Below are positions 1 to 64,000 of a stretch of 64,000 nucleotides of DNA, in pieces. This DNA comes from an uncultured Ruminococcus sp. (GTDB lineage Bacteria > Bacillota > Clostridia > Oscillospirales > Ruminococcaceae): contig CADCFQ010000011.1 of assembly GCA_902800795.1 (NCBI GenBank), positions 1,154 to 65,153 of the forward strand, given 5' to 3'. Every line of letters starts with the position of its first letter. Within the stretch, counting starts at the first letter, position 1. The notes under the pieces were generated by a model. It saw only the letters and a list, made by a program, of their open reading frames with translations. It searched no databases and was not told where the DNA came from. The translations under genes and the position numbers were made by a program.

Positions 1-15
1 GGCGGCGGAAAGGCT

Positions 16-582
16 TTGATAATAGGCGTGTCTTTGCTGATAGTGGCCGCAGCGGTCTATGTTATCGTTCTGTCGGTGCTGATGTACCGGGCTCTTGATA
101 AGGAACCGAACAACAGCAAGGTGGTCGTTGTGCTTGGCTGTCAGGTCAAGGGCACAAGGCCTTCGCTGATGCTCAAGCGCAGGCTGGATGCTGCAAAGGA
201 GCTTCTTGAAAGCGACGAGGAGTTTATCTGTGTTGTCTCCGGCGGCAAGGGCACAGGCGAGGATATCTCGGAAGCCCGGTGCATGAAGGAGTACCTTGTT
301 TCCTGCGGCATAGATGAGAAACGCATCATCGAGGAGAACCGTTCGACCACCACCTATGAGAACCTGAAATTCACAAGGGATATCCTTGACGAGCGTGGGC
401 TCGGGAGAGATATTATAATAGCCACGGATGCTTTCCACGAATACAGGGCGTCCCTGCTTGCGAAAAAGCTTGGCTACAGCAGCACGAGTGCGTGTCCGGC
501 TTTTACGAAATTCCGCTATCTCCCCACCTACTGGGTCAGGGAATGGATAGGACTTACACATTATTTCATTCTTGGGAACTGA
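16..582 (+). CDS. DUF218 / YdcF-family protein (SanA/ElyC-like) with N-terminal TM anchor
   Basis: 188-aa ORF. A TM helix is followed by the VVVLGCQVKG...CVVSGGKGTGEDISE...STTTYENL core typical of DUF218. The frame is open back to position 1, so the true start may lie upstream of the window (TTG at 16). Confidence 0.75.
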   Translation: MIIGVSLLIVAAAVYVIVLSVLMYRALDKEPNNSKVVVVLGCQVKGTRPSLMLKRRLDAAKELLESDEEFICVVSGGKGTGEDISEARCMKEYLVSCGIDEKRIIEENRSTTTYENLKFTRDILDERGLGRDIIIATDAFHEYRASLLAKKLGYSSTSACPAFTKFRYLPTYWVREWIGLTHYFILGN

Positions 583-583
583 C

Positions 584-622
584 AAAAAAGCCATGGCGCT
601 GTGCCATGGCTTCATTTGTTTT
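584..622. terminator. bidirectional Rho-independent terminator between convergent genes
   Basis: Hairpin AAGCCATGGC-gctgt-GCCATGGCTT (588-612) flanked by an A-run and a T-rich run. Confidence 0.8.
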
Positions 623-623
623 A

Positions 624-2291
624 TCATTTGTCTGCAACAGCGTTGTTTATAGCTGATACAAGAGCCTTTACAGACGATACGATGATGTCGGAATTGCGTC
701 CGCAGCCCCAGAACATCTTGCCGTCACAGCTGATGCCCACATAGGTCACAGCCTCAGATGTTGACTTGCGCTCCAGTGCGTGCTCGGTGTAGACCTCGAT
801 GTTGAAGTCGATATCTATGCCCTGCTTGATAGCGTTTGCAACAGCGTCGAGCCTTCCGTTGCCCTCGGCAGTGAAGGACTTCTTTTCTCCGTTTATAACA
901 GCGGTGACAGCCGAGCCGATATGGCCCTCGGCCTTCTGGATGTAGTGAGCCTCGATGATATCAACGGGCTCCTTTTTGTTGAGAAACTCATTCTTGAAGA
1001 TCTGATAAACTTCGTCCGGCATGAGCTCCTTGTGGCTGTGGTCGGAAACGCTCTTGACCTTGTAGCCCAGATCCTCACGCATCTTCTTGGGCAGATCGTA
1101 GCCGAACTTTTCCTGGAGGATAAAGCCGATGCCGCCCTTTCCCGACTGGGAATTGATGCGGATAACGTCGCCGTCATACTCTCTTCCCACATCATGCGGA
1201 TCGATCGGCAGATAAGGAACTGTCCACATATTCGAGTTTCTTTCTTTTCTGAAGTTCATTCCCTTTGCGATAGCGTCCTGGTGAGAGCCGGAGAAAGCCG
1301 CAAACACCAGTGCTCCGGAATAAGGCTGTCTGTCATAGACCTTCATTCTGGTAACTCTCTCATAGAGCTCGATGAGCGAGGGCAGATCAGAGAAATCGAG
1401 CCTCGGGTCAACGCCGTGAGTGAACATATTCATAGCCAGTGTAACTATATCAACGTTACCTGTTCTCTCGCCGTTTCCGAAGCAGGTGCCCTCAATCCTG
1501 TCGGCTCCTGCCAGCAGACCCAGCTCGCTGTCTGCAACTCCGCAGCCTCTGTCATTGTGCGGGTGGAGGGAAACGATGACGTTCTCTCTGTTGTGGAGAG
1601 TCTTGCACATATATTCGATCTGCTGCGCATAAACGTGGGGCAGCGACATCTCGACGGTAACAGGCAGGTTCATGATGACCTTGTTCTCCGGTGTCGGCTC
1701 CCAGATATCGATAACAGCGTTGCAGATATCTCTTGCAAACTCAGGCTCGGTGCCTGTGAAGCTCTCGGGAGAATACTCAAAGGTGATGTTGCCCTTCGCC
1801 TTTTTCTTATACTCGTTGCACAGCTTTGCTCCGTCGGTAGCTATCTTTATGATCTCTTCCTTCGACTTGCGGAACACCTGCTCTCTCTGTGCCACAGAGG
1901 TAGAGTTATAGAGGTGAACGACAGCGTTCTTAGCGCCGTCGATAGCCTCGAAGGTCTTCTTTATGATATGCTCTCTCGACTGTGTGAGCACCTGGATAGT
2001 CACATCGTCAGGGATGAGGTTTTTCTCTATCAGCGTGCGGCAGAACTCATACTCTGTCTCCGAAGCGGCAGGGAAGCCTATCTCTATCTCCTTGAAGCCG
2101 ATATCCACAAGCTTCTGGAAGAACTCCAGCTTCTCATCCAGGCTCATAGGTATGATGAGCGCCTGGTTGCCGTCTCTAAGGTCAACAGAGCACCAGATAG
2201 GTGCCTTGTCTATATACTCCTTGTCTGCCCAGTCCATACATCTCTCGGGCGGCATAAAATAGCCTCTCTGATACTTGTCAAAGTTTTTCAT
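624..2291 (-). CDS. leuA: 2-isopropylmalate synthase (long LeuA type)
   Basis: 555 aa. Contains VDLRDGNQA, HPHNDRGCGVA and GNGERTGN motifs of HMGL-like synthases plus a C-terminal LeuA dimerisation/regulatory region. GGAGG RBS present. Preceded by a T-box leader. Confidence 0.93.
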   Translation of the reverse strand: MKNFDKYQRGYFMPPERCMDWADKEYIDKAPIWCSVDLRDGNQALIIPMSLDEKLEFFQKLVDIGFKEIEIGFPAASETEYEFCRTLIEKNLIPDDVTIQVLTQSREHIIKKTFEAIDGAKNAVVHLYNSTSVAQREQVFRKSKEEIIKIATDGAKLCNEYKKKAKGNITFEYSPESFTGTEPEFARDICNAVIDIWEPTPENKVIMNLPVTVEMSLPHVYAQQIEYMCKTLHNRENVIVSLHPHNDRGCGVADSELGLLAGADRIEGTCFGNGERTGNVDIVTLAMNMFTHGVDPRLDFSDLPSLIELYERVTRMKVYDRQPYSGALVFAAFSGSHQDAIAKGMNFRKERNSNMWTVPYLPIDPHDVGREYDGDVIRINSQSGKGGIGFILQEKFGYDLPKKMREDLGYKVKSVSDHSHKELMPDEVYQIFKNEFLNKKEPVDIIEAHYIQKAEGHIGSAVTAVINGEKKSFTAEGNGRLDAVANAIKQGIDIDFNIEVYTEHALERKSTSEAVTYVGISCDGKMFWGCGRNSDIIVSSVKALVSAINNAVADK

Positions 2292-2352
2292 AATGCTTCC
2301 TCCTAAGTAAATTGTTGTTCACATAGCTAAAAGCATTCCTCAAATGGAGTGC

Positions 2353-2640
2353 AAAAAACAAAAAACCCGTCTCTGTTCCAAGAGACGAGCAATCACCCGT
2401 GTTACCACTCCGATTCACGCACAGCTCACACTGTACGCCTTAGCCGCATCCAACAATGCGTATCTCTGTAACGGGAGAACACCGTGCAAAGCTACTGTGA
2501 TTTCGCTCTGCAAGCTCAAGGACGAGTTATAGCGCAGCCCTCATACCGTTTCACACCTGCCAACGGCTCTCTGAAAATCGTGAAAGCGCCTTGCTTCCTA
2601 TCAACGCCTTTAAACTATGTTACCCCAATTATAACACAGT
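2353..2640 (-). promoter_or_regulatory. T-box leader (tRNA-sensing riboswitch) with terminator/antiterminator, upstream of leuA
   Basis: On the minus strand there is an AGAGAG bay and a GGUG-containing distal loop. The conserved T-box sequence AAUCGGAGUGGUAACACGGG (2394-2416) overlaps the 5' arm of the terminator CGUCUCU-uggaac-AGAGACGGG followed by a U-run (2355-2389). The promoter is TTGACA (2650-2655) / TATAAT (2628-2633). Confidence 0.85.
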
Positions 2641-2718
2641 TACAGGATTTGTCAAGCCCTGTTCTCTCGGTTTAATATATTATTCACAATTATTTCTTTG
2701 TATATCCTTGCCGACAGA

Positions 2719-2747
2719 TTGACAAAAACTGTCCGGTATTATATAAT
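2719..2747 (+). promoter_or_regulatory. sigma-A type promoter of galT
   Basis: TTGACA (2719-2724), 17-nt spacer, TATAAT (2742-2747). Confidence 0.7.
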
Positions 2748-2786
2748 TATATTGGATAAAGGCTTGTCGAAAGGAGTATCATCATT

Positions 2787-4280
2787 ATGATATATGAAAG
2801 TATAAAAAAGCTTATCACCTACGCTATGGATACCGGGCTTATAGCCGAGCCCGACAGGGTATACTGCACCAACCGTCTGCTGGAGGCTCTCGGCCTTGAC
2901 GAGTATGAGGAGCCGCAGACGGAGTATAAGGATATTGACCTCGAAGCTGTACTTTGCGAGCTTCTTGACTACGCCGTTGAAAAGGGCCTTTGTGAGGACA
3001 CCACGGTCCACCGTGACCTTTTCGATACAAAGCTCATGGGACTGCTGACCCCAAGACCCTCCGAGGTGGAGCGTGAGTTTGCGGCCCGCTATGAGAAAAG
3101 CCCCGAGCAGGCAACAGACTATTTCTACAAGCTCTCGCAGGACACCGACTATATCCGCCGTTACCGCATAAAAAAGGATATGCGCTGGATAGCCGCAACC
3201 GAGTACGGCGACCTTGACATTACTATAAACCTCTCGAAGCCCGAGAAGGACCCCAAGGCTATCGCTGCGGCAAAGCTAGCAAAGCAGACGGGCTATCCCA
3301 AGTGTCTTCTGTGCTATGAGAATGTGGGCTATGCCGGAAGGGTCAATTCTCCCGCAAGGCAGAACCACCGCATAATTTCCGTGACTATCGACGGCGCTGA
3401 CTGGGGCTTCCAGTATTCGCCCTATGTTTATTATAACGAGCACTGTATAGTTTTCAACAAAAAACACACCCCTATGGTGATAGACAAGTCCGCTTTCAGA
3501 AAGCTGTTTGACTTTGTTTCACAGTTTCCCCACTACTTCGTGGGTTCAAATGCAGACCTTCCCATAGTCGGCGGTTCTATCCTTTCCCACGAGCATTTCC
3601 AGGGCGGCCACTATACCTTTGCTATGGCAAAGGCGCCCGTTGAGACAGAGCTTGCCTTCAAGGGCTTTGAGAATGTGAAAGCAGGCATCGTAAAGTGGCC
3701 TATGTCGGTCATAAGGCTTGACAGCGACGATAAGGAAGCCCTTATCGGGCTTGCAGACAGGATACTCACCAAGTGGAGAGGCTACACCGACGAGGCAGCC
3801 TTTGTGTTCGCAGAGACAGAGGGTGAGCCCCACAACACTATCACCCCGATAGCGAGAATGAGAGACGGCAGGTTCGAGCTTGACCTCGTTCTGAGAAACA
3901 ACATCACCACAGAGGAGTATCCTCTGGGTGTTTATCATCCTCACCAGGAGCTTCACCACATAAAGAAGGAGAACATCGGCCTTATCGAGGTCATGGGTCT
4001 TGCGGTGCTGCCGTCGAGACTCAAAACCGAGATGGCTCTGCTTTCCGAAGCTCTTGTCAGCGGCGCTGACATCAGGGCGGACGAGAGGATAGCCTCCCAC
4101 GCCGACTGGGCGGACGAGCTTAAAGAAAAATACAGCTTCACCGAAGAGAACGTCAGTGAGATACTCAGAAAAGAGATAGGCATCGTATTCTCAAAGGTCT
4201 TAGAGCACGCAGGCGTTTACAAGAGAAACGCCGAGGGCAAGGAAGCTTTCCTTAGATTTGTGGATCATGTAAATAACTGA
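2787..4280 (+). CDS. galT: galactose-1-phosphate uridylyltransferase, type 2 (Firmicutes form)
   Basis: 497 aa. The length and N-terminus (LITYAMDTGLI) match family-2 GalT. The active-site region SHEHFQGGHYTF is present. Confidence 0.9.
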   Translation: MIYESIKKLITYAMDTGLIAEPDRVYCTNRLLEALGLDEYEEPQTEYKDIDLEAVLCELLDYAVEKGLCEDTTVHRDLFDTKLMGLLTPRPSEVEREFAARYEKSPEQATDYFYKLSQDTDYIRRYRIKKDMRWIAATEYGDLDITINLSKPEKDPKAIAAAKLAKQTGYPKCLLCYENVGYAGRVNSPARQNHRIISVTIDGADWGFQYSPYVYYNEHCIVFNKKHTPMVIDKSAFRKLFDFVSQFPHYFVGSNADLPIVGGSILSHEHFQGGHYTFAMAKAPVETELAFKGFENVKAGIVKWPMSVIRLDSDDKEALIGLADRILTKWRGYTDEAAFVFAETEGEPHNTITPIARMRDGRFELDLVLRNNITTEEYPLGVYHPHQELHHIKKENIGLIEVMGLAVLPSRLKTEMALLSEALVSGADIRADERIASHADWADELKEKYSFTEENVSEILRKEIGIVFSKVLEHAGVYKRNAEGKEAFLRFVDHVNN

Positions 4281-4285
4281 CGGCG

Positions 4286-4317
4286 AGACCCCTGTACAGC
4301 GCAGGGGTCTGCTTTTG
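4286..4317 (+). terminator. Rho-independent terminator after galT
   Basis: Hairpin AGACCCCTG-tacagcg-CAGGGGTCT followed by GCTTTT. Confidence 0.8.
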
Positions 4318-4334
4318 ATAAAGGAGTTGAAAAA

Positions 4335-6113
4335 ATGGCAAGAGCTGCCGATTTTATAAACGGTCAGAGCGTAAGAGCCTATGAACTGCTGGGAGCACAC
4401 ATAAGGGGCGGCGAGGCGGAGTTCTCGACCTATGCGCCCAATGCTAAGGATGTAAGGCTTTGTCTTGGCGGAACGTGCTATCCTATGGAGCGTGACGATA
4501 ACGGCGTGTGGCACGCTGTCCACCCGGCAAGTGAGGGCGACATCTACCAGTTCGTGATAACGACACAGTCCGGCGAGGAGCATTACCGCTCGGACCCCTT
4601 TGCGTTTTACAGTGAGGTAAGACCCAAGAACGCATCCATCGTCTACGACCTCGACACCTTTGAGTGGAGCGACAGCGAGTGGCTTTCAAAGAGGACAAAA
4701 AACTACGACAGCCCTCTGAACATCTATGAGATGCACTTCGGCTCCTGGAGGATAAAGGCAGGAAAGGAAGAGGACGAGCGCTTTTACACCTATGACGAGA
4801 TGACAGACCTGCTCATCCCCTATGTCAAGGACATGGGCTATACCCATATCGAGATACTTCCCCTTATGGAGCACCCCTTTGACGGCTCCTGGGGATATCA
4901 GGTGTCCGGCTATTTCTCGGCCACCAGCCGCTACGGCGAACCCAGAGGCCTTATGCGCTTTATAAACGCCTGCCACGAAAACGGCATAGGCGTTATCCTA
5001 GATTTCGTTCCTGTTCATTTTGTCAGGGATTTCTTTGCGCTTCATATCTATGACGGCGGCTATGTCTTTGAGAGCGACAACGAGAACGAGCGCTATTCCG
5101 AATGGAACACCGCACTGTTCGATTTTTCAAAAGCTCATGTGCTCAGCTTTATGAAGTCGGCGGTCAATTTCTGGATCGAGAAATACCATGTGGACGGCCT
5201 GCGCTATGACGCTGTGGCCTGCCTTATCTACAAATACGGCAAAAAGGAGAACCCCATAAACGACCCGGGTATATGGTTTCTGAAAAACACAAACTATGCC
5301 ATAGGCAAGCTCCACCCGGACGTTATGCTCTTTGCGGAGGACTCCACCGACTACATCAAGGTTACGGCTCCCGTCGAGTTCGGAGGGCTTGGCTTTGACT
5401 ATAAGTGGAACCTGGGATATATGCATGACACCCTCAACTATATCAAGACTCCGCCCAACCAGCGCCGTGCCCACCACAACAAGATGACCTTCGCTATGAG
5501 CTATTTCTATAACGACCTGTTCATCCTGCCCTATTCCCACGACGAGGTCGTTCACGGCAAATACTCGATGATAGACAAGGCTTCGGGACTGAGAGAGCAG
5601 AAGCAGGCGACTATGAAGGTGCTCTACACCTTCCAGATGGCTCACCCGGGAAAGAAGCTGAACTTTATGGGCAACGAGCTCGGGGAGTATATGGAATGGG
5701 ACGAGAAAAAAGAGCTTGGCTGGAACCTGCTCACCTATCCCGAGCACGACTCGCTCCATGAGTATATCAAGGCTCTCAACCACATCTATCTGAACGAGCC
5801 GGCTCTTAGCTGCTGCGATTATAATTCGCTGTCCTTCCGCTGGCTGGAGGCAGACAACCGCAACCAGTGCCTTTACTCCTTCGTAAGAAACGACCTTCAC
5901 GGCAGAAAGATATACTGCGTCTTCAATTTCTCGGCAAACTATCAGAACTGCTCTGTGAACGTTGAGGACGACGGCCAGTATTATGAGCTTCTCAATTCCG
6001 ACCGTGACATTTACAGCGGCTCGAACTGTATAAACGGCGAGCCCTGGGCACAGGGCAGGCGTGTGAATCTGCGCCTTGCTCCGCTCAGCTGTGTTCTTCT
6101 GGCAAGAAAATAA
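4335..6113 (+). CDS. glgB: 1,4-alpha-glucan branching enzyme (GH13)
   Basis: 592 aa. N-terminal CBM48-like region (EFSTYAPNAKDVRL) and GH13 conserved regions (DFVPVHF, DGLRYDAV, FAEDST, YSHDEV). Confidence 0.92.
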   Translation: MARAADFINGQSVRAYELLGAHIRGGEAEFSTYAPNAKDVRLCLGGTCYPMERDDNGVWHAVHPASEGDIYQFVITTQSGEEHYRSDPFAFYSEVRPKNASIVYDLDTFEWSDSEWLSKRTKNYDSPLNIYEMHFGSWRIKAGKEEDERFYTYDEMTDLLIPYVKDMGYTHIEILPLMEHPFDGSWGYQVSGYFSATSRYGEPRGLMRFINACHENGIGVILDFVPVHFVRDFFALHIYDGGYVFESDNENERYSEWNTALFDFSKAHVLSFMKSAVNFWIEKYHVDGLRYDAVACLIYKYGKKENPINDPGIWFLKNTNYAIGKLHPDVMLFAEDSTDYIKVTAPVEFGGLGFDYKWNLGYMHDTLNYIKTPPNQRRAHHNKMTFAMSYFYNDLFILPYSHDEVVHGKYSMIDKASGLREQKQATMKVLYTFQMAHPGKKLNFMGNELGEYMEWDEKKELGWNLLTYPEHDSLHEYIKALNHIYLNEPALSCCDYNSLSFRWLEADNRNQCLYSFVRNDLHGRKIYCVFNFSANYQNCSVNVEDDGQYYELLNSDRDIYSGSNCINGEPWAQGRRVNLRLAPLSCVLLARK

Positions 6114-6151
6114 TACACGCCCGGCACTGGAATACAAAGTTTTTTCTTGAT

Positions 6152-6190
6152 ATCCTCTCCCGATAAAGACGGGAGAGGATGTCTTTTTTT
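6152..6190 (+). terminator. Rho-independent terminator after glgB
   Basis: Hairpin ATCCTCTCCCG-ataaaga-CGGGAGAGGAT followed by a T7 run. Confidence 0.85.
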
Positions 6191-6266
6191 ATCTCATGAT
6201 CCGTCACGGATACTGCAAAAATATACAGCGCTGTTTATTTTTTTGATAGAATATCATATTTTTTTC

Positions 6267-6295
6267 TTGAAGTCGGTCTGCATTTATGGTATAAT
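6267..6295 (+). promoter_or_regulatory. sigma-A type promoter of the GH2 gene
   Basis: TTGAAG (6267-6272), 17-nt spacer, TATAAT (6290-6295). Confidence 0.6.
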
Positions 6296-6336
6296 TACAT
6301 AAACACGACCAAAATGACCAAAGAGGGGGAACGGCC

Positions 6337-9057
6337 ATGATAAAAACGATAGATATCAGCGGAAAATGGAAGCTGTTTCTGGATAAGAGCTGCGAAGCGA
6401 AAAAGCCTGTGTTCGATGACGAGATGCTCCTGCCGGGAACGACCTCGGATCAGAGAAAGGGCGAGCCCAATGACGAGCGCCCGGACGGCTATCTGACAGA
6501 CACATATAAGTTCGAGGGCAACGCCTGGTTCGGCAGAGATATCGACTTTGATAAGGCGGATGCTAAGAACCTCAAGCTCTTTCTTGAGCGCACAAGGATA
6601 ACCGAAGTCTTTGTGGACGGCGAGAGCCTTGGCGTTATGGACAGCCTTGTGGCTGCACATATCTATGACCTGTCCGCTTATGCCAAAACAGGCGTTCACG
6701 AGCTTGTTATCAGGTGCTGCAATGTGGGATATAAAACAGGCGGCGGACACCTGACCTCTCAGGACACACAGTCCAACTGGAACGGCATAACAGGCAGGAT
6801 GGAGCTTCAGCTTTTTGCAGAGGCATATCTTGAGAACGTTATGGTCTTCACCGATGCGAAGAAAAAACAGCTGCATATTACAGCTGATCTTTCGGGTGCG
6901 GATGAGGCTGATGTCCGGATCAGCGCCGAGAGCTTCAACAGCGACAAGACTCATACCCCGGCGCCTGCCTGCGTTAGAGCAAAGGGCGGAAAGCTTGACT
7001 GCGTTTATGAAATGGGCAGTGACGCTCTTCTCTGGAGCGAGCATCACCCGGCTCTTTATAAGCTAAGGCTCTCGGTCGGCGAGGACGTTTATGAGCAGAT
7101 AATAGGTATCCGTGACTTTGAGCAGAGAAACGGAAAGTTTCTGATAAACGGTGTCACCACCTTCCTCAGGGGAAAGCATGACGGCCTGATCTTCCCGAAG
7201 ACCGGCTATGCCCCCACAGACCTTGACAGCTGGCTCAAGGTGCTCTCAATATCAAGATCCTACGGGATAAACCACTACCGCTATCACACCTGCTGTCCGC
7301 CGGAAGCGGCCTTTACCGCTGCGGATATGCTGGGTATCTATATGGAGCCGCAGCTCCCGTTCTGGGGGACTATAACCACCCCCGAGGATGAAAAGCACGA
7401 CCAGGCCGAGCAGGACTTTCTTGTGTCCGAGGGCTTTGCTATGCTGCGCTCTTTCGGAAACCACCCCTCCTACTGTATGATGTCTCTCGGCAACGAGCTG
7501 TGGGGCTCGAAGGAGACCCTCAACGATATCCTCGGCCGCTACAAGGCTTTCGACAGCAGGCATCTTTACACACAGGGCTCGAACAACTTCCAGTGGTTCC
7601 CGAATGTGGTGGAGAACGATGATTTCTTTGTGGGCGTTCGCCTTGCAAATGACAGGCTCATAAGGGGCAGCTATGCTATGTGCGACGCTCCTCTCGGACA
7701 TATACAGACAGACAAACCGTCAACTGTTCACGACTACGATGCTATCATTCATCCCTCCAAAAAGGCACACGAGACCGAGGTCTCCGAGGACGGAACCGTC
7801 CAGATACAGTACGGCACGACTATGAAGACCGTCAAGGCTTCGGAAGCTGATGCGGATTTCATCCCGGAGGTGCCTATCGTTACCCATGAGATAGGCCAGT
7901 TCGAGTGCTATCCTAACTACGATGAGATAGAAAAATATACCGGCTCGCTCAAGCCACGCAACTTAGAGATATTCAGAGACCGCCTTGACAAAAAAGGCCT
8001 TCTGCCCCTGTGGAAGGACTATTTCGAGTGCTCGGGCGCGCTGGCTGTTGAGTGCTATAAGGAGGAGCTGGAGGCGGCTCACCGCTCGAAGCTGGTGGCC
8101 GGCTATCAGATACTCGACATCCAGGACTTCACGGGTCAGGGAACAGCGCTTGTGGGCATCCTTGATGCGTTTATGGATAGCAAGGGTCTTGTCACCGAGA
8201 AAAAGTGGCGTGGCTTCTGCAATGATATAGTCCTGCTCGCAAGATTTGAGGATTACGTCCTTGAGGAGCAGAGCGTATTTGAAGCTAAGATACAGTGCTC
8301 AGCTTTCCATGAGGGCTTTGAGGGCGGCACATTGAAGTGGTCTCTTTGCGACGGCGAAAAGGTGCTTGCGCAGGGCAGCAGTGATTTTTCGATGAACGGT
8401 GATAATTATGCCGATATCTGTGTTGCAAAGGCGGAGCTTCCGAAGGTCGAGAAGATAACCTATCTCACATTCAGGCTTTCGCTTGAAGGCACCGATATAG
8501 AGAACGAATATGAGCTGACAGTTGTTCCTGCTGTGGAGCAGGCAGAGCTTGACGGGGTATATCTTTTCCGTGAGGCGGACAGAAAGGCAGAGGAGCTTTT
8601 GAAGCAGGGCAAGACTGTGCTTGTGGTGCCGGACCTTGAAAAGATAAAGGATGAGTCAATAGAGGGTATGTACTGCCAGGACTTCTGGAACTATCCTATG
8701 TTCAAGACCATTTCCGACATGATGAAAAAGCCCAGACCTGTGGGAACTATGGGTCTTGTCATCGACACCGAGCATCCGGCTTTGTCGGGATTTGCTTCAA
8801 AGAAATATTCCACTCCTCAGTGGTTTGAGATAGTAAACAATTCACGCTCGGTGATACTTGATGACCGGGATGAGGACATAAAGGTCATAGTGCGCACTAT
8901 CGACAATGTGGAGCGCAACCACAGCCTGTCGCTGCTTTACGAATATGAGAAAGACGGCGGCAGGGTGGTAGTATGCTCCTGCGACATTGAAAAGCTTGCA
9001 GACAGCCCCGAGGGCAGGGCGTTTGTAAAGTCGCTGTTTGACTATGTGAGAAACTGA
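6337..9057 (+). CDS. glycoside hydrolase family 2 protein (beta-galactosidase/glucuronidase-like)
   Basis: 906 aa. N-terminal sugar-binding jelly-roll, then a TIM-barrel region with GINHYRYHTCCPPEAAF and SLGNELWG (acid/base NE). Substrate not inferable. Confidence 0.8.
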   Translation: MIKTIDISGKWKLFLDKSCEAKKPVFDDEMLLPGTTSDQRKGEPNDERPDGYLTDTYKFEGNAWFGRDIDFDKADAKNLKLFLERTRITEVFVDGESLGVMDSLVAAHIYDLSAYAKTGVHELVIRCCNVGYKTGGGHLTSQDTQSNWNGITGRMELQLFAEAYLENVMVFTDAKKKQLHITADLSGADEADVRISAESFNSDKTHTPAPACVRAKGGKLDCVYEMGSDALLWSEHHPALYKLRLSVGEDVYEQIIGIRDFEQRNGKFLINGVTTFLRGKHDGLIFPKTGYAPTDLDSWLKVLSISRSYGINHYRYHTCCPPEAAFTAADMLGIYMEPQLPFWGTITTPEDEKHDQAEQDFLVSEGFAMLRSFGNHPSYCMMSLGNELWGSKETLNDILGRYKAFDSRHLYTQGSNNFQWFPNVVENDDFFVGVRLANDRLIRGSYAMCDAPLGHIQTDKPSTVHDYDAIIHPSKKAHETEVSEDGTVQIQYGTTMKTVKASEADADFIPEVPIVTHEIGQFECYPNYDEIEKYTGSLKPRNLEIFRDRLDKKGLLPLWKDYFECSGALAVECYKEELEAAHRSKLVAGYQILDIQDFTGQGTALVGILDAFMDSKGLVTEKKWRGFCNDIVLLARFEDYVLEEQSVFEAKIQCSAFHEGFEGGTLKWSLCDGEKVLAQGSSDFSMNGDNYADICVAKAELPKVEKITYLTFRLSLEGTDIENEYELTVVPAVEQAELDGVYLFREADRKAEELLKQGKTVLVVPDLEKIKDESIEGMYCQDFWNYPMFKTISDMMKKPRPVGTMGLVIDTEHPALSGFASKKYSTPQWFEIVNNSRSVILDDRDEDIKVIVRTIDNVERNHSLSLLYEYEKDGGRVVVCSCDIEKLADSPEGRAFVKSLFDYVRN

Positions 9058-9071
9058 TAGTTTTGATCCGG

Positions 9072-9103
9072 GCACCTGCCAACTTCGGCAGGTGCTCTTT
9101 TTG
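9072..9103 (+). terminator. Rho-independent terminator after the GH2 gene
   Basis: Hairpin GCACCTGCC-aacttc-GGCAGGTGC followed by TCTTTTT. Confidence 0.85.
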
Positions 9104-9244
9104 TTGCAATTGCATAAAGGGCGTAAGTCGCTTTTGGTCGAATGAACGAAAGTGAACTCGATTTGGATATAAATCGTTCACAAGTGGCTTTTTTTATGCT
9201 ATAATCTATAAGGATAATTATATCTTTATTTTTATAGCAAAGGG

Positions 9245-10369
9245 ATGATCTTCGTGCAGTTTCCAACGCTACCCAATCTGAATAAACACTATAAGTATAA
9301 AAATATCGCAGCTGCACTGGCAGTGTGTCTGCTCCTGATAGTCTGGCTCACGGCTTCATGCAGCAATAAGGTGCTCGAGCGGAACAAGCCCCAGAACAAG
9401 ACCAATGTAGTGGCATCCTCCGATAAGAAGGTCACAAAGACGAAGAAGGAAGAAACGCCAAAGAGAAGCTTCCGCTATGAGGAGGTAGACAACAGACAGG
9501 TCTCAAAGGGAAGCCTTGTGCTTGTAAACGGCGACCACAAGCTGTCCGCCACCGAGATAGACTCCTCTGACACGCTCTACTCCTATCTTTTCAGCGAGAG
9601 CGGCTCTCAGATCCTGTCCGCCAGCACGACAGAGCTCGTGGCAGACACAGCTGCGCTGAAAGCTTTGCAGAAGATGATGTCAGACTATAATGCCAAGACA
9701 GCCGACAGCTCGGTGATCGTTTATTCTACCACCGAGAATCCCGACGGCTCGGCTACCGAATTTGTCGAGAGCCCCACAGGCCTTTGCTTTGACCTTCTTG
9801 GCTATGACGCCGCTTCCGGCAGCTATCCTGCCTTTTCGGGAGAGGGCTCCAGCGCATGGGTGCCTGAGAACTGCGCTAAGTACGGCATGATACTCAGATA
9901 TCCTGCTGACAAGGTGTCGGAGACAGGCCATGAATATGCTTCAGGCCATTACAGATATGTGGGCGAGCCTCACTCAGAGATCATGGCTGAAAAATCGATG
10001 TGTCTTGAGGAGTATCTTGAGTGGGTAAAGAAATATAACTTCGAGAAGCCCCTGTCCTTCACCGCTTACGACGGCAAGTCCTATGAGGTGTGGTATGTCA
10101 AGGAAGGCAAGGACAGAACGACCAAGCTGCCTATACTCCAGAAGGCTGACGGCAAGGATTATTCCTATACTATCTCCGGCAACAACTATGACGGCTTCAT
10201 CGTGACCGTCTGCCTCAGCGAGGACGCTCCCGAGGTGAAGACCGGCGAGGAAAGCGAAAGCGATACTTCGGCTGTGAGCGAGGATCAGGGCGGCACCGAG
10301 GAAGCTCAGACCGAAGATTACGGCTATGACGACAACACAGATTACACTGCGGAGGAACAGGTATGGTAA
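9245..10369 (+). CDS. VanY/M15B-like D-alanyl-D-alanine carboxypeptidase family lipoprotein
   Basis: 374 aa. Signal peptide with lipobox-like LTASC. The central region (SLVLVNGDHKL ... YGMILRYPADK ... SGHYRYVGEPHSEIM) is typical of the VanY family. Acidic C-terminal tail. Confidence 0.75.
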   Translation: MIFVQFPTLPNLNKHYKYKNIAAALAVCLLLIVWLTASCSNKVLERNKPQNKTNVVASSDKKVTKTKKEETPKRSFRYEEVDNRQVSKGSLVLVNGDHKLSATEIDSSDTLYSYLFSESGSQILSASTTELVADTAALKALQKMMSDYNAKTADSSVIVYSTTENPDGSATEFVESPTGLCFDLLGYDAASGSYPAFSGEGSSAWVPENCAKYGMILRYPADKVSETGHEYASGHYRYVGEPHSEIMAEKSMCLEEYLEWVKKYNFEKPLSFTAYDGKSYEVWYVKEGKDRTTKLPILQKADGKDYSYTISGNNYDGFIVTVCLSEDAPEVKTGEESESDTSAVSEDQGGTEEAQTEDYGYDDNTDYTAEEQVW

Positions 10370-11193
10370 ACGAGAGCGTTAAACTTGATGTAGACTATGA
10401 AAAAGCAGGGCTTTCTCCGGAGGGCTGTGCTCCCACGCTCGACTGCCTGTATAATACTTTTTCCGAGGAGATAGGACCGAAGCACAGAAGGGCAGTCATC
10501 ATCTGCCCCGGCGGCGGATATGACTTTTTGTCTGACCGTGAAGCAGACCCTGTGGCGTTTCGTTTTCTTGCGGCAGGCTGTGCGGCTTTTGTTCTCCGGT
10601 ACTCGGTGTATAAGAAAAAGTTCCCCACCGACCTGCTTGAATGTGCGGCGGCGGTGAGGTATGTAAGAGACAATGCAAAGCGCTTTGATGTTGACCCCGA
10701 TAAGATCTTTGTCTGCGGCTTTTCTGCCGGCGGACACCTTGCGGCAAGTGCTGCGAATTTCTACGGTTCCGATATCGTTACAAAGGCTCTCGGCTGTACT
10801 GCCGAGGACACAAAGGTCAACGGCTCTATCCTCTGCTATCCTGTTATCACTTCCGACCCGAAGTATACCCACGAGGGCTCTATCCTCAATCTTATCGGCG
10901 AGGAGCAGAGCGAGGAGCTCCGGGCTCTTGTGAGCCTTGAAGACAGGGTGAGCAGCACCACTCCGCCCACCTTTATCTGGCACTGCGCCGATGACGGCTG
11001 TGTAAGGGTCGAAAACAGCCTGCGCTATATGCTGGCGCTGTCCGAAAACAACATCCCCTATGAAGCTCATATCTATGAATACGGCGGCCACGGAGCATCG
11101 CTGTGTGACGAGACGACCTCCACCAACGACTGGCATATCCAGCCCGTTGCCGCTCACTGGGTACAGGCGGCGATCGACTGGGTGCTGAGGTGA
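10363..11193 (+). CDS. alpha/beta hydrolase (acetyl-esterase/lipase family)
   Basis: 276 aa. Oxyanion-type CPGGGY and nucleophile elbow GFSAGGHLA. A late H is present in YGGHGAS. Confidence 0.85.
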   Translation: MVNESVKLDVDYEKAGLSPEGCAPTLDCLYNTFSEEIGPKHRRAVIICPGGGYDFLSDREADPVAFRFLAAGCAAFVLRYSVYKKKFPTDLLECAAAVRYVRDNAKRFDVDPDKIFVCGFSAGGHLAASAANFYGSDIVTKALGCTAEDTKVNGSILCYPVITSDPKYTHEGSILNLIGEEQSEELRALVSLEDRVSSTTPPTFIWHCADDGCVRVENSLRYMLALSENNIPYEAHIYEYGGHGASLCDETTSTNDWHIQPVAAHWVQAAIDWVLR

Positions 11194-11356
11194 AACGCAG
11201 GCGCAGTAAAATAGTTTTTTTATGGCACTTTTGTCAGGGTATTGACAAGAGTGCCTTTTGATTTCTTTGTGCAGCGCCTGCTCAATGAATAATGAAGAAT
11301 GAATAATGAAGAAATAAGAATGAAGGCGATACCTTAACTGTCCAGTATTCATTCTT
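11190..11356 (+). repeat. dispersed structured intergenic element, copy 1 (stop codon, nested inverted repeats, terminator hairpin, heptamer array)
   Basis: Shares blocks GTGAAACGCAGGCGCAG, GGCACTTTTGTCAGGG, AGTGCCTTT, TTTCTTTGTG and AGCGCCTGCTCA with 42492-42630. Outer inverted repeat GCAGGCGC (11197-11204) / GCGCCTGC (11274-11281). Hairpin at 11224-11255 plus a T-run. Six tandem heptamers TGAAKAA at 11286-11327. Confidence 0.85.
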
Positions 11357-11463
11357 CGATCTTTCCGCAGCAGCCGATCCTTATGTATAATACCTTCAGG
11401 ACAGCGGATAATAATTAACACATTAAGGCTCTTTTGCATAGTATGGGTCAGGAGGGGATAGCT

Positions 11464-12552
11464 ATGCAAAAACATACCGAACACTATTTTCTTGGAACGA
11501 GGATAACAGGCGGCTTTGACAACCTTTTCCGGGAGGAGATATCAGACAAGGGCTTTCAGGGATATCTTCTCAAAGGCGGCCCCGGAACAGGCAAGTCTTC
11601 GCTTATGAAGCGCATAGGCAAGGCCTTTGAGGACAGCGGCCGGGTGACGTATTATCACTGCTCATCTGACCCGGAGTCGCTGGATGCGGTGGTGCTCTGG
11701 GATAAGAGAGCATACATCTGCGATGCCACAGCGCCCCATGTTATGGATTGCCGCTATCCGGGAGTTACGGAGCGGATAGTCGATCTCGGAAGGTTCTGGG
11801 ACGAGGGCGTGCTCGGCGCTTTCAGTGCTGATGTGATATCGGCTGCCGACCGCAATCTGGCGCTTCAGAGAGCCGCCGGCAGGATACAGCAGTCGCTGAC
11901 CGTCAGCTGCAAAGCGGTATCCGATGCCGCTTCGGAGTGCTGTAATGAGAAAAAGCTCAAGGCCTTTTCAAAGCGCCTTGCCGCTAGGCTCATGGGCGGC
12001 GCATCTTTCGGAGAAAAGGGCACAGCGGTCAGGCGCCAGCTCACAGCCCTCACGGAATACGGCTGTATGACCTTTGAGAACACTGCCGAGGGCTTTGAAA
12101 ATGTGATAGTCCTGTCTGACAGCCGTTTTTATGCGGCGAACCGCCTTTGTGAGCTGCTCGAAGCCGAGGCTCTTTCAAGGGGACTCGATGTTATCTCATG
12201 CCCCTCGGCGGCCTTTGACAACGCCCGCACCGAGCACGTCCTGATACCGTCCCTTGGCATCGCCGTTCTGAGCGACACGCCCCTGACACTTCTTTCAGGG
12301 GGCGGCACACGCATAGACCTGGACGGCTTTTATGACAGGCGCTTGCTTGAAGAGAACAGAGATATCCTGACTCTTGAAAAGCGCCTTATAAACGAGCGCT
12401 CCGAAAGGCTTTACGAGACGATGTCGGCGGCAAAGGCCGTCCATGACGAGCTTGAAAAATACTATATCAAAGCTATGGATTTCAAGGGCGTCGGAGGGGT
12501 CTGCGAGGAGCTTGAAAAACGCATTGGGGACAACAAAAAAGCAAAGAGCTGA
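11464..12552 (+). CDS. P-loop NTPase of unknown function
   Basis: Start moved to ATG 11464 (GGAGG RBS 8 nt upstream). Walker A motif GGPGTGKSS. About 360 aa, resembling the uncharacterised ATPase family common in Bacillota. No other domain recognised. Confidence 0.7.
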   Translation: MQKHTEHYFLGTRITGGFDNLFREEISDKGFQGYLLKGGPGTGKSSLMKRIGKAFEDSGRVTYYHCSSDPESLDAVVLWDKRAYICDATAPHVMDCRYPGVTERIVDLGRFWDEGVLGAFSADVISAADRNLALQRAAGRIQQSLTVSCKAVSDAASECCNEKKLKAFSKRLAARLMGGASFGEKGTAVRRQLTALTEYGCMTFENTAEGFENVIVLSDSRFYAANRLCELLEAEALSRGLDVISCPSAAFDNARTEHVLIPSLGIAVLSDTPLTLLSGGGTRIDLDGFYDRRLLEENRDILTLEKRLINERSERLYETMSAAKAVHDELEKYYIKAMDFKGVGGVCEELEKRIGDNKKAKS

Positions 12553-12562
12553 CACATAGATC

Positions 12563-12599
12563 AGACAGTCGGGGAAGGTGCGCTCCGGCTGTCTTTTTT
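12563..12599 (+). terminator. Rho-independent terminator
   Basis: Hairpin AGACAGTCGG-ggaaggtgcgct-CCGGCTGTCT followed by a T6 run. Confidence 0.75.
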
Positions 12600-12772
12600 G
12601 CCGGAGTTCCGGTAGGCTCTTTGCCTAAAATACGTTGTTTTGACCTTTGAATGTTGTACTTTTTAACAAAATCGGCAAAAATAGGTCGGCTGTCCTTTAC
12701 TTTTGGAAGGATGTGTGTTATAATTTTACTTTGGTGGAATATGTTTGGAGTTTGTTTGAAAGGAATTGTGAT

Positions 12773-14224
12773 ATGCTCTCTCCCGAGATATCAGGTGATT
12801 ACAGGAACGACCGCATCGACAGATGTGCATCGTGCGAAAGCATAGATCTTTTACAGCTGCGTGACAGGGGAGTGTTCCTCTGCGGCGACGAGAACTGTTT
12901 ATATATCAGTGAGCTTGAAGCTGTTCTTACCCGGGTAAAGGTCCCGGTCAACGAAGCGGCTATTACTCAGAAGGAGGTGCTCATAGCCTTCGATATGAAG
13001 AATGCTCCTTTGAGTGACGAGCAGAGGACCGAGCTTGAAGACTGCACAGGCAGAAGACTTCTTGTGACGGACAAGCGTGATGACGTTACGGCGCTGAGCG
13101 CAATAATGCCCGTTCTTTATGCGCCCCGCATCTACGGCGCAGGCCTTGAAAACGGCGAGGACGCCCACACCAACGAGAGCACCAACATCACCGACCTTTA
13201 CGGCGCTGTGCTGTTTCTGGCATCGAGAAAAAAACAGCTTCGCTTCTGTGTTTATTACACAGGCCACGGCGGCTGTACCGTCAAGGGCGCCAAGAGCGTT
13301 ACCAGCGGCGGCTATGAGAGGATAATGTCCTATGAGGACGGCAGAGCCATGCTTGAGTTCTCAAAGGTCTATCCCGATAAGATGTTTTATTTCGGCGACA
13401 GCTATGACGGCCAGCTTGAAAGGCTCCATGAAAGGCTTTTCGAGTGCCTTGATGAGTTTGACCGTATATGCCGGGAAAACGATATAAGCTATTTTTTAGG
13501 CGGCGGTTCGCTGCTCGGAGCAGTCAGATACGGCAGCATCATCCCCTGGGATGACGATATCGACGTTATGATGACAAGAGAAGAATATGAGAAGTTCCTC
13601 TCTGTCGTGGACAGCACGATAAACAAGGAGCGCTTTTTCTTCCAGTCCTCCGAGACCGACCCGAGCTACCACAGCCTGTTTACAAAGCTCAGGATAGAGG
13701 GCACGCTTTTTGCGACCGAGTTTTCGAGCCGCTTTGCTCATATGCACCAGGGCGTGTTCATTGATATTTTCGTCCATGACAAGACATCCGACATAAAGGC
13801 AGTAAGAAAGCTCCACGTTTTTCTTACTCTGTTCGCAAGGTCTTTGGTTTTCAATAAATGGGCAGATAAGCCCATGCACTTCTACGGAAGATTCAGGTAC
13901 ATCTGTCAGGCTGCCACCTGGGTCATGCAAAGGTGCAGCATGAAAACGCTGGAGCGCTTTCAGCACAGGGTGGTCACTTTCTTTGACAAGAGAGATACGC
14001 ATTATCTCTATGACGGCACAGGCGAGCATCTGAGACACGGCGGTTTTCCTGCAAAGTGGCTCTCCCAGACCGAATATATCAGGTTCGGCGAGAGAAGCTT
14101 TCCTGTCCCCAAGGATGCCGACAGGTATCTTGCCTATTCCTACGGCGATTACAAGAAGCCCGTGCCTGCAAGTTTAAGGCGCTCGGGACATGATATAGTT
14201 AAATTTGACTTTGATATAAAGTAA
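12773..14224 (+). CDS. LicD-family phosphotransferase with ~230-aa N-terminal extension
   Basis: Start moved to ATG 12773. The C-terminal half has the LicD signature YFLGGGSLLGAVRYGSIIPWDDDIDVMM. The N-terminal part is unrecognised and has CxxC...CxxxxxC. Confidence 0.8.
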   Translation: MLSPEISGDYRNDRIDRCASCESIDLLQLRDRGVFLCGDENCLYISELEAVLTRVKVPVNEAAITQKEVLIAFDMKNAPLSDEQRTELEDCTGRRLLVTDKRDDVTALSAIMPVLYAPRIYGAGLENGEDAHTNESTNITDLYGAVLFLASRKKQLRFCVYYTGHGGCTVKGAKSVTSGGYERIMSYEDGRAMLEFSKVYPDKMFYFGDSYDGQLERLHERLFECLDEFDRICRENDISYFLGGGSLLGAVRYGSIIPWDDDIDVMMTREEYEKFLSVVDSTINKERFFFQSSETDPSYHSLFTKLRIEGTLFATEFSSRFAHMHQGVFIDIFVHDKTSDIKAVRKLHVFLTLFARSLVFNKWADKPMHFYGRFRYICQAATWVMQRCSMKTLERFQHRVVTFFDKRDTHYLYDGTGEHLRHGGFPAKWLSQTEYIRFGERSFPVPKDADRYLAYSYGDYKKPVPASLRRSGHDIVKFDFDIK

Positions 14225-14238
14225 AGGTGAATTTTTAA

Positions 14239-16944
14239 ATGCTGGATATAATTCTTTTCGGTACAGATGCCGACGTGATGCGCAGTCAGATATCGTCGAT
14301 AACTGCCGCAGAGAGCTTTGAAGACAAGGGTGTGCTCGTCCATGTTATGGATCACACGGGCTCATTCGGCGTCAAGGATGAATACTCGGGAGTCAGGGGA
14401 GCTGTCAGCTACTATGACGTAAGCGAGATGAGCGAGCCCGAGGCATATAACTTTGCGCTGTCGCAGACAGGTGCGGACAACATAATGTTCATCACCGATG
14501 ACGGTGTAATACCGCCTGATTCTCTCGACCATGCAGTAAGGCATATAACCAGACATCCGATAGTTTCTCTCGATCCGTACACAAAGGATGAGAACGGCGT
14601 GTTCAAGTCTACGCTCACCTTCAAGATGACCTTTGACCGCAAGCACAGATACAGAGTGGATCTGAGGATGTTCCCGGAAAGGTTCCACACCTGCTTCTCG
14701 GCTTTCATCTTCAAGAGGGAGCTGTTTGAAGGGCTCACCTTTGATGAGCGTATGCCCCTTGATTCCGATATGAAGATACTGATGAAGCTCCTGGATGAGA
14801 ACGGCGGATATCTGCTTACCGAGAAGCCTTATAACTGCGGCCACCCCAATGAGAGAGACTTCTTCAACTATCCTCTCCAGTTTGAAAAGGCCTGGTATGA
14901 GGAATCTATGGACTACTTCCTGATAGACGCTGCAAAGCCGGATTCCTCGATCTTTGTGAACCACTTCGTTCTCTATCAGATCTGCTGCCGCTATGCGTGC
15001 AACATGAACGAGCGTGACAAGAGCATCCTCTCTCCCGATGAGGCGCAGGCTTTCTTTGACAAGACAGGAAAGGCGCTCAAGAACATTGACGATATAACTA
15101 TCTCCAGCTGTCATCTGCTGACAGGAAAGGGGATTATCCCGAGATTCTTTGTGCTTAACCTTTTAAGGCTCAAGCATGACAACTATGAGCTGATGCCCAC
15201 TATCAGCGCTACCGCTGCCGAGATCTCGGCTCATATAGGCGAGAGCCAGATATGGTCGCTTGGCTCCTCCAAGCTTGAATTCAAGGTGCTTTACTATGAC
15301 GGTGCAAACCTTGTTATGGACGGCTTCTATCCCGGAAGCTATGTTTTCAAAGAGGGCGATATCGAGATCTTTGCAGCCCTTGACCAGAGCCGGGAGTATC
15401 CGGTGGTAAGAACGCACATTTATGCTCTGAATAAATTTTTCAATGTCTCCGCAAAGGGAAACTACACCTTCCGCTTTATGATCCCCGAGGAGAAGCTCAG
15501 AAGACACAGCACCTTCTCCTTCTGGCTCAGATACAGAGGCAGGAACTATCCGCTGGCAGTGACCTTCATCAGAGCCGAGACAAAGCTCAGCACTGTAAAG
15601 AACTCCTACTGGATCTGTGGAAAGTCGATAATCCAGTATGACGGCGGTATGCGCTGCTTTACTGTGGAGAAGCTGACAAGGGGCGCACACATTAAACACG
15701 AGCTTCGCTTTATAAGATCTATCTCCAGAGCCACACACGGTATGTGGAAGATAAAAATGGTGGGCAACCGCCTGCTTTACTGGGCTTCAAAGCCGTTCTT
15801 CCGCAAGAAGATATGGCTCACTATGGACAAGATCTTCAAGGCCGGCGACAACGGCGAATACTTCTATCGCTATGTGAAACAGAGAGCTCCGGAGGGCGTG
15901 AAGATCTATTATGTCGTTGCCAAGGATTCGCCCGACTATGAAAGACTTAAAGCCGAGTATGATACGATACTCAAGTTCAATACCATAAAGCATAAGATGA
16001 TAGCTCTCCATACCGACCTTATGCTTGCCACCCACGTTGACACGATGAACTGCAACGGCTATTATGCAGCCACCCAGAAGTATTTCAAGGATCTGTATAA
16101 CGCAAGGGTCGTATGCCTTGCACACGGTCTGACTATCCAGAAGATAGCTCAGTACCAGAACAGGACCTTCGACAATACCGTGCTTTATTTCTTCGCTTCA
16201 AAGTATGAGATAAAGAACGTGAGCCACGAGATTTACGACTACTATGACAAGTCGATGCTCTGCCTTACGGGCCACGCAAGATATGACGGCCTTGTTTCAA
16301 ACGACAAGAAGGTCATTCTTATAACCCCCACCTGGAGAAGAGGCACAACGACAGGCAAGGCGAAGAAGGGCGCTACCTATGCCCACAGCTCCAGCTTTAT
16401 CCACAGCGACTACTACAAGATCTATAACGGTCTGATAAATGACGAGAGACTCATTAAGACCGCTAAGGAGCACGGCTACAGGGTAGTTTATCTGCTCCAT
16501 CCGGCTATGAGCTCCCAGCTCGTGGACTTTGAAAAGAGCGACGGAGTCGATATCATAGCAGCTGCCGGAGATATGAGCTACGAGAAGATACTCACTGAGT
16601 CGAGCCTTATGGTCACTGACTATTCGGGAGTTCAGTTCGATTTTGCTTATATGAAGAAGCCGCTGGTATATTATCATCCGGATGTTCTGCCTCCCCAGTA
16701 TGAGGCAGGCGGACTAGAGTATGAGACTATGGGCTTCGGGCCTATCTGCCGCAACCACGAGCAGATAGTCGCAGAGCTGTGCGAGTATATCGAGAACAGC
16801 TGTGTTATGAAGGATATGTATAAGCAAAGAGTCGATGACTTCTTCGAGTATTCCGACCATAACAACTGCGAGAGGATATATGAAAAGGTCATCGAGTTCC
16901 AGGATAAATTCGATAAGGTCAATAAGGACGATTACAGCGAATAA
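14239..16944 (+). CDS. CDP-glycerol/polyol-phosphate glycerophosphotransferase (TagF/TarL family) with N-terminal GT-like domain
   Basis: 901 aa. The C-terminal half carries TagF-family blocks (ILITPTWRRG, VVYLLHPAM, LMVTDYSGVQFDFAYMKKPLVYY). The N-terminal ~290 aa resembles a degenerate GT2 fold (MFITDDG). Confidence 0.8.
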   Translation: MLDIILFGTDADVMRSQISSITAAESFEDKGVLVHVMDHTGSFGVKDEYSGVRGAVSYYDVSEMSEPEAYNFALSQTGADNIMFITDDGVIPPDSLDHAVRHITRHPIVSLDPYTKDENGVFKSTLTFKMTFDRKHRYRVDLRMFPERFHTCFSAFIFKRELFEGLTFDERMPLDSDMKILMKLLDENGGYLLTEKPYNCGHPNERDFFNYPLQFEKAWYEESMDYFLIDAAKPDSSIFVNHFVLYQICCRYACNMNERDKSILSPDEAQAFFDKTGKALKNIDDITISSCHLLTGKGIIPRFFVLNLLRLKHDNYELMPTISATAAEISAHIGESQIWSLGSSKLEFKVLYYDGANLVMDGFYPGSYVFKEGDIEIFAALDQSREYPVVRTHIYALNKFFNVSAKGNYTFRFMIPEEKLRRHSTFSFWLRYRGRNYPLAVTFIRAETKLSTVKNSYWICGKSIIQYDGGMRCFTVEKLTRGAHIKHELRFIRSISRATHGMWKIKMVGNRLLYWASKPFFRKKIWLTMDKIFKAGDNGEYFYRYVKQRAPEGVKIYYVVAKDSPDYERLKAEYDTILKFNTIKHKMIALHTDLMLATHVDTMNCNGYYAATQKYFKDLYNARVVCLAHGLTIQKIAQYQNRTFDNTVLYFFASKYEIKNVSHEIYDYYDKSMLCLTGHARYDGLVSNDKKVILITPTWRRGTTTGKAKKGATYAHSSSFIHSDYYKIYNGLINDERLIKTAKEHGYRVVYLLHPAMSSQLVDFEKSDGVDIIAAAGDMSYEKILTESSLMVTDYSGVQFDFAYMKKPLVYYHPDVLPPQYEAGGLEYETMGFGPICRNHEQIVAELCEYIENSCVMKDMYKQRVDDFFEYSDHNNCERIYEKVIEFQDKFDKVNKDDYSE

Positions 16945-16969
16945 ACCTAAGGATAACGGAGGTATGAAT

Positions 16970-17722
16970 ATGAATATTGCAGTAATTTTCGCAGGCGGTG
17001 TCGGCGTGAGAATGGGAGCAGGCGTGCCCAAGCAGTTTCTTGAGATAAACGGCAAGCCTGTCATCATCCACACACTTGAGCTTTTTGAAAATCACCGTGA
17101 GATAGACAAGATCTACATCGCTATGCTGGAGGACTACATTCCCTATATGTGGAAGCTGGTCTCAAAGTTTATGATCTCCAAGGTCATAGACATCATCCCC
17201 GGCGGAGAGACAGGCCAGGATTCGATCTACAATGGTCTGAAGAGAGCCCAGAAGGACAACGATGACGACAGCATCGTTCTTATCCACGACGGCGTTCGCC
17301 CCTGGGTCACCTATGACACCATTTCAAGAAACATCAAGGGCGCAAAGGAAAACGGCAACGCTATCACCTGCACACCCTGCTATGAGACTATCCTTATGAG
17401 CACAACAGGCGAGACCGTTGAGACCGTTCCTTACAGAAAGGACACCTATGCGGCACAGGCTCCCCAGAGCTTCCGTCTCGGAGAGATAATCGCAGACCAT
17501 GAGATCGTCAGACAGAGAGAAACAAGATACGATAATCTTGTTGATTCCTGTACCCTTATCAAGAGCGTAGGCAAAGAAGCTTATATGGTAGAGGGCAACA
17601 GAGGAAATATCAAAGTAACTACTCCCGAGGACGTTTATATGTACAGAGCTCTCATTCAGTATAAAGAGAATGAGCAGGCCTTCGGCATAGGCTCTACACC
17701 ACATCTTCCGGGTATCGAATAG
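16970..17722 (+). CDS. tarI: IspD/TarI-family cytidylyltransferase (probable ribitol-5-phosphate cytidylyltransferase)
   Basis: N-terminus MNIAVIFAGGVGVRMGAGVPKQFL. Start chosen at ATG 16970, 7 nt after GGAGG (ATG 16964 is also possible). The teichoic-acid gene context favours TarI over IspD. Confidence 0.8.
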   Translation: MNIAVIFAGGVGVRMGAGVPKQFLEINGKPVIIHTLELFENHREIDKIYIAMLEDYIPYMWKLVSKFMISKVIDIIPGGETGQDSIYNGLKRAQKDNDDDSIVLIHDGVRPWVTYDTISRNIKGAKENGNAITCTPCYETILMSTTGETVETVPYRKDTYAAQAPQSFRLGEIIADHEIVRQRETRYDNLVDSCTLIKSVGKEAYMVEGNRGNIKVTTPEDVYMYRALIQYKENEQAFGIGSTPHLPGIE

Positions 17723-17731
17723 GAGCTTCCA

Positions 17732-18805
17732 ATGAATTTTTTAGGTTTTACATCAAAAGAGTATCACGATGAAAAGGGCAGAGATTACTACTTTGACAAT
17801 GCCAAGTTCATTCTGATCTTACTTGTCGTTCTGGCTCATGCAATATCGCCGTTAAAGACGGATATGAAAAAAGTCAGAACGATCTGGACAGTCATAAATG
17901 CAATGCATATGCCGTGCCTTATCTTCATCTCGGGATATTTTGCAAAGGGCTATATCAAAAACGGCGTGGTCAAGACAAGACGCCTTGTGACCTATGTGGT
18001 CTACTACCTTGCGGCACAGCTGACGATCTCGCTTTTTGAGTACTATGTTCTCGGCTACAGCCAAACTATGGCACGAAGCGTTTTCGCACCTCGTTCATCG
18101 CTATGGTACCTTATGTGCCTTATCTGGTGGTTCGCTTTTATGCCGTATATCTATAAGCTTAAGCCGTCATTTATTATTCCTGCATCTATCATAGTTGCCT
18201 GCCTGATAGGCTATGATACGATGACGGGAGACTATCTCAGCACAACAAGAATGGTCAATCATTTCCCGTTCTTTATAGTCGGATACTATTTCAAAAAAGA
18301 GTGGATATTCAAGTTCAGAAAGCTCCCTATCCAGATTGGAGCCGTTATTGTAGGCGGAGTGCTCTCTGTTCTTGCGTATTATCGCCTTTGGGATATTTCT
18401 GAGAGGATAATCACAAGCAACTCCAATTACTATAATGCTGACCTCAGATTTTTGACTGATGAGCCTTTTATGTTCGTACACAGACTGCTGTTCTATCTCT
18501 TCGCAGGTCTGCTCTGTGCGTGCTTTCTGCTCATCGTTCCGAGAGGAAAGGCGTTCTTCACACGCTTCGGCTCGAGAACTTTGCAGGTCTACATACTGCA
18601 CCGCTTCCTCTATCTTGCCGACCTTGAATTCGGCTGGTATGAGCCGTTCCTCAATACACGCAAGGGAGTTGCCGAGATGACACTGATAGCCATAGCCATA
18701 ACCTTTATTCTGGCTCTCAAGCCCTTTGAGTATCCGTTCAAGTGGCTTTCCAAGCTGAGCCTCAGGCGCTTTGAGCGTGACCCCGAAGAACAGGTAAAGG
18801 CATAA
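17732..18805 (+). CDS. acyltransferase family 3 membrane protein (O-acyltransferase)
   Basis: 357 aa with about 10 predicted TM helices. N-terminal YYFDNAKFILILLVVLAHA is typical of acyltransferase_3. Confidence 0.8.
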   Translation: MNFLGFTSKEYHDEKGRDYYFDNAKFILILLVVLAHAISPLKTDMKKVRTIWTVINAMHMPCLIFISGYFAKGYIKNGVVKTRRLVTYVVYYLAAQLTISLFEYYVLGYSQTMARSVFAPRSSLWYLMCLIWWFAFMPYIYKLKPSFIIPASIIVACLIGYDTMTGDYLSTTRMVNHFPFFIVGYYFKKEWIFKFRKLPIQIGAVIVGGVLSVLAYYRLWDISERIITSNSNYYNADLRFLTDEPFMFVHRLLFYLFAGLLCACFLLIVPRGKAFFTRFGSRTLQVYILHRFLYLADLEFGWYEPFLNTRKGVAEMTLIAIAITFILALKPFEYPFKWLSKLSLRRFERDPEEQVKA

Positions 18806-18874
18806 GATCACGATAAAAAACACTTACCCTCGTCAAAAGGCGGGGGTAAAGTCGCATAGAGAAGGAGAATCGTT

Positions 18875-19945
18875 ATGAAGGTTTCAGATAACAGATATTT
18901 TCAGGAGGATATTGAAAACGCTGCAAAAAGCGCAAGCGTTGACTGGGATGCGCTCAAAGGCAAGGGAGTTTTTGTCACCGGCGCCACAGGACTTTTAGGC
19001 AGCCAGATAGTTATGACGCTTCTTATGGCTAACGAGCAGAAAGACCTGGGGCTTACAGTCTATGCTCTTGTAAGGAGCGAGGAAAAGGCGAAGAACATTT
19101 TTGCTAATGTCCTTAGCGGTAGCCTTGTGTTTGTCAAGGGCGACGTTATGAAGCCTTTTGAGCTGGATGCTGATATCGACTTTGTGATCCATGCTGCTAA
19201 CCCCACCAGTTCAAAGTTCTTTGTCGAGCATCCCGTGGAGACCATAACCACAACAGTCTGCGGCACAAGAAAAATGCTCCAGCTGGCATACGAGAAGAAC
19301 GTAAGCTCCTTTGTTTTCCTCTCATCCCTCGAGGTCTACGGTATACCCTCCGCCGAGGACGGCAGAGTTACCGAGAAGGACTACGGCTACATCGACCCTA
19401 TGAGCGTGCGCAGCAGCTATTCCGAGGGCAAGAGAATGGCTGAGACTATGTGTGTGGCTTATGCTTCACAGTACGGTGTGCCTGTCAAGGTGGCAAGGCT
19501 TTGCCAATCTCTGGGTTCCGGCGTTGACTACAACGACGGCAGAGTGTTCGCACAGTTTGCAAGAGCCGCTATCGAGGGTACGGACATTGTCCTCAAGACC
19601 GACGGTTCCACCGAGAGAAACTATTCCTATATCAGCGATGCTGTTGCCGGCATCCTCACAGTTCTTACAAAGGGCGAGACTGCCCAGGCTTACAACATCG
19701 CAAACGAAGCTTCGGGCATAACTATAAAAGACCTGGCTCTGCTTTTCTGCAATGAGTTCTCGGAGGGCAGATCGAAGCTTGTGTTCGACATAGCAGAGGA
19801 CGCAACAAAGCTTGGCTACAATCCCAAAATGAAGATACTGCTCGACACCTCAAAGCTGAGAGCTCTCAGCTGGGAGCCGAAGGTCGGACTAAAGGAGACC
19901 TTCCAAAGACTTGTCGAGAGTATGAAGCTTGATAGAAAGGCCTGA
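18875..19945 (+). CDS. NAD(P)-dependent epimerase/dehydratase-family SDR
   Basis: 356 aa. Rossmann motif VFVTGATGLLGS and catalytic YSEGK (YxxxK). Confidence 0.85.
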   Translation: MKVSDNRYFQEDIENAAKSASVDWDALKGKGVFVTGATGLLGSQIVMTLLMANEQKDLGLTVYALVRSEEKAKNIFANVLSGSLVFVKGDVMKPFELDADIDFVIHAANPTSSKFFVEHPVETITTTVCGTRKMLQLAYEKNVSSFVFLSSLEVYGIPSAEDGRVTEKDYGYIDPMSVRSSYSEGKRMAETMCVAYASQYGVPVKVARLCQSLGSGVDYNDGRVFAQFARAAIEGTDIVLKTDGSTERNYSYISDAVAGILTVLTKGETAQAYNIANEASGITIKDLALLFCNEFSEGRSKLVFDIAEDATKLGYNPKMKILLDTSKLRALSWEPKVGLKETFQRLVESMKLDRKA

Positions 19946-19946
19946 T

Positions 19947-21062
19947 ATGGAACTGAAAAAACGCCTGAAACAGGAAGCGAAATTTATCCTGCACAGGTTC
20001 GTGCTGCCCCTTGTTTATAACAGATACCGCTCGAAGCCGACAGTGAAGGGCAGAGTGGTGTTTGCCGACTCCAACACAGACACGCTGCCGGAGAGTATGC
20101 GCCTTGTTTATGAGCGCCTTTCGGAGCGTGAGGACATCGACATAAAGCTTTGCCTGTGTGATCTGAGAAAGGCAGGGCTCAGGCAGAAGCTTTCGTTTAT
20201 CACTGGCTTTATGAAAGAATACACCCGGGCAGAATATGTGTTTATCTGCAATTATTTTCTGCCCGTCACATCCTGCCGCAAGAAAAAGGACACAAAGGTG
20301 ATCCAGCTGTGGCATTCCTGCGGCCTGCTCAAAAAGTTCGCTTATGACACTCCCGATGATATCTCGCCCTATTACAGAGGAAACGTGAACCGGAACATCT
20401 CGATGATAACGGTCAGCTCTCCTGCTGTGAAGGCGGTCTTCGAGAGCGCATACCGCCTGGAGGGCATCCACAGGAAAATGGTTCGTGCTGTTGGCGTGAG
20501 CAGGACGGATGTGTTCTTTGACAAGGCCTATCTTGACCGCTGCCGTGACAGGCTGTTTGAAAGATACCCGCAGTTTCAGGGGAAAAAGATCGTTCTTTAT
20601 GCGCCCACTTTCAGAGGCACAGCGGCACAGGCAAGGCTTGTGGGGGAGGAGCATATAAAGGCGCTGCAAAAAAAACTCGGTGATGACTGGGCTGTGATAA
20701 TGAAGCCTCACCCGCACATAAAGGGGGCGCAATCAAACTGCGATATCCCGACCCCGGAGCTTTTTTCTGCGGCGGATGTGCTTATCAGCGATTACTCGTC
20801 GCTCATTTTTGAGTATGCGCTTCTGAGAAAGCCCTTCGTGCTTTTTATGCCCGACTATGATGAGTATGTAAAGAGCAGGGGGTTCTATGTTGATCCTGCG
20901 GATTTTCCCTGTGAGATTATCAAGGACGGCGAGGAGCTTGCTGACAGTGTTCTGCGTGCTTACGGCAGGAAAGCAGGAGAGGACTATGAACAGTTTCTGC
21001 GTTATCACATGAGCGCCTGCGACGGCCACGCAACAGACAGGATACTGAGAGTTGTAAAATAA
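19947..21062 (+). CDS. CDP-glycerol glycerophosphotransferase family protein (TagB/TagF-like, short form)
   Basis: Start moved to ATG 19947, 1 nt after the upstream stop. TagB/F blocks VIQLWHSCGLLKKF, ILYAPTFRG and LISDYSSLIFEYALLRKPFVLFMPD. Confidence 0.8.
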   Translation: MELKKRLKQEAKFILHRFVLPLVYNRYRSKPTVKGRVVFADSNTDTLPESMRLVYERLSEREDIDIKLCLCDLRKAGLRQKLSFITGFMKEYTRAEYVFICNYFLPVTSCRKKKDTKVIQLWHSCGLLKKFAYDTPDDISPYYRGNVNRNISMITVSSPAVKAVFESAYRLEGIHRKMVRAVGVSRTDVFFDKAYLDRCRDRLFERYPQFQGKKIVLYAPTFRGTAAQARLVGEEHIKALQKKLGDDWAVIMKPHPHIKGAQSNCDIPTPELFSAADVLISDYSSLIFEYALLRKPFVLFMPDYDEYVKSRGFYVDPADFPCEIIKDGEELADSVLRAYGRKAGEDYEQFLRYHMSACDGHATDRILRVVK

Positions 21063-21106
21063 AAACAAGACCCCAAAACAGAGTAAACTGTTTTGGGGCT
21101 TTTGTG
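21062..21106. terminator. bidirectional Rho-independent terminator
   Basis: Hairpin AGACCCCAAAACAG-agtaaa-CTGTTTTGGGGCT with an A-run 5' and a T-run 3'. Confidence 0.85.
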
Positions 21107-21120
21107 TGTTCAGAGAAAGA

Positions 21121-21747
21121 TCAGAAAAGCTGTCCCGGAAGCTTCAGCTTCTCCTTGTAAGGGAAGCCTTTGTCAAACTCCTCGACCTCCTTGTCGCTTA
21201 CATAGTAGCCCTGCGGTGTCTGATAAACGCCGGTGACATCGTCGAGCCAGCCGCTAATAAGCTCCTTGCACAGGAAGAACGAAGAGTCGGCATCCTCGGG
21301 CAGATCGTGATATCTTATGCCGGATCTTGAGGCATAGTCAAAACCGCTCTTGCCGTAAAAGCCGATATCGCCTTCAAACAGCACAGCCCCGAAGCCGAGC
21401 TCACGGGCTTTTTCAAGGGAGCAGTCCAGAAGCTTTTTCCCATACCCCTTGCGTTTTAACTCAGGCGCAATGCAGATAGGTCCCATTGTGAGAACGTCGA
21501 TGATCCTTCCGTCATCGGTTTCAATAACAGTTTTCATAAACATATTCTGACCGATGATAACGCCGTCCTTTTCCATAACGAGGTCCAGCTCTTTTACAAA
21601 AGCCGGGTCATCTCTCAGCCTGTGGATAACATAGTGCTCATAACAGCCCGGACGGTATACGTTCCAGAACGAATCTCTTATAAGGCTTTCGACCTCTCTG
21701 TGATCTTTTTTCTTCTCCAAACGGATGATACAGTCATTTTTATTCAT
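21121..21747 (-). CDS. GNAT-family N-acetyltransferase
   Basis: 208 aa. Acetyl-CoA binding block ICIAPELKRKGYGKKLL (Q/RxxGxG/A type). YhbS-like length. Confidence 0.85.
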   Translation of the reverse strand: MNKNDCIIRLEKKKDHREVESLIRDSFWNVYRPGCYEHYVIHRLRDDPAFVKELDLVMEKDGVIIGQNMFMKTVIETDDGRIIDVLTMGPICIAPELKRKGYGKKLLDCSLEKARELGFGAVLFEGDIGFYGKSGFDYASRSGIRYHDLPEDADSSFFLCKELISGWLDDVTGVYQTPQGYYVSDKEVEEFDKGFPYKEKLKLPGQLF

Positions 21748-21914
21748 TATTTTACCTCCTGAAAATTGTTGACATCAACAGCCCTCGGGCGGGAGGTCTG
21801 ACAGATCGCAAGCAGACCTCCCGGTCAGCCCGCTATCTCCAATGTGTTGTACTTTTTCAAACAGCACTCTCCTGAATATAATATTGTTCAGACCCTTTCC
21901 GGCCTGACAGCTTT

Positions 21915-21943
21915 ATTATACACCGCCGGGCACCTGTTGTCAA
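21915..21943 (-). promoter_or_regulatory. sigma-A type promoter of the GNAT gene (long 5' leader follows)
   Basis: Minus strand TTGACA (21938-21943), 17-nt spacer, TATAAT (21915-21920). The start codon lies about 165 nt downstream. Confidence 0.65.
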
Positions 21944-21949
21944 TTGCTG

Positions 21950-21987
21950 TAAAACAAAAACCGCTGTATTTTAAAAATACAGCGGTA
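21950..21987 (-). terminator. Rho-independent terminator of purA
   Basis: Minus-strand hairpin ACCGCTGTAT-ttttaaaa-ATACAGCGGT followed by a U-run. Confidence 0.85.
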
Positions 21988-22001
21988 TGATCTATTATGT
22001 T

Positions 22002-23294
22002 TTATTTTTTCAGCTTGGACTCTCTGTAGATGATGTCCTCTCTCTTGGGTCCGTTGGAGACCATAGTTATCGGGAAGCCTATCTGCTCCTCAACAAAGTC
22101 TATGTAAGCCTTGCATTTCTCAGGCAGGTCTTCATACTTTCTGATGCCCCTGATATCCTCTTTCCAGCCGTCCAGCTCCTTGAGAACAGGCTTAGCCTTT
22201 TCGAGCTTCTGAGTAGTCGGGAAGTCCTTTGTTACCTCGCCGTCTATCTCATAGCCTACACAAACCGGGATCTTATCAAGATAGCCCAAAACGTCAAGCA
22301 CAGTGAAAGCGACATCTGTCGTTCCCTGTATACGGCAGCCGTATCTGGAAGCCACACAATCAAACCAGCCCATTCTTCTGGGTCTGCCGGTGGTAGCACC
22401 GAACTCTCCGCCGTTGCCGCCTCTCTTTCTCAGCTCGTCAGCCTCTTCTCCGAAGATCTCGGAAACGAAAGCGCCTGCGCCCACAGCAGAAGAGTAAGCC
22501 TTTACAACGGTCACTATCTTCTTGATCTCATAGGGCGGAAGTCCTGCGCCGATAGCGCCGTAAGCCGCCAGAGTGGACGAGGATGTTACCATAGGATAGA
22601 TACCGTGGTCAGGGTCCTTGAGCGAGCCCAGCTGACCCTCAAGCAGTATCTTCTTGTCAAGCTTCACTGCGTTCCAGAGATAAGCCGAAACGTCACAAAC
22701 ATAAGGCTCGATCATCCTCTTATACTCCATAAGAGTATCAAACAGCTCGCCCTCATCTATCTCGGGCTTGTTGTAAAGGTGCTTGAGGAGGATGTTCTTT
22801 GTCTCCAGCACTCTGTGTATCTTGACTTTAAGAGCTTCCTCATCGAACAGCTCCTGAACCTGGAAGCCGATCTTTGCATATTTATCGGAATAGAAAGGAG
22901 CGATACCGCTCTTTGTCGAACCAAAGCTTGCCTTGCCTAGTCTCTCCTCCTCATACTGGTCAAACAGTACATGATAAGGCATTACCATCTGTGCTCTGTC
23001 GGATACCAGAAGCTTGGGAGCGGGAACGCCCTGCTCGATAACGGAGTTATATTCCTTGAAAAGCTTCGGGATATCCAGCGCAACACCGTTACCGACGATG
23101 TTTACGGTGTTAGGTGAAAAAACGCCCGAAGGAAGCGTGTGAAGAGCGAACTCGCCATAGTTGTTTACTATGCTGTGTCCGGCATTTGCACCGCCCTGAA
23201 AACGTATAACGATATCGGATTCCTGTGCGAGCATATCGGTGATCTTGCCCTTGCCCTCATCGCCCCAGTTCGCACCTACGATAGCACTTACCAT
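22002..23294 (-). CDS. purA: adenylosuccinate synthase
   Basis: Start moved to ATG 23294 (AAGGAGG RBS). N-terminus MVSAIVGANWGDEGKGKITD, plus GTTGRPRR and the rest of the family-typical sequence. Confidence 0.95.
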   Translation of the reverse strand: MVSAIVGANWGDEGKGKITDMLAQESDIVIRFQGGANAGHSIVNNYGEFALHTLPSGVFSPNTVNIVGNGVALDIPKLFKEYNSVIEQGVPAPKLLVSDRAQMVMPYHVLFDQYEEERLGKASFGSTKSGIAPFYSDKYAKIGFQVQELFDEEALKVKIHRVLETKNILLKHLYNKPEIDEGELFDTLMEYKRMIEPYVCDVSAYLWNAVKLDKKILLEGQLGSLKDPDHGIYPMVTSSSTLAAYGAIGAGLPPYEIKKIVTVVKAYSSAVGAGAFVSEIFGEEADELRKRGGNGGEFGATTGRPRRMGWFDCVASRYGCRIQGTTDVAFTVLDVLGYLDKIPVCVGYEIDGEVTKDFPTTQKLEKAKPVLKELDGWKEDIRGIRKYEDLPEKCKAYIDFVEEQIGFPITMVSNGPKREDIIYRESKLKK

Positions 23295-23350
23295 TGATTT
23301 TTCCTCCTTGCCCGAAAGCAAATCTAATTACGACTAAACAAACACAATAT

Positions 23351-23379
23351 ATTATATCACAATCAAAGCCCCGTGTAAA
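23351..23379 (-). promoter_or_regulatory. sigma-A type promoter of purA
   Basis: Minus strand TTTACA (23374-23379), 17-nt spacer, TATAAT (23351-23356). Confidence 0.6.
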
Positions 23380-23473
23380 CAGCTGACCGCCACTTTTTAC
23401 ATTTTAGAAATAATTTGCTTCTGAAAGGCGCCCGGAAAAAGAAAAGAGAAGCCCGGGAATTTTAAATTCAGTA

Positions 23474-23502
23474 TTGAATTTCTTTGAAAAATGTATTATA
23501 AT
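23474..23502 (+). promoter_or_regulatory. sigma-A type promoter of the lipoprotein gene
   Basis: TTGAAT (23474-23479), 17-nt spacer, TATAAT (23497-23502). Confidence 0.6.
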
Positions 23503-23540
23503 AACTATGTATGCAGATAACCCTTAACAGAGGTGATATA

Positions 23541-24695
23541 ATGAAACTGAAAAAGACAGCGGCTTTTTTGTCGTCAGCGGTCATGGCGCTCTGTTCGTTT
23601 GCGCTCACAGGCTGTGAGGACAAACCCAGCCAGGACTCGTCCTCGGACGATGTTTCGATAAAAAACAGCACGAATGCCGTGGCGGGCAAGGTGGAGCTCA
23701 AGGAATACTCCTTCCCGGAGTTTCTGACGGAGCTTGATGACAGCACGCCCTATTACAGCACGGCGTTTTCAAGCTTTGACGCTTCAAGGCTCATAGAGAA
23801 GGTGGACAACCAGCCTTACCAGGACTATGACTGCAAGAGCCTGATAGATGACACGCTTTATGTGTTTGCTGGTGACAACGGAAAAGAAGGGCTCCTTGAT
23901 AAAAACGGCGACGTCGTTCTTGAGGCCTCTGCTTATTCAAGGATCGTTCTTGCCGGCGAGAGGGTGCTGGCTCTTTATGAGAACGGCGACAGCGGCGAGC
24001 CTTCAAAGTTTGTGAAGTATGACTCCCATGGGTCTCTTACGGACTATGACCCGCCGGAGTTTGACAAGGACAAGATCCTTATCTCCGATGCCTATTCCGC
24101 AGACCCCGAAAAGGCAGGGACTGTGTTCAAAGCGGTCTATCTGCCGGACGGCGGCTCAGTGGGTCTGGAGGACGAAAGCTTTATGCTTTTTGACTCTGCC
24201 GAGTGGGCAGATAAGGATGCCTATGCCGATATAGATAACTGCAAAGCTGCGATAAAGGCCGACCTTGACGGCAAGCATTATCTTATCTGCTTTGACGAGC
24301 TTTATAACTACACCGTCTGTGAGACAGCCTATGCGGCTGTTCGCCTTAAGGTGGGCGACGTTTACGGCGAGTGTACGGTCAACAGGTATGAGGACTATTT
24401 CGAGCTTGTCAATATGATAGACAGCTTCGGCCTTGCTTCGGGACAGTCGTCTCCGTCAAAGGATCATTCTCTTGATTTCATACAGATAGAAACAGGTCTT
24501 GGCACAGCAGAGCACAAGCAGTATACCTTCTCTCCCGACGGCTACTGCCTGACGGACGTGCTCACGGCTGACGGCGAAAAGCCTGTGGACAAATACTTCT
24601 CCTACCTTGACAAAGAGGACTTTGTGGACCTCGTTTTATGGGTAGATCAGGTGCTTTCAGGAGAATATGAGGCAAAAACCGACAGCGAGGACTAA
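23541..24695 (+). CDS. hypothetical lipoprotein
   Basis: Start moved to ATG 23541 (GAGGTG RBS). Signal peptide plus lipobox (ALCSFALTGC). Acidic mature part with no recognisable domain. Confidence 0.7.
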   Translation: MKLKKTAAFLSSAVMALCSFALTGCEDKPSQDSSSDDVSIKNSTNAVAGKVELKEYSFPEFLTELDDSTPYYSTAFSSFDASRLIEKVDNQPYQDYDCKSLIDDTLYVFAGDNGKEGLLDKNGDVVLEASAYSRIVLAGERVLALYENGDSGEPSKFVKYDSHGSLTDYDPPEFDKDKILISDAYSADPEKAGTVFKAVYLPDGGSVGLEDESFMLFDSAEWADKDAYADIDNCKAAIKADLDGKHYLICFDELYNYTVCETAYAAVRLKVGDVYGECTVNRYEDYFELVNMIDSFGLASGQSSPSKDHSLDFIQIETGLGTAEHKQYTFSPDGYCLTDVLTADGEKPVDKYFSYLDKEDFVDLVLWVDQVLSGEYEAKTDSED

Positions 24696-24838
24696 AAAGA
24701 CCGTTTTTTTGTACATATAATACATTTAACTATTGACATCTCTCCTTTGTTGTGTTATTATTTATAAGGTGGATTATGTCTTGAATAATCACCGGCTTTT
24801 TGCAGATACTTTCGTTATAACGAAACGGAGGTATCATT

Positions 24839-25534
24839 ATGCAGGAGATGCAGGAGCAGGAAGCTGTTTTGCAGCCGCTGCCTTGTGAAGAGGAATTTAC
24901 CGCAGGGCTCGGCAGTATAGATATAAGGGATGCAAAACACAGCATCCACTGTCTTAATATCATCGGTCAGATAGAGGGGCATTATATGCTTCCGGCCGAT
25001 AACAAGACAACAAAGTATGAGCATATCATCCCCACGCTCGTTTCCGTTGAACAGGATATGAGCATCGAGGGACTGCTGATTATACTGAACACTGTGGGTG
25101 GAGACGTTGAGGCAGGTCTGGCCATAGCCGAGCTTATCTCGGGGATGAGCAAGCCTACCGTTTCGCTGGTGGTGGGAGGAGGCCATTCGATAGGCGTGCC
25201 TCTTGCAGTAAGTGCGAAGCGTTCGTTCATTGTCCGCAGCGCCACTATGACGATACACCCTGTCAGGATGAACGGCCTTGTGCCGGGTATCCCGCAGACG
25301 CTCTCGTATTTTGAGAAGATGCAGGACAGGATAGTGCGCTTTGTCACCGACAACTCGAATATCAGCGAGCAGAGGTTTCGTGAGCTTATCATGGCCACGG
25401 GTCAGCTCGTTATGGATGTGGGCTCGGTGGTGGAGGGCCGGCAGGCTGTTGAAGAGGGGCTGATAGACTGTCTCGGCGGCCTTTCACAGGCGGTCGGGGA
25501 GCTTTATAAAATGATAGAAGACGGGCAGAGCTGA
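24839..25534 (+). CDS. ClpP-fold protein, TepA-like (translocation-enhancing / Clp protease-like)
   Basis: 231 aa. ClpP/crotonase-like core ([21 protein letters not shown]...VGGGHSIG...MTIHPVR). A position upstream of ftsK mirrors the B. subtilis tepA-spoIIIE neighbourhood. Confidence 0.75.
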
Positions 25535-25574
25535 CAGCGGCCCGTTTACATAGACAGACATCAGGGAGGACATT

Positions 25575-26441
25575 ATGGGTATATTGAGTGCGATCTTTCA
25601 GGCGGTCATTCAGGGGCTGACAGAGTTTCTGCCCGTATCCAGCTCGGGGCATTTATCGCTTTATCAGCATTTCACCGGCAACAGCGGTGAGGGTGCGCTT
25701 TTCTTTTCGGCGGTGCTCCATCTGGGAACGCTGGTAGCGGTGTGTTTAGCCTTCAGGCAGACGATCTGGGCTATGATAAAGGAGCTTGGCGAGATGTTCA
25801 AGGACATCGGTCACCGCCGCTTCACACTTAAAAACATGAATGTCGAGCGCAGGATGATAATTATGATGATACTCTCCTGCCTGTGTCTTGGACCTTTTGT
25901 TTTTGTCAAGGATTGGTTCGAGGGCATAGCCGAGGACAAGAGCATTTTTGCCGAGGGACTTTGCTTCCTTTACACGGCGGCTATCCTTTATATGTCCGAC
26001 AGATGCGCAAAGGGGACAAAGACCGCCGAGGACATAAAGGCTAAGGATGCTGTGACGGTGGGTCTGTTCCAGGCGGTAGCACTGCTGCCGGGAGTTTCAA
26101 GGTCGGGCTCCACCATAAGCGCCGGTCTTTTCAGCGGCTTTACGAGAGAGCTTGCGGTCAAGTATTCGTTCATCCTGGGCATACCCGTTATACTTATGAG
26201 CTGTCTTATCGAGGTCAAGGATGCTGTGACATCCGAGGCGGCTATACCCTGGGGTGCCTGCTTCGTGGGATTTATAGTGGCGGCGTTTGTGGGGCTTGTG
26301 GCTATCAAGCTCGTTACCTGGCTCGTCCGCAAGGATCGCTTCAGGATCTTTGCTTACTATACCGCTGTACTTGGAATAATCGTTCTGCTCATCTCCTTTA
26401 TCGAGCTTTGCATGGGCAGACCTATCGTATTTAATTCATAA
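25575..26441 (+). CDS. uppP: undecaprenyl-diphosphate phosphatase
   Basis: 288 aa. BacA/UppP signatures QGLTEFLPVSSSGHL and PGVSRSGSTI. Polytopic membrane protein. Confidence 0.93.
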   Translation: MGILSAIFQAVIQGLTEFLPVSSSGHLSLYQHFTGNSGEGALFFSAVLHLGTLVAVCLAFRQTIWAMIKELGEMFKDIGHRRFTLKNMNVERRMIIMMILSCLCLGPFVFVKDWFEGIAEDKSIFAEGLCFLYTAAILYMSDRCAKGTKTAEDIKAKDAVTVGLFQAVALLPGVSRSGSTISAGLFSGFTRELAVKYSFILGIPVILMSCLIEVKDAVTSEAAIPWGACFVGFIVAAFVGLVAIKLVTWLVRKDRFRIFAYYTAVLGIIVLLISFIELCMGRPIVFNS

Positions 26442-26472
26442 TCAGAGCCTGACTACCGGGCAGGCAGCAAAA

Positions 26473-26511
26473 AGTCTGAAATCAGGGCGAAATGCCGTTT
26501 CAGGCTTTTTG
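26473..26511 (+). terminator. probable Rho-independent terminator after uppP
   Basis: Imperfect hairpin GTCTGAAA...TTTCAGGC followed by a T5 run. Confidence 0.55.
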
Positions 26512-26540
26512 GAGTTTTAGGAAAGGATTGAAAGCTTTAA

Positions 26541-29201
26541 ATGGCAGAAAAGAAAACGGGAGCAGCAAAGGCTAAAAGCGGCTCTGCGGCGGCAAAAAAA
26601 AGCACAGCCGCAAAGAAGCCTCAGCCAAAAGCTCCCGCAGGCAAAAAAACAAATACTGCCTCAAAGGGGCAAAAAACGTCTGCATCGGCTAACAAGGCAG
26701 CTGCCGCCGAGCGTGAGAGCAGGCGTTTTTGGTCGTACATACTTTTCTTCTTTGGTGTGTTTGAATTGTTCGTGACGTTCATCCCGGGGGGCGGACTATG
26801 GAACTGGCTCCACTGCTTCAACAGGGGGCTGTTCGGTTCTGCCTGCTTCCTGTTCGCCCCGATGATAATCGCTGTGGCTCTTATGATCGCATCGGATCTC
26901 AGCCGCAACAGCGTGACCGCAAAGGTGGTGGAGGGCTTTATTCTTATGCTGCTTTTGTCGGGCATAGTCCAGATAATCCAGGTGGGGGCTGTCACAGGTG
27001 ACAGCTTCTGGCTGAAGATAAAGGGTCTTTACAGCAGCGGAAAACAGCTCAAGGGCGGCGGCTTTATGAGCGCATTTATAGGCTGGCCGCTTCTGTGGGC
27101 GTTCAAGCGTGTGGGTGCGGCGATAGTTATAATCCTGGTGTCGCTGCTGTTCGTGCTGCTGCTGACAAATATCACCCTGCCGCAGCTTCTCAAAGGCTTT
27201 GCAAAGCCCGTTGTCAAGGGCTATGAGGCTGTGAACGAGGATAGACTGCGCCGTGCCGAGAACGCACCGACACCCGAGGAGCTGGAGGCTATCAGGGCTG
27301 ACAAGGCAGCCAAGAAAAAGGCGAGACAGAAAGCAAAGATAGATATCGCTAAGTATTACGACGGCGAGGAGCAGCTTGAAAAGGACAAGGATCTTTTCGA
27401 TTTCTGGGACGGCAAAGCGCCTGCTCCCACGGATGAAGATGCTCCGCCCGAGGTGACAGCATCCCCTGTTCCCGAGGTCGTGACCGAGCCTGCTGACGGG
27501 GAGCCCGCCGGCGGCGGCATGAGCGAGGAAGAGGAGCTGGCACAGCTTATAAACGGCGTTGTCTCAAAGCGCACAAGAGCGCCGAGAAAGCCTAAAGCTG
27601 ATGCCGAAAAGGCAGAGGCTGAAAAGGCCGAAGAGTCGATGAAGATAAATGTGGAGAAGAACGGCCAGACCACTCTCTTTGAGCGTGACGAACAGCTGGC
27701 GGCTTATGTGAGACCGCCTGTTGACCTTCTCCATTTCTCGAAGAACACTGTTGACAGCGAGCTTGTCCAGCAGGAGGTGTCCGACAAGAGCCAGAAGCTC
27801 GTAGAAACTCTCGAGACCTACGGCGCAAAGACAAGGATAGTCGGCATATACAGAGGTCCCTCCGTTACCCGTTATGAGCTCCAGCCTGCGGCAGGAGTCA
27901 GGGTGTCGAAGATAACCCAGCTGGCAGATGACATAGCCCTCAGCCTGGCGGCGACAAGCGTTCGTATAGAAGCCCCCGTTCCCGGCAAGGCCTGCATCGG
28001 TATCGAGATACCGAACTCCAGACGTGACACGGTATCGCTGCGTGAGCTTATCGACAGCGACGAGTACCGCAAGTCAAAGGGCAAGCTTACCTTTGCGGTG
28101 GGCAAAGATATCGAAGGCAAGATAGTTATGGGCGACATTTCCAAGATGCCCCATGTCCTTGTTGCCGGTACCACAGGCTCCGGTAAGTCGGTGTTCACAA
28201 ACTCGATAATCCTGTCTATCCTCTATCACGCATCGCCGGAAGAGGTAAAGCTTATTCTTATCGACCCGAAAAAGGTCGAGTTCCCGATATACAACAAGAT
28301 ACCTCATCTGCTCATCCCCGTTGTCACCGAGCCGCTTAAAGCCGCAGGTGCTCTGGGCTGGGCGGTCAATGAGATGAACAAGCGCTATCTTATGTTCGAG
28401 GCCAACAGCGTCAAGAACCTGGAGGGCTTCAATGAGATGCTTCTTGAAGAGAAGCAGAAGCCCGAGGAGGAGCGTGACGAGATGAAGGCAAAGCTTTCGC
28501 CTCTGCCCCAGATAGTTATAGTTATCGACGAGTTCGCCGACCTGATGATGGCGGCAAAGAGCGAAGTCGAGGACTCTGTCCTCAAGCTTGCCCAGCTGGC
28601 CAGAGCCGCAGGCATACATATGATAATCGCTACGCAGTCACCGAGAACGGATGTCCTGACAGGTCTTATCAAGTCGAACATCCCGTCGAGAGTTTCCCTC
28701 AGCGTTGCCAGCAACATCGACTCCCGTGTCATCCTTGACGAAAGCGGAGCCGAGAAGCTTCTCGGAAACGGCGACCTGCTCTATAAGCCGATCGGCGTAA
28801 GAAAGCCTTTCCGTATCCAGAGCGGATACGCATCAGCAAGAGAGATAAGCTCCGTCGTTGAATTTCTGAAAAAGGATCACTCTGCCGAATACAGCCAGGA
28901 GATCATTGACGAGGTGGATGAGAACACACCTGCTCCCAAGGAGCAGAAGGGTGTGGGAGACGAGAACATCATCATCAATCCCGATGACGATCTTATCGAG
29001 CAGGCAGTATCTATCATACTCCAGACCCAGAACGCATCCACGGCGTTTTTGCAGAGAAAGCTAAAGCTTGGCTTCCCCAGGGCGGCCAGGATAATGGATG
29101 AGATAGAGGAAATGGGGATCATCGGTCCCCAGGAAGGCTCTAAGCCCAGAAAGATCCTGATATCCCAGGAGGAATGGGCAGAGATGCTGGCAAGAAGATG
29201 A
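26541..29201 (+). CDS. ftsK: DNA translocase FtsK/SpoIIIE
   Basis: 886 aa. Lys/Ala-rich N-terminus, 4 TM helices, linker, motor domain with Walker A VAGTTGSGKSV and Walker B IVIVIDEFADL, and a C-terminal gamma winged helix. Confidence 0.95.
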   Translation: MAEKKTGAAKAKSGSAAAKKSTAAKKPQPKAPAGKKTNTASKGQKTSASANKAAAAERESRRFWSYILFFFGVFELFVTFIPGGGLWNWLHCFNRGLFGSACFLFAPMIIAVALMIASDLSRNSVTAKVVEGFILMLLLSGIVQIIQVGAVTGDSFWLKIKGLYSSGKQLKGGGFMSAFIGWPLLWAFKRVGAAIVIILVSLLFVLLLTNITLPQLLKGFAKPVVKGYEAVNEDRLRRAENAPTPEELEAIRADKAAKKKARQKAKIDIAKYYDGEEQLEKDKDLFDFWDGKAPAPTDEDAPPEVTASPVPEVVTEPADGEPAGGGMSEEEELAQLINGVVSKRTRAPRKPKADAEKAEAEKAEESMKINVEKNGQTTLFERDEQLAAYVRPPVDLLHFSKNTVDSELVQQEVSDKSQKLVETLETYGAKTRIVGIYRGPSVTRYELQPAAGVRVSKITQLADDIALSLAATSVRIEAPVPGKACIGIEIPNSRRDTVSLRELIDSDEYRKSKGKLTFAVGKDIEGKIVMGDISKMPHVLVAGTTGSGKSVFTNSIILSILYHASPEEVKLILIDPKKVEFPIYNKIPHLLIPVVTEPLKAAGALGWAVNEMNKRYLMFEANSVKNLEGFNEMLLEEKQKPEEERDEMKAKLSPLPQIVIVIDEFADLMMAAKSEVEDSVLKLAQLARAAGIHMIIATQSPRTDVLTGLIKSNIPSRVSLSVASNIDSRVILDESGAEKLLGNGDLLYKPIGVRKPFRIQSGYASAREISSVVEFLKKDHSAEYSQEIIDEVDENTPAPKEQKGVGDENIIINPDDDLIEQAVSIILQTQNASTAFLQRKLKLGFPRAARIMDEIEEMGIIGPQEGSKPRKILISQEEWAEMLARR

Positions 29202-30139
29202 GAAGGACCCCGAGAAAGGCTGACCAGAGAAGGATAGTCGTTCTGCTGGTCATCGACCTTCTGGCGATAGTGTTCACGCTTTTGCAGGCAACAGGGCTTT
29301 TGTCCGTCAGCGATATAATGATAAAGCTTGGCCTTGCGGACAAGCCTGCTGTCAATGCCGAGACGGAGGTCCATTTCATAGATGTTGGTCAGGCTGACTG
29401 CACCCTTGTGCTTTCACAGGGAAAGGCTATGCTTATCGACAGCGGCGATATGGACCGCACCGATAAGGTGATGCAGTATCTTCTTGACCACGGAGTAAGA
29501 AAGCTGGATGCAGTGATCGTCACACACCCTCACTCCGACCACATGGGCGAGATGAGCGATATCATCGACAATTTCGGGATAGGCACCTTTTATATGCCTG
29601 TGTTCCCGGAGGAGCTGACGCCCGCCACCTATTCCTATGAGAGTATGCTTGATGCCCTTGACAAAAAGGATATCGGTATAACGGACCCCGACGGTAAGAC
29701 CTTTGACCTTGGCAGCTGCAAGGTGCAGATCTACACGGCAAAGGACGAGTATGACGACCTTAACGAGTACTCGGCGGTGGTGAGAATAGCGGACGGCGGC
29801 AACACGTTTCTTGTCACCGGTGATTGCGGCTTTGCCGAGGAGAGGGAGCTTGTGGAGAGTGGCTGTGACCTTTCGGCAAAGGTGCTGCGTGTCGGTCACC
29901 ACGGCAGCGCTTCCGCTTCGGGAGAGGACTTCCTTTCAAAGGTAAGGCCCCGATACTGCGTTATATCCTGCTCGGTGGACAATGACTACGGTCACCCCGA
30001 CAAGGCGACTTTAAAGCGCCTTAAAAAATATACGAACAAAATTTACTGCACCTCTACCAGCGGCACGGTGGTATTCTACTCCGACGGAGAGGGGCTCGAT
30101 CTTAGAAAAGAAGCTGATTTGAATGAAAAAAGCGGATGA
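29198..30139 (+). CDS. ComEC/Rec2-related MBL-fold metallo-hydrolase, TM-anchored
   Basis: Start chosen at ATG 29198, overlapping the ftsK stop (ATGA). TM helix, then the metallo-beta-lactamase motif THPHSDHMG and a later GHHGS. Confidence 0.8.
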   Translation: MRRTPRKADQRRIVVLLVIDLLAIVFTLLQATGLLSVSDIMIKLGLADKPAVNAETEVHFIDVGQADCTLVLSQGKAMLIDSGDMDRTDKVMQYLLDHGVRKLDAVIVTHPHSDHMGEMSDIIDNFGIGTFYMPVFPEELTPATYSYESMLDALDKKDIGITDPDGKTFDLGSCKVQIYTAKDEYDDLNEYSAVVRIADGGNTFLVTGDCGFAEERELVESGCDLSAKVLRVGHHGSASASGEDFLSKVRPRYCVISCSVDNDYGHPDKATLKRLKKYTNKIYCTSTSGTVVFYSDGEGLDLRKEADLNEKSG

Positions 30140-30368
30140 GATTTTTATCATCGACAGGATAGAGGGCGGCTTTGCTGTTGCCTATTCGCAGAGCGGCGAG
30201 AAGAGAGATTTTTCTCTTGCCATGCTGCCGCCCGACATCAGCCCTGGCGACGCTTTGAATATAAGCGGTCCTGCGCCAAAGTTTGAGAAGAAGAAAACTG
30301 ACGACAGGCGCCGCAGGCTGAGTTCCCGGACAAAGAACGCAAGAAAGAGATCGGAGGGAAAGAAATGA
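30123..30368 (+). CDS. DUF3006-family small protein
   Basis: 81 aa. N-terminus IIDRIEGGFAVAY is typical of DUF3006. Basic tail. Confidence 0.65.
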   Translation: MKKADEIFIIDRIEGGFAVAYSQSGEKRDFSLAMLPPDISPGDALNISGPAPKFEKKKTDDRRRRLSSRTKNARKRSEGKK

Positions 30369-31240
30369 CCGACCGGAGCAAGGATCTGTTCACCCTCATA
30401 AACGAGCGTATGCACAGCCTTTCAAAGGGACATAAGCTGATTGCGAATTATATTCTTTCCCACTATGACAAGGCGGCCTTTATGACGGCGCAGAAGCTGG
30501 GCAGGACAGTTGGCGTGAGCGAGTCCACAACGGTGCGCTTTGCGGCAGAGCTTGGCTTCGAGGGCTATCCCGAGCTCCAGAAAGCGCTCAAGGACCTTGT
30601 GAGAAACAAGCTCACTTCCGTTCAGAGAATGGAAGCGACCTCCGAGGTCATCGACTCGGACAATGTTTTGGAGCGAGTTCTCAGCCTTGATATCGAAAGG
30701 ATAAGGCGCACGATGGAGGAGACCTCGGTGGAGGATTTCAACTCCGCTGTGGACAAGATAGTCAGCGCCGACACGATATACATAGTCGGAACAAGGAGTG
30801 CGGCTTCAATAGCTTCTTTTTTAAGCTATTATCTCGGGCTTCTTTTCCCGAGGGTGAAGCTTGTGGTCTCGGCCACATCTTCCGAGCTTTTTGAGCGCAT
30901 CATGCGCATAGACGAGAAGGATGCTATGATAGGCATATCTTTCCCCCGCTATTCAAAGCAGACCGTCCAGGCGCTCAGATATGCCAAGGACAACGGCGCA
31001 AAGGTCATTGCGATAACCGATTCTCAAAATGCGCCTATCGCACGCTATGCCGACAGCCTGCTTATCGCAAGGAGCGATATGGCTTCCTTTGTCGATTCGC
31101 TGGTGGCGCCGCTAAGTCTTATAAATGCGCTGATTGTTGCGGCATCCACCCGAAACCTTGATGCATCTTACGAGACCTTCGAGCGGCTTGAAAAGGTCTG
31201 GGAGGAATATGACGTTTATGAAAAAAACGGAGAGTTTTGA
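30365..31240 (+). CDS. MurR/RpiR-family transcriptional regulator
   Basis: 291 aa. N-terminal HTH_6 (SESTTVRFAAELGFEGYPELQ) plus a C-terminal SIS domain. Confidence 0.88.
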   Translation: MTDRSKDLFTLINERMHSLSKGHKLIANYILSHYDKAAFMTAQKLGRTVGVSESTTVRFAAELGFEGYPELQKALKDLVRNKLTSVQRMEATSEVIDSDNVLERVLSLDIERIRRTMEETSVEDFNSAVDKIVSADTIYIVGTRSAASIASFLSYYLGLLFPRVKLVVSATSSELFERIMRIDEKDAMIGISFPRYSKQTVQALRYAKDNGAKVIAITDSQNAPIARYADSLLIARSDMASFVDSLVAPLSLINALIVAASTRNLDASYETFERLEKVWEEYDVYEKNGEF

Positions 31241-32480
31241 TGTCCTTATCGCCGGCGGCGGAGCTTCGGGGCTTTTCTGTGCGGCACAGTGTGCAAAGCT
31301 TGGGCTTTCCTGCGGAGTGATAGAAAAAAACGACCGCTTAGGCTTGAAGCTTTCGATAACAGGCAAGGGCAGATGCAATGTTACCAACAACTGCGACGCC
31401 GACACTGTTATGAAAAACATCCCCAGAAACCCGAGGTTCATGTTCTCGTCGCTCCAAAGGTTTGCGCCGGCGGACACAATGGCTTATTTTGAGAGCCTTG
31501 GTGCCGGGCTTAAAACGGAGAGGGGAAACAGGGTGTTCCCGGTCAGCGACAAAGCGAGGGACATAGTGGATGCGCTGGTAAACGAGTGCAGGCGGCTGGG
31601 TGTCACCTTTATCACCGACGAGGTCTGTGAGATACTGACCGAGAATGGAAAAGCTCTTGGCTTTAAATGCAAGGGGAGTACCATTTATGCCGATAATGTT
31701 ATCATAGCCTGCGGCGGCAGGTCTTATCCCAAGACAGGCTCCGACGGCTCGGGCTATGCGCTGGCAAAAGGTATCGGCCACACGGTAACGGCCATAACGC
31801 CGTCTCTTTGCCCTATGGTATGCAGGGAGGCCGACGAGTGCGCCGAGGCTATGGGGCTGTCACTGAAAAACTGCACGCTCTCTCTTTATAAAGAGGGAAA
31901 GAAAAAGCCGATATACAAAGAGCTGGGAGAGATGCTCTTTACCCATTTCGGTCTCAGCGGTCCGCTGGTGCTGTCGGCTTCCGCTCATATTGACAATCTT
32001 GACAAATACGGTTATACTGTTGCTATAGATCTTAAACCGGCTCTGGATGAGCCGACACTTGATAAGCGCATCCTGCGTGATTTTGCCGAGGACGCAAACA
32101 AGGACCTGTCAAATGCCCTCAGAGGTATGCTGCCCCAGAAGATCATCCCTATGGTGATGAAAAGAGCGGGGCTCGACCCGGATATGAAGCCCAACAGCAT
32201 AACGAAGGAACAGCGCCGCAGGCTCCTTGAAACGATGAAGGGCCTGCGCTTTGAGATAACAAGGCTGCGTCCCATTGATGAAGCGATAATCACCAGGGGC
32301 GGAGTGAACGTTAAGGAGATCGACCCCTCTTCAATGGCTTCAAAGCTCTGCGAGGGGGCATACTTTATCGGAGAGGTGCTGGATGTTGACGCCTACACCG
32401 GCGGCTTCAATCTTCAGATAGCGTTCTCCACAGCCTTTGCGGCGGCGCAGAGCATAGCAGACAGCAAGGCTTCCGAATGA
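31209..32480 (+). CDS. NAD(P)/FAD-dependent oxidoreductase, HI0933/BaiN-like flavoprotein
   Basis: Dinucleotide fold FDVLIAGGGASGLF. GKGRCNVTN and a C-terminal GEVLDVDAYTGGFNLQ are typical of the HI0933 family. Start is 31209 or 31218. Confidence 0.85.
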   Translation: MTFMKKTESFDVLIAGGGASGLFCAAQCAKLGLSCGVIEKNDRLGLKLSITGKGRCNVTNNCDADTVMKNIPRNPRFMFSSLQRFAPADTMAYFESLGAGLKTERGNRVFPVSDKARDIVDALVNECRRLGVTFITDEVCEILTENGKALGFKCKGSTIYADNVIIACGGRSYPKTGSDGSGYALAKGIGHTVTAITPSLCPMVCREADECAEAMGLSLKNCTLSLYKEGKKKPIYKELGEMLFTHFGLSGPLVLSASAHIDNLDKYGYTVAIDLKPALDEPTLDKRILRDFAEDANKDLSNALRGMLPQKIIPMVMKRAGLDPDMKPNSITKEQRRRLLETMKGLRFEITRLRPIDEAIITRGGVNVKEIDPSSMASKLCEGAYFIGEVLDVDAYTGGFNLQIAFSTAFAAAQSIADSKASE

Positions 32481-32520
32481 CCTTCGATCATAAAATAACA
32501 TATTGAAAGAGGAGATATCT

Positions 32521-33879
32521 ATGACTATAAACGTTGCTCTTGACGGCCCATCCGGGGCAGGAAAATCCACCATCGCCAGAGCCGCTGCAAAAAAGCTCGG
32601 CTATGTTTATGTTGACACCGGCGCTATGTACCGTTCGGTGGCTCTTTTCATGCTCGACAACGGTGTAGACCCCGAGGACAAGGAGGGGGTAACTGCGCTG
32701 CTGCCAAAGGTGGAGATAAGCCTTGCCTATGACAACGGCGAACAGCGTGTCATCTTAAACGGCGAGGACGTTTCTGAAAGGATAAGGACATCCGCTGTGT
32801 CTATGGCGGCTTCAAAGACCTCGTCCTATCCCGAGGTGAGAGCGTTCCTTCTCGACCTTCAGAAGGACATAGCAAGGAAAAACAATATAATCATGGACGG
32901 CAGAGACATAGGAACTGTTATCCTGCCCGACGCCCAGATAAAGATCTTCCTTACCGCTTCGGCAGAAAAGAGAGCCGAGAGACGCCATAAGGAGCTTATC
33001 GAAAAGGGCGAGAACATCTCCTTTGAGGAAGTGTTGGAGGATATAAAGAAGCGTGATGAGCAGGATATGAACCGTGAGACAGCGCCTTTGAAGCAGGCTG
33101 ACGACGCTATCCTTGTGGACACCTCCGAGCTGACTCTCGAAGAGTCGATAGACGCAATATACAACACTGTTGTATCCAATATCCCGAAAGAGGAAAAGGT
33201 GCCGAAGGAGAAAAAAAACTCCTCCCGTGACCGTGAGCTTATGCCCGTTCGCCCGATATCCAAGAAGCATAAGCTGGGCTTCTTCCACGTTTTCTTCTAC
33301 AATCTTCTCAGATACATAGTCCTCGGCCTTTATCACCTGTTTTATAATATCTCCTATGAGGGCACGCAGAATGTCCCGAAGGACGGCGGAAATATCTTTG
33401 CTTCAAACCACCGCAGCTATCAGGACCCTGTGTTCATAGCTCTCCACACAAGAGTGCCTATCTCCTATATGGCGAAAGAGGAGCTCTTCAAGCAGAATGT
33501 TTTCTTTACAGCCCTAATAAAAGCTTTCGGAGCGTTCCCCGTTGTCAGGGGATCAGGCGATACGACTGTTATCGATACCTCGGTGGAGAAGCTTGAAAAG
33601 GGAAGGAACCTTGTTATCTTCCCCGAGGGAACAAGAAGCAAGGACGGAAAGGTGGGCAAGGGCAAGACAGGCGTGGCACTTGTGGCTGCCGTTGCACAGA
33701 CAAAGGTTATACCCGTCGGTATCAATTTTGAGGGCAAGCTCAAATTCAGAAAGCGTGTCGTAGTAAGATACGGAGAGCCTATCGAACCCCAAAGGCTCGG
33801 GATAACCGGCACATCTCCCAGAGATCTTAAAAAGATCAAAAATGAAATCATGGAAAATATCGTAGATCTGGTGCATTAA
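32521..33879 (+). CDS. cmk: fusion protein: cytidylate kinase (N) plus 1-acyl-sn-glycerol-3-phosphate acyltransferase-like LPLAT domain (C)
   Basis: Start moved to ATG 32521 (AGGAG RBS). The N-terminal part has Cmk motifs (IALDGPSGAGKST-like P-loop, DTGAMYR). After a Lys-rich linker and a hydrophobic helix come the acyltransferase motifs NHRSYQDP and FPEGTRS. The whole is a single uninterrupted frame. Confidence 0.85.
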   Translation: MTINVALDGPSGAGKSTIARAAAKKLGYVYVDTGAMYRSVALFMLDNGVDPEDKEGVTALLPKVEISLAYDNGEQRVILNGEDVSERIRTSAVSMAASKTSSYPEVRAFLLDLQKDIARKNNIIMDGRDIGTVILPDAQIKIFLTASAEKRAERRHKELIEKGENISFEEVLEDIKKRDEQDMNRETAPLKQADDAILVDTSELTLEESIDAIYNTVVSNIPKEEKVPKEKKNSSRDRELMPVRPISKKHKLGFFHVFFYNLLRYIVLGLYHLFYNISYEGTQNVPKDGGNIFASNHRSYQDPVFIALHTRVPISYMAKEELFKQNVFFTALIKAFGAFPVVRGSGDTTVIDTSVEKLEKGRNLVIFPEGTRSKDGKVGKGKTGVALVAAVAQTKVIPVGINFEGKLKFRKRVVVRYGEPIEPQRLGITGTSPRDLKKIKNEIMENIVDLVH

Positions 33880-35874
33880 ATGTTAACTAATTGTAAAATT
33901 TTTGTTGCTAAAACTGCGGGATTTTGTTTTGGTGTAGACAGAGCCGTAAAAATAGTGTATAATATGCTAGATAGCCGAAATAATGTTGTAACGTTAGGTC
34001 CGATCATTCACAATCCTAATGTTGTTTCAGATCTGAAGGCCAGGGGTGTGTATCCCAGGGACATTTCAGAGGTGAAAAAGGGCGACACGGCGGTCATCAG
34101 GTCACACGGTGTGGCTGCGCAGGTGTATGAGCAGCTGAAAGAAAAGGGAGCGGATATCGTTGATGCTACCTGTCCTTTCGTCAGCCGCATACACAGGATA
34201 GCAAGCGAGAGCTATGATAAGGGACAGGCGGTGCTTATCGCCGGTGATGCCGAGCATCCCGAGGTAGTCGGGATAAGGGGGCATTGCAGGGGAGAGAGCT
34301 TCGTGTTCTCGACGGCGCAAGAGTTTGAGGAGCTTGTAAAGAGCCATGACTTTTCGGCCGGGGCATCCATTATGGCGCAGACGACCTTTAACAGGAACGT
34401 GTGGTGTGACTGCTTAGAGCTGTTTGAGAGGCTCCTGCCGCAGGCAACGGTGTATGACACTATCTGCAATGCGACCCAGGAACGCCAGAGAGAGGCTGCC
34501 GAGATGGCGGCAAAGGCCGATGTGATGATAATCGTCGGCGGACTTCACAGCTCGAACACCCTTAAACTTAAAGCGGTCTGCGAAAACATCTGCGGCAGGT
34601 GTTACCATGTCGAGGATGCTAAAGGGCTGAGAGAGTGCGGTATAGACTTAAGCGGCGCACATATTATCGGGATCTCTGCGGGGGCTTCGACTCCTGCTTA
34701 TATAATCAAGGAGGTACAACAGACCATGAGTGAAATGTTGAACAATGTTGACGAGGAATTTAACTTTGAGGAGGAGCTTGAGAAGACCCTCAAGAAAATA
34801 CATATCGGCATGAAGGTCGAAGGAGTCGTTACTGACATAAATAACGGCGAGGTAGCAGTTGATATCGGAACAAAGCACACCGGCTACATCCCTTCGAGCG
34901 AGTTTTCGGATGATCCTTCGGTAAAGCCCGAGGATACTGTAAAGGTAGGAGACACACTTAATCTTATCGTTCTCAAGACTAACGACCAGGAGGGTATCGT
35001 TACCCTTTCCAAGAAGAAGGTAGACGCATTCCTGGGCTTCGAGAAGGTTATGGAGGCCAAGGAGGCTGACGCTGTTCTCGAGGGTACAGTTACTAATGTT
35101 GTTAAGGGCGGCGTTCTGGTTTCCAGCAACGGTGTCAAGGTGTTCGTGCCTGCTTCCCAGGCAGCACCCAGAAGAGATTTCGATCTCAACGAGCTTCTCA
35201 AGAAGCCTGTTAAGTTCAAGGTGCTTGAAGTAAACGAGGCTAAGCAGAGAGCAGTTGGTTCTATCCGTGCAGTTGAGAGAGAGGAAAGAGCAGCAGCTCA
35301 GGCAGCTTTCTTCGAGAACGCACAGATCGGCTCTGAGGTAGAGGGCGTTGTAAAGTCTATCACAGACTACGGCGTATTTGTTGACCTTGGCGGAGTTGAC
35401 GGACTTATCAGAAGAATGGATCTTTCCTGGAAGAGGATCAAGCATCCTTCGGATGTTGTTTCGGTAGGTGATAAGATCACTGTCAAGATCAAGGATATAG
35501 ATGACGAGACAAAGAAGGTATCGCTCATCTATAAGAAGGATTCCGAGAATCCCTGGGAGATCTTCACTGCTAATTATGAGGTGGGCCAGACAGTCAAGGC
35601 AACTGTTGTATCGATCACATCCTTTGGTGCTTTCGCACAGATCATCGACGGCATCGACGGCCTTATCCACATTTCTCAGATAGCAAATCAGAGAGTGAAC
35701 AATGTGGCAGATATTCTTAGTGTCGGCCAGGAGGTCGAGTGCAAGATCACAGAGATCGACGCTGACAAGAAGAGGATCAGCCTCTCTATCAGAGCTCTGC
35801 TGCCCGAAGATGAGGAAACCGCAGAGGAGACTGTTGAAGAGCCTGCAGAGACAGAAGCAGAGACAGAAGAATAA
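33880..35874 (+). CDS. ispH: fusion protein: 4-hydroxy-3-methylbut-2-enyl diphosphate reductase (IspH) plus four S1 RNA-binding domains (ribosomal protein S1-like)
   Basis: 664 aa. The N-terminal part has AGFCFGVDRAV and ATCPFV Fe-S ligand contexts. The C-terminal ~370 aa consists of repeated S1 motifs (G.V...GGV.V...). This fusion is common in Clostridia. Confidence 0.9.
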   Translation: MLTNCKIFVAKTAGFCFGVDRAVKIVYNMLDSRNNVVTLGPIIHNPNVVSDLKARGVYPRDISEVKKGDTAVIRSHGVAAQVYEQLKEKGADIVDATCPFVSRIHRIASESYDKGQAVLIAGDAEHPEVVGIRGHCRGESFVFSTAQEFEELVKSHDFSAGASIMAQTTFNRNVWCDCLELFERLLPQATVYDTICNATQERQREAAEMAAKADVMIIVGGLHSSNTLKLKAVCENICGRCYHVEDAKGLRECGIDLSGAHIIGISAGASTPAYIIKEVQQTMSEMLNNVDEEFNFEEELEKTLKKIHIGMKVEGVVTDINNGEVAVDIGTKHTGYIPSSEFSDDPSVKPEDTVKVGDTLNLIVLKTNDQEGIVTLSKKKVDAFLGFEKVMEAKEADAVLEGTVTNVVKGGVLVSSNGVKVFVPASQAAPRRDFDLNELLKKPVKFKVLEVNEAKQRAVGSIRAVEREERAAAQAAFFENAQIGSEVEGVVKSITDYGVFVDLGGVDGLIRRMDLSWKRIKHPSDVVSVGDKITVKIKDIDDETKKVSLIYKKDSENPWEIFTANYEVGQTVKATVVSITSFGAFAQIIDGIDGLIHISQIANQRVNNVADILSVGQEVECKITEIDADKKRISLSIRALLPEDEETAEETVEEPAETEAETEE

Positions 35875-35908
35875 AGCGCTCTTCCCAGGCTGAAAATTTA
35901 CGATCTAT

Positions 35909-35940
35909 CAGGGGGCGAGCGATCGCCCCTGTTTGTTTAT
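35909..35940 (+). terminator. Rho-independent terminator
   Basis: Hairpin CAGGGGGCGA-gc-GATCGCCCCTG followed by TTTGTTT. Confidence 0.75.
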
Positions 35941-35988
35941 TTCGTTTCACCCGAGGGTGATGAAAAAAACAGATGAAAGGATAGCTTT

Positions 35989-38250
35989 ATGGATGATGTA
36001 AAAAGCACAAGAGGTGCGGACAAAACGCCGGAAAGACCCTTGAGGGCTTCCGGAAAAAAGAAAAAGAAAAAGAAGCCGACAAGCCTTCCCGTAAAGATAA
36101 TCAAGGGCTTCGGCATATTTATGCTGTCGCTGTTTCTTATTATAGTTATCACCGGCTCTATCTTTGCAACGGTTATGACCATATATGTCCTCAATTTTGC
36201 GGACACGACCACTACCGTCAGCCTTGACAAGACCGAGACCAGCAATATCTCACGTTTTCTTTATGAGAACCCGAACTATGATGAGGAAGACCCCGATTCT
36301 AACGAGTATGAGCTTTATTATGCTATAAGAAATACGAACCGCCATGTTGCCTGGGTGGATATCGAGAATATCCCGCAGACAGTTCAGGACGCTTTCGTTT
36401 ATACAGAGGACGAGCGTTTCTATTCTCATGACGGTGTGGACTTCAAGCGAACATTTGCAGCTTTTGTAAACGTATTTATCCCGATCTACGGAGGACGGCA
36501 GATAGGTGGTTCGACCATTACCCAGCAGACGATCAAGCTTATCACCGGCGATGATTCGAGAGACAGCATCAAGGGTATGGAACGTAAGATACGAGAGATA
36601 TTCAGGTCTATCAACGTCGAGAAGACATATACAAAGGAAGATATCCTGCAAAGCTACCTGAATATCGTTCCGATGAATACTCAGAAGTATGATATCGTGG
36701 GCGTTCAGGCGGCCGCAAATTTCTATTTCGGAAAGGACGTTTCCGAGCTTGACCTTGCAGAGGCGGCTTCGCTTGCCGGAATGACCAATATGCCTGGTCT
36801 TAACAACCCCTATGACAACCCCAAGGGCAATAAGGAAAGACGTATCTACTGTCTTGACCATATGCTCTCAAACGGTGCTATCTCCGAGGATGAGTATAAG
36901 CAGGCCGTTAATGAGGAGATAGTCGTTACAGGTGACATCTCGTTCTCCAGTGCGGCTGTATATGACGATGAGGACAGAGACTTCGGTCCTACATCGTGGT
37001 TTATGGATGCGGCTCTCAATGAGACCGAGCAGAGGATAGCCGAGGCTGTGGGCATAACCACTGAGGAGGCATCAGAGAGGCTTCGTGACGGCGGATTCAC
37101 CGTTTACACGACAGTTGATATCAATATGCAGGAAAAGGTGCAGGATAAGATGCTGGATGCATCGAATTTCACCACCTATTATATGGACCCCGAGGATGAC
37201 ACCCTTTGGTCGGGCTTTATAGCTATGGACTATTATGGTAATGTCAAGGCGGTGGTCGGAAGCAGGAATGAGAAAACAGAGTCACGAATTTACAGCACCG
37301 TTACCGATGCGACACGTTCGCCCGGTTCGTGTATCAAGCCGATAGCTTCCTATGCTCCGGCTCTGGATCAGGACCTTATGACCTGCTCGACCTTGTTCAA
37401 CGACCGTCCTATCGAGATCGAGATAGACGGCTCAAAACAGCAGTGGCCTGTAAACTACTCCGAGTACGGTGACGACGGTAACTGGTCGTATAAGGATATA
37501 ACCACTACCGAGATGCTCCAGCGCTCGCTGAATACGCTGCCGGCACAGCTGATCGATAAGATGACTCCGGCTTACTCCTACAGCTTCCTGAAGGACAAGC
37601 TCGATATTTCGACTCTCGAAGAAGCAGATGCGACTTATGCGCCTGTAACGGTCGGTGGTCTTACAAACGGTACAAAGCTTGAAGAGCTCGTTGGTGCCTA
37701 TATGATCTTCGGCAACGGCGGTAAGAAATATGACGTTTCCTATGTGTCCAAGATCGAGGATATCGACGGCAACGTTATCTATGAGAAGACTGACGGATAT
37801 AAGCAGGCGATCTCCGAATCGACCTCTTATGTAATGAACAGAATGATGCAGCACGTTATCACAGAGCAGGACGGTACTGGACGTTATGCAAAGCTGTCGA
37901 ACACCGACCTTATCGGTAAGACAGGTACATCGTCCGACTGGAACGACCTTACCTTTGTGGGCTGCACACCTGACTATGTATCGGGAGTATGGATAGGCTA
38001 TGAGAACCCTGAAAGGATCCCGACAAACGATTATCAGAACATCGGTGCGATCTGGAAGAACATCTTCGGCGATATAGCTGACAGTGAACCTCACAAGTCG
38101 TTTGACCAGACATTTGAGATGCCCGAATCTGTAGAGAAGCTCAAGTACTGCAAGTCCACAGGACTCCTCGCAGGCGCAGGCTGCTCGAACACAGCAGAGG
38201 GCTACTACAAAAAGTCCAACGAACCCGAGTTCTGCAGCGGATACCACTAA
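35989..38250 (+). CDS. class A penicillin-binding protein (transglycosylase/transpeptidase, PBP1A-type)
   Basis: 753 aa. Lys-rich N-terminus, TM helix, GT51 motifs (EDERFYSHDGVD, GGSTITQQ, RKIRE) and transpeptidase motifs SPGSCIKP (SxxK) and KTGTS. Confidence 0.92.
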   Translation: MDDVKSTRGADKTPERPLRASGKKKKKKKPTSLPVKIIKGFGIFMLSLFLIIVITGSIFATVMTIYVLNFADTTTTVSLDKTETSNISRFLYENPNYDEEDPDSNEYELYYAIRNTNRHVAWVDIENIPQTVQDAFVYTEDERFYSHDGVDFKRTFAAFVNVFIPIYGGRQIGGSTITQQTIKLITGDDSRDSIKGMERKIREIFRSINVEKTYTKEDILQSYLNIVPMNTQKYDIVGVQAAANFYFGKDVSELDLAEAASLAGMTNMPGLNNPYDNPKGNKERRIYCLDHMLSNGAISEDEYKQAVNEEIVVTGDISFSSAAVYDDEDRDFGPTSWFMDAALNETEQRIAEAVGITTEEASERLRDGGFTVYTTVDINMQEKVQDKMLDASNFTTYYMDPEDDTLWSGFIAMDYYGNVKAVVGSRNEKTESRIYSTVTDATRSPGSCIKPIASYAPALDQDLMTCSTLFNDRPIEIEIDGSKQQWPVNYSEYGDDGNWSYKDITTTEMLQRSLNTLPAQLIDKMTPAYSYSFLKDKLDISTLEEADATYAPVTVGGLTNGTKLEELVGAYMIFGNGGKKYDVSYVSKIEDIDGNVIYEKTDGYKQAISESTSYVMNRMMQHVITEQDGTGRYAKLSNTDLIGKTGTSSDWNDLTFVGCTPDYVSGVWIGYENPERIPTNDYQNIGAIWKNIFGDIADSEPHKSFDQTFEMPESVEKLKYCKSTGLLAGAGCSNTAEGYYKKSNEPEFCSGYH

Positions 38251-38258
38251 ACGATATA

Positions 38259-38294
38259 AAAAGGCTGCCGCACATTTTGCCGCAGCCTTTTTTG
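38259..38294 (+). terminator. Rho-independent terminator
   Basis: Hairpin AAGGCTGC(C)G...CGCAGCCTT followed by a T-run. Confidence 0.75.
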
Positions 38295-38306
38295 AAAGGA
38301 TAAGCT

Positions 38307-39422
38307 ATGGATCATCTGAAAATGAGCGTTCCCTGTCATTTCGGGCTGGAAAGCGTTCTGTCCTTCGAGGTCAAAAGACTTGGCGCAGAAAACGTGAAGG
38401 TCTACGACGGCAGAGTAAGCTTTGAGGGAGATTCGCTGACACTTGCTAGGGCGAATATCAATATCGCAACGGGCGAGAGAGTTCTCGTGGACGTGGGCGA
38501 GTTTGAAGCAAGAAGCTTTGAGGAGCTTTTCGAGGGCGTCAGGGCGCTGGAATGGGAGCGGTATATCGCAAAGCTTGATGAATTCCCTGTGGTGGGATAC
38601 AGCTTGAATTCAAAGCTCCACTCTGTGCCGGACTGCCAGAGCATCATTAAGAAAGCTATCGTTACCAGGCTGTCTTCGGTCTATGGGATAAGGCGCTTTG
38701 AGGAAACAGGCCCAAGACACAGGATACGCTTTTCTATCCACAAGGATAAGGTGACAGTCAGCCTTGACTCCTCGGGAGAGGGGCTCCATAAGCGTGGCTA
38801 CCGCCGCAACTCCAATGCCGCCCCGATAAAGGAAACGCTGGCAGCAGGGATAGTTGACTTTGCGAGAGTGAGGGCTGACAGTATCATCTGTGACCCCATG
38901 TGCGGTTCGGGGACGCTGCTTATCGAGTCAGCTTATAAAGCGCACAGGATCGCCCCGGGACTCAGGCGCAGCTTTGAAGCACAGCACTGGAGCCAGATAG
39001 ATGAGACCGTCTGGCAGAAGGCAAGGACCCAGGCTATGGACGAGATAATCAGGGACACTAAATTCAAGGCCTACGGCTTTGATATAGACAGAGACGCCTG
39101 CGCTCTCAGCGCAGCTAATGCGAAGAAGGCAGGCGTGTCCTCGAGGTGTGAGATCACAAGACGTGATATCACCGACCACAGGCCTATCGAGGGAGCGATA
39201 ACCCTTGTCAATCCGCCCTACGGCGAGAGGCTCCTGGAGATAAGACAGGCAGAGGAGCTTTATAAAAAGCTTGGTCAGGTGCTGAGGCCCGACGCCAAGA
39301 ACCCCTGCTATATAATCTCGCCCCACGAGGAGTTCGAGAAATTTTTCGGCAAAAAGGCCGACAAGAAGCGCAAGCTTTATAACGGAATGATAAAGTGCGA
39401 CCTTTATATGTATTTCAGATAA
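38307..39422 (+). CDS. THUMP-domain class I SAM-dependent RNA methyltransferase
   Basis: 371 aa. N-terminal THUMP-like region, DPMCGSGTLLIE (motif I) and LVNPPYGERL (motif IV). Confidence 0.88.
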   Translation: MDHLKMSVPCHFGLESVLSFEVKRLGAENVKVYDGRVSFEGDSLTLARANINIATGERVLVDVGEFEARSFEELFEGVRALEWERYIAKLDEFPVVGYSLNSKLHSVPDCQSIIKKAIVTRLSSVYGIRRFEETGPRHRIRFSIHKDKVTVSLDSSGEGLHKRGYRRNSNAAPIKETLAAGIVDFARVRADSIICDPMCGSGTLLIESAYKAHRIAPGLRRSFEAQHWSQIDETVWQKARTQAMDEIIRDTKFKAYGFDIDRDACALSAANAKKAGVSSRCEITRRDITDHRPIEGAITLVNPPYGERLLEIRQAEELYKKLGQVLRPDAKNPCYIISPHEEFEKFFGKKADKKRKLYNGMIKCDLYMYFR

Positions 39423-39431
39423 GGTGATAGA

Positions 39432-40106
39432 ATGGACATTAAACTGAGAGAGCTGGACGCCGTGGTCTTTGATATGGACGGAGTTATATTCGACTCTGAA
39501 AGGCTCGGCCTTCGCAGCTGGCAGGCTGTTGCCGACCGTCACGGTCTGGGCGATATAAGCGAGACCGCAAAAAAATGTATAGGCAGAAACACCGCCGACA
39601 CTATGAGGATATTTGATGAAGCCTACGGCGACCGTGTGAACGTGGAAGAGCTTTATGAAGAGGCCAAAGTGTTGATGCGGGATATTATCGCTAAGGAGGG
39701 CCTGCCCTTAAAAGAGGGCGCAAGGGAGCTTCTTGGGTTTCTTAAAGAGCAGGGGATAAAGATAGGGCTTGCGTCTTCGACAAAGCAGGCTGTTGTAAAG
39801 GACGAGCTGACAGCGGCAGGACTTATTGGCTATTTCAGCGTTATCGTTGGCGGAGATATGATAGAGCGCTCGAAGCCCGAGCCTGACATTTATCTGCTGG
39901 CCTGTGAAAGGCTTGGGGCAGAGCCCGGAAAATGTGTGTGCATAGAGGACAGCTTCAACGGTGTTATCTCGGCTCACAGGGCAGGGCTGGGGGTCATAAT
40001 GGTACCTGATCTGCTTGAGCCTGACGATGAGATACTTTCCCTTGTGGATGTTTATAAGACAAGCCTTACAGAGATCCTCGAAGGGTTTAAGGGGGATGCG
40101 CTGTGA
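39432..40106 (+). CDS. HAD-superfamily hydrolase (beta-phosphoglucomutase-like subfamily IA)
   Basis: 224 aa. Motif I VVFDMDGVIFDSE, motif II ASST-like, motif III/IV K...EDSFNG. Confidence 0.85.
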   Translation: MDIKLRELDAVVFDMDGVIFDSERLGLRSWQAVADRHGLGDISETAKKCIGRNTADTMRIFDEAYGDRVNVEELYEEAKVLMRDIIAKEGLPLKEGARELLGFLKEQGIKIGLASSTKQAVVKDELTAAGLIGYFSVIVGGDMIERSKPEPDIYLLACERLGAEPGKCVCIEDSFNGVISAHRAGLGVIMVPDLLEPDDEILSLVDVYKTSLTEILEGFKGDAL

Positions 40107-40537
40107 AAAAAGTGGTTATGATCTTTGCGTTTCTCGCCTTTTGCTCTCCCATGGCTATTGCGGTCTATGATGTTCACAGGCTGTTCTCGGGCTTTACCCA
40201 TTCCAGCGATACAGTCAGGGCATTTTCGCTGGTGTTCATCCTGATGATCTCCGCTATCGAGCTTGGACTAGCTGTGATAATGATACTGCAATTCGTTCTC
40301 TACAGCCGCTGTGCAAAGCTTGGAGACCGCCGCAACTGTTTTCTTGTGGTGGCGCTGGGATCACTGTTCGGTATCCTGATATTTTCCATCATCAACCTTT
40401 TCTCCCAGTATTCAAAGGTCGTTATTATCTTTTTCTTTGCCGACCTTTTCCTCTTGTCGGTCACGGCTTTGCTCACCCGTCTGGCTGTTGAGGATGTAAA
40501 GCCCAATATCAGGGACGACGACGAGACCTTGGAATGA
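40103..40537 (+). CDS. hypothetical membrane protein
   Basis: 144 aa with 4 hydrophobic helices. The start overlaps the HAD gene stop. No recognisable family. Confidence 0.55.
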   Translation: MKKVVMIFAFLAFCSPMAIAVYDVHRLFSGFTHSSDTVRAFSLVFILMISAIELGLAVIMILQFVLYSRCAKLGDRRNCFLVVALGSLFGILIFSIINLFSQYSKVVIIFFFADLFLLSVTALLTRLAVEDVKPNIRDDDETLE

Positions 40538-40540
40538 CAC

Positions 40541-40578
40541 AAAAAACACCTTAGCATTCAAGCTAAGGTGTTTTCTTT
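40541..40578. terminator. bidirectional Rho-independent terminator
   Basis: Hairpin AACACCTTAGC-attcaa-GCTAAGGTGTT flanked by an A6 run and a T-run. Confidence 0.85.
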
Positions 40579-40594
40579 ATATCAAAATATGATA

Positions 40595-41551
40595 TTACTT
40601 GCTTCTCTTCTTGCTCACAGCAACGCCTGCGGCTGCAACTGCAAGGATGCCCATAGCTGCTGCTGCACCTGTGCCGGGGTTGGTGGTGGAAGCTGTGCTT
40701 GTAGCCTTGGAGCTGGAGTCAGCCTTTGAGCTGTCAGCGGCGGAGCTTGTGTCTGCTGTGCTCTCGGCCTCGGAAGACTCGTCTGCCTGGCTCTCAGCCT
40801 CGCTCTCGGAAGTGCTCTCGCTCTCGGAAGTGCTCTCGCTCTCGGACTCACTCTCGCTCTCGCTCTCTTCCGGAGCACCGAGAGTGAATGTAGCGTTGTC
40901 ATTAACGCCGATGACCTGATAGCTGCCGACAATAGCAGTAACTACTACGCCGTATTCACCGGGCTCAGTGGGGAACTCGGAGCTGTTATAGCTGCCGCCG
41001 TCATTGCTGACGAACTCAACTGTGTAGTTATTCTCTGCGGGGATCTCCTCGCCGTCGAAAACAACAGTAACCGTCTGCTCGTCGGAGTTTACCTGAACGT
41101 CGCAGTCGTTAAGGTCTGTTCTCCAGTCCTCGATCTGGTCGATGTGCCAAAGATCATCTGCTGCAACATATCTTACTTTGAACAGGTTGCCTTCGCTTGG
41201 CTCAAAGATAGCGCCGTCGCCGTTTATTTGATCTACGCAGCGGAATGCACCGTCTTCATCGATATAGAAGGACAGTACACCGCCCCAGATTGATCCGGGA
41301 CCCTCTGTCCATGGATTATCAGGCTGTTCACTAAAAACTGCTTTATAATAAGCTACATAGGTGTCACTGTCAAATCTCAGCTCCTGATCTGTGCCGTCTG
41401 TTTTGATATTATCTCCGGGAGCAACGAGAACAACGCCGTCTGCGATCTCGGGAGAATCCTTGTCGAAGCTGTCAGCGCTTGCAGAGATAGCAGTGCCGAA
41501 AGCCAGTGTCAGTGCTACAGCAGAAGCTGTCATTATTTTTGTGATCTTCAT
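40595..41551 (-). CDS. secreted cell-surface protein with C-terminal sortase-type sorting signal (NPGTG)
   Basis: Start moved to ATG 41551 (MKITKIMTASAVALTLAFGTAISASA signal peptide, GGAGG RBS). The Ser/Glu/Thr-rich linker is followed by TNPGTG, a hydrophobic stretch and KKRSK. Confidence 0.75.
   Translation of the reverse strand: MKITKIMTASAVALTLAFGTAISASADSFDKDSPEIADGVVLVAPGDNIKTDGTDQELRFDSDTYVAYYKAVFSEQPDNPWTEGPGSIWGGVLSFYIDEDGAFRCVDQINGDGAIFEPSEGNLFKVRYVAADDLWHIDQIEDWRTDLNDCDVQVNSDEQTVTVVFDGEEIPAENNYTVEFVSNDGGSYNSSEFPTEPGEYGVVVTAIVGSYQVIGVNDNATFTLGAPEESESESESESESTSESESTSESEAESQADESSEAESTADTSSAADSSKADSSSKATSTASTTNPGTGAAAAMGILAVAAAGVAVSKKRSK
40801..40854 (-). repeat. in-frame 18-nt tandem repeat inside the surface-protein linker
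   Basis: CGCTCTCGGAAGTGCTCT occurs twice exactly and a third time diverged. It encodes the (E/S/T)-rich low-complexity linker. Confidence 0.7.
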
Positions 41552-41604
41552 AGTATTTTCCTCCGTTTCAGATAAAGCATATAGTCTTATACCTATATGA
41601 AAAT

Positions 41605-41633
41605 ATAATATCACATTCTCATCACATTGTCAA
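41605..41633 (-). promoter_or_regulatory. sigma-A type promoter of the surface-protein gene
   Basis: Minus strand TTGACA (41628-41633), 17-nt spacer, TATTAT (41605-41610). Confidence 0.6.
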
Positions 41634-41787
41634 TGATATTCTGATATATATTCATAATTTCATCAAAAATCGCAAAACTCATAGGTCATATTTGCATAAA
41701 GTCACAAAAACTGTTAAAACTAACAGCAAAGCCCGGGCGTTTGGCTTGCAAAAAACGCCGCAAATAAGAAAAAGAAAGGCGATCGCA

Positions 41788-42495
41788 ATGAAAAGAACAA
41801 TATCAAAAGGCAAGGGCAGAAGGCTTTTAACAGGCAAGGGTCTTTATATCACACTGGCGGCGTGTGCGGCGGCTGTCGGCGGTGCCGGGCTGGCGGCCTA
41901 TGACCAGTCGGCAAAGGAGATAAACAAAAAGCTCGATGTTTCCTTTCCTGATGTCAGCTACACAGAGATAGACGAAAAGCTTGAAGGTGTCCTCAGGGAC
42001 GACAGCCGTGCCGACTCCGAGAGCGTTGCAGACAGGGAGGACTCCTCCTCTGCCGCCGATATGGACGTAAAGACAGCCCCCAACGTTATGCCTGTAAACG
42101 GCGAGATACTAAACCCTTTCTCAAAGGGCGAGCTTGTGAAGAGCGAGACTCTTGACGTCTGGAAGACCCACGACGGTGTTGACATAAAGGCAGAAAAGGG
42201 AACGCTCGTGCGTGCGATGAACAAGGGCCGTGTCATCGAGATAAAGGAGGACGCTCTCTGGGGAAACTGTATCCTTATCGACCACGGAAACGGAGTGATA
42301 GGCCATTATTACAATCTCTCTCCCGAGATGATGGTCCATGAGGGCGACGAGGTCACAGCCGGCCAGACCATAGGCTCAGTAGGCGACACCGCCTCCTGCG
42401 AAGCCGCCGAGCTTTCGCACCTGCATTTTGCCCTTAAAAAGAACGGCGAATGGATAGACCCCATAGCCTATATCGACCCTGCATCAGCAAAGTGA
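41788..42495 (+). CDS. M23-family (LytM-type) metallopeptidase
   Basis: Start moved to ATG 41788 (MKRTISKGKG, TM anchor). The C-terminal part has HDGVDI, GNCILIDHGNG and SHLHFAL zinc-ligand motifs. Confidence 0.88.
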   Translation: MKRTISKGKGRRLLTGKGLYITLAACAAAVGGAGLAAYDQSAKEINKKLDVSFPDVSYTEIDEKLEGVLRDDSRADSESVADREDSSSAADMDVKTAPNVMPVNGEILNPFSKGELVKSETLDVWKTHDGVDIKAEKGTLVRAMNKGRVIEIKEDALWGNCILIDHGNGVIGHYYNLSPEMMVHEGDEVTAGQTIGSVGDTASCEAAELSHLHFALKKNGEWIDPIAYIDPASAK

Positions 42496-42634
42496 AACGC
42501 AGGCGCAGAAAATATAGCTGTTTTAAGGCACTTTTGTCAGGGAACTGACAGAAGTGCCTTTACGTTTCTTTGTGGAGCGCCTGCTCAGTGAATAGTGAAT
42601 AATGAATAGTGAATAATGAATAGTTAAGGTATCG
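42492..42634 (+). repeat. dispersed structured intergenic element, copy 2
   Basis: Same block order as 11190-11327. Outer inverted repeat GCAGGCGC (42499-42506) / GCGCCTGC (42577-42584). Hairpin at 42527-42558 plus a T-rich run. Heptamers TGAATAR x5 at 42589-42623. The 12-mer GTTAAGGTATCG (42623-42634) is the reverse complement of 11327-11338. Confidence 0.85.
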
Positions 42635-42682
42635 TCCTGCGGACGATGATATTTTGGATCATCGCCGAAGCCGATAATTTCT

Positions 42683-43456
42683 TTATTCTTTCACTTTTTC
42701 TCTGTACTGCGAGGGCGTGAGGCCTGTTCTCTGCTTGAAGCGGTGAAGAAAACAGGTGGTGTTGTCATAGCCGCACAGCCTGGCGATCTCGTATACAGGC
42801 AGGGCAGTGCTCCCGAGATAAAACTGTGCCGTCGTTATCCTTGCGCTCAGAAGGTCGTCATAACAGCTAAGGCCGAACTCTTTTTTATAGATCTGCTGAA
42901 AATGTGACGGCGAGATATTGAGTCTTGCCGCCATTTCCTCCACCGAGCTAAACGCCGCAGGAGAAGCGTATATCTCAGCCCTCAGCGCCTCAAGCTCGGC
43001 GGCTCTGCTGTCGGAAAACCTTCTTCTGTTGCCGCTTGGCGCCTCCGAGAGCTTCAGCAGGACCATTCTTATCAGCATGGAGATATATTCATCCCTGTTT
43101 CGTGAATCCGAGACGTTCTCCCGGCTGAGAAGCCGCAGGAGCTCCTCTGCCTGGGTCATATTGTCGGGCACAAGGAGCCTGTCGAACACGATGCCTGCCC
43201 TGTCCTCTTCGCCGTCAATATCAAAGTGAAGATAGTGGTTCTCATAGCTGTCGCACACCGAGCCGTAAAGCTGGGGGGTGTCTTTGTAAAAGATAACTGC
43301 GCTGTCCGCCGCAGCAGTGACCCTGCCGCTTTCAAGCTCCAGAAAAGCATCGGTCTTGAAAATGATAAGCAGACAGTCCCCCGAGCCCTTTGGCCTGTCG
43401 ATGATAAAGTCACCCGAGTGACAGGTGTTAAGCCCCATAGCGTGAAGTCTGAACAT
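42683..43456 (-). CDS. AraC-family transcriptional regulator
   Basis: Start moved to ATG 43456 (AAGGAG RBS). N-terminal cupin-like sensor and a C-terminal double HTH (SVEEMAARLNISPSHFQQIYKKEFG ... VYEIARLCGYDNTTCFLHRFKQRTGLTPSQYR). Confidence 0.9.
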   Translation of the reverse strand: MFRLHAMGLNTCHSGDFIIDRPKGSGDCLLIIFKTDAFLELESGRVTAAADSAVIFYKDTPQLYGSVCDSYENHYLHFDIDGEEDRAGIVFDRLLVPDNMTQAEELLRLLSRENVSDSRNRDEYISMLIRMVLLKLSEAPSGNRRRFSDSRAAELEALRAEIYASPAAFSSVEEMAARLNISPSHFQQIYKKEFGLSCYDDLLSARITTAQFYLGSTALPVYEIARLCGYDNTTCFLHRFKQRTGLTPSQYREKVKE

Positions 43457-43566
43457 AAGTAATTCTCCTTTCATCATAGGATAAGTCACTATAAAAGTAT
43501 TATAAAGCATTGAAAAATCTTTGTCAATATGCTATGCTGTTTTTTAAGAAAGAGAGGTCGTTATTT

Positions 43567-45045
43567 ATGAAAAACATCAGTATGCTCATAAACGCAAATG
43601 ACAAGCTGGGACACATCAACAAGGAGATCTACGGACACTTTTCCGAGCATTTGGGAAGGTGCATCTACGGCGGTATCTTTGTCGGTGAGGACAGCGATAT
43701 CGAAAACGTCCACGGCATCAGAAAGGACGTAATAGACGCATTTAAAAACATCAGGATGCCTGTTCTGCGCTGGCCCGGTGGGTGCTTTGCAGACGAGTAT
43801 CACTGGAAGGACGCTATCGGCAAAAAGGAGGAGCGCAAGAAGCTTGTGAACCTTAGCTGGGGCGGTGTGACCGAGGACAACAGCTTTGGCACACACGAGT
43901 TTTTCGAGCTTTGCGAGCTGGTCGGCTGTGAGCCTTACCTTGCTGCGAATGTCGGTTCGGGAACTGTCAGAGAGCTTGTTGAGTGGATAGAATATGTAAC
44001 CTCGCCTGCCGTATCCCCGATGGCGGACGAAAGACGCAGAAACGGCCGTGAAGAGCCCTGGCATTTAAAGTATCTCGGAATTGGAAACGAGAACTGGGGC
44101 TGCGGCGGAAATATGACGCCCGAATACTATGCCGATCTTTACAAGCAGTATTCCACCTTTTGCAGAGACCACGGCGACAACCACCTTTACAAGATAGCCT
44201 GCGGTCCCAGCGGCAATGATTTCAACTGGACAGACGTTATGATGAGAAAGCTCGTAAATTACGGCACCGGCTGTGCAAGCGGCCTGTCGCTCCACTTCTA
44301 TTCGATCCCCGATTGGAACAACAAGGGCACAGCCTGCGAGTTTTCCGACGAGGATTACTATGAGCTGCTCAACATTACAAATTATACGGACAAGCTCATC
44401 AGCACCCACAGCGGCATAATGGACCGCTATGACCCCGAGTGTAAGATAGGCCTCATCGTTGACGAGTGGGGCACCTGGTATGATGTGGAGGAGGGGACGA
44501 ACCCTGCATTCCTTTACCAGCAGAACACTATGCGTGACGCTATCGTTGCGGCTATCTCCCTTAATACCTTCAACCGCCACTCCAAGCGTGTTAAAATGGC
44601 TAACCTTGCCCAGGCTGTCAATGTTCTCCAGGCGCTTATCCTCACCGAGGGCAGGCGTATGATAAAGACGCCGACCTATCACGTTTTTGACCTGTTCAAG
44701 AACCACCAGGAGGGCGACTGCGTTTACTGTCACAGCGAGAACTTCAATATGGCCGAGGGCAAGAACACACCGGCGCTCACGAGCTCCGCTTCCGTCAAGG
44801 ACGGCGTTCTCACGCTTACCGCTGCCAACTGCTCGATAGAGGATGATATCGAGATAAGCTGCAAGCTTGCAGGCTTTGAGGGCAGGGAGGTCAGCGCACG
44901 GATACTTAACGAAGACCTGCGTGCCTTCAATGATTTTGACACCCCCGACACCGTAAAGATAGCCGAACACTTTGCAAAGCTTGACGGCGACACCCTCACC
45001 TTTACGCTCCCCAAGTGCTCGGTAGCAGAGATAACGGTGAAATGA
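43567..45045 (+). CDS. alpha-L-arabinofuranosidase (GH51)
   Basis: Start moved to ATG 43567 (AGAGAGG RBS). [46 protein letters not shown] (acid/base E) and IVDEWGTW (nucleophile E) are typical of GH51 AbfA. Divergent from the AraC regulator. Confidence 0.9.
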
Positions 45046-45070
45046 CCTTTTTTATTTACTTAAACCCCCA

Positions 45071-45113
45071 AGAAAAGAACGGTATGCCAGAAAACATACC
45101 GTTCTTTTTGTTT
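45071..45113. terminator. bidirectional Rho-independent terminator between the GH51 gene and the NRPS gene
   Basis: Hairpin AAGAACGGTATG-ccagaaaa-CATACCGTTCTT with an A-run 5' and a T-run 3'. Confidence 0.85.
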
Positions 45114-48100
45114 TATTCTTCGTCGTCCTCAAAGAAGCTAAGGGTCATAAGTGCATTTATAGCGGTGTTAAGATAAGCGGTGTCGGTCATCGGCCACTTG
45201 AAGCCAAGGCGGTAAAGCGCCTTTGTGGTGAATGAATTGTCATAGCCTATCATAAACTCGATAGTGTTCTTATCGGACACCTGATAAGCGATAAGCGGAG
45301 AAACTATCGAGCTCTTCTTCTCGTCCGCCATGGCCTCGCTGAACTTCCGGCGGAACTCATCGTCTGTCACAGTCTCAACAGGGATGCCTGCCTCGTTCAT
45401 AGCCTGGATAACGTCGCCTATCTCGATCCTGTGGCTGTTGGTCGCATGGAAGACCGTGAAGCGCTTGTCTGTTCTGGAAAGCGATACCACAGCCTCGGCC
45501 ACCTTGTCGATAGGCGAGAACTCGACCTGCTGGTCAAGAGCCGCCACCGAGATAGCTCCCAGCGCCGCATAGGCTCTGAGCGTCCTCATAAAGCTGTTGG
45601 TGACAAAGTTTATCTGGAACTCGCCGTCGCTGTATCTGCTCATAAGATTGCCGACACGGATTATCTTTGCGTCAAGCCCTCTTTCTGCGGCAGCCTCCAG
45701 CATTGCTTTCTCTGCCTTGAACTTGGTGTGCGTATACTTGTTATCAAGGTTCTGTCCGAAGAACAGCTCGTTCTCGTGGATCACCTTCTCGGCGGGTATG
45801 CTGTTGTTGACACTTGTTCCTGCAATGCTTATAGTGGATATCTGGACAAGTCTTCTGCCTGTCTTTACACAAAGCTCGATAAGGTTTTCCACACCCTGCC
45901 TGTTTATCCTGTCTAGCGTGTCGTCCTGTGCAAAATGCTTGACGCAGGCCGCACAGTTTATGACAGTTCCGAAGTCCAGCTCCTCCAGCGCCATAACACC
46001 GCTAAGGTCGGTTATGTCGCCCTTGACAACTTTGATGCGGCTTCCGAAAAGGTCCTTCATCGGGTTCTCGAAGTAGTACATCAGAAGCAGTCTCAGTCTT
46101 TCTTCTTCCGAGCAGCTGCTTCCTCTTATCAGGCAGTAAACGGTCTTGTCGGTGGTGTCCAGCAGACACTTGAGAACGTGTATCCCCAGATAGCCGGTGG
46201 CGCCTGTGAGAAGGATATCTCCCGTGTCAAAGTCCGTCCTTATCTCTTCAACGAACTGTGCTGTGTTGTGTGCCAGCGCATCGTTTTGGGTGCTCTTATC
46301 GTCCTGTGCTGCGGTGTGGCTTTCTGCCGGAGCGGTTGATTTGATATATTCCTCCATCGACTCAACGGTAGGATAGTCAAACACATCCTTGAAAGCTATC
46401 GGCAGGCTTGCCGCCATAGCCTTTATAGCTATCTTTGAAGCCGACAGCGAGGTGCCGCCCAGCTCAAAGAAGTTCTCGTTTATGCCTATCTGCTGGTTGC
46501 CCAGAGCATAGGAGAATATCTCGCAGAGCGTTTTCTGGAGTTCGTTCTTCGGCGGTATCATCTCACGCTTTTCGTCAAAGCCCTCGGGCTTCGGCAGGCT
46601 CTTCTTATCCACCTTGCCGTTTTTGGTCAGGGGTATAGCATCCAGCTGGATGAACACCGACGGCACCATGTATTTAGCAAGCTTTTTCGAGATATGTGCC
46701 TTGAGCCTTTCCACATCCACCTTCACATCCGCTGTGAAATATGCACAGAGATACTGTCCCTTGCCTTCGTCGTCCCTGACGATAACAACGCTTCGGTTCA
46801 GCGACGGGAAGGTGTTCATAACGTTCTCGATCTCGTCCAGCTCTATCCTGAGTCCCCTCAGCTTGACCTGGTTGTCCATCCTTCCCATAAAGATGATATT
46901 TCCGTCCTCGGCTATCCTTGCAAGGTCGCCGACACGGTAAGCTTTCTTTCCTTTGTAGGTGATATACTTTTCCTTGTTAAGCTTCTCGTTTGCCACATAG
47001 CCGCGTCCCACACCCTCACCGATAATGGTCAGTTCGCCGGGAACATCGACAGGCATCTCGTTGTCATACTTATCCAGCATAACTATCTTGGTGTTGCAAA
47101 GGGCCTTGCCTATGGTTATCCTGCTTGTGGGCAGATAAGCCGTTGTGCAGGCAACGGTGGCTTCGGTGGGGCCGTAGCCGTTATAGAGCTTAGCGGTTAT
47201 GCCTGCGTTCCTTATCTTCTCATAAAGCGGTACAGGAAAGCTCTCGGCGCCAAGCTCAATGGCGTTTAGCTGCCTAAGAGCGCTCACTGCCTGCGGGATG
47301 TCCAGGATGTTGTTCATATAGGACGGTGTGCAGACCATAGCTTCAACACCGTTTTTCTTCATCATCTCGGCCAGCGCCACAGGCGAGTTTATCTCGTCCT
47401 CGCTCGCCATAGCGATAGTGTGTCCGTGATAGAGCGTCAGCGTTTCTTCCAGCACCGACACATCAAAGGTCAGCGCCGCCAGCGCCAGCATCACCTGGCA
47501 GTTATCGACCATACAGGTACACTGAACGTTCACCGGAACATGGTGGACAAAGTTTACCAGCGAATGGTGCTCTATCATAGCGCCCTTGGGGTTGCCGGTG
47601 GAGCCGGAGGTATAGAGACAGTAGCAAAGGTTATCGGGCTTAACATCGGTCTCGGGCTCGCTGGTGTCATCACAAAGGGCACACTGCTCCATAGTTATCA
47701 CTTTTATGTTTGCCGATCTGAAAAGCTCGGCTCTCTCCTTTGCTATCGCATCGGTGGTAACTAAACGCTTGGCACTGGAGTTTTCAAGGATGTATCTTAC
47801 TCTGTCGTCGGGATAATCCGGGGCCATAGGCATAAAGGCGGAGCCAGCCTTCATGATACCCTCACGGGCAGCATAGGCATAAGCCGTCCTCGGCATCATA
47901 ACGCCTATCATCTCGTCTGTCTCACAGCCGTCGTTTATCAGCGTATGAGCAACCCTGTTGGCTTCAATGTTCAGCTCTCTGTAGCTGAGCCTTGTATCTC
48001 CCGAGATAACAGCCGTGGTGTCCGGGTGGAGCCTTACCTGCTCCTCAAAGAGCTTGTTGGCCGTCGTGTGGGGCAGCTCGTGCTCGGTGGCATTGAACTG

Positions 48101-51100
48101 CTCGATAATGGCTCTCTGCCTGTCACTCATGATGCTCACATCACGAAGCTTCTTTTTGAGCGTCAGCTCCTTTGCCGCAGTTATAATACACTCGGTGAAA
48201 CGGCGCATAAAGCCCTCGCTGTACATATCGCTCCTGAATTCAACATCGAACACGGCCTTGCCGCCTGTGATGTAAAGGCACACCGAAACAGGCGCCTTAG
48301 CGTCGCTCAGGTCAAGCATCATCATCTCTGCCGGCTCGCCGCCTATGCTCTCGACGAACATATTTCCGCCCTGATAAACGAACATTATATCCGCAGGCAC
48401 GGACAGCTCTCTTGATATCTCAGCAAAGGAGTAGATATCGTTGTCCATGGAGCGTAGGAGCTGTTCGCCTGTCTTTGTTATAAAGTCGCTGACAGCTGTG
48501 TCTCCGCCGAGCTCACAGTAAACGGGCAGGGTCTTTACAAGCATAGTTATGCTCCTTGCAAGTCTGCTGTCGCTCCTGCCGTTGTAGATAGTGGTATATA
48601 CGGCTTCTTCCTTATAGCTGTACTTTCCAAGCACGAAAGCAAAGGCCGCATTGAAGAAAGCATTCTGGGTGGTACCCAGCTGCCTGCAAAAATCTCCTAT
48701 GCTCTCAAGGTCAAGGTCTGACTCCATACGGAAGTGTCCGCTCTTTGGTTCTTCGCCGTTTTCGTCTCCTGACGGCATAAGCTCGGTGTCGGCGCCTTCA
48801 AATATCTCCTTGAAATAAGCCTTCGCCTTTTCATAGCCCTCGCCGCTGCGTGCCTTCTGCTCGTCAAGCGCCGCCTCAAAGCCCGAATAGCTCTCGGGGG
48901 TCAGCTTCTCGCCGGCATAGGCCTTGTTTATGTCCTCCATCAAAACCTTGCCGCTCTCGCCGTCGCTGATGATGTGGTGAGTTTCAAGAAAGAGATAGTT
49001 TGCATCATCTGTTTCAAATATCTTCGCTCTGAAAAGCTCGCCGTCGATAAGCTCGAATGGAACAGAGATCTGCTCCGGCAGCTTTTCGGCTCTTATGACT
49101 TCGACTTCAAAAGGCGCATCGTCCTGTCTTCTGGCTCTTATGTCGCCCTCGTCATTCAAAAACAGCGTGGTCTTAAGATATGGGTGAGCGTCCGCTGCCG
49201 CTTCAACAGCGGCCTTGAGCTTTTCAAGGTCAATCTTGTCGGAGAGCCTGAACAGGAAGGGTATGTTATAAACTGTGGAGCCAGGCTTTGCCGCGCACTC
49301 TGCAAAGATACCGCTCTGCGTAAAGGTGATAGGATAGTCCGCAAGCTTCTCATAAGCGCTTTCGGCCTTGCAGTCGGAGAACAGCTTTTCAAGCTCCTCG
49401 ACGGTCTTGTGCGTTCTCAGGTCCTTACTGTTTACAGGCACGCCGAACTCATTTGAGAGCAGGACATTGAGCTTTATCGAGCCTATGGAAGTTAGGCCTG
49501 CCTCAAAGATATCTGTGGTTATGCCAAAGTCATTGTTTCCGATAGCCTTTGCGACACAGTCAAAGATGCGCTTTTGCATCTCGTTTTGGACAGGCACTAT
49601 CTCGGCGGCCTTTTTCTCGGGAACGGGAAGAGCACGCTTGTTGACCTTCTGGTTCTGGTTGAGGGGTATGCTGTCTATCTGCATCATAACAGCAGGCACC
49701 ATGTAAGCAGGCTTTGTCTCCATGATATGCTCTGCGAGCCTGTCGGTGTCTATCTTCTCATCGGATACAAGGTATGCCGCAATGAACTTGCCTCCTGCCG
49801 GGTCATCAAAGGCCTGGACGGTAGCGTCCTTTATCCCGCCAAAGGTCCTGATAACGCCCTCGACCTCGCTCAGCTCTATCCTGAAGCCTCTTATCTTCAC
49901 CTGACCGTCGGCTCTTCCGACGATATCGAGCCTGCCGTCATCAAGAAAACGCACGATATCTCCCGTGCGGTAAGCTCTCTCATAGCCGTCCTCATCGGTA
50001 AAGGGGTTTCTGATAAACACCTTCTCTGTCTGTTCAGGGCGGTTAAGATATCCTCTGCCCACCTGCTCGCCGGCAATTATAAGCTCGCCGGGAGCGCCGA
50101 AGGGGACTCTCCTCATCTGCTTGTCAACAACATAGCATTTAAGGTTCTCGTTCACCTTACCGATAGGCACTCTGTCATAGAGCCTGTCAACAACGGTGCT
50201 GTTTGTAAATATCGTACACTCGGTGGGACCGTAGATGTTCAGGAATTCAATGTTCTTCGGCGGCTCAACGGGGACAAGCTTCTCGCCGCCTGTTGTGAGT
50301 ATTAGAGGATTCTTAGCGTCAGCAAACATCTCCGCATACTGTCTGCCCACCTGGGTGGTCATAAAGCCGTGGGTGATGCCGTTTGACTCAAAATAGCTTC
50401 TCAGCGCCAGCAGGTCGAGCCTTATCTCCTCCGGGATGATGTGGAGCTGTCCGCCGCTTGTGAGCATGGGATAGGTGTCCAGCATATGCGCATCAAAGCC
50501 GAAGCTCGCATAGGTCATAGCACGGCTGTTCTCATCAGTGGGGAAGAGGTGCTTATAGAATGCACAGTAAGCGCAAAGATTGCGGTGCTCGAGGATAACG
50601 CCCTTGGGCACGCCGGTGGAGCCCGAGGTATAGAGGATGATGAAAATGTCCTCGGGGTCGGGAACTATATCAAGCTTTTCGCTGTCGGGGAGCGAGGGTA
50701 TCTCATCTGTGAACAGGACATCACCCTCATAGTCTCCCACCTTGTCAAGCAGCGAGCGGTCAGCTATCATGACCTTTGCCGAGGTGTCCTTGACCATGAA
50801 GCTGAGTCTCTCCGGCGGATAGGACGCATCAAGGGGCTGATAGCCTGCGCCTGCCTTCAGAACGCCCAGGGCGGCGATAGTCATGTATTCGCATCTTGGT
50901 ATGATAATAGGTACGATATCGCCCTTTTTGACGCCCCTTCTCACAAGCTCCGCCGCTATGTTTTCTGACAGCCTGTCCACCTCACGGTAGGTAAACCTCT
51001 TGCTTGAAAACACAACGCAGATGTTGTCGGGGAATTTTTCGGCGCTTCTTCTGAAAAGCGTTACCATATCGGTGCGCTCATAGTCAAAGGCGTTGTCGTT

Positions 51101-52348
51101 GAACTTGTCGAGCTGCTGTCTCTGCCTGTCGCAGAGCATATCTATCTCTCCGAAGGTCTCAGCATTTATCATAGCGCCAAGTACCTTGTCGAAGCTTTCG
51201 AGCATATCATAAACAAGAGCATCGTTATACTGTGACAGGTCATAAAGGGCGTGAGCGGAAAAGCTGTTGCCGTGTCTCCTTACTGTCAGCTCAAAAACGT
51301 TCTTCGGGTCACGGCTGTTGTGAAGCTCAAACTCAGCCTCTGCGCCGCAGAATTCAAACCTGTTGAAAAGGTCTCCCTGATAGCCGAACAGCACCGAGGG
51401 AGTAACGCCTGTCTCCGAGCAGAGGTCGGCATAGGAGTAAAGGCTGTTCTGACGGCAGAGGGTGGTCTGCCTGTCAAGGGTGGCGAGCGTGTCGCCTATC
51501 TTTGTGCTGTCTTTTATCTCTGCAAGCACAGGCAGAGTCTTTACAAACATACCCACGGTGTCCGAAAGGCGCTCATCACGGCCGTTGAACACATTCGAGA
51601 ATATCACCTGTTCGCTTCCGGAAAAGCCAGAGAGCAGATAAGCAAAGGCTGTGTTCATAACGGTGCTGAGGCGCACACCCCACTTTTTGGCAAGGCTCTT
51701 GAGCTCGTCCGAGCCGACGCTCTTTATCTCATAGGCAAGCTCCTGCGCTCCTCGGCTGCGCTCATTCTTGTCGGTGTAAAAGGCTGTGTCGCCGCTTGCG
51801 TCCCCAAACTCGGAAAGATACAACTGCTTCTGTCTTTCAAACTCCTCTGTCTGTGACATCTCCTGCTCATAGACCGCAAAGTCATTTGCGGTGAAGCTTT
51901 CCGCTTCAAGAGCCTCGCCGTTATACGCCCTGTTGATATCCCTGAAGAAGGGGGCAGCACTGGAGCCGTCAAAGATGATATGGTGTATGTCGACAAACAA
52001 GAAGTTATCCTCCGCAGTCCTGATGATACAGCAGCGGATAAGCTCATCGTTATGCAGATCGAACACCCTGACAAACTCGTATGGGTCAAAAACATCACGC
52101 TCATAAACAGGGATATCAAGCTTAAACTCACGCTGATATTTATAGATATCTCCGTTCTCATCCGCAGCAAAGCCGGTCTTGAGATAAGCGTGGGCATCCA
52201 CAGCAGCCCTGACCGCCCCTGTCAGCCTGTCAGGCTCTGTGCTCTTATGAAGCTTTATGGTCAGCGGCAGGTTATAGGCCGTATCCTGGGTGGATGTCTG
52301 CTCGATATAAATGCCGTACTCGGTTTTTGAAAGCGGATATCTTTTCAT
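45113..52348 (-). CDS. two-module non-ribosomal peptide synthetase with terminal thioester reductase (C-A-T-C-A-T-R)
   Basis: About 2411 aa from ATG 52348 (GAGGTG RBS). C1 has HHIIFDGSS (about 51104-52348). A1 has LYTSGSTGVPKG, YRTGD and GRADGQVKIRG (about 49604-51061). T1 has FEAGLTSIGS (about 49379-49591). C2 has HHIISDGES (about 48119-49351). A2 has LYTSGSTGNPKG, YRVGD and GRMDNQVKLRG (about 46574-48076). T2 has FFELGGTSLS (about 46349-46561). R has LLTGATGYLG and YTHTK (about 45116-46231). Confidence 0.93.
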   Translation of the reverse strand: MKRYPLSKTEYGIYIEQTSTQDTAYNLPLTIKLHKSTEPDRLTGAVRAAVDAHAYLKTGFAADENGDIYKYQREFKLDIPVYERDVFDPYEFVRVFDLHNDELIRCCIIRTAEDNFLFVDIHHIIFDGSSAAPFFRDINRAYNGEALEAESFTANDFAVYEQEMSQTEEFERQKQLYLSEFGDASGDTAFYTDKNERSRGAQELAYEIKSVGSDELKSLAKKWGVRLSTVMNTAFAYLLSGFSGSEQVIFSNVFNGRDERLSDTVGMFVKTLPVLAEIKDSTKIGDTLATLDRQTTLCRQNSLYSYADLCSETGVTPSVLFGYQGDLFNRFEFCGAEAEFELHNSRDPKNVFELTVRRHGNSFSAHALYDLSQYNDALVYDMLESFDKVLGAMINAETFGEIDMLCDRQRQQLDKFNDNAFDYERTDMVTLFRRSAEKFPDNICVVFSSKRFTYREVDRLSENIAAELVRRGVKKGDIVPIIIPRCEYMTIAALGVLKAGAGYQPLDASYPPERLSFMVKDTSAKVMIADRSLLDKVGDYEGDVLFTDEIPSLPDSEKLDIVPDPEDIFIILYTSGSTGVPKGVILEHRNLCAYCAFYKHLFPTDENSRAMTYASFGFDAHMLDTYPMLTSGGQLHIIPEEIRLDLLALRSYFESNGITHGFMTTQVGRQYAEMFADAKNPLILTTGGEKLVPVEPPKNIEFLNIYGPTECTIFTNSTVVDRLYDRVPIGKVNENLKCYVVDKQMRRVPFGAPGELIIAGEQVGRGYLNRPEQTEKVFIRNPFTDEDGYERAYRTGDIVRFLDDGRLDIVGRADGQVKIRGFRIELSEVEGVIRTFGGIKDATVQAFDDPAGGKFIAAYLVSDEKIDTDRLAEHIMETKPAYMVPAVMMQIDSIPLNQNQKVNKRALPVPEKKAAEIVPVQNEMQKRIFDCVAKAIGNNDFGITTDIFEAGLTSIGSIKLNVLLSNEFGVPVNSKDLRTHKTVEELEKLFSDCKAESAYEKLADYPITFTQSGIFAECAAKPGSTVYNIPFLFRLSDKIDLEKLKAAVEAAADAHPYLKTTLFLNDEGDIRARRQDDAPFEVEVIRAEKLPEQISVPFELIDGELFRAKIFETDDANYLFLETHHIISDGESGKVLMEDINKAYAGEKLTPESYSGFEAALDEQKARSGEGYEKAKAYFKEIFEGADTELMPSGDENGEEPKSGHFRMESDLDLESIGDFCRQLGTTQNAFFNAAFAFVLGKYSYKEEAVYTTIYNGRSDSRLARSITMLVKTLPVYCELGGDTAVSDFITKTGEQLLRSMDNDIYSFAEISRELSVPADIMFVYQGGNMFVESIGGEPAEMMMLDLSDAKAPVSVCLYITGGKAVFDVEFRSDMYSEGFMRRFTECIITAAKELTLKKKLRDVSIMSDRQRAIIEQFNATEHELPHTTANKLFEEQVRLHPDTTAVISGDTRLSYRELNIEANRVAHTLINDGCETDEMIGVMMPRTAYAYAAREGIMKAGSAFMPMAPDYPDDRVRYILENSSAKRLVTTDAIAKERAELFRSANIKVITMEQCALCDDTSEPETDVKPDNLCYCLYTSGSTGNPKGAMIEHHSLVNFVHHVPVNVQCTCMVDNCQVMLALAALTFDVSVLEETLTLYHGHTIAMASEDEINSPVALAEMMKKNGVEAMVCTPSYMNNILDIPQAVSALRQLNAIELGAESFPVPLYEKIRNAGITAKLYNGYGPTEATVACTTAYLPTSRITIGKALCNTKIVMLDKYDNEMPVDVPGELTIIGEGVGRGYVANEKLNKEKYITYKGKKAYRVGDLARIAEDGNIIFMGRMDNQVKLRGLRIELDEIENVMNTFPSLNRSVVIVRDDEGKGQYLCAYFTADVKVDVERLKAHISKKLAKYMVPSVFIQLDAIPLTKNGKVDKKSLPKPEGFDEKREMIPPKNELQKTLCEIFSYALGNQQIGINENFFELGGTSLSASKIAIKAMAASLPIAFKDVFDYPTVESMEEYIKSTAPAESHTAAQDDKSTQNDALAHNTAQFVEEIRTDFDTGDILLTGATGYLGIHVLKCLLDTTDKTVYCLIRGSSCSEEERLRLLLMYYFENPMKDLFGSRIKVVKGDITDLSGVMALEELDFGTVINCAACVKHFAQDDTLDRINRQGVENLIELCVKTGRRLVQISTISIAGTSVNNSIPAEKVIHENELFFGQNLDNKYTHTKFKAEKAMLEAAAERGLDAKIIRVGNLMSRYSDGEFQINFVTNSFMRTLRAYAALGAISVAALDQQVEFSPIDKVAEAVVSLSRTDKRFTVFHATNSHRIEIGDVIQAMNEAGIPVETVTDDEFRRKFSEAMADEKKSSIVSPLIAYQVSDKNTIEFMIGYDNSFTTKALYRLGFKWPMTDTAYLNTAINALMTLSFFEDDEE

Positions 52349-52411
52349 TTTTATCACCTCATAAAGGAAGCTTTTATTCTCCGCCGGCTGTGCCGGGTCA
52401 TTACATCTATC

Positions 52412-52440
52412 ATTATAACACAATTATTAAATGAATGCAA
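52412..52440 (-). promoter_or_regulatory. sigma-A type promoter of the NRPS gene
   Basis: Minus strand TTGCAT (52435-52440), 17-nt spacer, TATAAT (52412-52417). Confidence 0.6.
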
Positions 52441-52541
52441 CAGTTTTATTAAATTTGTGCAGATTATTTTATGCAAATTAACTGATTTGGGCTTCCTTAT
52501 CAGCAGATCAGGAGCTGTCAGGATTTTTGAGCGATTTTCAC

Positions 52542-52570
52542 TTGACAAGGCGGGCGATATGTGATAAAAT
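52542..52570 (+). promoter_or_regulatory. sigma-A type promoter of tRNA-Leu
   Basis: TTGACA (52542-52547), 17-nt spacer, TAAAAT (52565-52570). The tRNA starts 10 nt downstream. Confidence 0.7.
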
Positions 52571-52579
52571 TAACAATAT

Positions 52580-52660
52580 GCGGGTATGGCGGAATTGGCA
52601 GACGCGATAGATTTAGGTTCTATTGGCAACACCGTGCAGGTTCAAGTCCTGTTACCCGCA
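52580..52660 (+). tRNA. tRNA-Leu (anticodon UAG)
   Basis: Cloverleaf by hand: acceptor GCGGGTA/TACCCGC plus discriminator A, anticodon stem ATAGA/TCTAT with loop TTTAGGT, long variable arm, and T-arm GCAGG-TTCAAGT-CCTGT. No encoded CCA. Confidence 0.9.
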
Positions 52661-52672
52661 CTGAAGTTTTAG

Positions 52673-52712
52673 ACTCTCAAATGACGTATTTACGTTGTTT
52701 GGGAGTTTTTTG
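52673..52712 (+). terminator. Rho-independent terminator after tRNA-Leu
   Basis: Hairpin ACTCTCAAAtgACGTA-ttt-TACGTtgTTTGGGAGT followed by a T6 run. Its 3' arm is part of the 19-nt direct repeat at 52696-52714. Confidence 0.75.
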
Positions 52713-52733
52713 TTGATGTGTGCTATATAAAGA

Positions 52734-52768
52734 ACCCCTATTCCTGCCTGATAACAGGGATAGGGGAT
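52734..52768 (-). terminator. Rho-independent terminator of the amino-sugar cassette
   Basis: Minus-strand hairpin ATCCCCTAT-ccctgttatcaggcagga-ATAGGGGTT followed by CTTTATAT. Confidence 0.65.
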
Positions 52769-52809
52769 CGTCTTTATCCGGTATTCTTTTCAGCAGCTGT
52801 AGAACTTGT

Positions 52810-53814
52810 TTACTGCTTCTGAGACCACAGCTCGTCAAAGCGTTTGAGCTCTTGTTCTTTCTTGTAGTCTTTAAGATAATCTAAAAACCTGTACTGCGGT
52901 TCATAGCCTAGCTCGTTTCTGGCGTTCTGTATATCCATAACGAAGCTGACAAAAGAATCCTTCTCGGGTCTTTCAATTATGCGCACCTTTTCAGGGCAAG
53001 GAGAGAACACTTTTATATATCCCTCGATCTGTTCTCTGAGAGTAGTCCTCACGCCTGTGCCTGCGTTATATGTTCCGCCATCAATATCGGCTGTCAGTGC
53101 CTTTTTCATCATCTGACATAGATCCTTGACATATAGGATGTCCTTGAAAGCATCAGGATCTCCCCAGAGCTCAATATCCTCTCCGTTTGCTGCTTTGTCT
53201 ATCATACGGCGGTAACCTATAGGCTTTTCGATGCCGTCAACAAAATAGCTCTTCTGAGGAGCGTACATATAAACATTAGGAAGCCTGAACACGAAATCCT
53301 TTACCCCGTATTCCTCCTTGTAAAACCGCATGGAGTCAGCCACCATCGCCTTTGTTACAGAATAAAAAGCATGATCCCCGCTATATATCAGTTTTCTTGG
53401 CAGTCCTGGGGACAGTACCTGTGTTTTGCCCCAGTATCCGGCCTGTTCGGCCCAGGTCTGGGTATAAAGCACACGGTCGGCTCCGCACTTTCTTGCATAT
53501 TCCATTATCCTTATACTGCCGCTTATATTTGTATCTATATAGGCAAAGGGATCAAAACCGCTGAAATATGCCGGCAGAAGTCCGGTAAGGTTCACTGCGG
53601 CAAAAACACCATCAAAAGGAAGCTTATCAAAGTCATCGGCATTTCGTACATCCAGCCGGATATATCTTAGAGGGTATTTATCAAAATGATCCGTCTTTCT
53701 CCTTCCAACGGCAATGATCTCATAATCAGAATTACTGAGTTCATTATAAAGGCAGTCGGTTAGGTAGGCACCTATGTAACCTGTCGCACCGAAAATCACA
53801 ATCTTTTTCATCAA
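52810..53814 (-). CDS. NAD-dependent epimerase/dehydratase-family SDR (sugar-nucleotide modifying)
   Basis: 334 aa. Rossmann motif IVIFGATGYIGAY and catalytic YSVTK (YxxxK). Overlaps the upstream gene by 4 nt (operon). Confidence 0.85.
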   Translation of the reverse strand: MMKKIVIFGATGYIGAYLTDCLYNELSNSDYEIIAVGRRKTDHFDKYPLRYIRLDVRNADDFDKLPFDGVFAAVNLTGLLPAYFSGFDPFAYIDTNISGSIRIMEYARKCGADRVLYTQTWAEQAGYWGKTQVLSPGLPRKLIYSGDHAFYSVTKAMVADSMRFYKEEYGVKDFVFRLPNVYMYAPQKSYFVDGIEKPIGYRRMIDKAANGEDIELWGDPDAFKDILYVKDLCQMMKKALTADIDGGTYNAGTGVRTTLREQIEGYIKVFSPCPEKVRIIERPEKDSFVSFVMDIQNARNELGYEPQYRFLDYLKDYKKEQELKRFDELWSQKQ

Positions 53815-54947
53815 AACTCCTTATCAAAGAATTCTAAAATCTTAGCAATCACTTTGTCTGAATCACTGTCCGAAATACCATAGAACATCGGCAGCCTGAC
53901 AAGTCTCTCGCTCTCTTTTGTAGTATACCGATCTTCGCCTGCAAATCTTCCGTATTTTAAACCGGCAGGTGCTGAATGAAGCGGAACATAGTGGAACACT
54001 GTCTGTATACCGTTATCCTTCATAAAAGAGATAAACTCTGTCCTGCTCTCAAGATCGGGCAGCTTGATATAAAACATATGAGCATTATGTGTGCATTCTC
54101 CGGGTATCACCGGAAGCTCAGTCAGACCGGCTTCGGCCAGCGGCTTCAGCGCCTGATAATACTTGTTCCAGGAAGCAAGTCTGTTATTGTTTATCTGATC
54201 AGCTACTTCCAGCTGTGCCCACAAATATGCGGCATTCAGATCTGACGGCAAATAGCTGTCTCCAAAATCTACCCAGGAGTATTTATCGACCTGACCCCGG
54301 AAAAACTTAGATCTGTTAGTTCCTTTCTCACGCAGTATCTCGGCTTTTTCAATGTATTCTTCTTTGTTGATAACAATAGCGCCGCCTTCGCCCATAGAAT
54401 AATTCTTAGTCTCGTGGAAAGAATAGCATCCAAAATCACCTATTGTTCCAAGAGCCTTGCCTTTATAGGAACTCATAACACCTTGAGCTGCATCTTCAAC
54501 GACCATAAGATCATAGCGTTTGGCAATGTCCATTATCGTATCCATCTCACAGGAAACGCCGGCATAATGAACAGGGATTATCGCCTTGGTTTTATCTGTG
54601 ATAGCTGCTTCTATCTTTTTTTCATCGATATTCATAGTATCAGGGCGAATATCAACAAAAACCAGTTTTGCACCAACAAGCACAGCAGCATTTGCGGTGC
54701 TTGAAAAAGTATAGCTCGGAAGAATTACCTCGTCGCCCGGTTTTATCCCGCAAAGCATCATTGCCATATCAAGAGCAGTTGAACCGCTTGTTGTAAGCAT
54801 TACCTTTTTAGCGTTAAAACGCTTTTCCATCCAGGCATCGCACTGTTTGGTAAACTTACCGTCTCCGCATATCTTGTGGGATTCGATCGCTTGCTTCATA
54901 TAATCAAACTCTGTACCTACAAACGGAGCAGCATTGAACGTAATCAT
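53811..54947 (-). CDS. wecE: DegT/DnrJ/EryC1-family PLP aminotransferase, WecE-like (dTDP-4-amino-4,6-dideoxyhexose transaminase)
   Basis: 378 aa. The N-terminus FNAAPFVGTEFDYMKQAIESHKICGDGKFTKQC, LPSYTFSSTANA, FHETKNYSMGEGG (PLP Lys) and REKGTNRSKFFRGQVDKYSWVD follow the WecE/RffA pattern closely as I remember it. Confidence 0.85.
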   Translation of the reverse strand: MITFNAAPFVGTEFDYMKQAIESHKICGDGKFTKQCDAWMEKRFNAKKVMLTTSGSTALDMAMMLCGIKPGDEVILPSYTFSSTANAAVLVGAKLVFVDIRPDTMNIDEKKIEAAITDKTKAIIPVHYAGVSCEMDTIMDIAKRYDLMVVEDAAQGVMSSYKGKALGTIGDFGCYSFHETKNYSMGEGGAIVINKEEYIEKAEILREKGTNRSKFFRGQVDKYSWVDFGDSYLPSDLNAAYLWAQLEVADQINNNRLASWNKYYQALKPLAEAGLTELPVIPGECTHNAHMFYIKLPDLESRTEFISFMKDNGIQTVFHYVPLHSAPAGLKYGRFAGEDRYTTKESERLVRLPMFYGISDSDSDKVIAKILEFFDKEF

Positions 54948-55015
54948 ATTATATCTCCTATAATCAGGTTTTTGTGCATTTTCTAGTATTGTGATCCATC
55001 AAAGCAGTTTTTTTT

Positions 55016-55044
55016 AGTATACAATGGATACAGTAAAATGTCAA
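55016..55044 (-). promoter_or_regulatory. sigma-A type promoter of the wecE-like operon
   Basis: Minus strand TTGACA (55039-55044), 17-nt spacer, TATACT (55016-55021). Confidence 0.6.
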
Positions 55045-55170
55045 GCAAACTTGAATGAGTATTCGTTGTAAAAAAGTATCTTTTCTTTTTGATCGTCATC
55101 ACCTGCGACCGACATCCGGCGCCTGAAGCTGATCGATAAAATATGCGAAACCGGCAGACATGAAAGTTCC

Positions 55171-55256
55171 AGGCTCTGTTGGCAGCACCGTCTTTATCTA
55201 CATTGATCTTATAAGCTTTCAGACAGCGTAAATACGCTGTTTGGGAGTTTTTTGTT
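55171..55256 (+). repeat. decayed partial duplicate of tRNA-Leu (variable-arm segment) plus its terminator
   Basis: AGGCTCTGTTGGCAGCACCGTC (55171-55192) matches AGGTTCTATTGGCAACACCGTG (52615-52636) at 18 of 22 positions. The downstream hairpin CTTTCAGACAGCGTA-aa-TACGCTGTTTGGGAG plus T-run parallels the tRNA-Leu terminator. The exact 19-mer TGTTTGGGAGTTTTTTGTT is shared (55238-55256 and 52696-52714). Confidence 0.7.
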
Positions 55257-55345
55257 TTTATTGATGAGGGGCTTTGTCCGTTATGCCTTTGTGAATCTTG
55301 TTTTTCATCAGAGTAGTTTCACGAAAAATAATCCTCTTCCCCCCC

Positions 55346-55374
55346 TTGACAAGCTCGGGAAAAAGTGTTATATT
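55346..55374 (+). promoter_or_regulatory. sigma-A type promoter of the DUF3793-flavodoxin-DUF2325 operon
   Basis: TTGACA (55346-55351), 17-nt spacer ending in TGT, TATATT (55369-55374). A C7 run immediately precedes the -35 element. Confidence 0.65.
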
Positions 55375-55380
55375 ATATCT

Positions 55381-55431
55381 GTTAGTTATAACTAACTATT
55401 AATTTTGATACACGGTTAGCTATAACTAACC
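55381..55431. promoter_or_regulatory. two palindromic operator-like sites at and after the predicted transcription start
   Basis: GTTAGTTATAACTAAC (55381-55396) is a perfect 16-bp palindrome. GGTTAGCTATAACTAACC (55414-55431) has perfect arms. The centres are 34 bp apart. Confidence 0.6.
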
Positions 55432-55454
55432 AACGAACAAAACGGAGTGAGACT

Positions 55455-56018
55455 ATGTCGGCTGTTGAGATTTCAAGATTTGAAAAGGTCCTTGCTTTCC
55501 ATGCGGCGCCTACGCTTATGGGAATAAAGTGCGGAAGTCTGCTTTCGCTTTCCGGCGAGGAGTTCGACCTTTGTGCTTTGAGCAGACTTCTCGGCAGCCA
55601 GCTCGCTGACAGAGGTCTCAGAATAAGGCTCATACCTGTGGGCGAGAAGAGAAAGCTCATATATGTTTACAACGAGGAGCTGCTCAAAAGGAAGCAGAAC
55701 TGTATGGCGGTAAGGCAGTTTCTCAAGAAGTACGGCTACTCTCCCACAGCTTCGGCGGAGCAGTGGCTGGACAGGCTTTGTGAGCGGCTCTCGGAAGACG
55801 GTTTCCCTCACGAGATAGGCATATTCCTCGATTATCCGCTGGAGGATATCAAGGGGTTCATCGAAAACTGCGGACAGCACTGCAAGCTTTGCGGAGTATG
55901 GAAGGTCTACGGGGATGTCGAGCGTGCAAGGCGGATATTTGCGAAGTATTATCGCTGCCGCACAGAGCTTTGTTCGCAGCTTGAAAAGGGGAGAAGGCTC
56001 GCCGCCTGTGTGGCGTAG
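55455..56018 (+). CDS. DUF3793-family protein
   Basis: 187 aa. N-terminus FEKVLAFHAAPTLMGIKCGSLLSL and the Cys-containing block FIENCGQHCKLCGVWKVY, as I recall for DUF3793. GGAG RBS. Confidence 0.7.
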   Translation: MSAVEISRFEKVLAFHAAPTLMGIKCGSLLSLSGEEFDLCALSRLLGSQLADRGLRIRLIPVGEKRKLIYVYNEELLKRKQNCMAVRQFLKKYGYSPTASAEQWLDRLCERLSEDGFPHEIGIFLDYPLEDIKGFIENCGQHCKLCGVWKVYGDVERARRIFAKYYRCRTELCSQLEKGRRLAACVA

Positions 56019-56053
56019 CTTCTTATAGATAAAACTAATCTGGAGGTACATTT

Positions 56054-56458
56054 ATGAAAACAGCAGTTATTTATTGGAGCGCAACAGGAAACACCGAGGC
56101 TCTTGCCAGGGCAGCGGCAGAGGGTGCCGGTGTTACGGCACAGACAGTATCGGAGTTTTCGGACGACGTGAGCAGCTATGATGCGCTTGTGCTCGGCTGC
56201 CCCGCTATGGGAGCCGAGGTCCTTGAAGAGGATGAGTTCGAGCCGTTCTTCACAGGTATCGAGGGAAGTCTTTCGGGAAAGAAAGTTCTTCTCTTCGGTT
56301 CTTACGGCTGGGGCGACGGTGAGTGGATGAGAAACTGGCAGGAGCGTGCTGCCGCAGCAGGCGCAGAGCTTGTTGGCGGCGAGGGCTTTATTGTCAATGA
56401 AGCGCCCTCTGATGATGAGCTTGCAAAGATCAGGGCTCTGGCACAGACGCTTGCATAA
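56054..56458 (+). CDS. short-chain flavodoxin
   Basis: 134 aa. FMN phosphate loop IYWSATGNTE and the later GSYGWGDGEWM block. Confidence 0.9.
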   Translation: MKTAVIYWSATGNTEALARAAAEGAGVTAQTVSEFSDDVSSYDALVLGCPAMGAEVLEEDEFEPFFTGIEGSLSGKKVLLFGSYGWGDGEWMRNWQERAAAAGAELVGGEGFIVNEAPSDDELAKIRALAQTLA

Positions 56459-56515
56459 ACCAGACTAAGGCTTATCCCGAACAGGTGTCCGGGCCTTATA
56501 GAAAAGGAGACAAAA

Positions 56516-56800
56516 ATGAGTGTAGTGATCGTAGGCGGTAATGACCGCATGGCAGGAAGATACAAGGATATATGTACCGAGAACGGATGTAAGTCCAAGG
56601 TCTTCACCCAGATGCCGGCGGACTTTGAGAACAAGATCGGTTCTCCCGACCTGGTGGTGGTCTTTACGGGGACCTGTTCCCATAAAATGCTTGGCAGTGT
56701 AAAGCGCCATACCGTAAGATCGGGCACACCAGTAAAACACCTTCACAGTTCAAGCGCCAGCGCTCTGAAGGCTCTGCTCTCGGAGTATGTCCCGGGATGA
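56516..56800 (+). CDS. DUF2325-family small protein
   Basis: 94 aa. VVIVGGNDRM...DLVVVFTGTCSHKM pattern, as I recall for DUF2325. AAGGAG RBS. Confidence 0.65.
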   Translation: MSVVIVGGNDRMAGRYKDICTENGCKSKVFTQMPADFENKIGSPDLVVVFTGTCSHKMLGSVKRHTVRSGTPVKHLHSSSASALKALLSEYVPG

Positions 56801-56830
56801 CAGGGATCCCAAGCGCTTGCGACCCGGCTG

Positions 56831-56867
56831 AACAAACATCCCCCGGCTCTGCCGGGGGATGTTTGTT
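56831..56867. terminator. bidirectional Rho-independent terminator
   Basis: Hairpin AACAAACATCCCCCGG-ctctg-CCGGGGGATGTTTGTT. Confidence 0.85.
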
Positions 56868-56903
56868 TATGATCACATGATCTGTTTTATGTGCCTTCAC
56901 TGA

Positions 56904-57935
56904 TCAGAGTTTTTTTAATGTAACAAGATCGCTGCGGATCGTCTTCATACAAGCAAGTATCTCCTCGGTCCGGTTGCTGCTTATCAGCTCTCTCAGGTTC
57001 CCATCGTGATAACTCATTCTCCCGTTCTCAAATGCAGTTATTAACGCACGAAAACCGGGCAGAGCTTCCATCTGCTTATCTGTAAACGGCCGGATACTAT
57101 TATAGCCGTTAAGGAAAGCTGACAGGATCTCCTGCTCTCTGTCGGCAGAGGCATCATCCTTGTAATCCATAAGTGTTGCTTCAAATACGGCTTGCATTAC
57201 TGCGTCGTAGAACAGCACATTATCTCCGCTGTTATTAAAATCAAACACACCGATCTTTCCCTCGGCCGTTAAATACAGATTACAAAGACTTATATCACCC
57301 TGAACAGCATAGCGACGCTCGTCCTTGAATATTGATACTCTTTTCAAATAACTGTCGGTTATCTTCTCTATCTCGTCATAAAGAAACGGGTCGATCGCTC
57401 TCAGCCTTTCCTTGTTATCTGAAAAAACGGAAATATCAAAAAGGTCATTTCTGTCAAGAGGATCAAACAGTGTTTTCAAGCCGAGTTTCAGTTCATCCTG
57501 CTCAGATATGTTATGCATCCTTGCAAGCAGCTGCCCGGTCAAACAGGCCGTTTCATTGTCAACGACCCTGACTTCATTCTCGCAGAAGTCTTCTGCAGTT
57601 ACAATAACGTCATAGCCGTTTATGCAGTATCTTTTTGCGAATTTTCCGCCGTTACAGTAATTGTGAGGAGTTATGATACCTTTAGACAAAAGCGTTTCTG
57701 CAAAGCGGCTCTGCGCTTCGACTATTTCTTCATTAACATTGTTCTCGTTTTTAAAGCGCATAACAACGGGAGAACGCCCTTCAAGATCAACTCTGATGAT
57801 AAGCCTTACATTCTTTGATCCGGCATTGTTTCCATCATAATCATAACGCTGCAGCTCGCTGAACCCTGTTGCATTTTCGCCTATAGAATAATCAAGCAAT
57901 ATTTTACTGATGTCCGATAACGATATTTTAAACAT
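56904..57935 (-). CDS. protein-kinase-like phosphotransferase (APH/ChoK/CotS-type)
   Basis: 343 aa. Catalytic-loop-like QGDISLCNLYL and metal-binding VFDFNNSG in the usual order and spacing for the aminoglycoside/choline kinase fold. Substrate unknown. Confidence 0.7.
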   Translation of the reverse strand: MFKISLSDISKILLDYSIGENATGFSELQRYDYDGNNAGSKNVRLIIRVDLEGRSPVVMRFKNENNVNEEIVEAQSRFAETLLSKGIITPHNYCNGGKFAKRYCINGYDVIVTAEDFCENEVRVVDNETACLTGQLLARMHNISEQDELKLGLKTLFDPLDRNDLFDISVFSDNKERLRAIDPFLYDEIEKITDSYLKRVSIFKDERRYAVQGDISLCNLYLTAEGKIGVFDFNNSGDNVLFYDAVMQAVFEATLMDYKDDASADREQEILSAFLNGYNSIRPFTDKQMEALPGFRALITAFENGRMSYHDGNLRELISSNRTEEILACMKTIRSDLVTLKKL

Positions 57936-58059
57936 TTTTACTCTCCATTGATCCCGATCAACTCTTATGTCTCATCTGACCTCATACATCGTCACTGCCG
58001 TATAACGCACGCTCTTTGTCAAAGGTTTGTTTTTGATCTGTTTCATAGATCTTGCACCT

Positions 58060-58455
58060 TTATTCTGTGCTCTTTTTCATTTCACGACTTTTTCTTCTTT
58101 GTTCACGGTTTTGCTTTTCGGACTCGAACAGTTCAACAGCTGCATCCGTAAGCTCATCCGGCCAGACCTTTCCGTTCTCGACAACATCTGCCCACGGAGC
58201 TATGGTCTCATAGTCGTGGTCAAAAATAACAGTGTAAGGCGGTCCGCAGCGGTCATCGACGGACATATACAGATGCCGTCCCTTGCTTATGGCTCTGACA
58301 GCGTCATCATGACTTGTTTCTTCACTAAGACTGCGGTAGATCTCATCGGTTATCTCGTACAGCTTATAATTCCTGAAATCACCGTATTGAGCCGTATAAC
58401 GGCCGGTCTCTTCATCATAACAAGCCTTCCAGTAGTTTCCTTTTTTGAATTGCAT
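58060..58455 (-). CDS. hypothetical protein
   Basis: Start moved to ATG 58455 (GAGGTG RBS). 131 aa with an acidic/basic C-terminal tail. No family recognised. Confidence 0.5.
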   Translation of the reverse strand: MQFKKGNYWKACYDEETGRYTAQYGDFRNYKLYEITDEIYRSLSEETSHDDAVRAISKGRHLYMSVDDRCGPPYTVIFDHDYETIAPWADVVENGKVWPDELTDAAVELFESEKQNREQRRKSREMKKSTE

Positions 58456-58735
58456 CCTTATCACCTCGCATGGATTATGATGGTTTTCTTCGCTTGAAGT
58501 GTATTCGCTTATATACCCGATCAGTATTTGATACATTATAGCATATCGGGGATAAATAGTCAATCAATGCTAAACAGACAGGCTGCATCTTTATAGCTTT
58601 ATGCGGAGTGTATAACTGTACATATTATTGTACAGTTTGCGATCGGAAACAGATATATCCCGGGGCGCTGCTGCCGTAGAAAGCCGGCAGATCAGGGGAA
58701 CAGAAAAAGAACTTGATAAAAACGAGAGAAAACGC

Positions 58736-58764
58736 TTGACAAACGTCCGTGAAAGTGCTATAAT
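58736..58764 (+). promoter_or_regulatory. consensus sigma-A promoter of tRNA-Pro
   Basis: TTGACA (58736-58741), 17-nt spacer, TATAAT (58759-58764). Confidence 0.8.
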
Positions 58765-58778
58765 ATCATAGTACTTTT

Positions 58779-58855
58779 CGAGGTGTGGCTCAGTTTGGTA
58801 GAGCGCTGCGTTCGGGACGCAGAGGCCGTGGGTTCAAGTCCCGTCACCTCGACCA
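58779..58855 (+). tRNA. tRNA-Pro (anticodon CGG), CCA encoded
   Basis: Cloverleaf by hand: acceptor CGAGGTG/CACCTCG, D-arm GCTC-AGTTTGGTA-GAGC, anticodon arm CTGCG-TTCGGGA-CGCAG, T-arm GTGGG-TTCAAGT-CCCGT, discriminator A plus CCA. Confidence 0.9.
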
Positions 58856-60453
58856 GAAATCTCCGCAGTAAGGGCATAAACGCCCTCGCTGCGGAATTTT
58901 TTTATGAGCTTTTGCCTTATGTAATCGGGAAGTGCATTGATATACACTTCCACATAGTCGTCATAGACCAGTACCTTGTCAAGATAAAGGTTTATGAGCT
59001 GACGTTTGGTCTCGTAATCGCCCTGCAGGAACAGCTCCCTCGCTTTGATATACGCAGCCTTGACCTCATCCTCTGTGAGGACGGATGTGCGCATATTGCT
59101 CTCGGCGGCGATCAGCTCGCTTTCCAGCTTCGCCTTCTCCGCTTCCAGACCTTCGAGGGCATTTACAAGCGTGGGGCTGCCTGTCGTCGAGATCACCTGT
59201 ATGATATTTGCTATCTTCTGTTCGCAGACCTTTATCGCTGCGCGGATAGCTTTCAGCTCATCGGTCGCTCCGCTTTTGCGCTGTGCGTAAGCATCCTGAT
59301 AGCTTCTGACCAGTGCCGGGATCCTGTCATCAGCAAGCACCACCCGCAGTATCTCCCTCAGCACATAGTCCTCAATGTACTCCATTCTTATCTCTTTTGT
59401 CTTGCAGTCCAGCCCCGAGTGGTTGGATTTTTTTGAGCAGGAATACGATGAATACCGTGCGTGATTTTTGCCTGCATACCTTGTGCTCCCGCAGTAGGTG
59501 CTGCCGCAGTTCCCGCAGAATATCTTGCCTGTCAGCAGATAGGCTCTTATCTTTCTTCCGCTGTAATCCTTCAGCCTCCTGCGTGATACGATCAGCTTGT
59601 TTACGTTGTTCCACAGCTCATCGTCAACTATCCTCGGCATACCGCCCTCGATGCGGACGATCTCATCATCGAATTTGCTCGCACGGCTGTTGTATCTTCC
59701 CATAGCATCCTTTGATGCGCGCCGGTTGTAGATATACACACCTCTGTACTTCTCATTTTTCAGCATCTCGTGTATCAGATTTTTTCCGAAGGGATTGCCG
59801 TCACGGGTGCGGAAGCCCTGCCTGTCAAGCTCCTTGATGATATAATCATAGCTCTTGCCCTGGCTGATGCTTTCAAACATAAACCTCACCGCACGGGCTT
59901 CTTCCTCGACTATCTCATAGGTCTGCGTTTCCTTGTTGACCTTGAATCCGAAGGGAGGACGCCCGCCGTTTGATTTGCATTTGAGAGCATTTTCGTTCAG
60001 ACCTTTCATTACCTCTCTCGCAAGGTTTTTTGAGTAGTACTCCGCCATCCCCTCGATCAGCGATTCCATAATTACACTCTCCGGCGAGTCATCAAAGTTT
60101 TCAAGCACGCTCACCACAGTCACGTTGTTGCATTTGAGTATGCTCTTGTAGTTGAGACTGTCACGCCTGTTCCGTGAGAAGCGGTCGCTCTTGTGAACAA
60201 GAACGATGTTGAACGTTCCCTGCTTTGAGTCTGCTATCATTCTCTGGAACTCGGGGCGGTCATCGGTGGTGGCTGACCTTGCCCTGTCGATATACTCACC
60301 GACGATTGCGATCTCGTTGTCCTGACAGTATTTTGTCATCGCTCTGATCTGAGCTTCAACACTTTCGTCACGCTGATTGTCCGACGAGTACCTTGCATAC
60401 ATCACCGCCTTCGGGATCATTCCCCTTGCTTTCATCTGCTCTACAATTTTCAT
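58834..60453 (-). CDS. large serine recombinase (resolvase/invertase N-domain, recombinase domain, zinc ribbon, coiled coil)
   Basis: Catalytic region AVMYARYSSDNQRDES, then DRFSRN and a Cys cluster CGNCGSTYCG...YSCSKK. Start is ATG 60453 (or GTG 60459). The stop codon (58834-58836) lies inside tRNA-Pro. Confidence 0.9.
   Translation of the reverse strand: MKIVEQMKARGMIPKAVMYARYSSDNQRDESVEAQIRAMTKYCQDNEIAIVGEYIDRARSATTDDRPEFQRMIADSKQGTFNIVLVHKSDRFSRNRRDSLNYKSILKCNNVTVVSVLENFDDSPESVIMESLIEGMAEYYSKNLAREVMKGLNENALKCKSNGGRPPFGFKVNKETQTYEIVEEEARAVRFMFESISQGKSYDYIIKELDRQGFRTRDGNPFGKNLIHEMLKNEKYRGVYIYNRRASKDAMGRYNSRASKFDDEIVRIEGGMPRIVDDELWNNVNKLIVSRRRLKDYSGRKIRAYLLTGKIFCGNCGSTYCGSTRYAGKNHARYSSYSCSKKSNHSGLDCKTKEIRMEYIEDYVLREILRVVLADDRIPALVRSYQDAYAQRKSGATDELKAIRAAIKVCEQKIANIIQVISTTGSPTLVNALEGLEAEKAKLESELIAAESNMRTSVLTEDEVKAAYIKARELFLQGDYETKRQLINLYLDKVLVYDDYVEVYINALPDYIRQKLIKKFRSEGVYALTAEISGRGDGT
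58862..58903 (+). terminator. Rho-independent terminator of tRNA-Pro (lies inside the 3' end of the recombinase ORF on the other strand)
   Basis: Hairpin TCCGCAG-taAGGGCataaacGCCCTcg-CTGCGGA followed by AATTTTTTT. Confidence 0.8.
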
Positions 60454-60628
60454 CAGCACCAGTCCTTTCCAGAATTTTATCTATCATTTCAGCGAGTGCC
60501 AGCCTGTCATCGACGCTGTTCACCTCATCAGTAACAGTACGGTCAAAGATAAGCTCGCTGTTCTTTTTGTAATGGTCGTACAGTTCTTTCCTGCCGACCG
60601 TCAGCTTTATAACTTTGTATCTCATCAT
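60368..60628 (-). CDS. small hypothetical protein upstream of and overlapping the recombinase gene
   Basis: 86-aa ORF with a TGAGGAA RBS. The first ~55 aa look protein-like (MRYKVIKLTVGRKELYDHYKKNSELIF...). The tail overlaps the recombinase start out of frame. Confidence 0.45.
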   Translation of the reverse strand: MMRYKVIKLTVGRKELYDHYKKNSELIFDRTVTDEVNSVDDRLALAEMIDKILERTGADENCRADESKGNDPEGGDVCKVLVGQSA

Positions 60629-60935
60629 ATTTCCTCACTGTACATACTATCACTTTGTGTTCCGAATAGCTATCATCAATGTTGACAGATTATTCTGTCG
60701 GGTTTTGTGCAGTTCGGAACTACCGTTTCGGTATATCCGAACTTGAAGTCCTGTTCCGGGATTGCGTCTTGACTACTGTAACGGTACCCGAGGTCAATAC
60801 CAAAACGGTATTGAGTATGCCCCGAAACAGGGTACACCGAATTCCCAATTTGTGAACTCAGTCCTGATTTGGGACTTAGTTGACCGAACGATTTGTTCTG
60901 TCAGGAGACCCCGTCACTGTTTGTTACTCGGTCTC

Positions 60936-62378
60936 TTACATCATCATCTCCACCTCGCTTTCTTCAAGCTCCACATCCTCGGCTTCGTATTCTTCCTCGC
61001 TCTCGACCTGCCCAGCTTTCATTTCCTCCAGCATCTCTGACAGTATCTTTATCGCCTCTATCGCAATGCCGATGAGTAACCCGGCATTCTGCGCTGCACG
61101 GATGCTGTCTATATATCTCTCCATTTCCTCCGGGTCGGTGGGCGCACCGTCGATTATCGAAGCCAGATTTGTAACGCCGTCGATAATATCAAGAGCACCG
61201 ATTGTGACGCAAGGAGCAGCTTCATAAACCTGCGCCTGTCTTTCTGCGAGCATTCTTCTTGCTGCTTTAGCATTGAGGAGCACGCTTCGCTCAGGCTCCC
61301 AGCCTGTGATAACAAGTCCGTCATTGCCGACGAGGTGGTCGCTGTTATCTGATTTTGTATTTCCTGACAAGTGTTCTGCTCCTGCTCCGCTATCTCTGTC
61401 AGCTGATCTAAATACTTCTGCATCTGTGCCGTTGTCATTGATTTTGATAATATCTTCCTCATCGTATCCTGCGACTCCGAAAGATTTTGCAGCAGACCTA
61501 TCAGCGCCAGCCAGTTCCGCTCCGTGATTTGTGCGAACGTGACCGGCTGCGCTGCCTCCTGCAGCAAGGGCTTGTTCTTCTCCATTAAGGAGTCGAGCTC
61601 TGATCTTGAATTCATTTTCCATTGCCTCCTTCAAAAACTTTTCATTGAGCAGGCGGCGGTCTCTGAATGAGTACCTGCTCGGCATAACATAGGTTATGTG
61701 CTTGTGATTGTCTTTCCATTTCACGCTGATGCCGTATCTGTTTTTCATCAGCCGGCAGAAGTGTTTCTTCGATTTTGCCTCTTTCATACAGTCGGTGATA
61801 GCAAACAGCAACTGCATTTTGACGCTCTGACCTTTCTCTGCGCAGCGGTGTTCACGGTCAGACATTTTGGAAACCTTACGTTGTTTCAGCTTCGGTTCCG
61901 GGTCAGCGAGAACGGGTTCATCATATTTCCGGCATATCTCATCGGAAAGATTCATCAGTTTCTTCACGCTGTCAAGGTTAGAATGATATTTCTTCCCCGT
62001 GTCAAAGCTGACCGAGTTGAACACTATGTGGCTGTGAATATGCTCCCTGTCGATGTGAGTGGCGACCACACATTCATACTGTCCGAAGGCTCGCTCTGCA
62101 AACTCACAGGCGATCTGATGAGCCTTCTCAGGCGTGATATCATTTCCTTTCGGAAAGCTCTGCACCAGATGATAGTACTGCCGTCCGTCGGTCTTGTCAT
62201 AGAGCTGTTTGGTCAGACGCATTTCTTCGTAAGCTGTCTGCGGCGAACAGTTTATCCCAGTGACGTAGCGGCGATCTTCCCGGACGGTTTTCTTCTCCTG
62301 CGAGACATAGCCAAGCACCGTTTTCATACCGCCAGAGCTCTGCGTTTTGCAATTCACAAAGTGAATTATCGGCATCAT
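60936..62378 (-). CDS. MobA/VirD2-family relaxase (mobilisation nuclease)
   Basis: 480 aa. The N-terminal relaxase domain has YHLVQSF and the His triad HIDREHIHSHIVFNSV. It overlaps mobC by 4 nt. Acidic C-terminus. Confidence 0.88.
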   Translation of the reverse strand: MMPIIHFVNCKTQSSGGMKTVLGYVSQEKKTVREDRRYVTGINCSPQTAYEEMRLTKQLYDKTDGRQYYHLVQSFPKGNDITPEKAHQIACEFAERAFGQYECVVATHIDREHIHSHIVFNSVSFDTGKKYHSNLDSVKKLMNLSDEICRKYDEPVLADPEPKLKQRKVSKMSDREHRCAEKGQSVKMQLLFAITDCMKEAKSKKHFCRLMKNRYGISVKWKDNHKHITYVMPSRYSFRDRRLLNEKFLKEAMENEFKIRARLLNGEEQALAAGGSAAGHVRTNHGAELAGADRSAAKSFGVAGYDEEDIIKINDNGTDAEVFRSADRDSGAGAEHLSGNTKSDNSDHLVGNDGLVITGWEPERSVLLNAKAARRMLAERQAQVYEAAPCVTIGALDIIDGVTNLASIIDGAPTDPEEMERYIDSIRAAQNAGLLIGIAIEAIKILSEMLEEMKAGQVESEEEYEAEDVELEESEVEMMM

Positions 62379-62686
62379 TTCACCTCCCCGACGAGCTTGC
62401 CGATCTGACCGTACAGCGCATACAGGTCTCGGTGTACGGCATCGAAATTCACAGCATTGACCCTGCCCTCATTGACTGCCCGCGCAAGCTGATTTACGTT
62501 GTTGCCTATCGCTTTCATCTGCCGGATGACTTCGTCAAGCCCGTTGACTATAACAATTTTCTTGCCCAGCGCCGACCGAAGCACAAAATCAGACAAGCTC
62601 AGGCTGTGACTATCTGCTCTCGCTTTGATCTTATCCCGCTCGTCCACAGTGCAGCGGACGGTGATCGTTACATTTCTTTTGCGCAT
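62375..62686 (-). CDS. mobC: MobC-family relaxosome accessory protein
   Basis: Start chosen at ATG 62686 (GGAGG 8 nt upstream). Ribbon-helix-helix-like RKRNVTITVRCTVDERDKIKARA and the family-typical IGNNVNQLARAVN. Confidence 0.85.
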   Translation of the reverse strand: MRKRNVTITVRCTVDERDKIKARADSHSLSLSDFVLRSALGKKIVIVNGLDEVIRQMKAIGNNVNQLARAVNEGRVNAVNFDAVHRDLYALYGQIGKLVGEVK

Positions 62687-62701
62687 TTTATCTACCTCCA
62701 T

Positions 62702-63161
62702 TCTTAGGTTCCGTCACGAATTGTGACGCTTCTTTCTGCGGAGCGTTGCCCCGCGTTTCATTTTCCTTACGCCAATAAAAGGGGTCCGGGGTTCGCCCCG
62801 AGCCAGCAAGCCTCGGCAGGCCGCTAGGCCCCCAACGGGGGGCAGGTGGACAGCCGTTGGCGATGCTGGCTTTTACTGAACCCCACCCTGGGAGGCTCCA
62901 ATGCTGACTGCCGGAAAGCAACACTTTTCAGCAGTGTTTTATCAGCGGGAAGAAAAATGCTGTCGGCTCTTTGTATCGCCCACAGACGCTCACAAATGCG
63001 CTGTGTGGCGTTTTGTTTTACTGCTCGGCTGTTTCCACGACTGCAACAGTCGAGGGCCCAGATCGCGTTGTGGTGTGAGCATTTTGCGTGACAGTAACCC
63101 CCGTTCCGTGACAGTAAAACTCGTATTTAAATTCTACTGACACGCAAAGCAATCAACGCAT
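62702..63161. promoter_or_regulatory. non-coding, repeat-dense and GC-rich region upstream of mobC: candidate oriT and promoter
   Basis: Inverted repeat CGTCAC-gaatt-GTGACG (62712-62728). G/C hairpins such as CCCCC-aac-GGGGG (62829-62841). Direct repeats CGTGACAGTAA at 63087-63097 and 63107-63117. No credible ORF. Confidence 0.45.
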
Positions 63162-64000
63162 TTACGAACTTTGAGACACATTCACCGGCAGCTGTGCGAC
63201 AGTAAAACCGCTATCGTTTCTACCGACACTACTGTCACGCTCTGGGTAGTAATCGAGTTTGATATACCGCCCTGAGTGGCGGCGCTCGTAAGCGAAAACT
63301 ATTCCGTAGAGCATCAGCGTGTAGCCGTTCTCGACAAGGTCTCGCTTGATACGGTTCGGATAAAATGTTTCATCAGTGATCGCTTTCAGTTCGTCGGAGA
63401 GCTCCGTCGGCGTACCGACAAAGTGCAGACGCTTGCGGATGAAAACATAAACTGCAGACAGGAACAGATTGTTTTTGCTGCCGCTGACGGATAGATTTTC
63501 TTCAGCAATCCACCGCATCTGCGTTGAATCGAAATGAACTTTGATCTCAAGAAAGCCGACATCTCTTCCTACACAAGTCAGCGTTCCGACTCCGCTGCCG
63601 CGATAGGTTTCCGCAAGAACAAAGCTGCCGTCTGCACATCCGCTGAGACCTATGCTGCCTGTGATCTGATTGAACGGATCGCTGTCCGGCATCTTCCGGG
63701 TGTGGTGGATAACGATGATCGTGATGTCCAGCTTGTCCGCAAGAGCTTTCAGCGCTGACATTTCTTTGTAGTCTGTCGCATAAGTCGATTCAACTCCTTC
63801 ACGGACTTTCTGCAAGGTGTCGATGACCACAAGCCCCAGGTCGATATGCTCTTTGTAGAATTCTTCGATCTGTTCAAGCAGACCGTTCTCTATCGTTCCC
63901 GAGGTTATCGCACAGTACATATCCTCGGTCTCCGGCGCATCTATCGCAAACAGCCTTTTCTGAATTCTGCGGAAATTATCTTCGAGACAAAGATACAGAG
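63162..64000 (-). CDS. AAA_25/RepA-DnaB-like ATPase of mobile elements (5' end beyond window)
   Basis: LVVIDTLQKV (Walker B-like) and IIVIHHTRK are typical of the RecA-fold AAA_25 family. The frame stays open upstream of the first Met to position 64000, so the gene is truncated by the window. Confidence 0.75.
   Translation of the reverse strand, partial: LYLCLEDNFRRIQKRLFAIDAPETEDMYCAITSGTIENGLLEQIEEFYKEHIDLGLVVIDTLQKVREGVESTYATDYKEMSALKALADKLDITIIVIHHTRKMPDSDPFNQITGSIGLSGCADGSFVLAETYRGSGVGTLTCVGRDVGFLEIKVHFDSTQMRWIAEENLSVSGSKNNLFLSAVYVFIRKRLHFVGTPTELSDELKAITDETFYPNRIKRDLVENGYTLMLYGIVFAYERRHSGRYIKLDYYPERDSSVGRNDSGFTVAQLPVNVSQSS

Follow-up and report, generated by a model that had tools for sequence, protein, structure and literature searches.

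What does the single 7.2-kb nonribosomal peptide synthetase (NRPS) gene of this uncultured Ruminococcus sp. make, and in what form would its product be released? Few microbiome natural products have a defined molecular target; peptide aldehydes of gut Firmicutes belong to these few, their targets being host and microbial proteases. To our knowledge, almost no NRPS from the rumen has a known product. In rumen genomes, NRPSs outnumber every other class of biosynthetic gene cluster (5,346 of 14,814; PMC8241843). We analyzed the gene within the stretch of DNA that contains it (64,000 nucleotides, hereafter the window). The reading we favor, with a probability of roughly 60%, is that the gene encodes a two-module NRPS of the gut-Clostridia peptide-aldehyde synthetase family that makes an N-acyl dipeptide aldehyde.

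The mechanical open reading frame covers 45113..52423 on the minus strand. We placed the real start at the ATG at 52348 because the N-terminus read from there, MKRYPLSKTEYGIY, is conserved in homologues and aligns with their first residues. The gene, its expression signals, and the domains of its product are as follows:

45113..52348, minus strand: NRPS coding sequence, 2411 aa, C-A-T-C-A-T-R by Pfam domains, with the start taken from the conserved N-terminus of homologues
52355..52360, minus strand: ribosome-binding site GAGGTG, 7 nt 5' of the ATG, by sequence inspection
52412..52440, minus strand: putative sigma-70 promoter, by direct reading
45072..45109, both strands: bidirectional intrinsic-terminator hairpin of 15 pairs, flanked by an A-run and, on the opposite side, a T-run
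51044..52348, minus strand: C1, condensation domain of putative starter (acyl-accepting) type, aa 1-435, with HHIIFDG at aa 122-128 (nt 51965-51985)
49613..51016, minus strand: A1, adenylation domain, aa 445-912, code DALFTGIIFK by alignment
49364..49591, minus strand: T1, carrier domain, aa 920-995, with FEAGLTSIG and the phosphopantetheine-attachment residue Ser954 (nt 49487-49489)
48089..49342, minus strand: C2, internal peptide-bond-forming condensation domain, aa 1003-1420, with HHIISDG at aa 1124-1130 (nt 48959-48979)
46583..48061, minus strand: A2, adenylation domain, aa 1430-1922, code DVLVEGGVAK by alignment
46334..46555, minus strand: T2, carrier domain, aa 1932-2005, with FFELGGTSL and Ser1967 (nt 46448-46450)
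45116..46231, minus strand: R, terminal NAD(P)H thioester reductase, aa 2040-2411, by the motifs given below

The putative promoter consists of a -35 element TTGCAT (52440-52435), a 17-nt spacer, and a TGn-extended -10 element TATAAT (52417-52412). The -10 element is perfect; the -35 element matches 3 of 6 consensus positions, which is why the promoter is missing from our consensus scan list. The description "near-consensus" in the initial annotation is generous. The terminator hairpin, also recognized there as bidirectional, lies between a convergent GH51 gene (end 45045) and the NRPS gene (end 45113). An Rfam scan of positions 44000-59500 detected no riboswitch or leader 5' of the NRPS gene, the only matches being two tRNAs.

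Pfam placed two Condensation, two AMP-binding, two PP-binding, and two AMP-binding_C domains and one NAD_binding_4 domain (aa 2047-2287) on the protein, all scoring far over the cutoffs. The catalytic motifs are all intact along the 2411 residues, with A3, A5, A7, A8, and A10 present in both adenylation domains. In the reductase, TGATGYLG stands at aa 2048 (nt 46184-46207), QISTIS at 2169, and YTHTK at 2205-2209, which gives the triad Thr2172, Tyr2205, and Lys2209 (Tyr2205/Lys2209 at nt 45722-45736). In an alignment of 15 family members at 40-63% identity, H122, H123, D127, S954, T2172, and K2209 are invariant, and Y2205 and S1967 are kept in at least 90%. These observations bear out the two complete modules in C-A-T-C-A-T-R order and the reductase with catalytic Tyr and Lys that had been proposed earlier. 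They do not bear out the remark that GLTSIG in T1 is unusual: AGLTSIG is the family consensus in the same alignment, and its Ser is invariant. The gene encodes a complete, apparently active enzyme. In such an enzyme, Ser954 and Ser1967 would be primed by a PPTase whose gene lies elsewhere in the genome. A1 would charge T1 with an aliphatic hydrophobic amino acid, and C1 would put on its amino group an acyl group delivered in trans from acyl-CoA or acyl-ACP. A2, with a pocket lacking Lys278 and holding Glu299 over a Gly/Gly/Val/Ala floor, would load the second amino acid on T2, and C2 would form the peptide bond. The SDR-type R domain would then free the N-acyl dipeptide by a two-electron NAD(P)H reduction as a C-terminal aldehyde, a covalent reversible protease-inhibitor warhead.

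A homology search returned 1824 homologues at E<=1e-20. C, A, T, and R domains are present in every one of the best 120, and the exact C-A-T-C-A-T-R order was found in 48 of 121 sequences with Pfam and our own domain HMMs. Matches spanning the full length (100%) at 40-63% identity include MAG proteins of Clostridia, Clostridiales, Ruminococcus, and Lachnospiraceae as well as human-gut metagenome loci. Judged by sequence, the NRPS is a further member of an already described and very populous gut/rumen Clostridia NRPS family. That it is homologous from end to end to hundreds of identically organized NRPSs of gut and rumen Clostridia upholds the earlier assignment to the gut-Clostridia class. The "human-gut" part of that assignment finds no support: the named proteins nearest to it come from MAGs of Ruminococcus sp., and the name of one contig (XIEF21...) hints at a study of the ruminant gut. 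A scan of a genome collection with the full-length family alignment keyed on universal NRPS motifs, and among the matches listed most were unrelated NRPSs from many phyla. The best NCBIfam model was AusA (NF047350; 1114.8 bits against a cutoff of 2500), and MxcG gave a strong partial match; membership in AusA, MxcG, SolG, or EntF was rejected, the scores being far under the NCBIfam cutoffs.

The family described by Guo et al. (Cell 2017) comprises producers of dipeptide aldehydes, some N-acylated, that inhibit cysteine and serine proteases, according to three later papers (PMC8210680, PMC8518294, PMC10794557). One of these names N-octanoyl-Met-Phe-H and ruminopeptin, an N-acylated Leu-Glu aldehyde, as family products (PMC8518294). 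The NRPS studied here resembles this family in architecture: it is a single large two-module NRPS with a terminal reductase from gut Firmicutes, and its A1 pocket is of the hydrophobic type, as in its homologues. It differs in its source, a MAG of Ruminococcus sp. that may derive from a ruminant gut, and in its A2 pocket. The conceptual gain is thus small, the architecture, family, and chemistry being known already.

Whether the product is linear or cyclic turns on C1, which is 28% identical to C2. Among 121 sequences there are 104 C1-type domains: 66 stand at the N-terminus, the other 38 come after an A domain with no Asp235, and an amino-acid A domain precedes none of them. Conversely, 151 of 158 C2-type domains come after an Asp235 A domain. 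HHxxxD is kept in 103 of the 104 C1-type domains. From an intact C1, its invariant HHxxxD, purifying selection (dN/dS 0.09-0.18), and this rule of position, we predict N-acylation, which would in turn block cyclization to a pyrazinone. C1 would accordingly be read as an acyl-starter C domain and the native product expected as an N-acyl dipeptide aldehyde; a pyrazinone would arise only if acylation were skipped. The aldehyde is stabilized by the N-acyl tail, as stated in PMC8210680. For the family as a whole, a C1-type domain may offer an annotation rule, marking N-acylation.

C1 does not demonstrably belong to the classical lipopeptide starter-C clade, an observation that counts against the acyl-starter reading. 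In a comparison with solved structures, the best relatives of C1 and C2 alike were ordinary LCL domains of TycC and BacC. A partner NRPS feeding C1 in trans was rejected, there being no second NRPS gene in the window or at the relatives' loci.

If C1 were instead bypassed or inactive, a free-amine dipeptide aldehyde would cyclize spontaneously to a dihydropyrazinone and be oxidized to a pyrazinone, as with AusA. This was the default product in the initial annotation, which overlooked that C1 is intact, under selection, and of a type confined in relatives to N-terminal positions and to positions behind a loading A domain lacking Asp235. Most heterologous products of the family of Guo et al. (2017) are said to be un-acylated pyrazinones, which counts against an N-acylated product. 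Cyclization also has precedent in two reviews, where many gut dipeptide aldehydes cyclize spontaneously and are isolated as pyrazinones (PMC8210680, PMC12327764). AusA supplies the best NCBIfam model, no acyl-activating gene lies nearby (no acyl-donor gene was found in the 64-kb window), and C1 is not near any solved starter C domain. Like the NRPS here, the aureusimine synthetase AusA/PznA of Staphylococcus aureus is dimodular, with a terminal R that yields a dipeptide aldehyde. However, AusA is A-T-C-A-T-R and lacks an N-terminal C domain, and its product therefore has a free amine and cyclizes, whereas the present enzyme adds a C1 with an intact HHxxxDG, conserved in the family and maintained by selection. 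Relatives built for a free N-terminus begin directly with A-T and have no C1 (P0041 and P0043, for example). In the 38 relatives where the C1 type is internal, it follows an A-T loading pair without Asp235 and not an amino-acid A domain. We consider a pyrazinone unlikely as the native product.

For an N-acyl dipeptide, the next question is how far R reduces it. Among solved structures, R is closest to the PCP-R didomain of Mru_0351 (6VTJ; E=7e-75), followed by the R domain of AusA (4F6C; E=7e-39), which forms an aldehyde. Mru_0351 is from a rumen organism, Methanobrevibacter ruminantium; its terminal didomain aligns with T2-R over 368 residues and has the same Thr/Tyr/Lys triad (6VTJ, 6VTZ; PMC8024701), but it is an archaeal multimodular protein of ~4187 aa and is comparable in this didomain only. 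A four-electron reduction on the same assembly line would give an N-acyl dipeptide alcohol without a protease-reactive warhead. NRPS R domains of the same fold do yield alcohols (MxaA, the Mycobacterium tuberculosis R domain, and the myxochelin system), MxcG gave the strong partial match above, and sequence and structure do not yet tell two-electron from four-electron reductases (PMC8024701). Nevertheless, the only functionally characterized R domain close in sequence is that of the aldehyde-former AusA, and the characterized family products are aldehydes (PMC8518294, PMC12327764). We thus infer release as the aldehyde and regard the alcohol as improbable. A Dieckmann-cyclase R* domain was ruled out by the catalytic Tyr2205 in YTHTK.

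Is the gene maintained? The exact protein is encoded by an uninterrupted reading frame on 10 contigs, and a 98%-identical orthologue (P0001) on 3 more. dN/dS is 0.083 against this orthologue and 0.106 against an 86%-identical one; it is below 0.2 in every domain and lowest in A2 (0.05). A dN/dS of about 0.1 indicates purifying selection on a functional, maintained gene. In the 86% orthologue, one extra nucleotide in a 7-G homopolymer inside C1 shifts the frame and splits the gene on 2 contigs, which counts against the acyl-dipeptide-aldehyde reading; this frameshift may be an assembly error.

The genes around the NRPS gene are as follows:

42683-43510: AraC regulator
43510-45045: GH51 arabinofuranosidase
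52580-52661: tRNA-Leu(tag)
52810-53814: SDR epimerase
53811-54947: DegT aminotransferase

The GH51 gene on one side and tRNA-Leu on the other are the flanks already noted in the initial annotation, which had also seen no PPTase, MbtH, or transporter gene there. Our scan of 40 large open reading frames in the 64-kb window agrees, with no match to PPTase (PF01648), MbtH, a MATE/ABC/MFS transporter, STAS, or SpoIIE, and our own context HMMs detected no helper gene within 35001-62400. Across 46 related metagenome loci, STAS, MatE-kinase (MatE-HATPase_c_2), or SpoIIE lies beside the NRPS gene in 32 (~70%) and a PPTase in 8, and 14 have no adjacent accessory genes. A STAS, MatE-kinase, or SpoIIE module could thus serve as an annotation rule at most family loci. 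These helper genes are frequent in the family and not known as defining, and STAS, MatE-HATPase_c_2, and SpoIIE are absent at the 98% and 86% orthologous loci too. Their absence counts against the acyl-dipeptide-aldehyde reading. A tRNA-targeted genomic island was rejected: the NRPS gene lies 5' of tRNA-Leu with no neighboring integrase, its GC content of 0.52 matches that of the left flank, and the order tRNA-Leu-NRPS-GH51-AraC-M23 is kept in the 86% lineage. The least probable account is that the gene is silent or decaying, an orphan whose exporter, regulator, and PPTase partners are gone and which yields no product in vivo; this would fit the lack of all the accessory genes that most relatives have next to the NRPS gene, the split 86% orthologue, and the weak -35 element, but not low dN/dS across 7.2 kb, a frame intact on 10 + 3 contigs, a frameshift of possibly technical origin, and 14 related loci that are likewise bare.

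For an N-acyl dipeptide aldehyde, the adenylation domains would set the residues. We derived their codes from a MAFFT alignment of ~290 A domains and a GrsA fragment, with GrsA returning DAWTIAAICK as a control. Each code read earlier agrees with ours at 9 of 10 positions and errs at position 278 (F, not T, in A1; V, not S, in A2). The A1 pocket fits the family consensus DAMFSGxIFK, at ~70% domain identity, and its predicted substrate is an aliphatic hydrophobic residue of the Leu/Ile/Val/Met type. The A2 pocket is lineage-specific: DVLVEGGVAK was found in none of ~175 other family members examined. A full-text literature search for six family Stachelhaus codes gave no match.

The nearest A2 clade, at 68-72% identity, has the code DVLKDGGITK, from which our A2 differs at 4 of 10 pocket residues (K278V, D299E, I330V, T331A). 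The Lys278 pocket of that clade would suit an acidic residue, and the clade is probably Glu-loading. Among its members are abundant 2421-aa proteins of human-gut Ruminococcus sp., a group that may correspond to RupA; its cluster names read only "Ruminococcus sp." The ruminopeptin synthetase (rup, Ruminococcus bromii; Schneider and Balskus, Tetrahedron 2018) comes from the same genus as our NRPS, and its product is an N-acylated Leu-Glu-H according to PMC12327764 and PMC8518294. In contrast to the 2421-aa group, to which it is 53-55% identical, our NRPS has none of that group's STAS, MatE-kinase, and SpoIIE neighbors.

The loss of Lys278, Glu in place of Asp299, and the wide Gly301/Gly322/Val330/Ala331 floor tentatively suggest a switch in A2 toward a basic P1 residue (Arg/Lys/Orn) in place of an acidic one, and hence a leupeptin-like N-acyl-(Leu/Ile/Val)-argininal or -lysinal, a proposal we hold as rather unlikely. 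The initial annotation had already guessed that the Glu in A2, at position 299, might point to a basic substrate. We know of no leupeptin route that uses a dimodular C-A-T-C-A-T-R enzyme. The purely hypothetical likeness to leupeptin (N-acyl-Leu-Leu-argininal; PMC10548850) would lie in the N-acyl-hydrophobic-basic aldehyde. If true, a canonical dimodular NRPS of a fiber-degrading gut Ruminococcus would make an inhibitor of trypsin-like or cysteine proteases, the inhibitor range of the family would reach trypsin-like proteases, and P1 specificity, and with it the class of protease targeted, would be undergoing retuning inside the family. The locus offers a clean single-gene expression target of 7.2 kb with a P1-determining pocket unlike that of every other family member sampled.

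The longest mechanical open reading frame of the peptide synthetase gene spans 45113..52423 on the minus strand. We placed the biological start at the ATG at 52348, preceded by GAGGTG; the N-terminus of the resulting 2411-aa product (MKRYPLSKTEYGIY) matches residue 1 of its homologues in the alignment. Pfam detected Condensation, PP-binding, and AMP-binding domains twice each, both AMP-binding domains having an AMP-binding_C, and a single NAD_binding_4/Epimerase domain; all score far over thresholds, and the order is therefore C-A-T-C-A-T-R. The condensation motifs are HHIIFDG at residue 122 (C1) and HHIISDG at residue 1124 (C2), core motifs A3, A5, A7, A8, and A10 were found in A1 and A2 alike, and Ser954 and Ser1967 are the carrier-domain serines. 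The reductase (R) domain has TGATGYLG, Thr2172, and Tyr2205-x3-Lys2209. Pfam and the complete core motifs thus bear out the two-module architecture with a terminal reductase proposed in the initial annotation. The GLTSIG sequence of T1, there considered unusual, is instead the family consensus (FxAGLTSIGAIKL, with G951 and S954 invariant) and represents no defect.

A protein search with the synthetase returned 1824 matches at E<=1e-20. By identity, the relatives include a 98% orthologue from the same species, an 86% orthologue from a related lineage (P0002), a 63% homologue (P0009), and, at 50-58%, a large block of proteins of 2405-2422 aa; the search also matched longer relatives, with lengths near 2970-3000, 3440, and 4000 aa. 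An abundant human-gut group of 2421-aa family proteins is labelled Ruminococcus sp. The exact protein was present on 10 metagenome contigs with identical synteny, and its 90% cluster includes NCBI proteins labelled "MAG: ... [Ruminococcus sp.]" (e.g., MBQ6633870.1), a label also borne by neighbouring housekeeping proteins. The name of one contig with the 98% variant, XIEF21-1_SAMN15829912, may point to a MAG study of the ruminant gastrointestinal tract. Using domain HMMs built from the family, we assigned domain orders to 121 sequences: 48 share C-A-T-C-A-T-R, 38 have an extra N-terminal A-T loading pair, three- or four-module enzymes also occur, and a few sequences begin directly with A-T. 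A metagenome scan with the R domain added another 46 loci of the family, found in human-gut, rumen-like, and fermenter samples. The best NCBIfam model was AusA (1115 bits versus a cut-off of 2500), and among solved structures the R domain was closest to Mru_0351 PCP-R, 6VTJ (7e-75), and AusA-R, 4F6C (7e-39). AusA-R is the aldehyde-producing reference, and the extent of reduction by an R domain is not readable from sequence (PMC8024701). Assignment to the gut-Clostridia family and reductive release are well founded, and the gene adds one member to a known, very populous family.

Two further arrangements were observed among the relatives. Five proteins of 2755-2776 aa (P0072-P0076, one named Selenomonadaceae) have the order C-A-T-C-T-C-A-T-R and therefore a middle module without an A domain. 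In three of them, DVMSDGGISK is the code of both A domains, and the second code differs in P0073 (DVMVDGGISK) and P0076 (DIMIDGGISK); one A domain may load two carrier domains in these enzymes. At one metagenome locus (L131, 5111-18347), two family genes lie in tandem, each ending in an R domain.

To place the N-terminal C domain, we typed every family C domain as C1 or C2 by the better-scoring family HMM and recorded the domain that precedes it.

Position of C1-type and C2-type domains in the family
C1-type: total 104; N-terminal 66; after A without Asp235 38; after amino-acid A (Asp235) 0
C2-type: total 158; N-terminal 0; after A without Asp235 7; after amino-acid A (Asp235) 151

In the loading A domains, the FD of motif A4 is replaced by FS or FA; these domains presumably activate a carboxylic acid, because the alpha-amino group cannot be bound. 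HHxxxD is kept in 103/104 C1-type domains, with H122, H123, and D127 invariant. Purifying selection acts on C1 (dN/dS 0.09-0.18), and the domain is wholly absent from relatives laid out for a free N-terminus (P0041 type). C1 and C2 are 28% identical; in a solved-structure search TycC and BacC were the best matches of both, and no solved starter C domain was close to C1. The simplest reading of these sequence patterns is that C1 acylates the first amino acid. For the synthetase studied here, the acyl group would be supplied in trans as acyl-CoA or acyl-ACP. An N-acyl product is unable to cyclise to a pyrazinone. The gene had initially been annotated as a dipeptide-aldehyde/pyrazinone synthetase; the family and reductive release stand, but a pyrazinone is no longer the expected product, given a C1 with intact HHxxxD of a type never found after an amino-acid A domain. 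From domain content, we therefore expect the native enzyme to make an N-acyl dipeptide aldehyde and not a pyrazinone. The acyl-transfer reading fits the N-acylated products published for the family (PMC8518294): ruminopeptin, which is a Leu-Glu aldehyde, and N-octanoyl-Met-Phe-H.

To re-derive the specificity codes, about 290 A domains were aligned with a GrsA fragment, the GrsA control giving the canonical DAWTIAAICK. The codes are DALFTGIIFK (A1) and DVLVEGGVAK (A2); the hand-aligned codes of the initial annotation agree at all positions except 278 in each. The A1 code falls in the family consensus DAMFSGxIFK (domain identity about 70%), and an aliphatic hydrophobic substrate is predicted by analogy with the Leu and Met of characterised products. 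The A2 code is confined to this gene and its 98% and 86% orthologues, occurring in none of the other 118 homologues nor in the metagenome-scan loci that yielded A-domain codes. The nearest A2 clade (68-72% identity) has DVLKDGGITK, which may be the Glu-loading pocket of ruminopeptin-type enzymes; its Lys278 resembles Asp and Asn codes. Relative to that clade, A2 differs by K278V, D299E, I330V, and T331A. Loss of the cationic residue and an anionic Glu299 over a small-residue floor are compatible with, though not evidence for, a basic or polar substrate. Of all domains, A2 shows the lowest dN/dS (0.05), and the same code is found throughout the 86% lineage, indicating that the pocket is being maintained. 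A switch of A2 to a basic P1 residue, with a leupeptin-like product, is conceivable and rather unlikely.

The following features define the transcriptional setting of the gene.

45072-45109, hairpin of 15 pairs bordered by an A-run and a T-run, separating the GH51 and synthetase genes, which converge
45113-52348, minus strand, peptide synthetase gene
52440..52412, candidate synthetase promoter TTGCAT-17-TATAAT with a TGn extension
52542-52708, tRNA-Leu(tag) together with its promoter-like site and terminator hairpin

The hairpin and convergent genes confirm the bidirectional terminator noted earlier. The promoter, earlier called near-consensus, has a perfect -10, but in the -35 only 3/6 positions match; for this reason it was absent from the consensus-scan output. 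No Rfam elements were found in the leader. A strong promoter-like site (TTGACA-17-TAAAAT with TG) and a terminator hairpin serve tRNA-Leu(tag) separately, and transcription of this tRNA diverges from the synthetase promoter ~100 nt away. Moving outward to the left, the synthetase is followed by a GH51 arabinofuranosidase, then an AraC regulator and then an M23 peptidase; to the right come tRNA-Leu(tag), then an SDR epimerase and then a DegT aminotransferase. We searched for helper genes by running Pfam on 40 of the window's large ORFs. Their products include LeuA, GalT, glycogen-branching enzyme, teichoic-acid/LicD/TagF-type proteins, PurA, ClpP, UppP, FtsK, Cmk-PlsC, IspH-S1, and PBP. None of these 40 ORFs gave a hit to a PPTase, MbtH, transporter, or tailoring function, in agreement with the initial view of the GH51 and tRNA-Leu flanks, and the synthetase is therefore a one-gene cluster within the window.

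Genes usually adjacent to the synthetase in relatives encode a 99-aa STAS protein, an exporter in which MatE is fused to an anti-sigma-type kinase domain (HATPase_c_2), and a SpoIIE (PP2C) phosphatase that itself bears HATPase_c_2; an ACPS-family PPTase lies beside some. Such partner-switching sets were seen at the following metagenome loci.

L087, 7598-19386
L089, 886-10576
L090, 5399-15648
L091, 5698-16950
L093, 18004-20083

The exporter-kinase fusion suggests that export of the family product is coupled to regulation. At least one of the STAS, MatE-HATPase_c_2, and SpoIIE genes was present in 32/46 independent metagenome loci and none in 14/46 (PPTase, 8/46), so the orphan state is a minority condition, yet not unique. 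None of the four was found in the window, in the 98% orthologues (L001, L004), or in the 86% orthologue (L092), and the window and both lineages share the order tRNA-Leu-NRPS-GH51-AraC-M23. Two features of this synthetase deserve note: a lineage-specific A2 pocket and lost accessory genes.

In comparison with the 86% orthologue (dS 0.82), whole-gene dN/dS was 0.106; for the 98% orthologue it was 0.083. In the 86% orthologue (L092, 7259-8032 and 8001-14495), an additional G in a 7-G run splits the gene within C1, at the position that corresponds to nt 667 in the window gene. Two contigs show this split form; an assembly error or a recent lesion may account for it, and it is without effect on the window gene. 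Beyond tRNA-Leu, L092 differs from the window, with an ion channel, a recombinase remnant, and an MmeI-type methyltransferase.

Elsewhere in the window, Pfam matched none of four sizeable ORFs (144, 339, 394, and 372 aa) at 40103-41614, 23511-24695, and 11434-12552; two of them, of 339 and 144 aa, are kept beside the M23 peptidase in orthologous contigs. A wall teichoic-acid or polysaccharide block (12647-21062) encodes LicD, two CDP-glycerol glycerophosphotransferase-type proteins (901 aa, 377 aa), an IspD/TarI-like cytidylyltransferase, an Acyl_transf_3 protein, and an SDR epimerase. Two fused housekeeping genes lie at 32503-35874: one joins cytidylate kinase to a PlsC-type acyltransferase (458 aa), the other IspH (LytB) to ribosomal protein S1 (664 aa). 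The region 58779-64000 looks like an integrated mobilisable element: a serine recombinase (58834-60459), whose ORF overlaps the 3' end of tRNA-Pro(cgg), and a MobA/VirD2-type relaxase (60936-62378) directly adjoin this tRNA. At the same tRNA-Pro, the 98% orthologous contig L004 carries other cargo, a T4SS coupling protein and an HTH protein.
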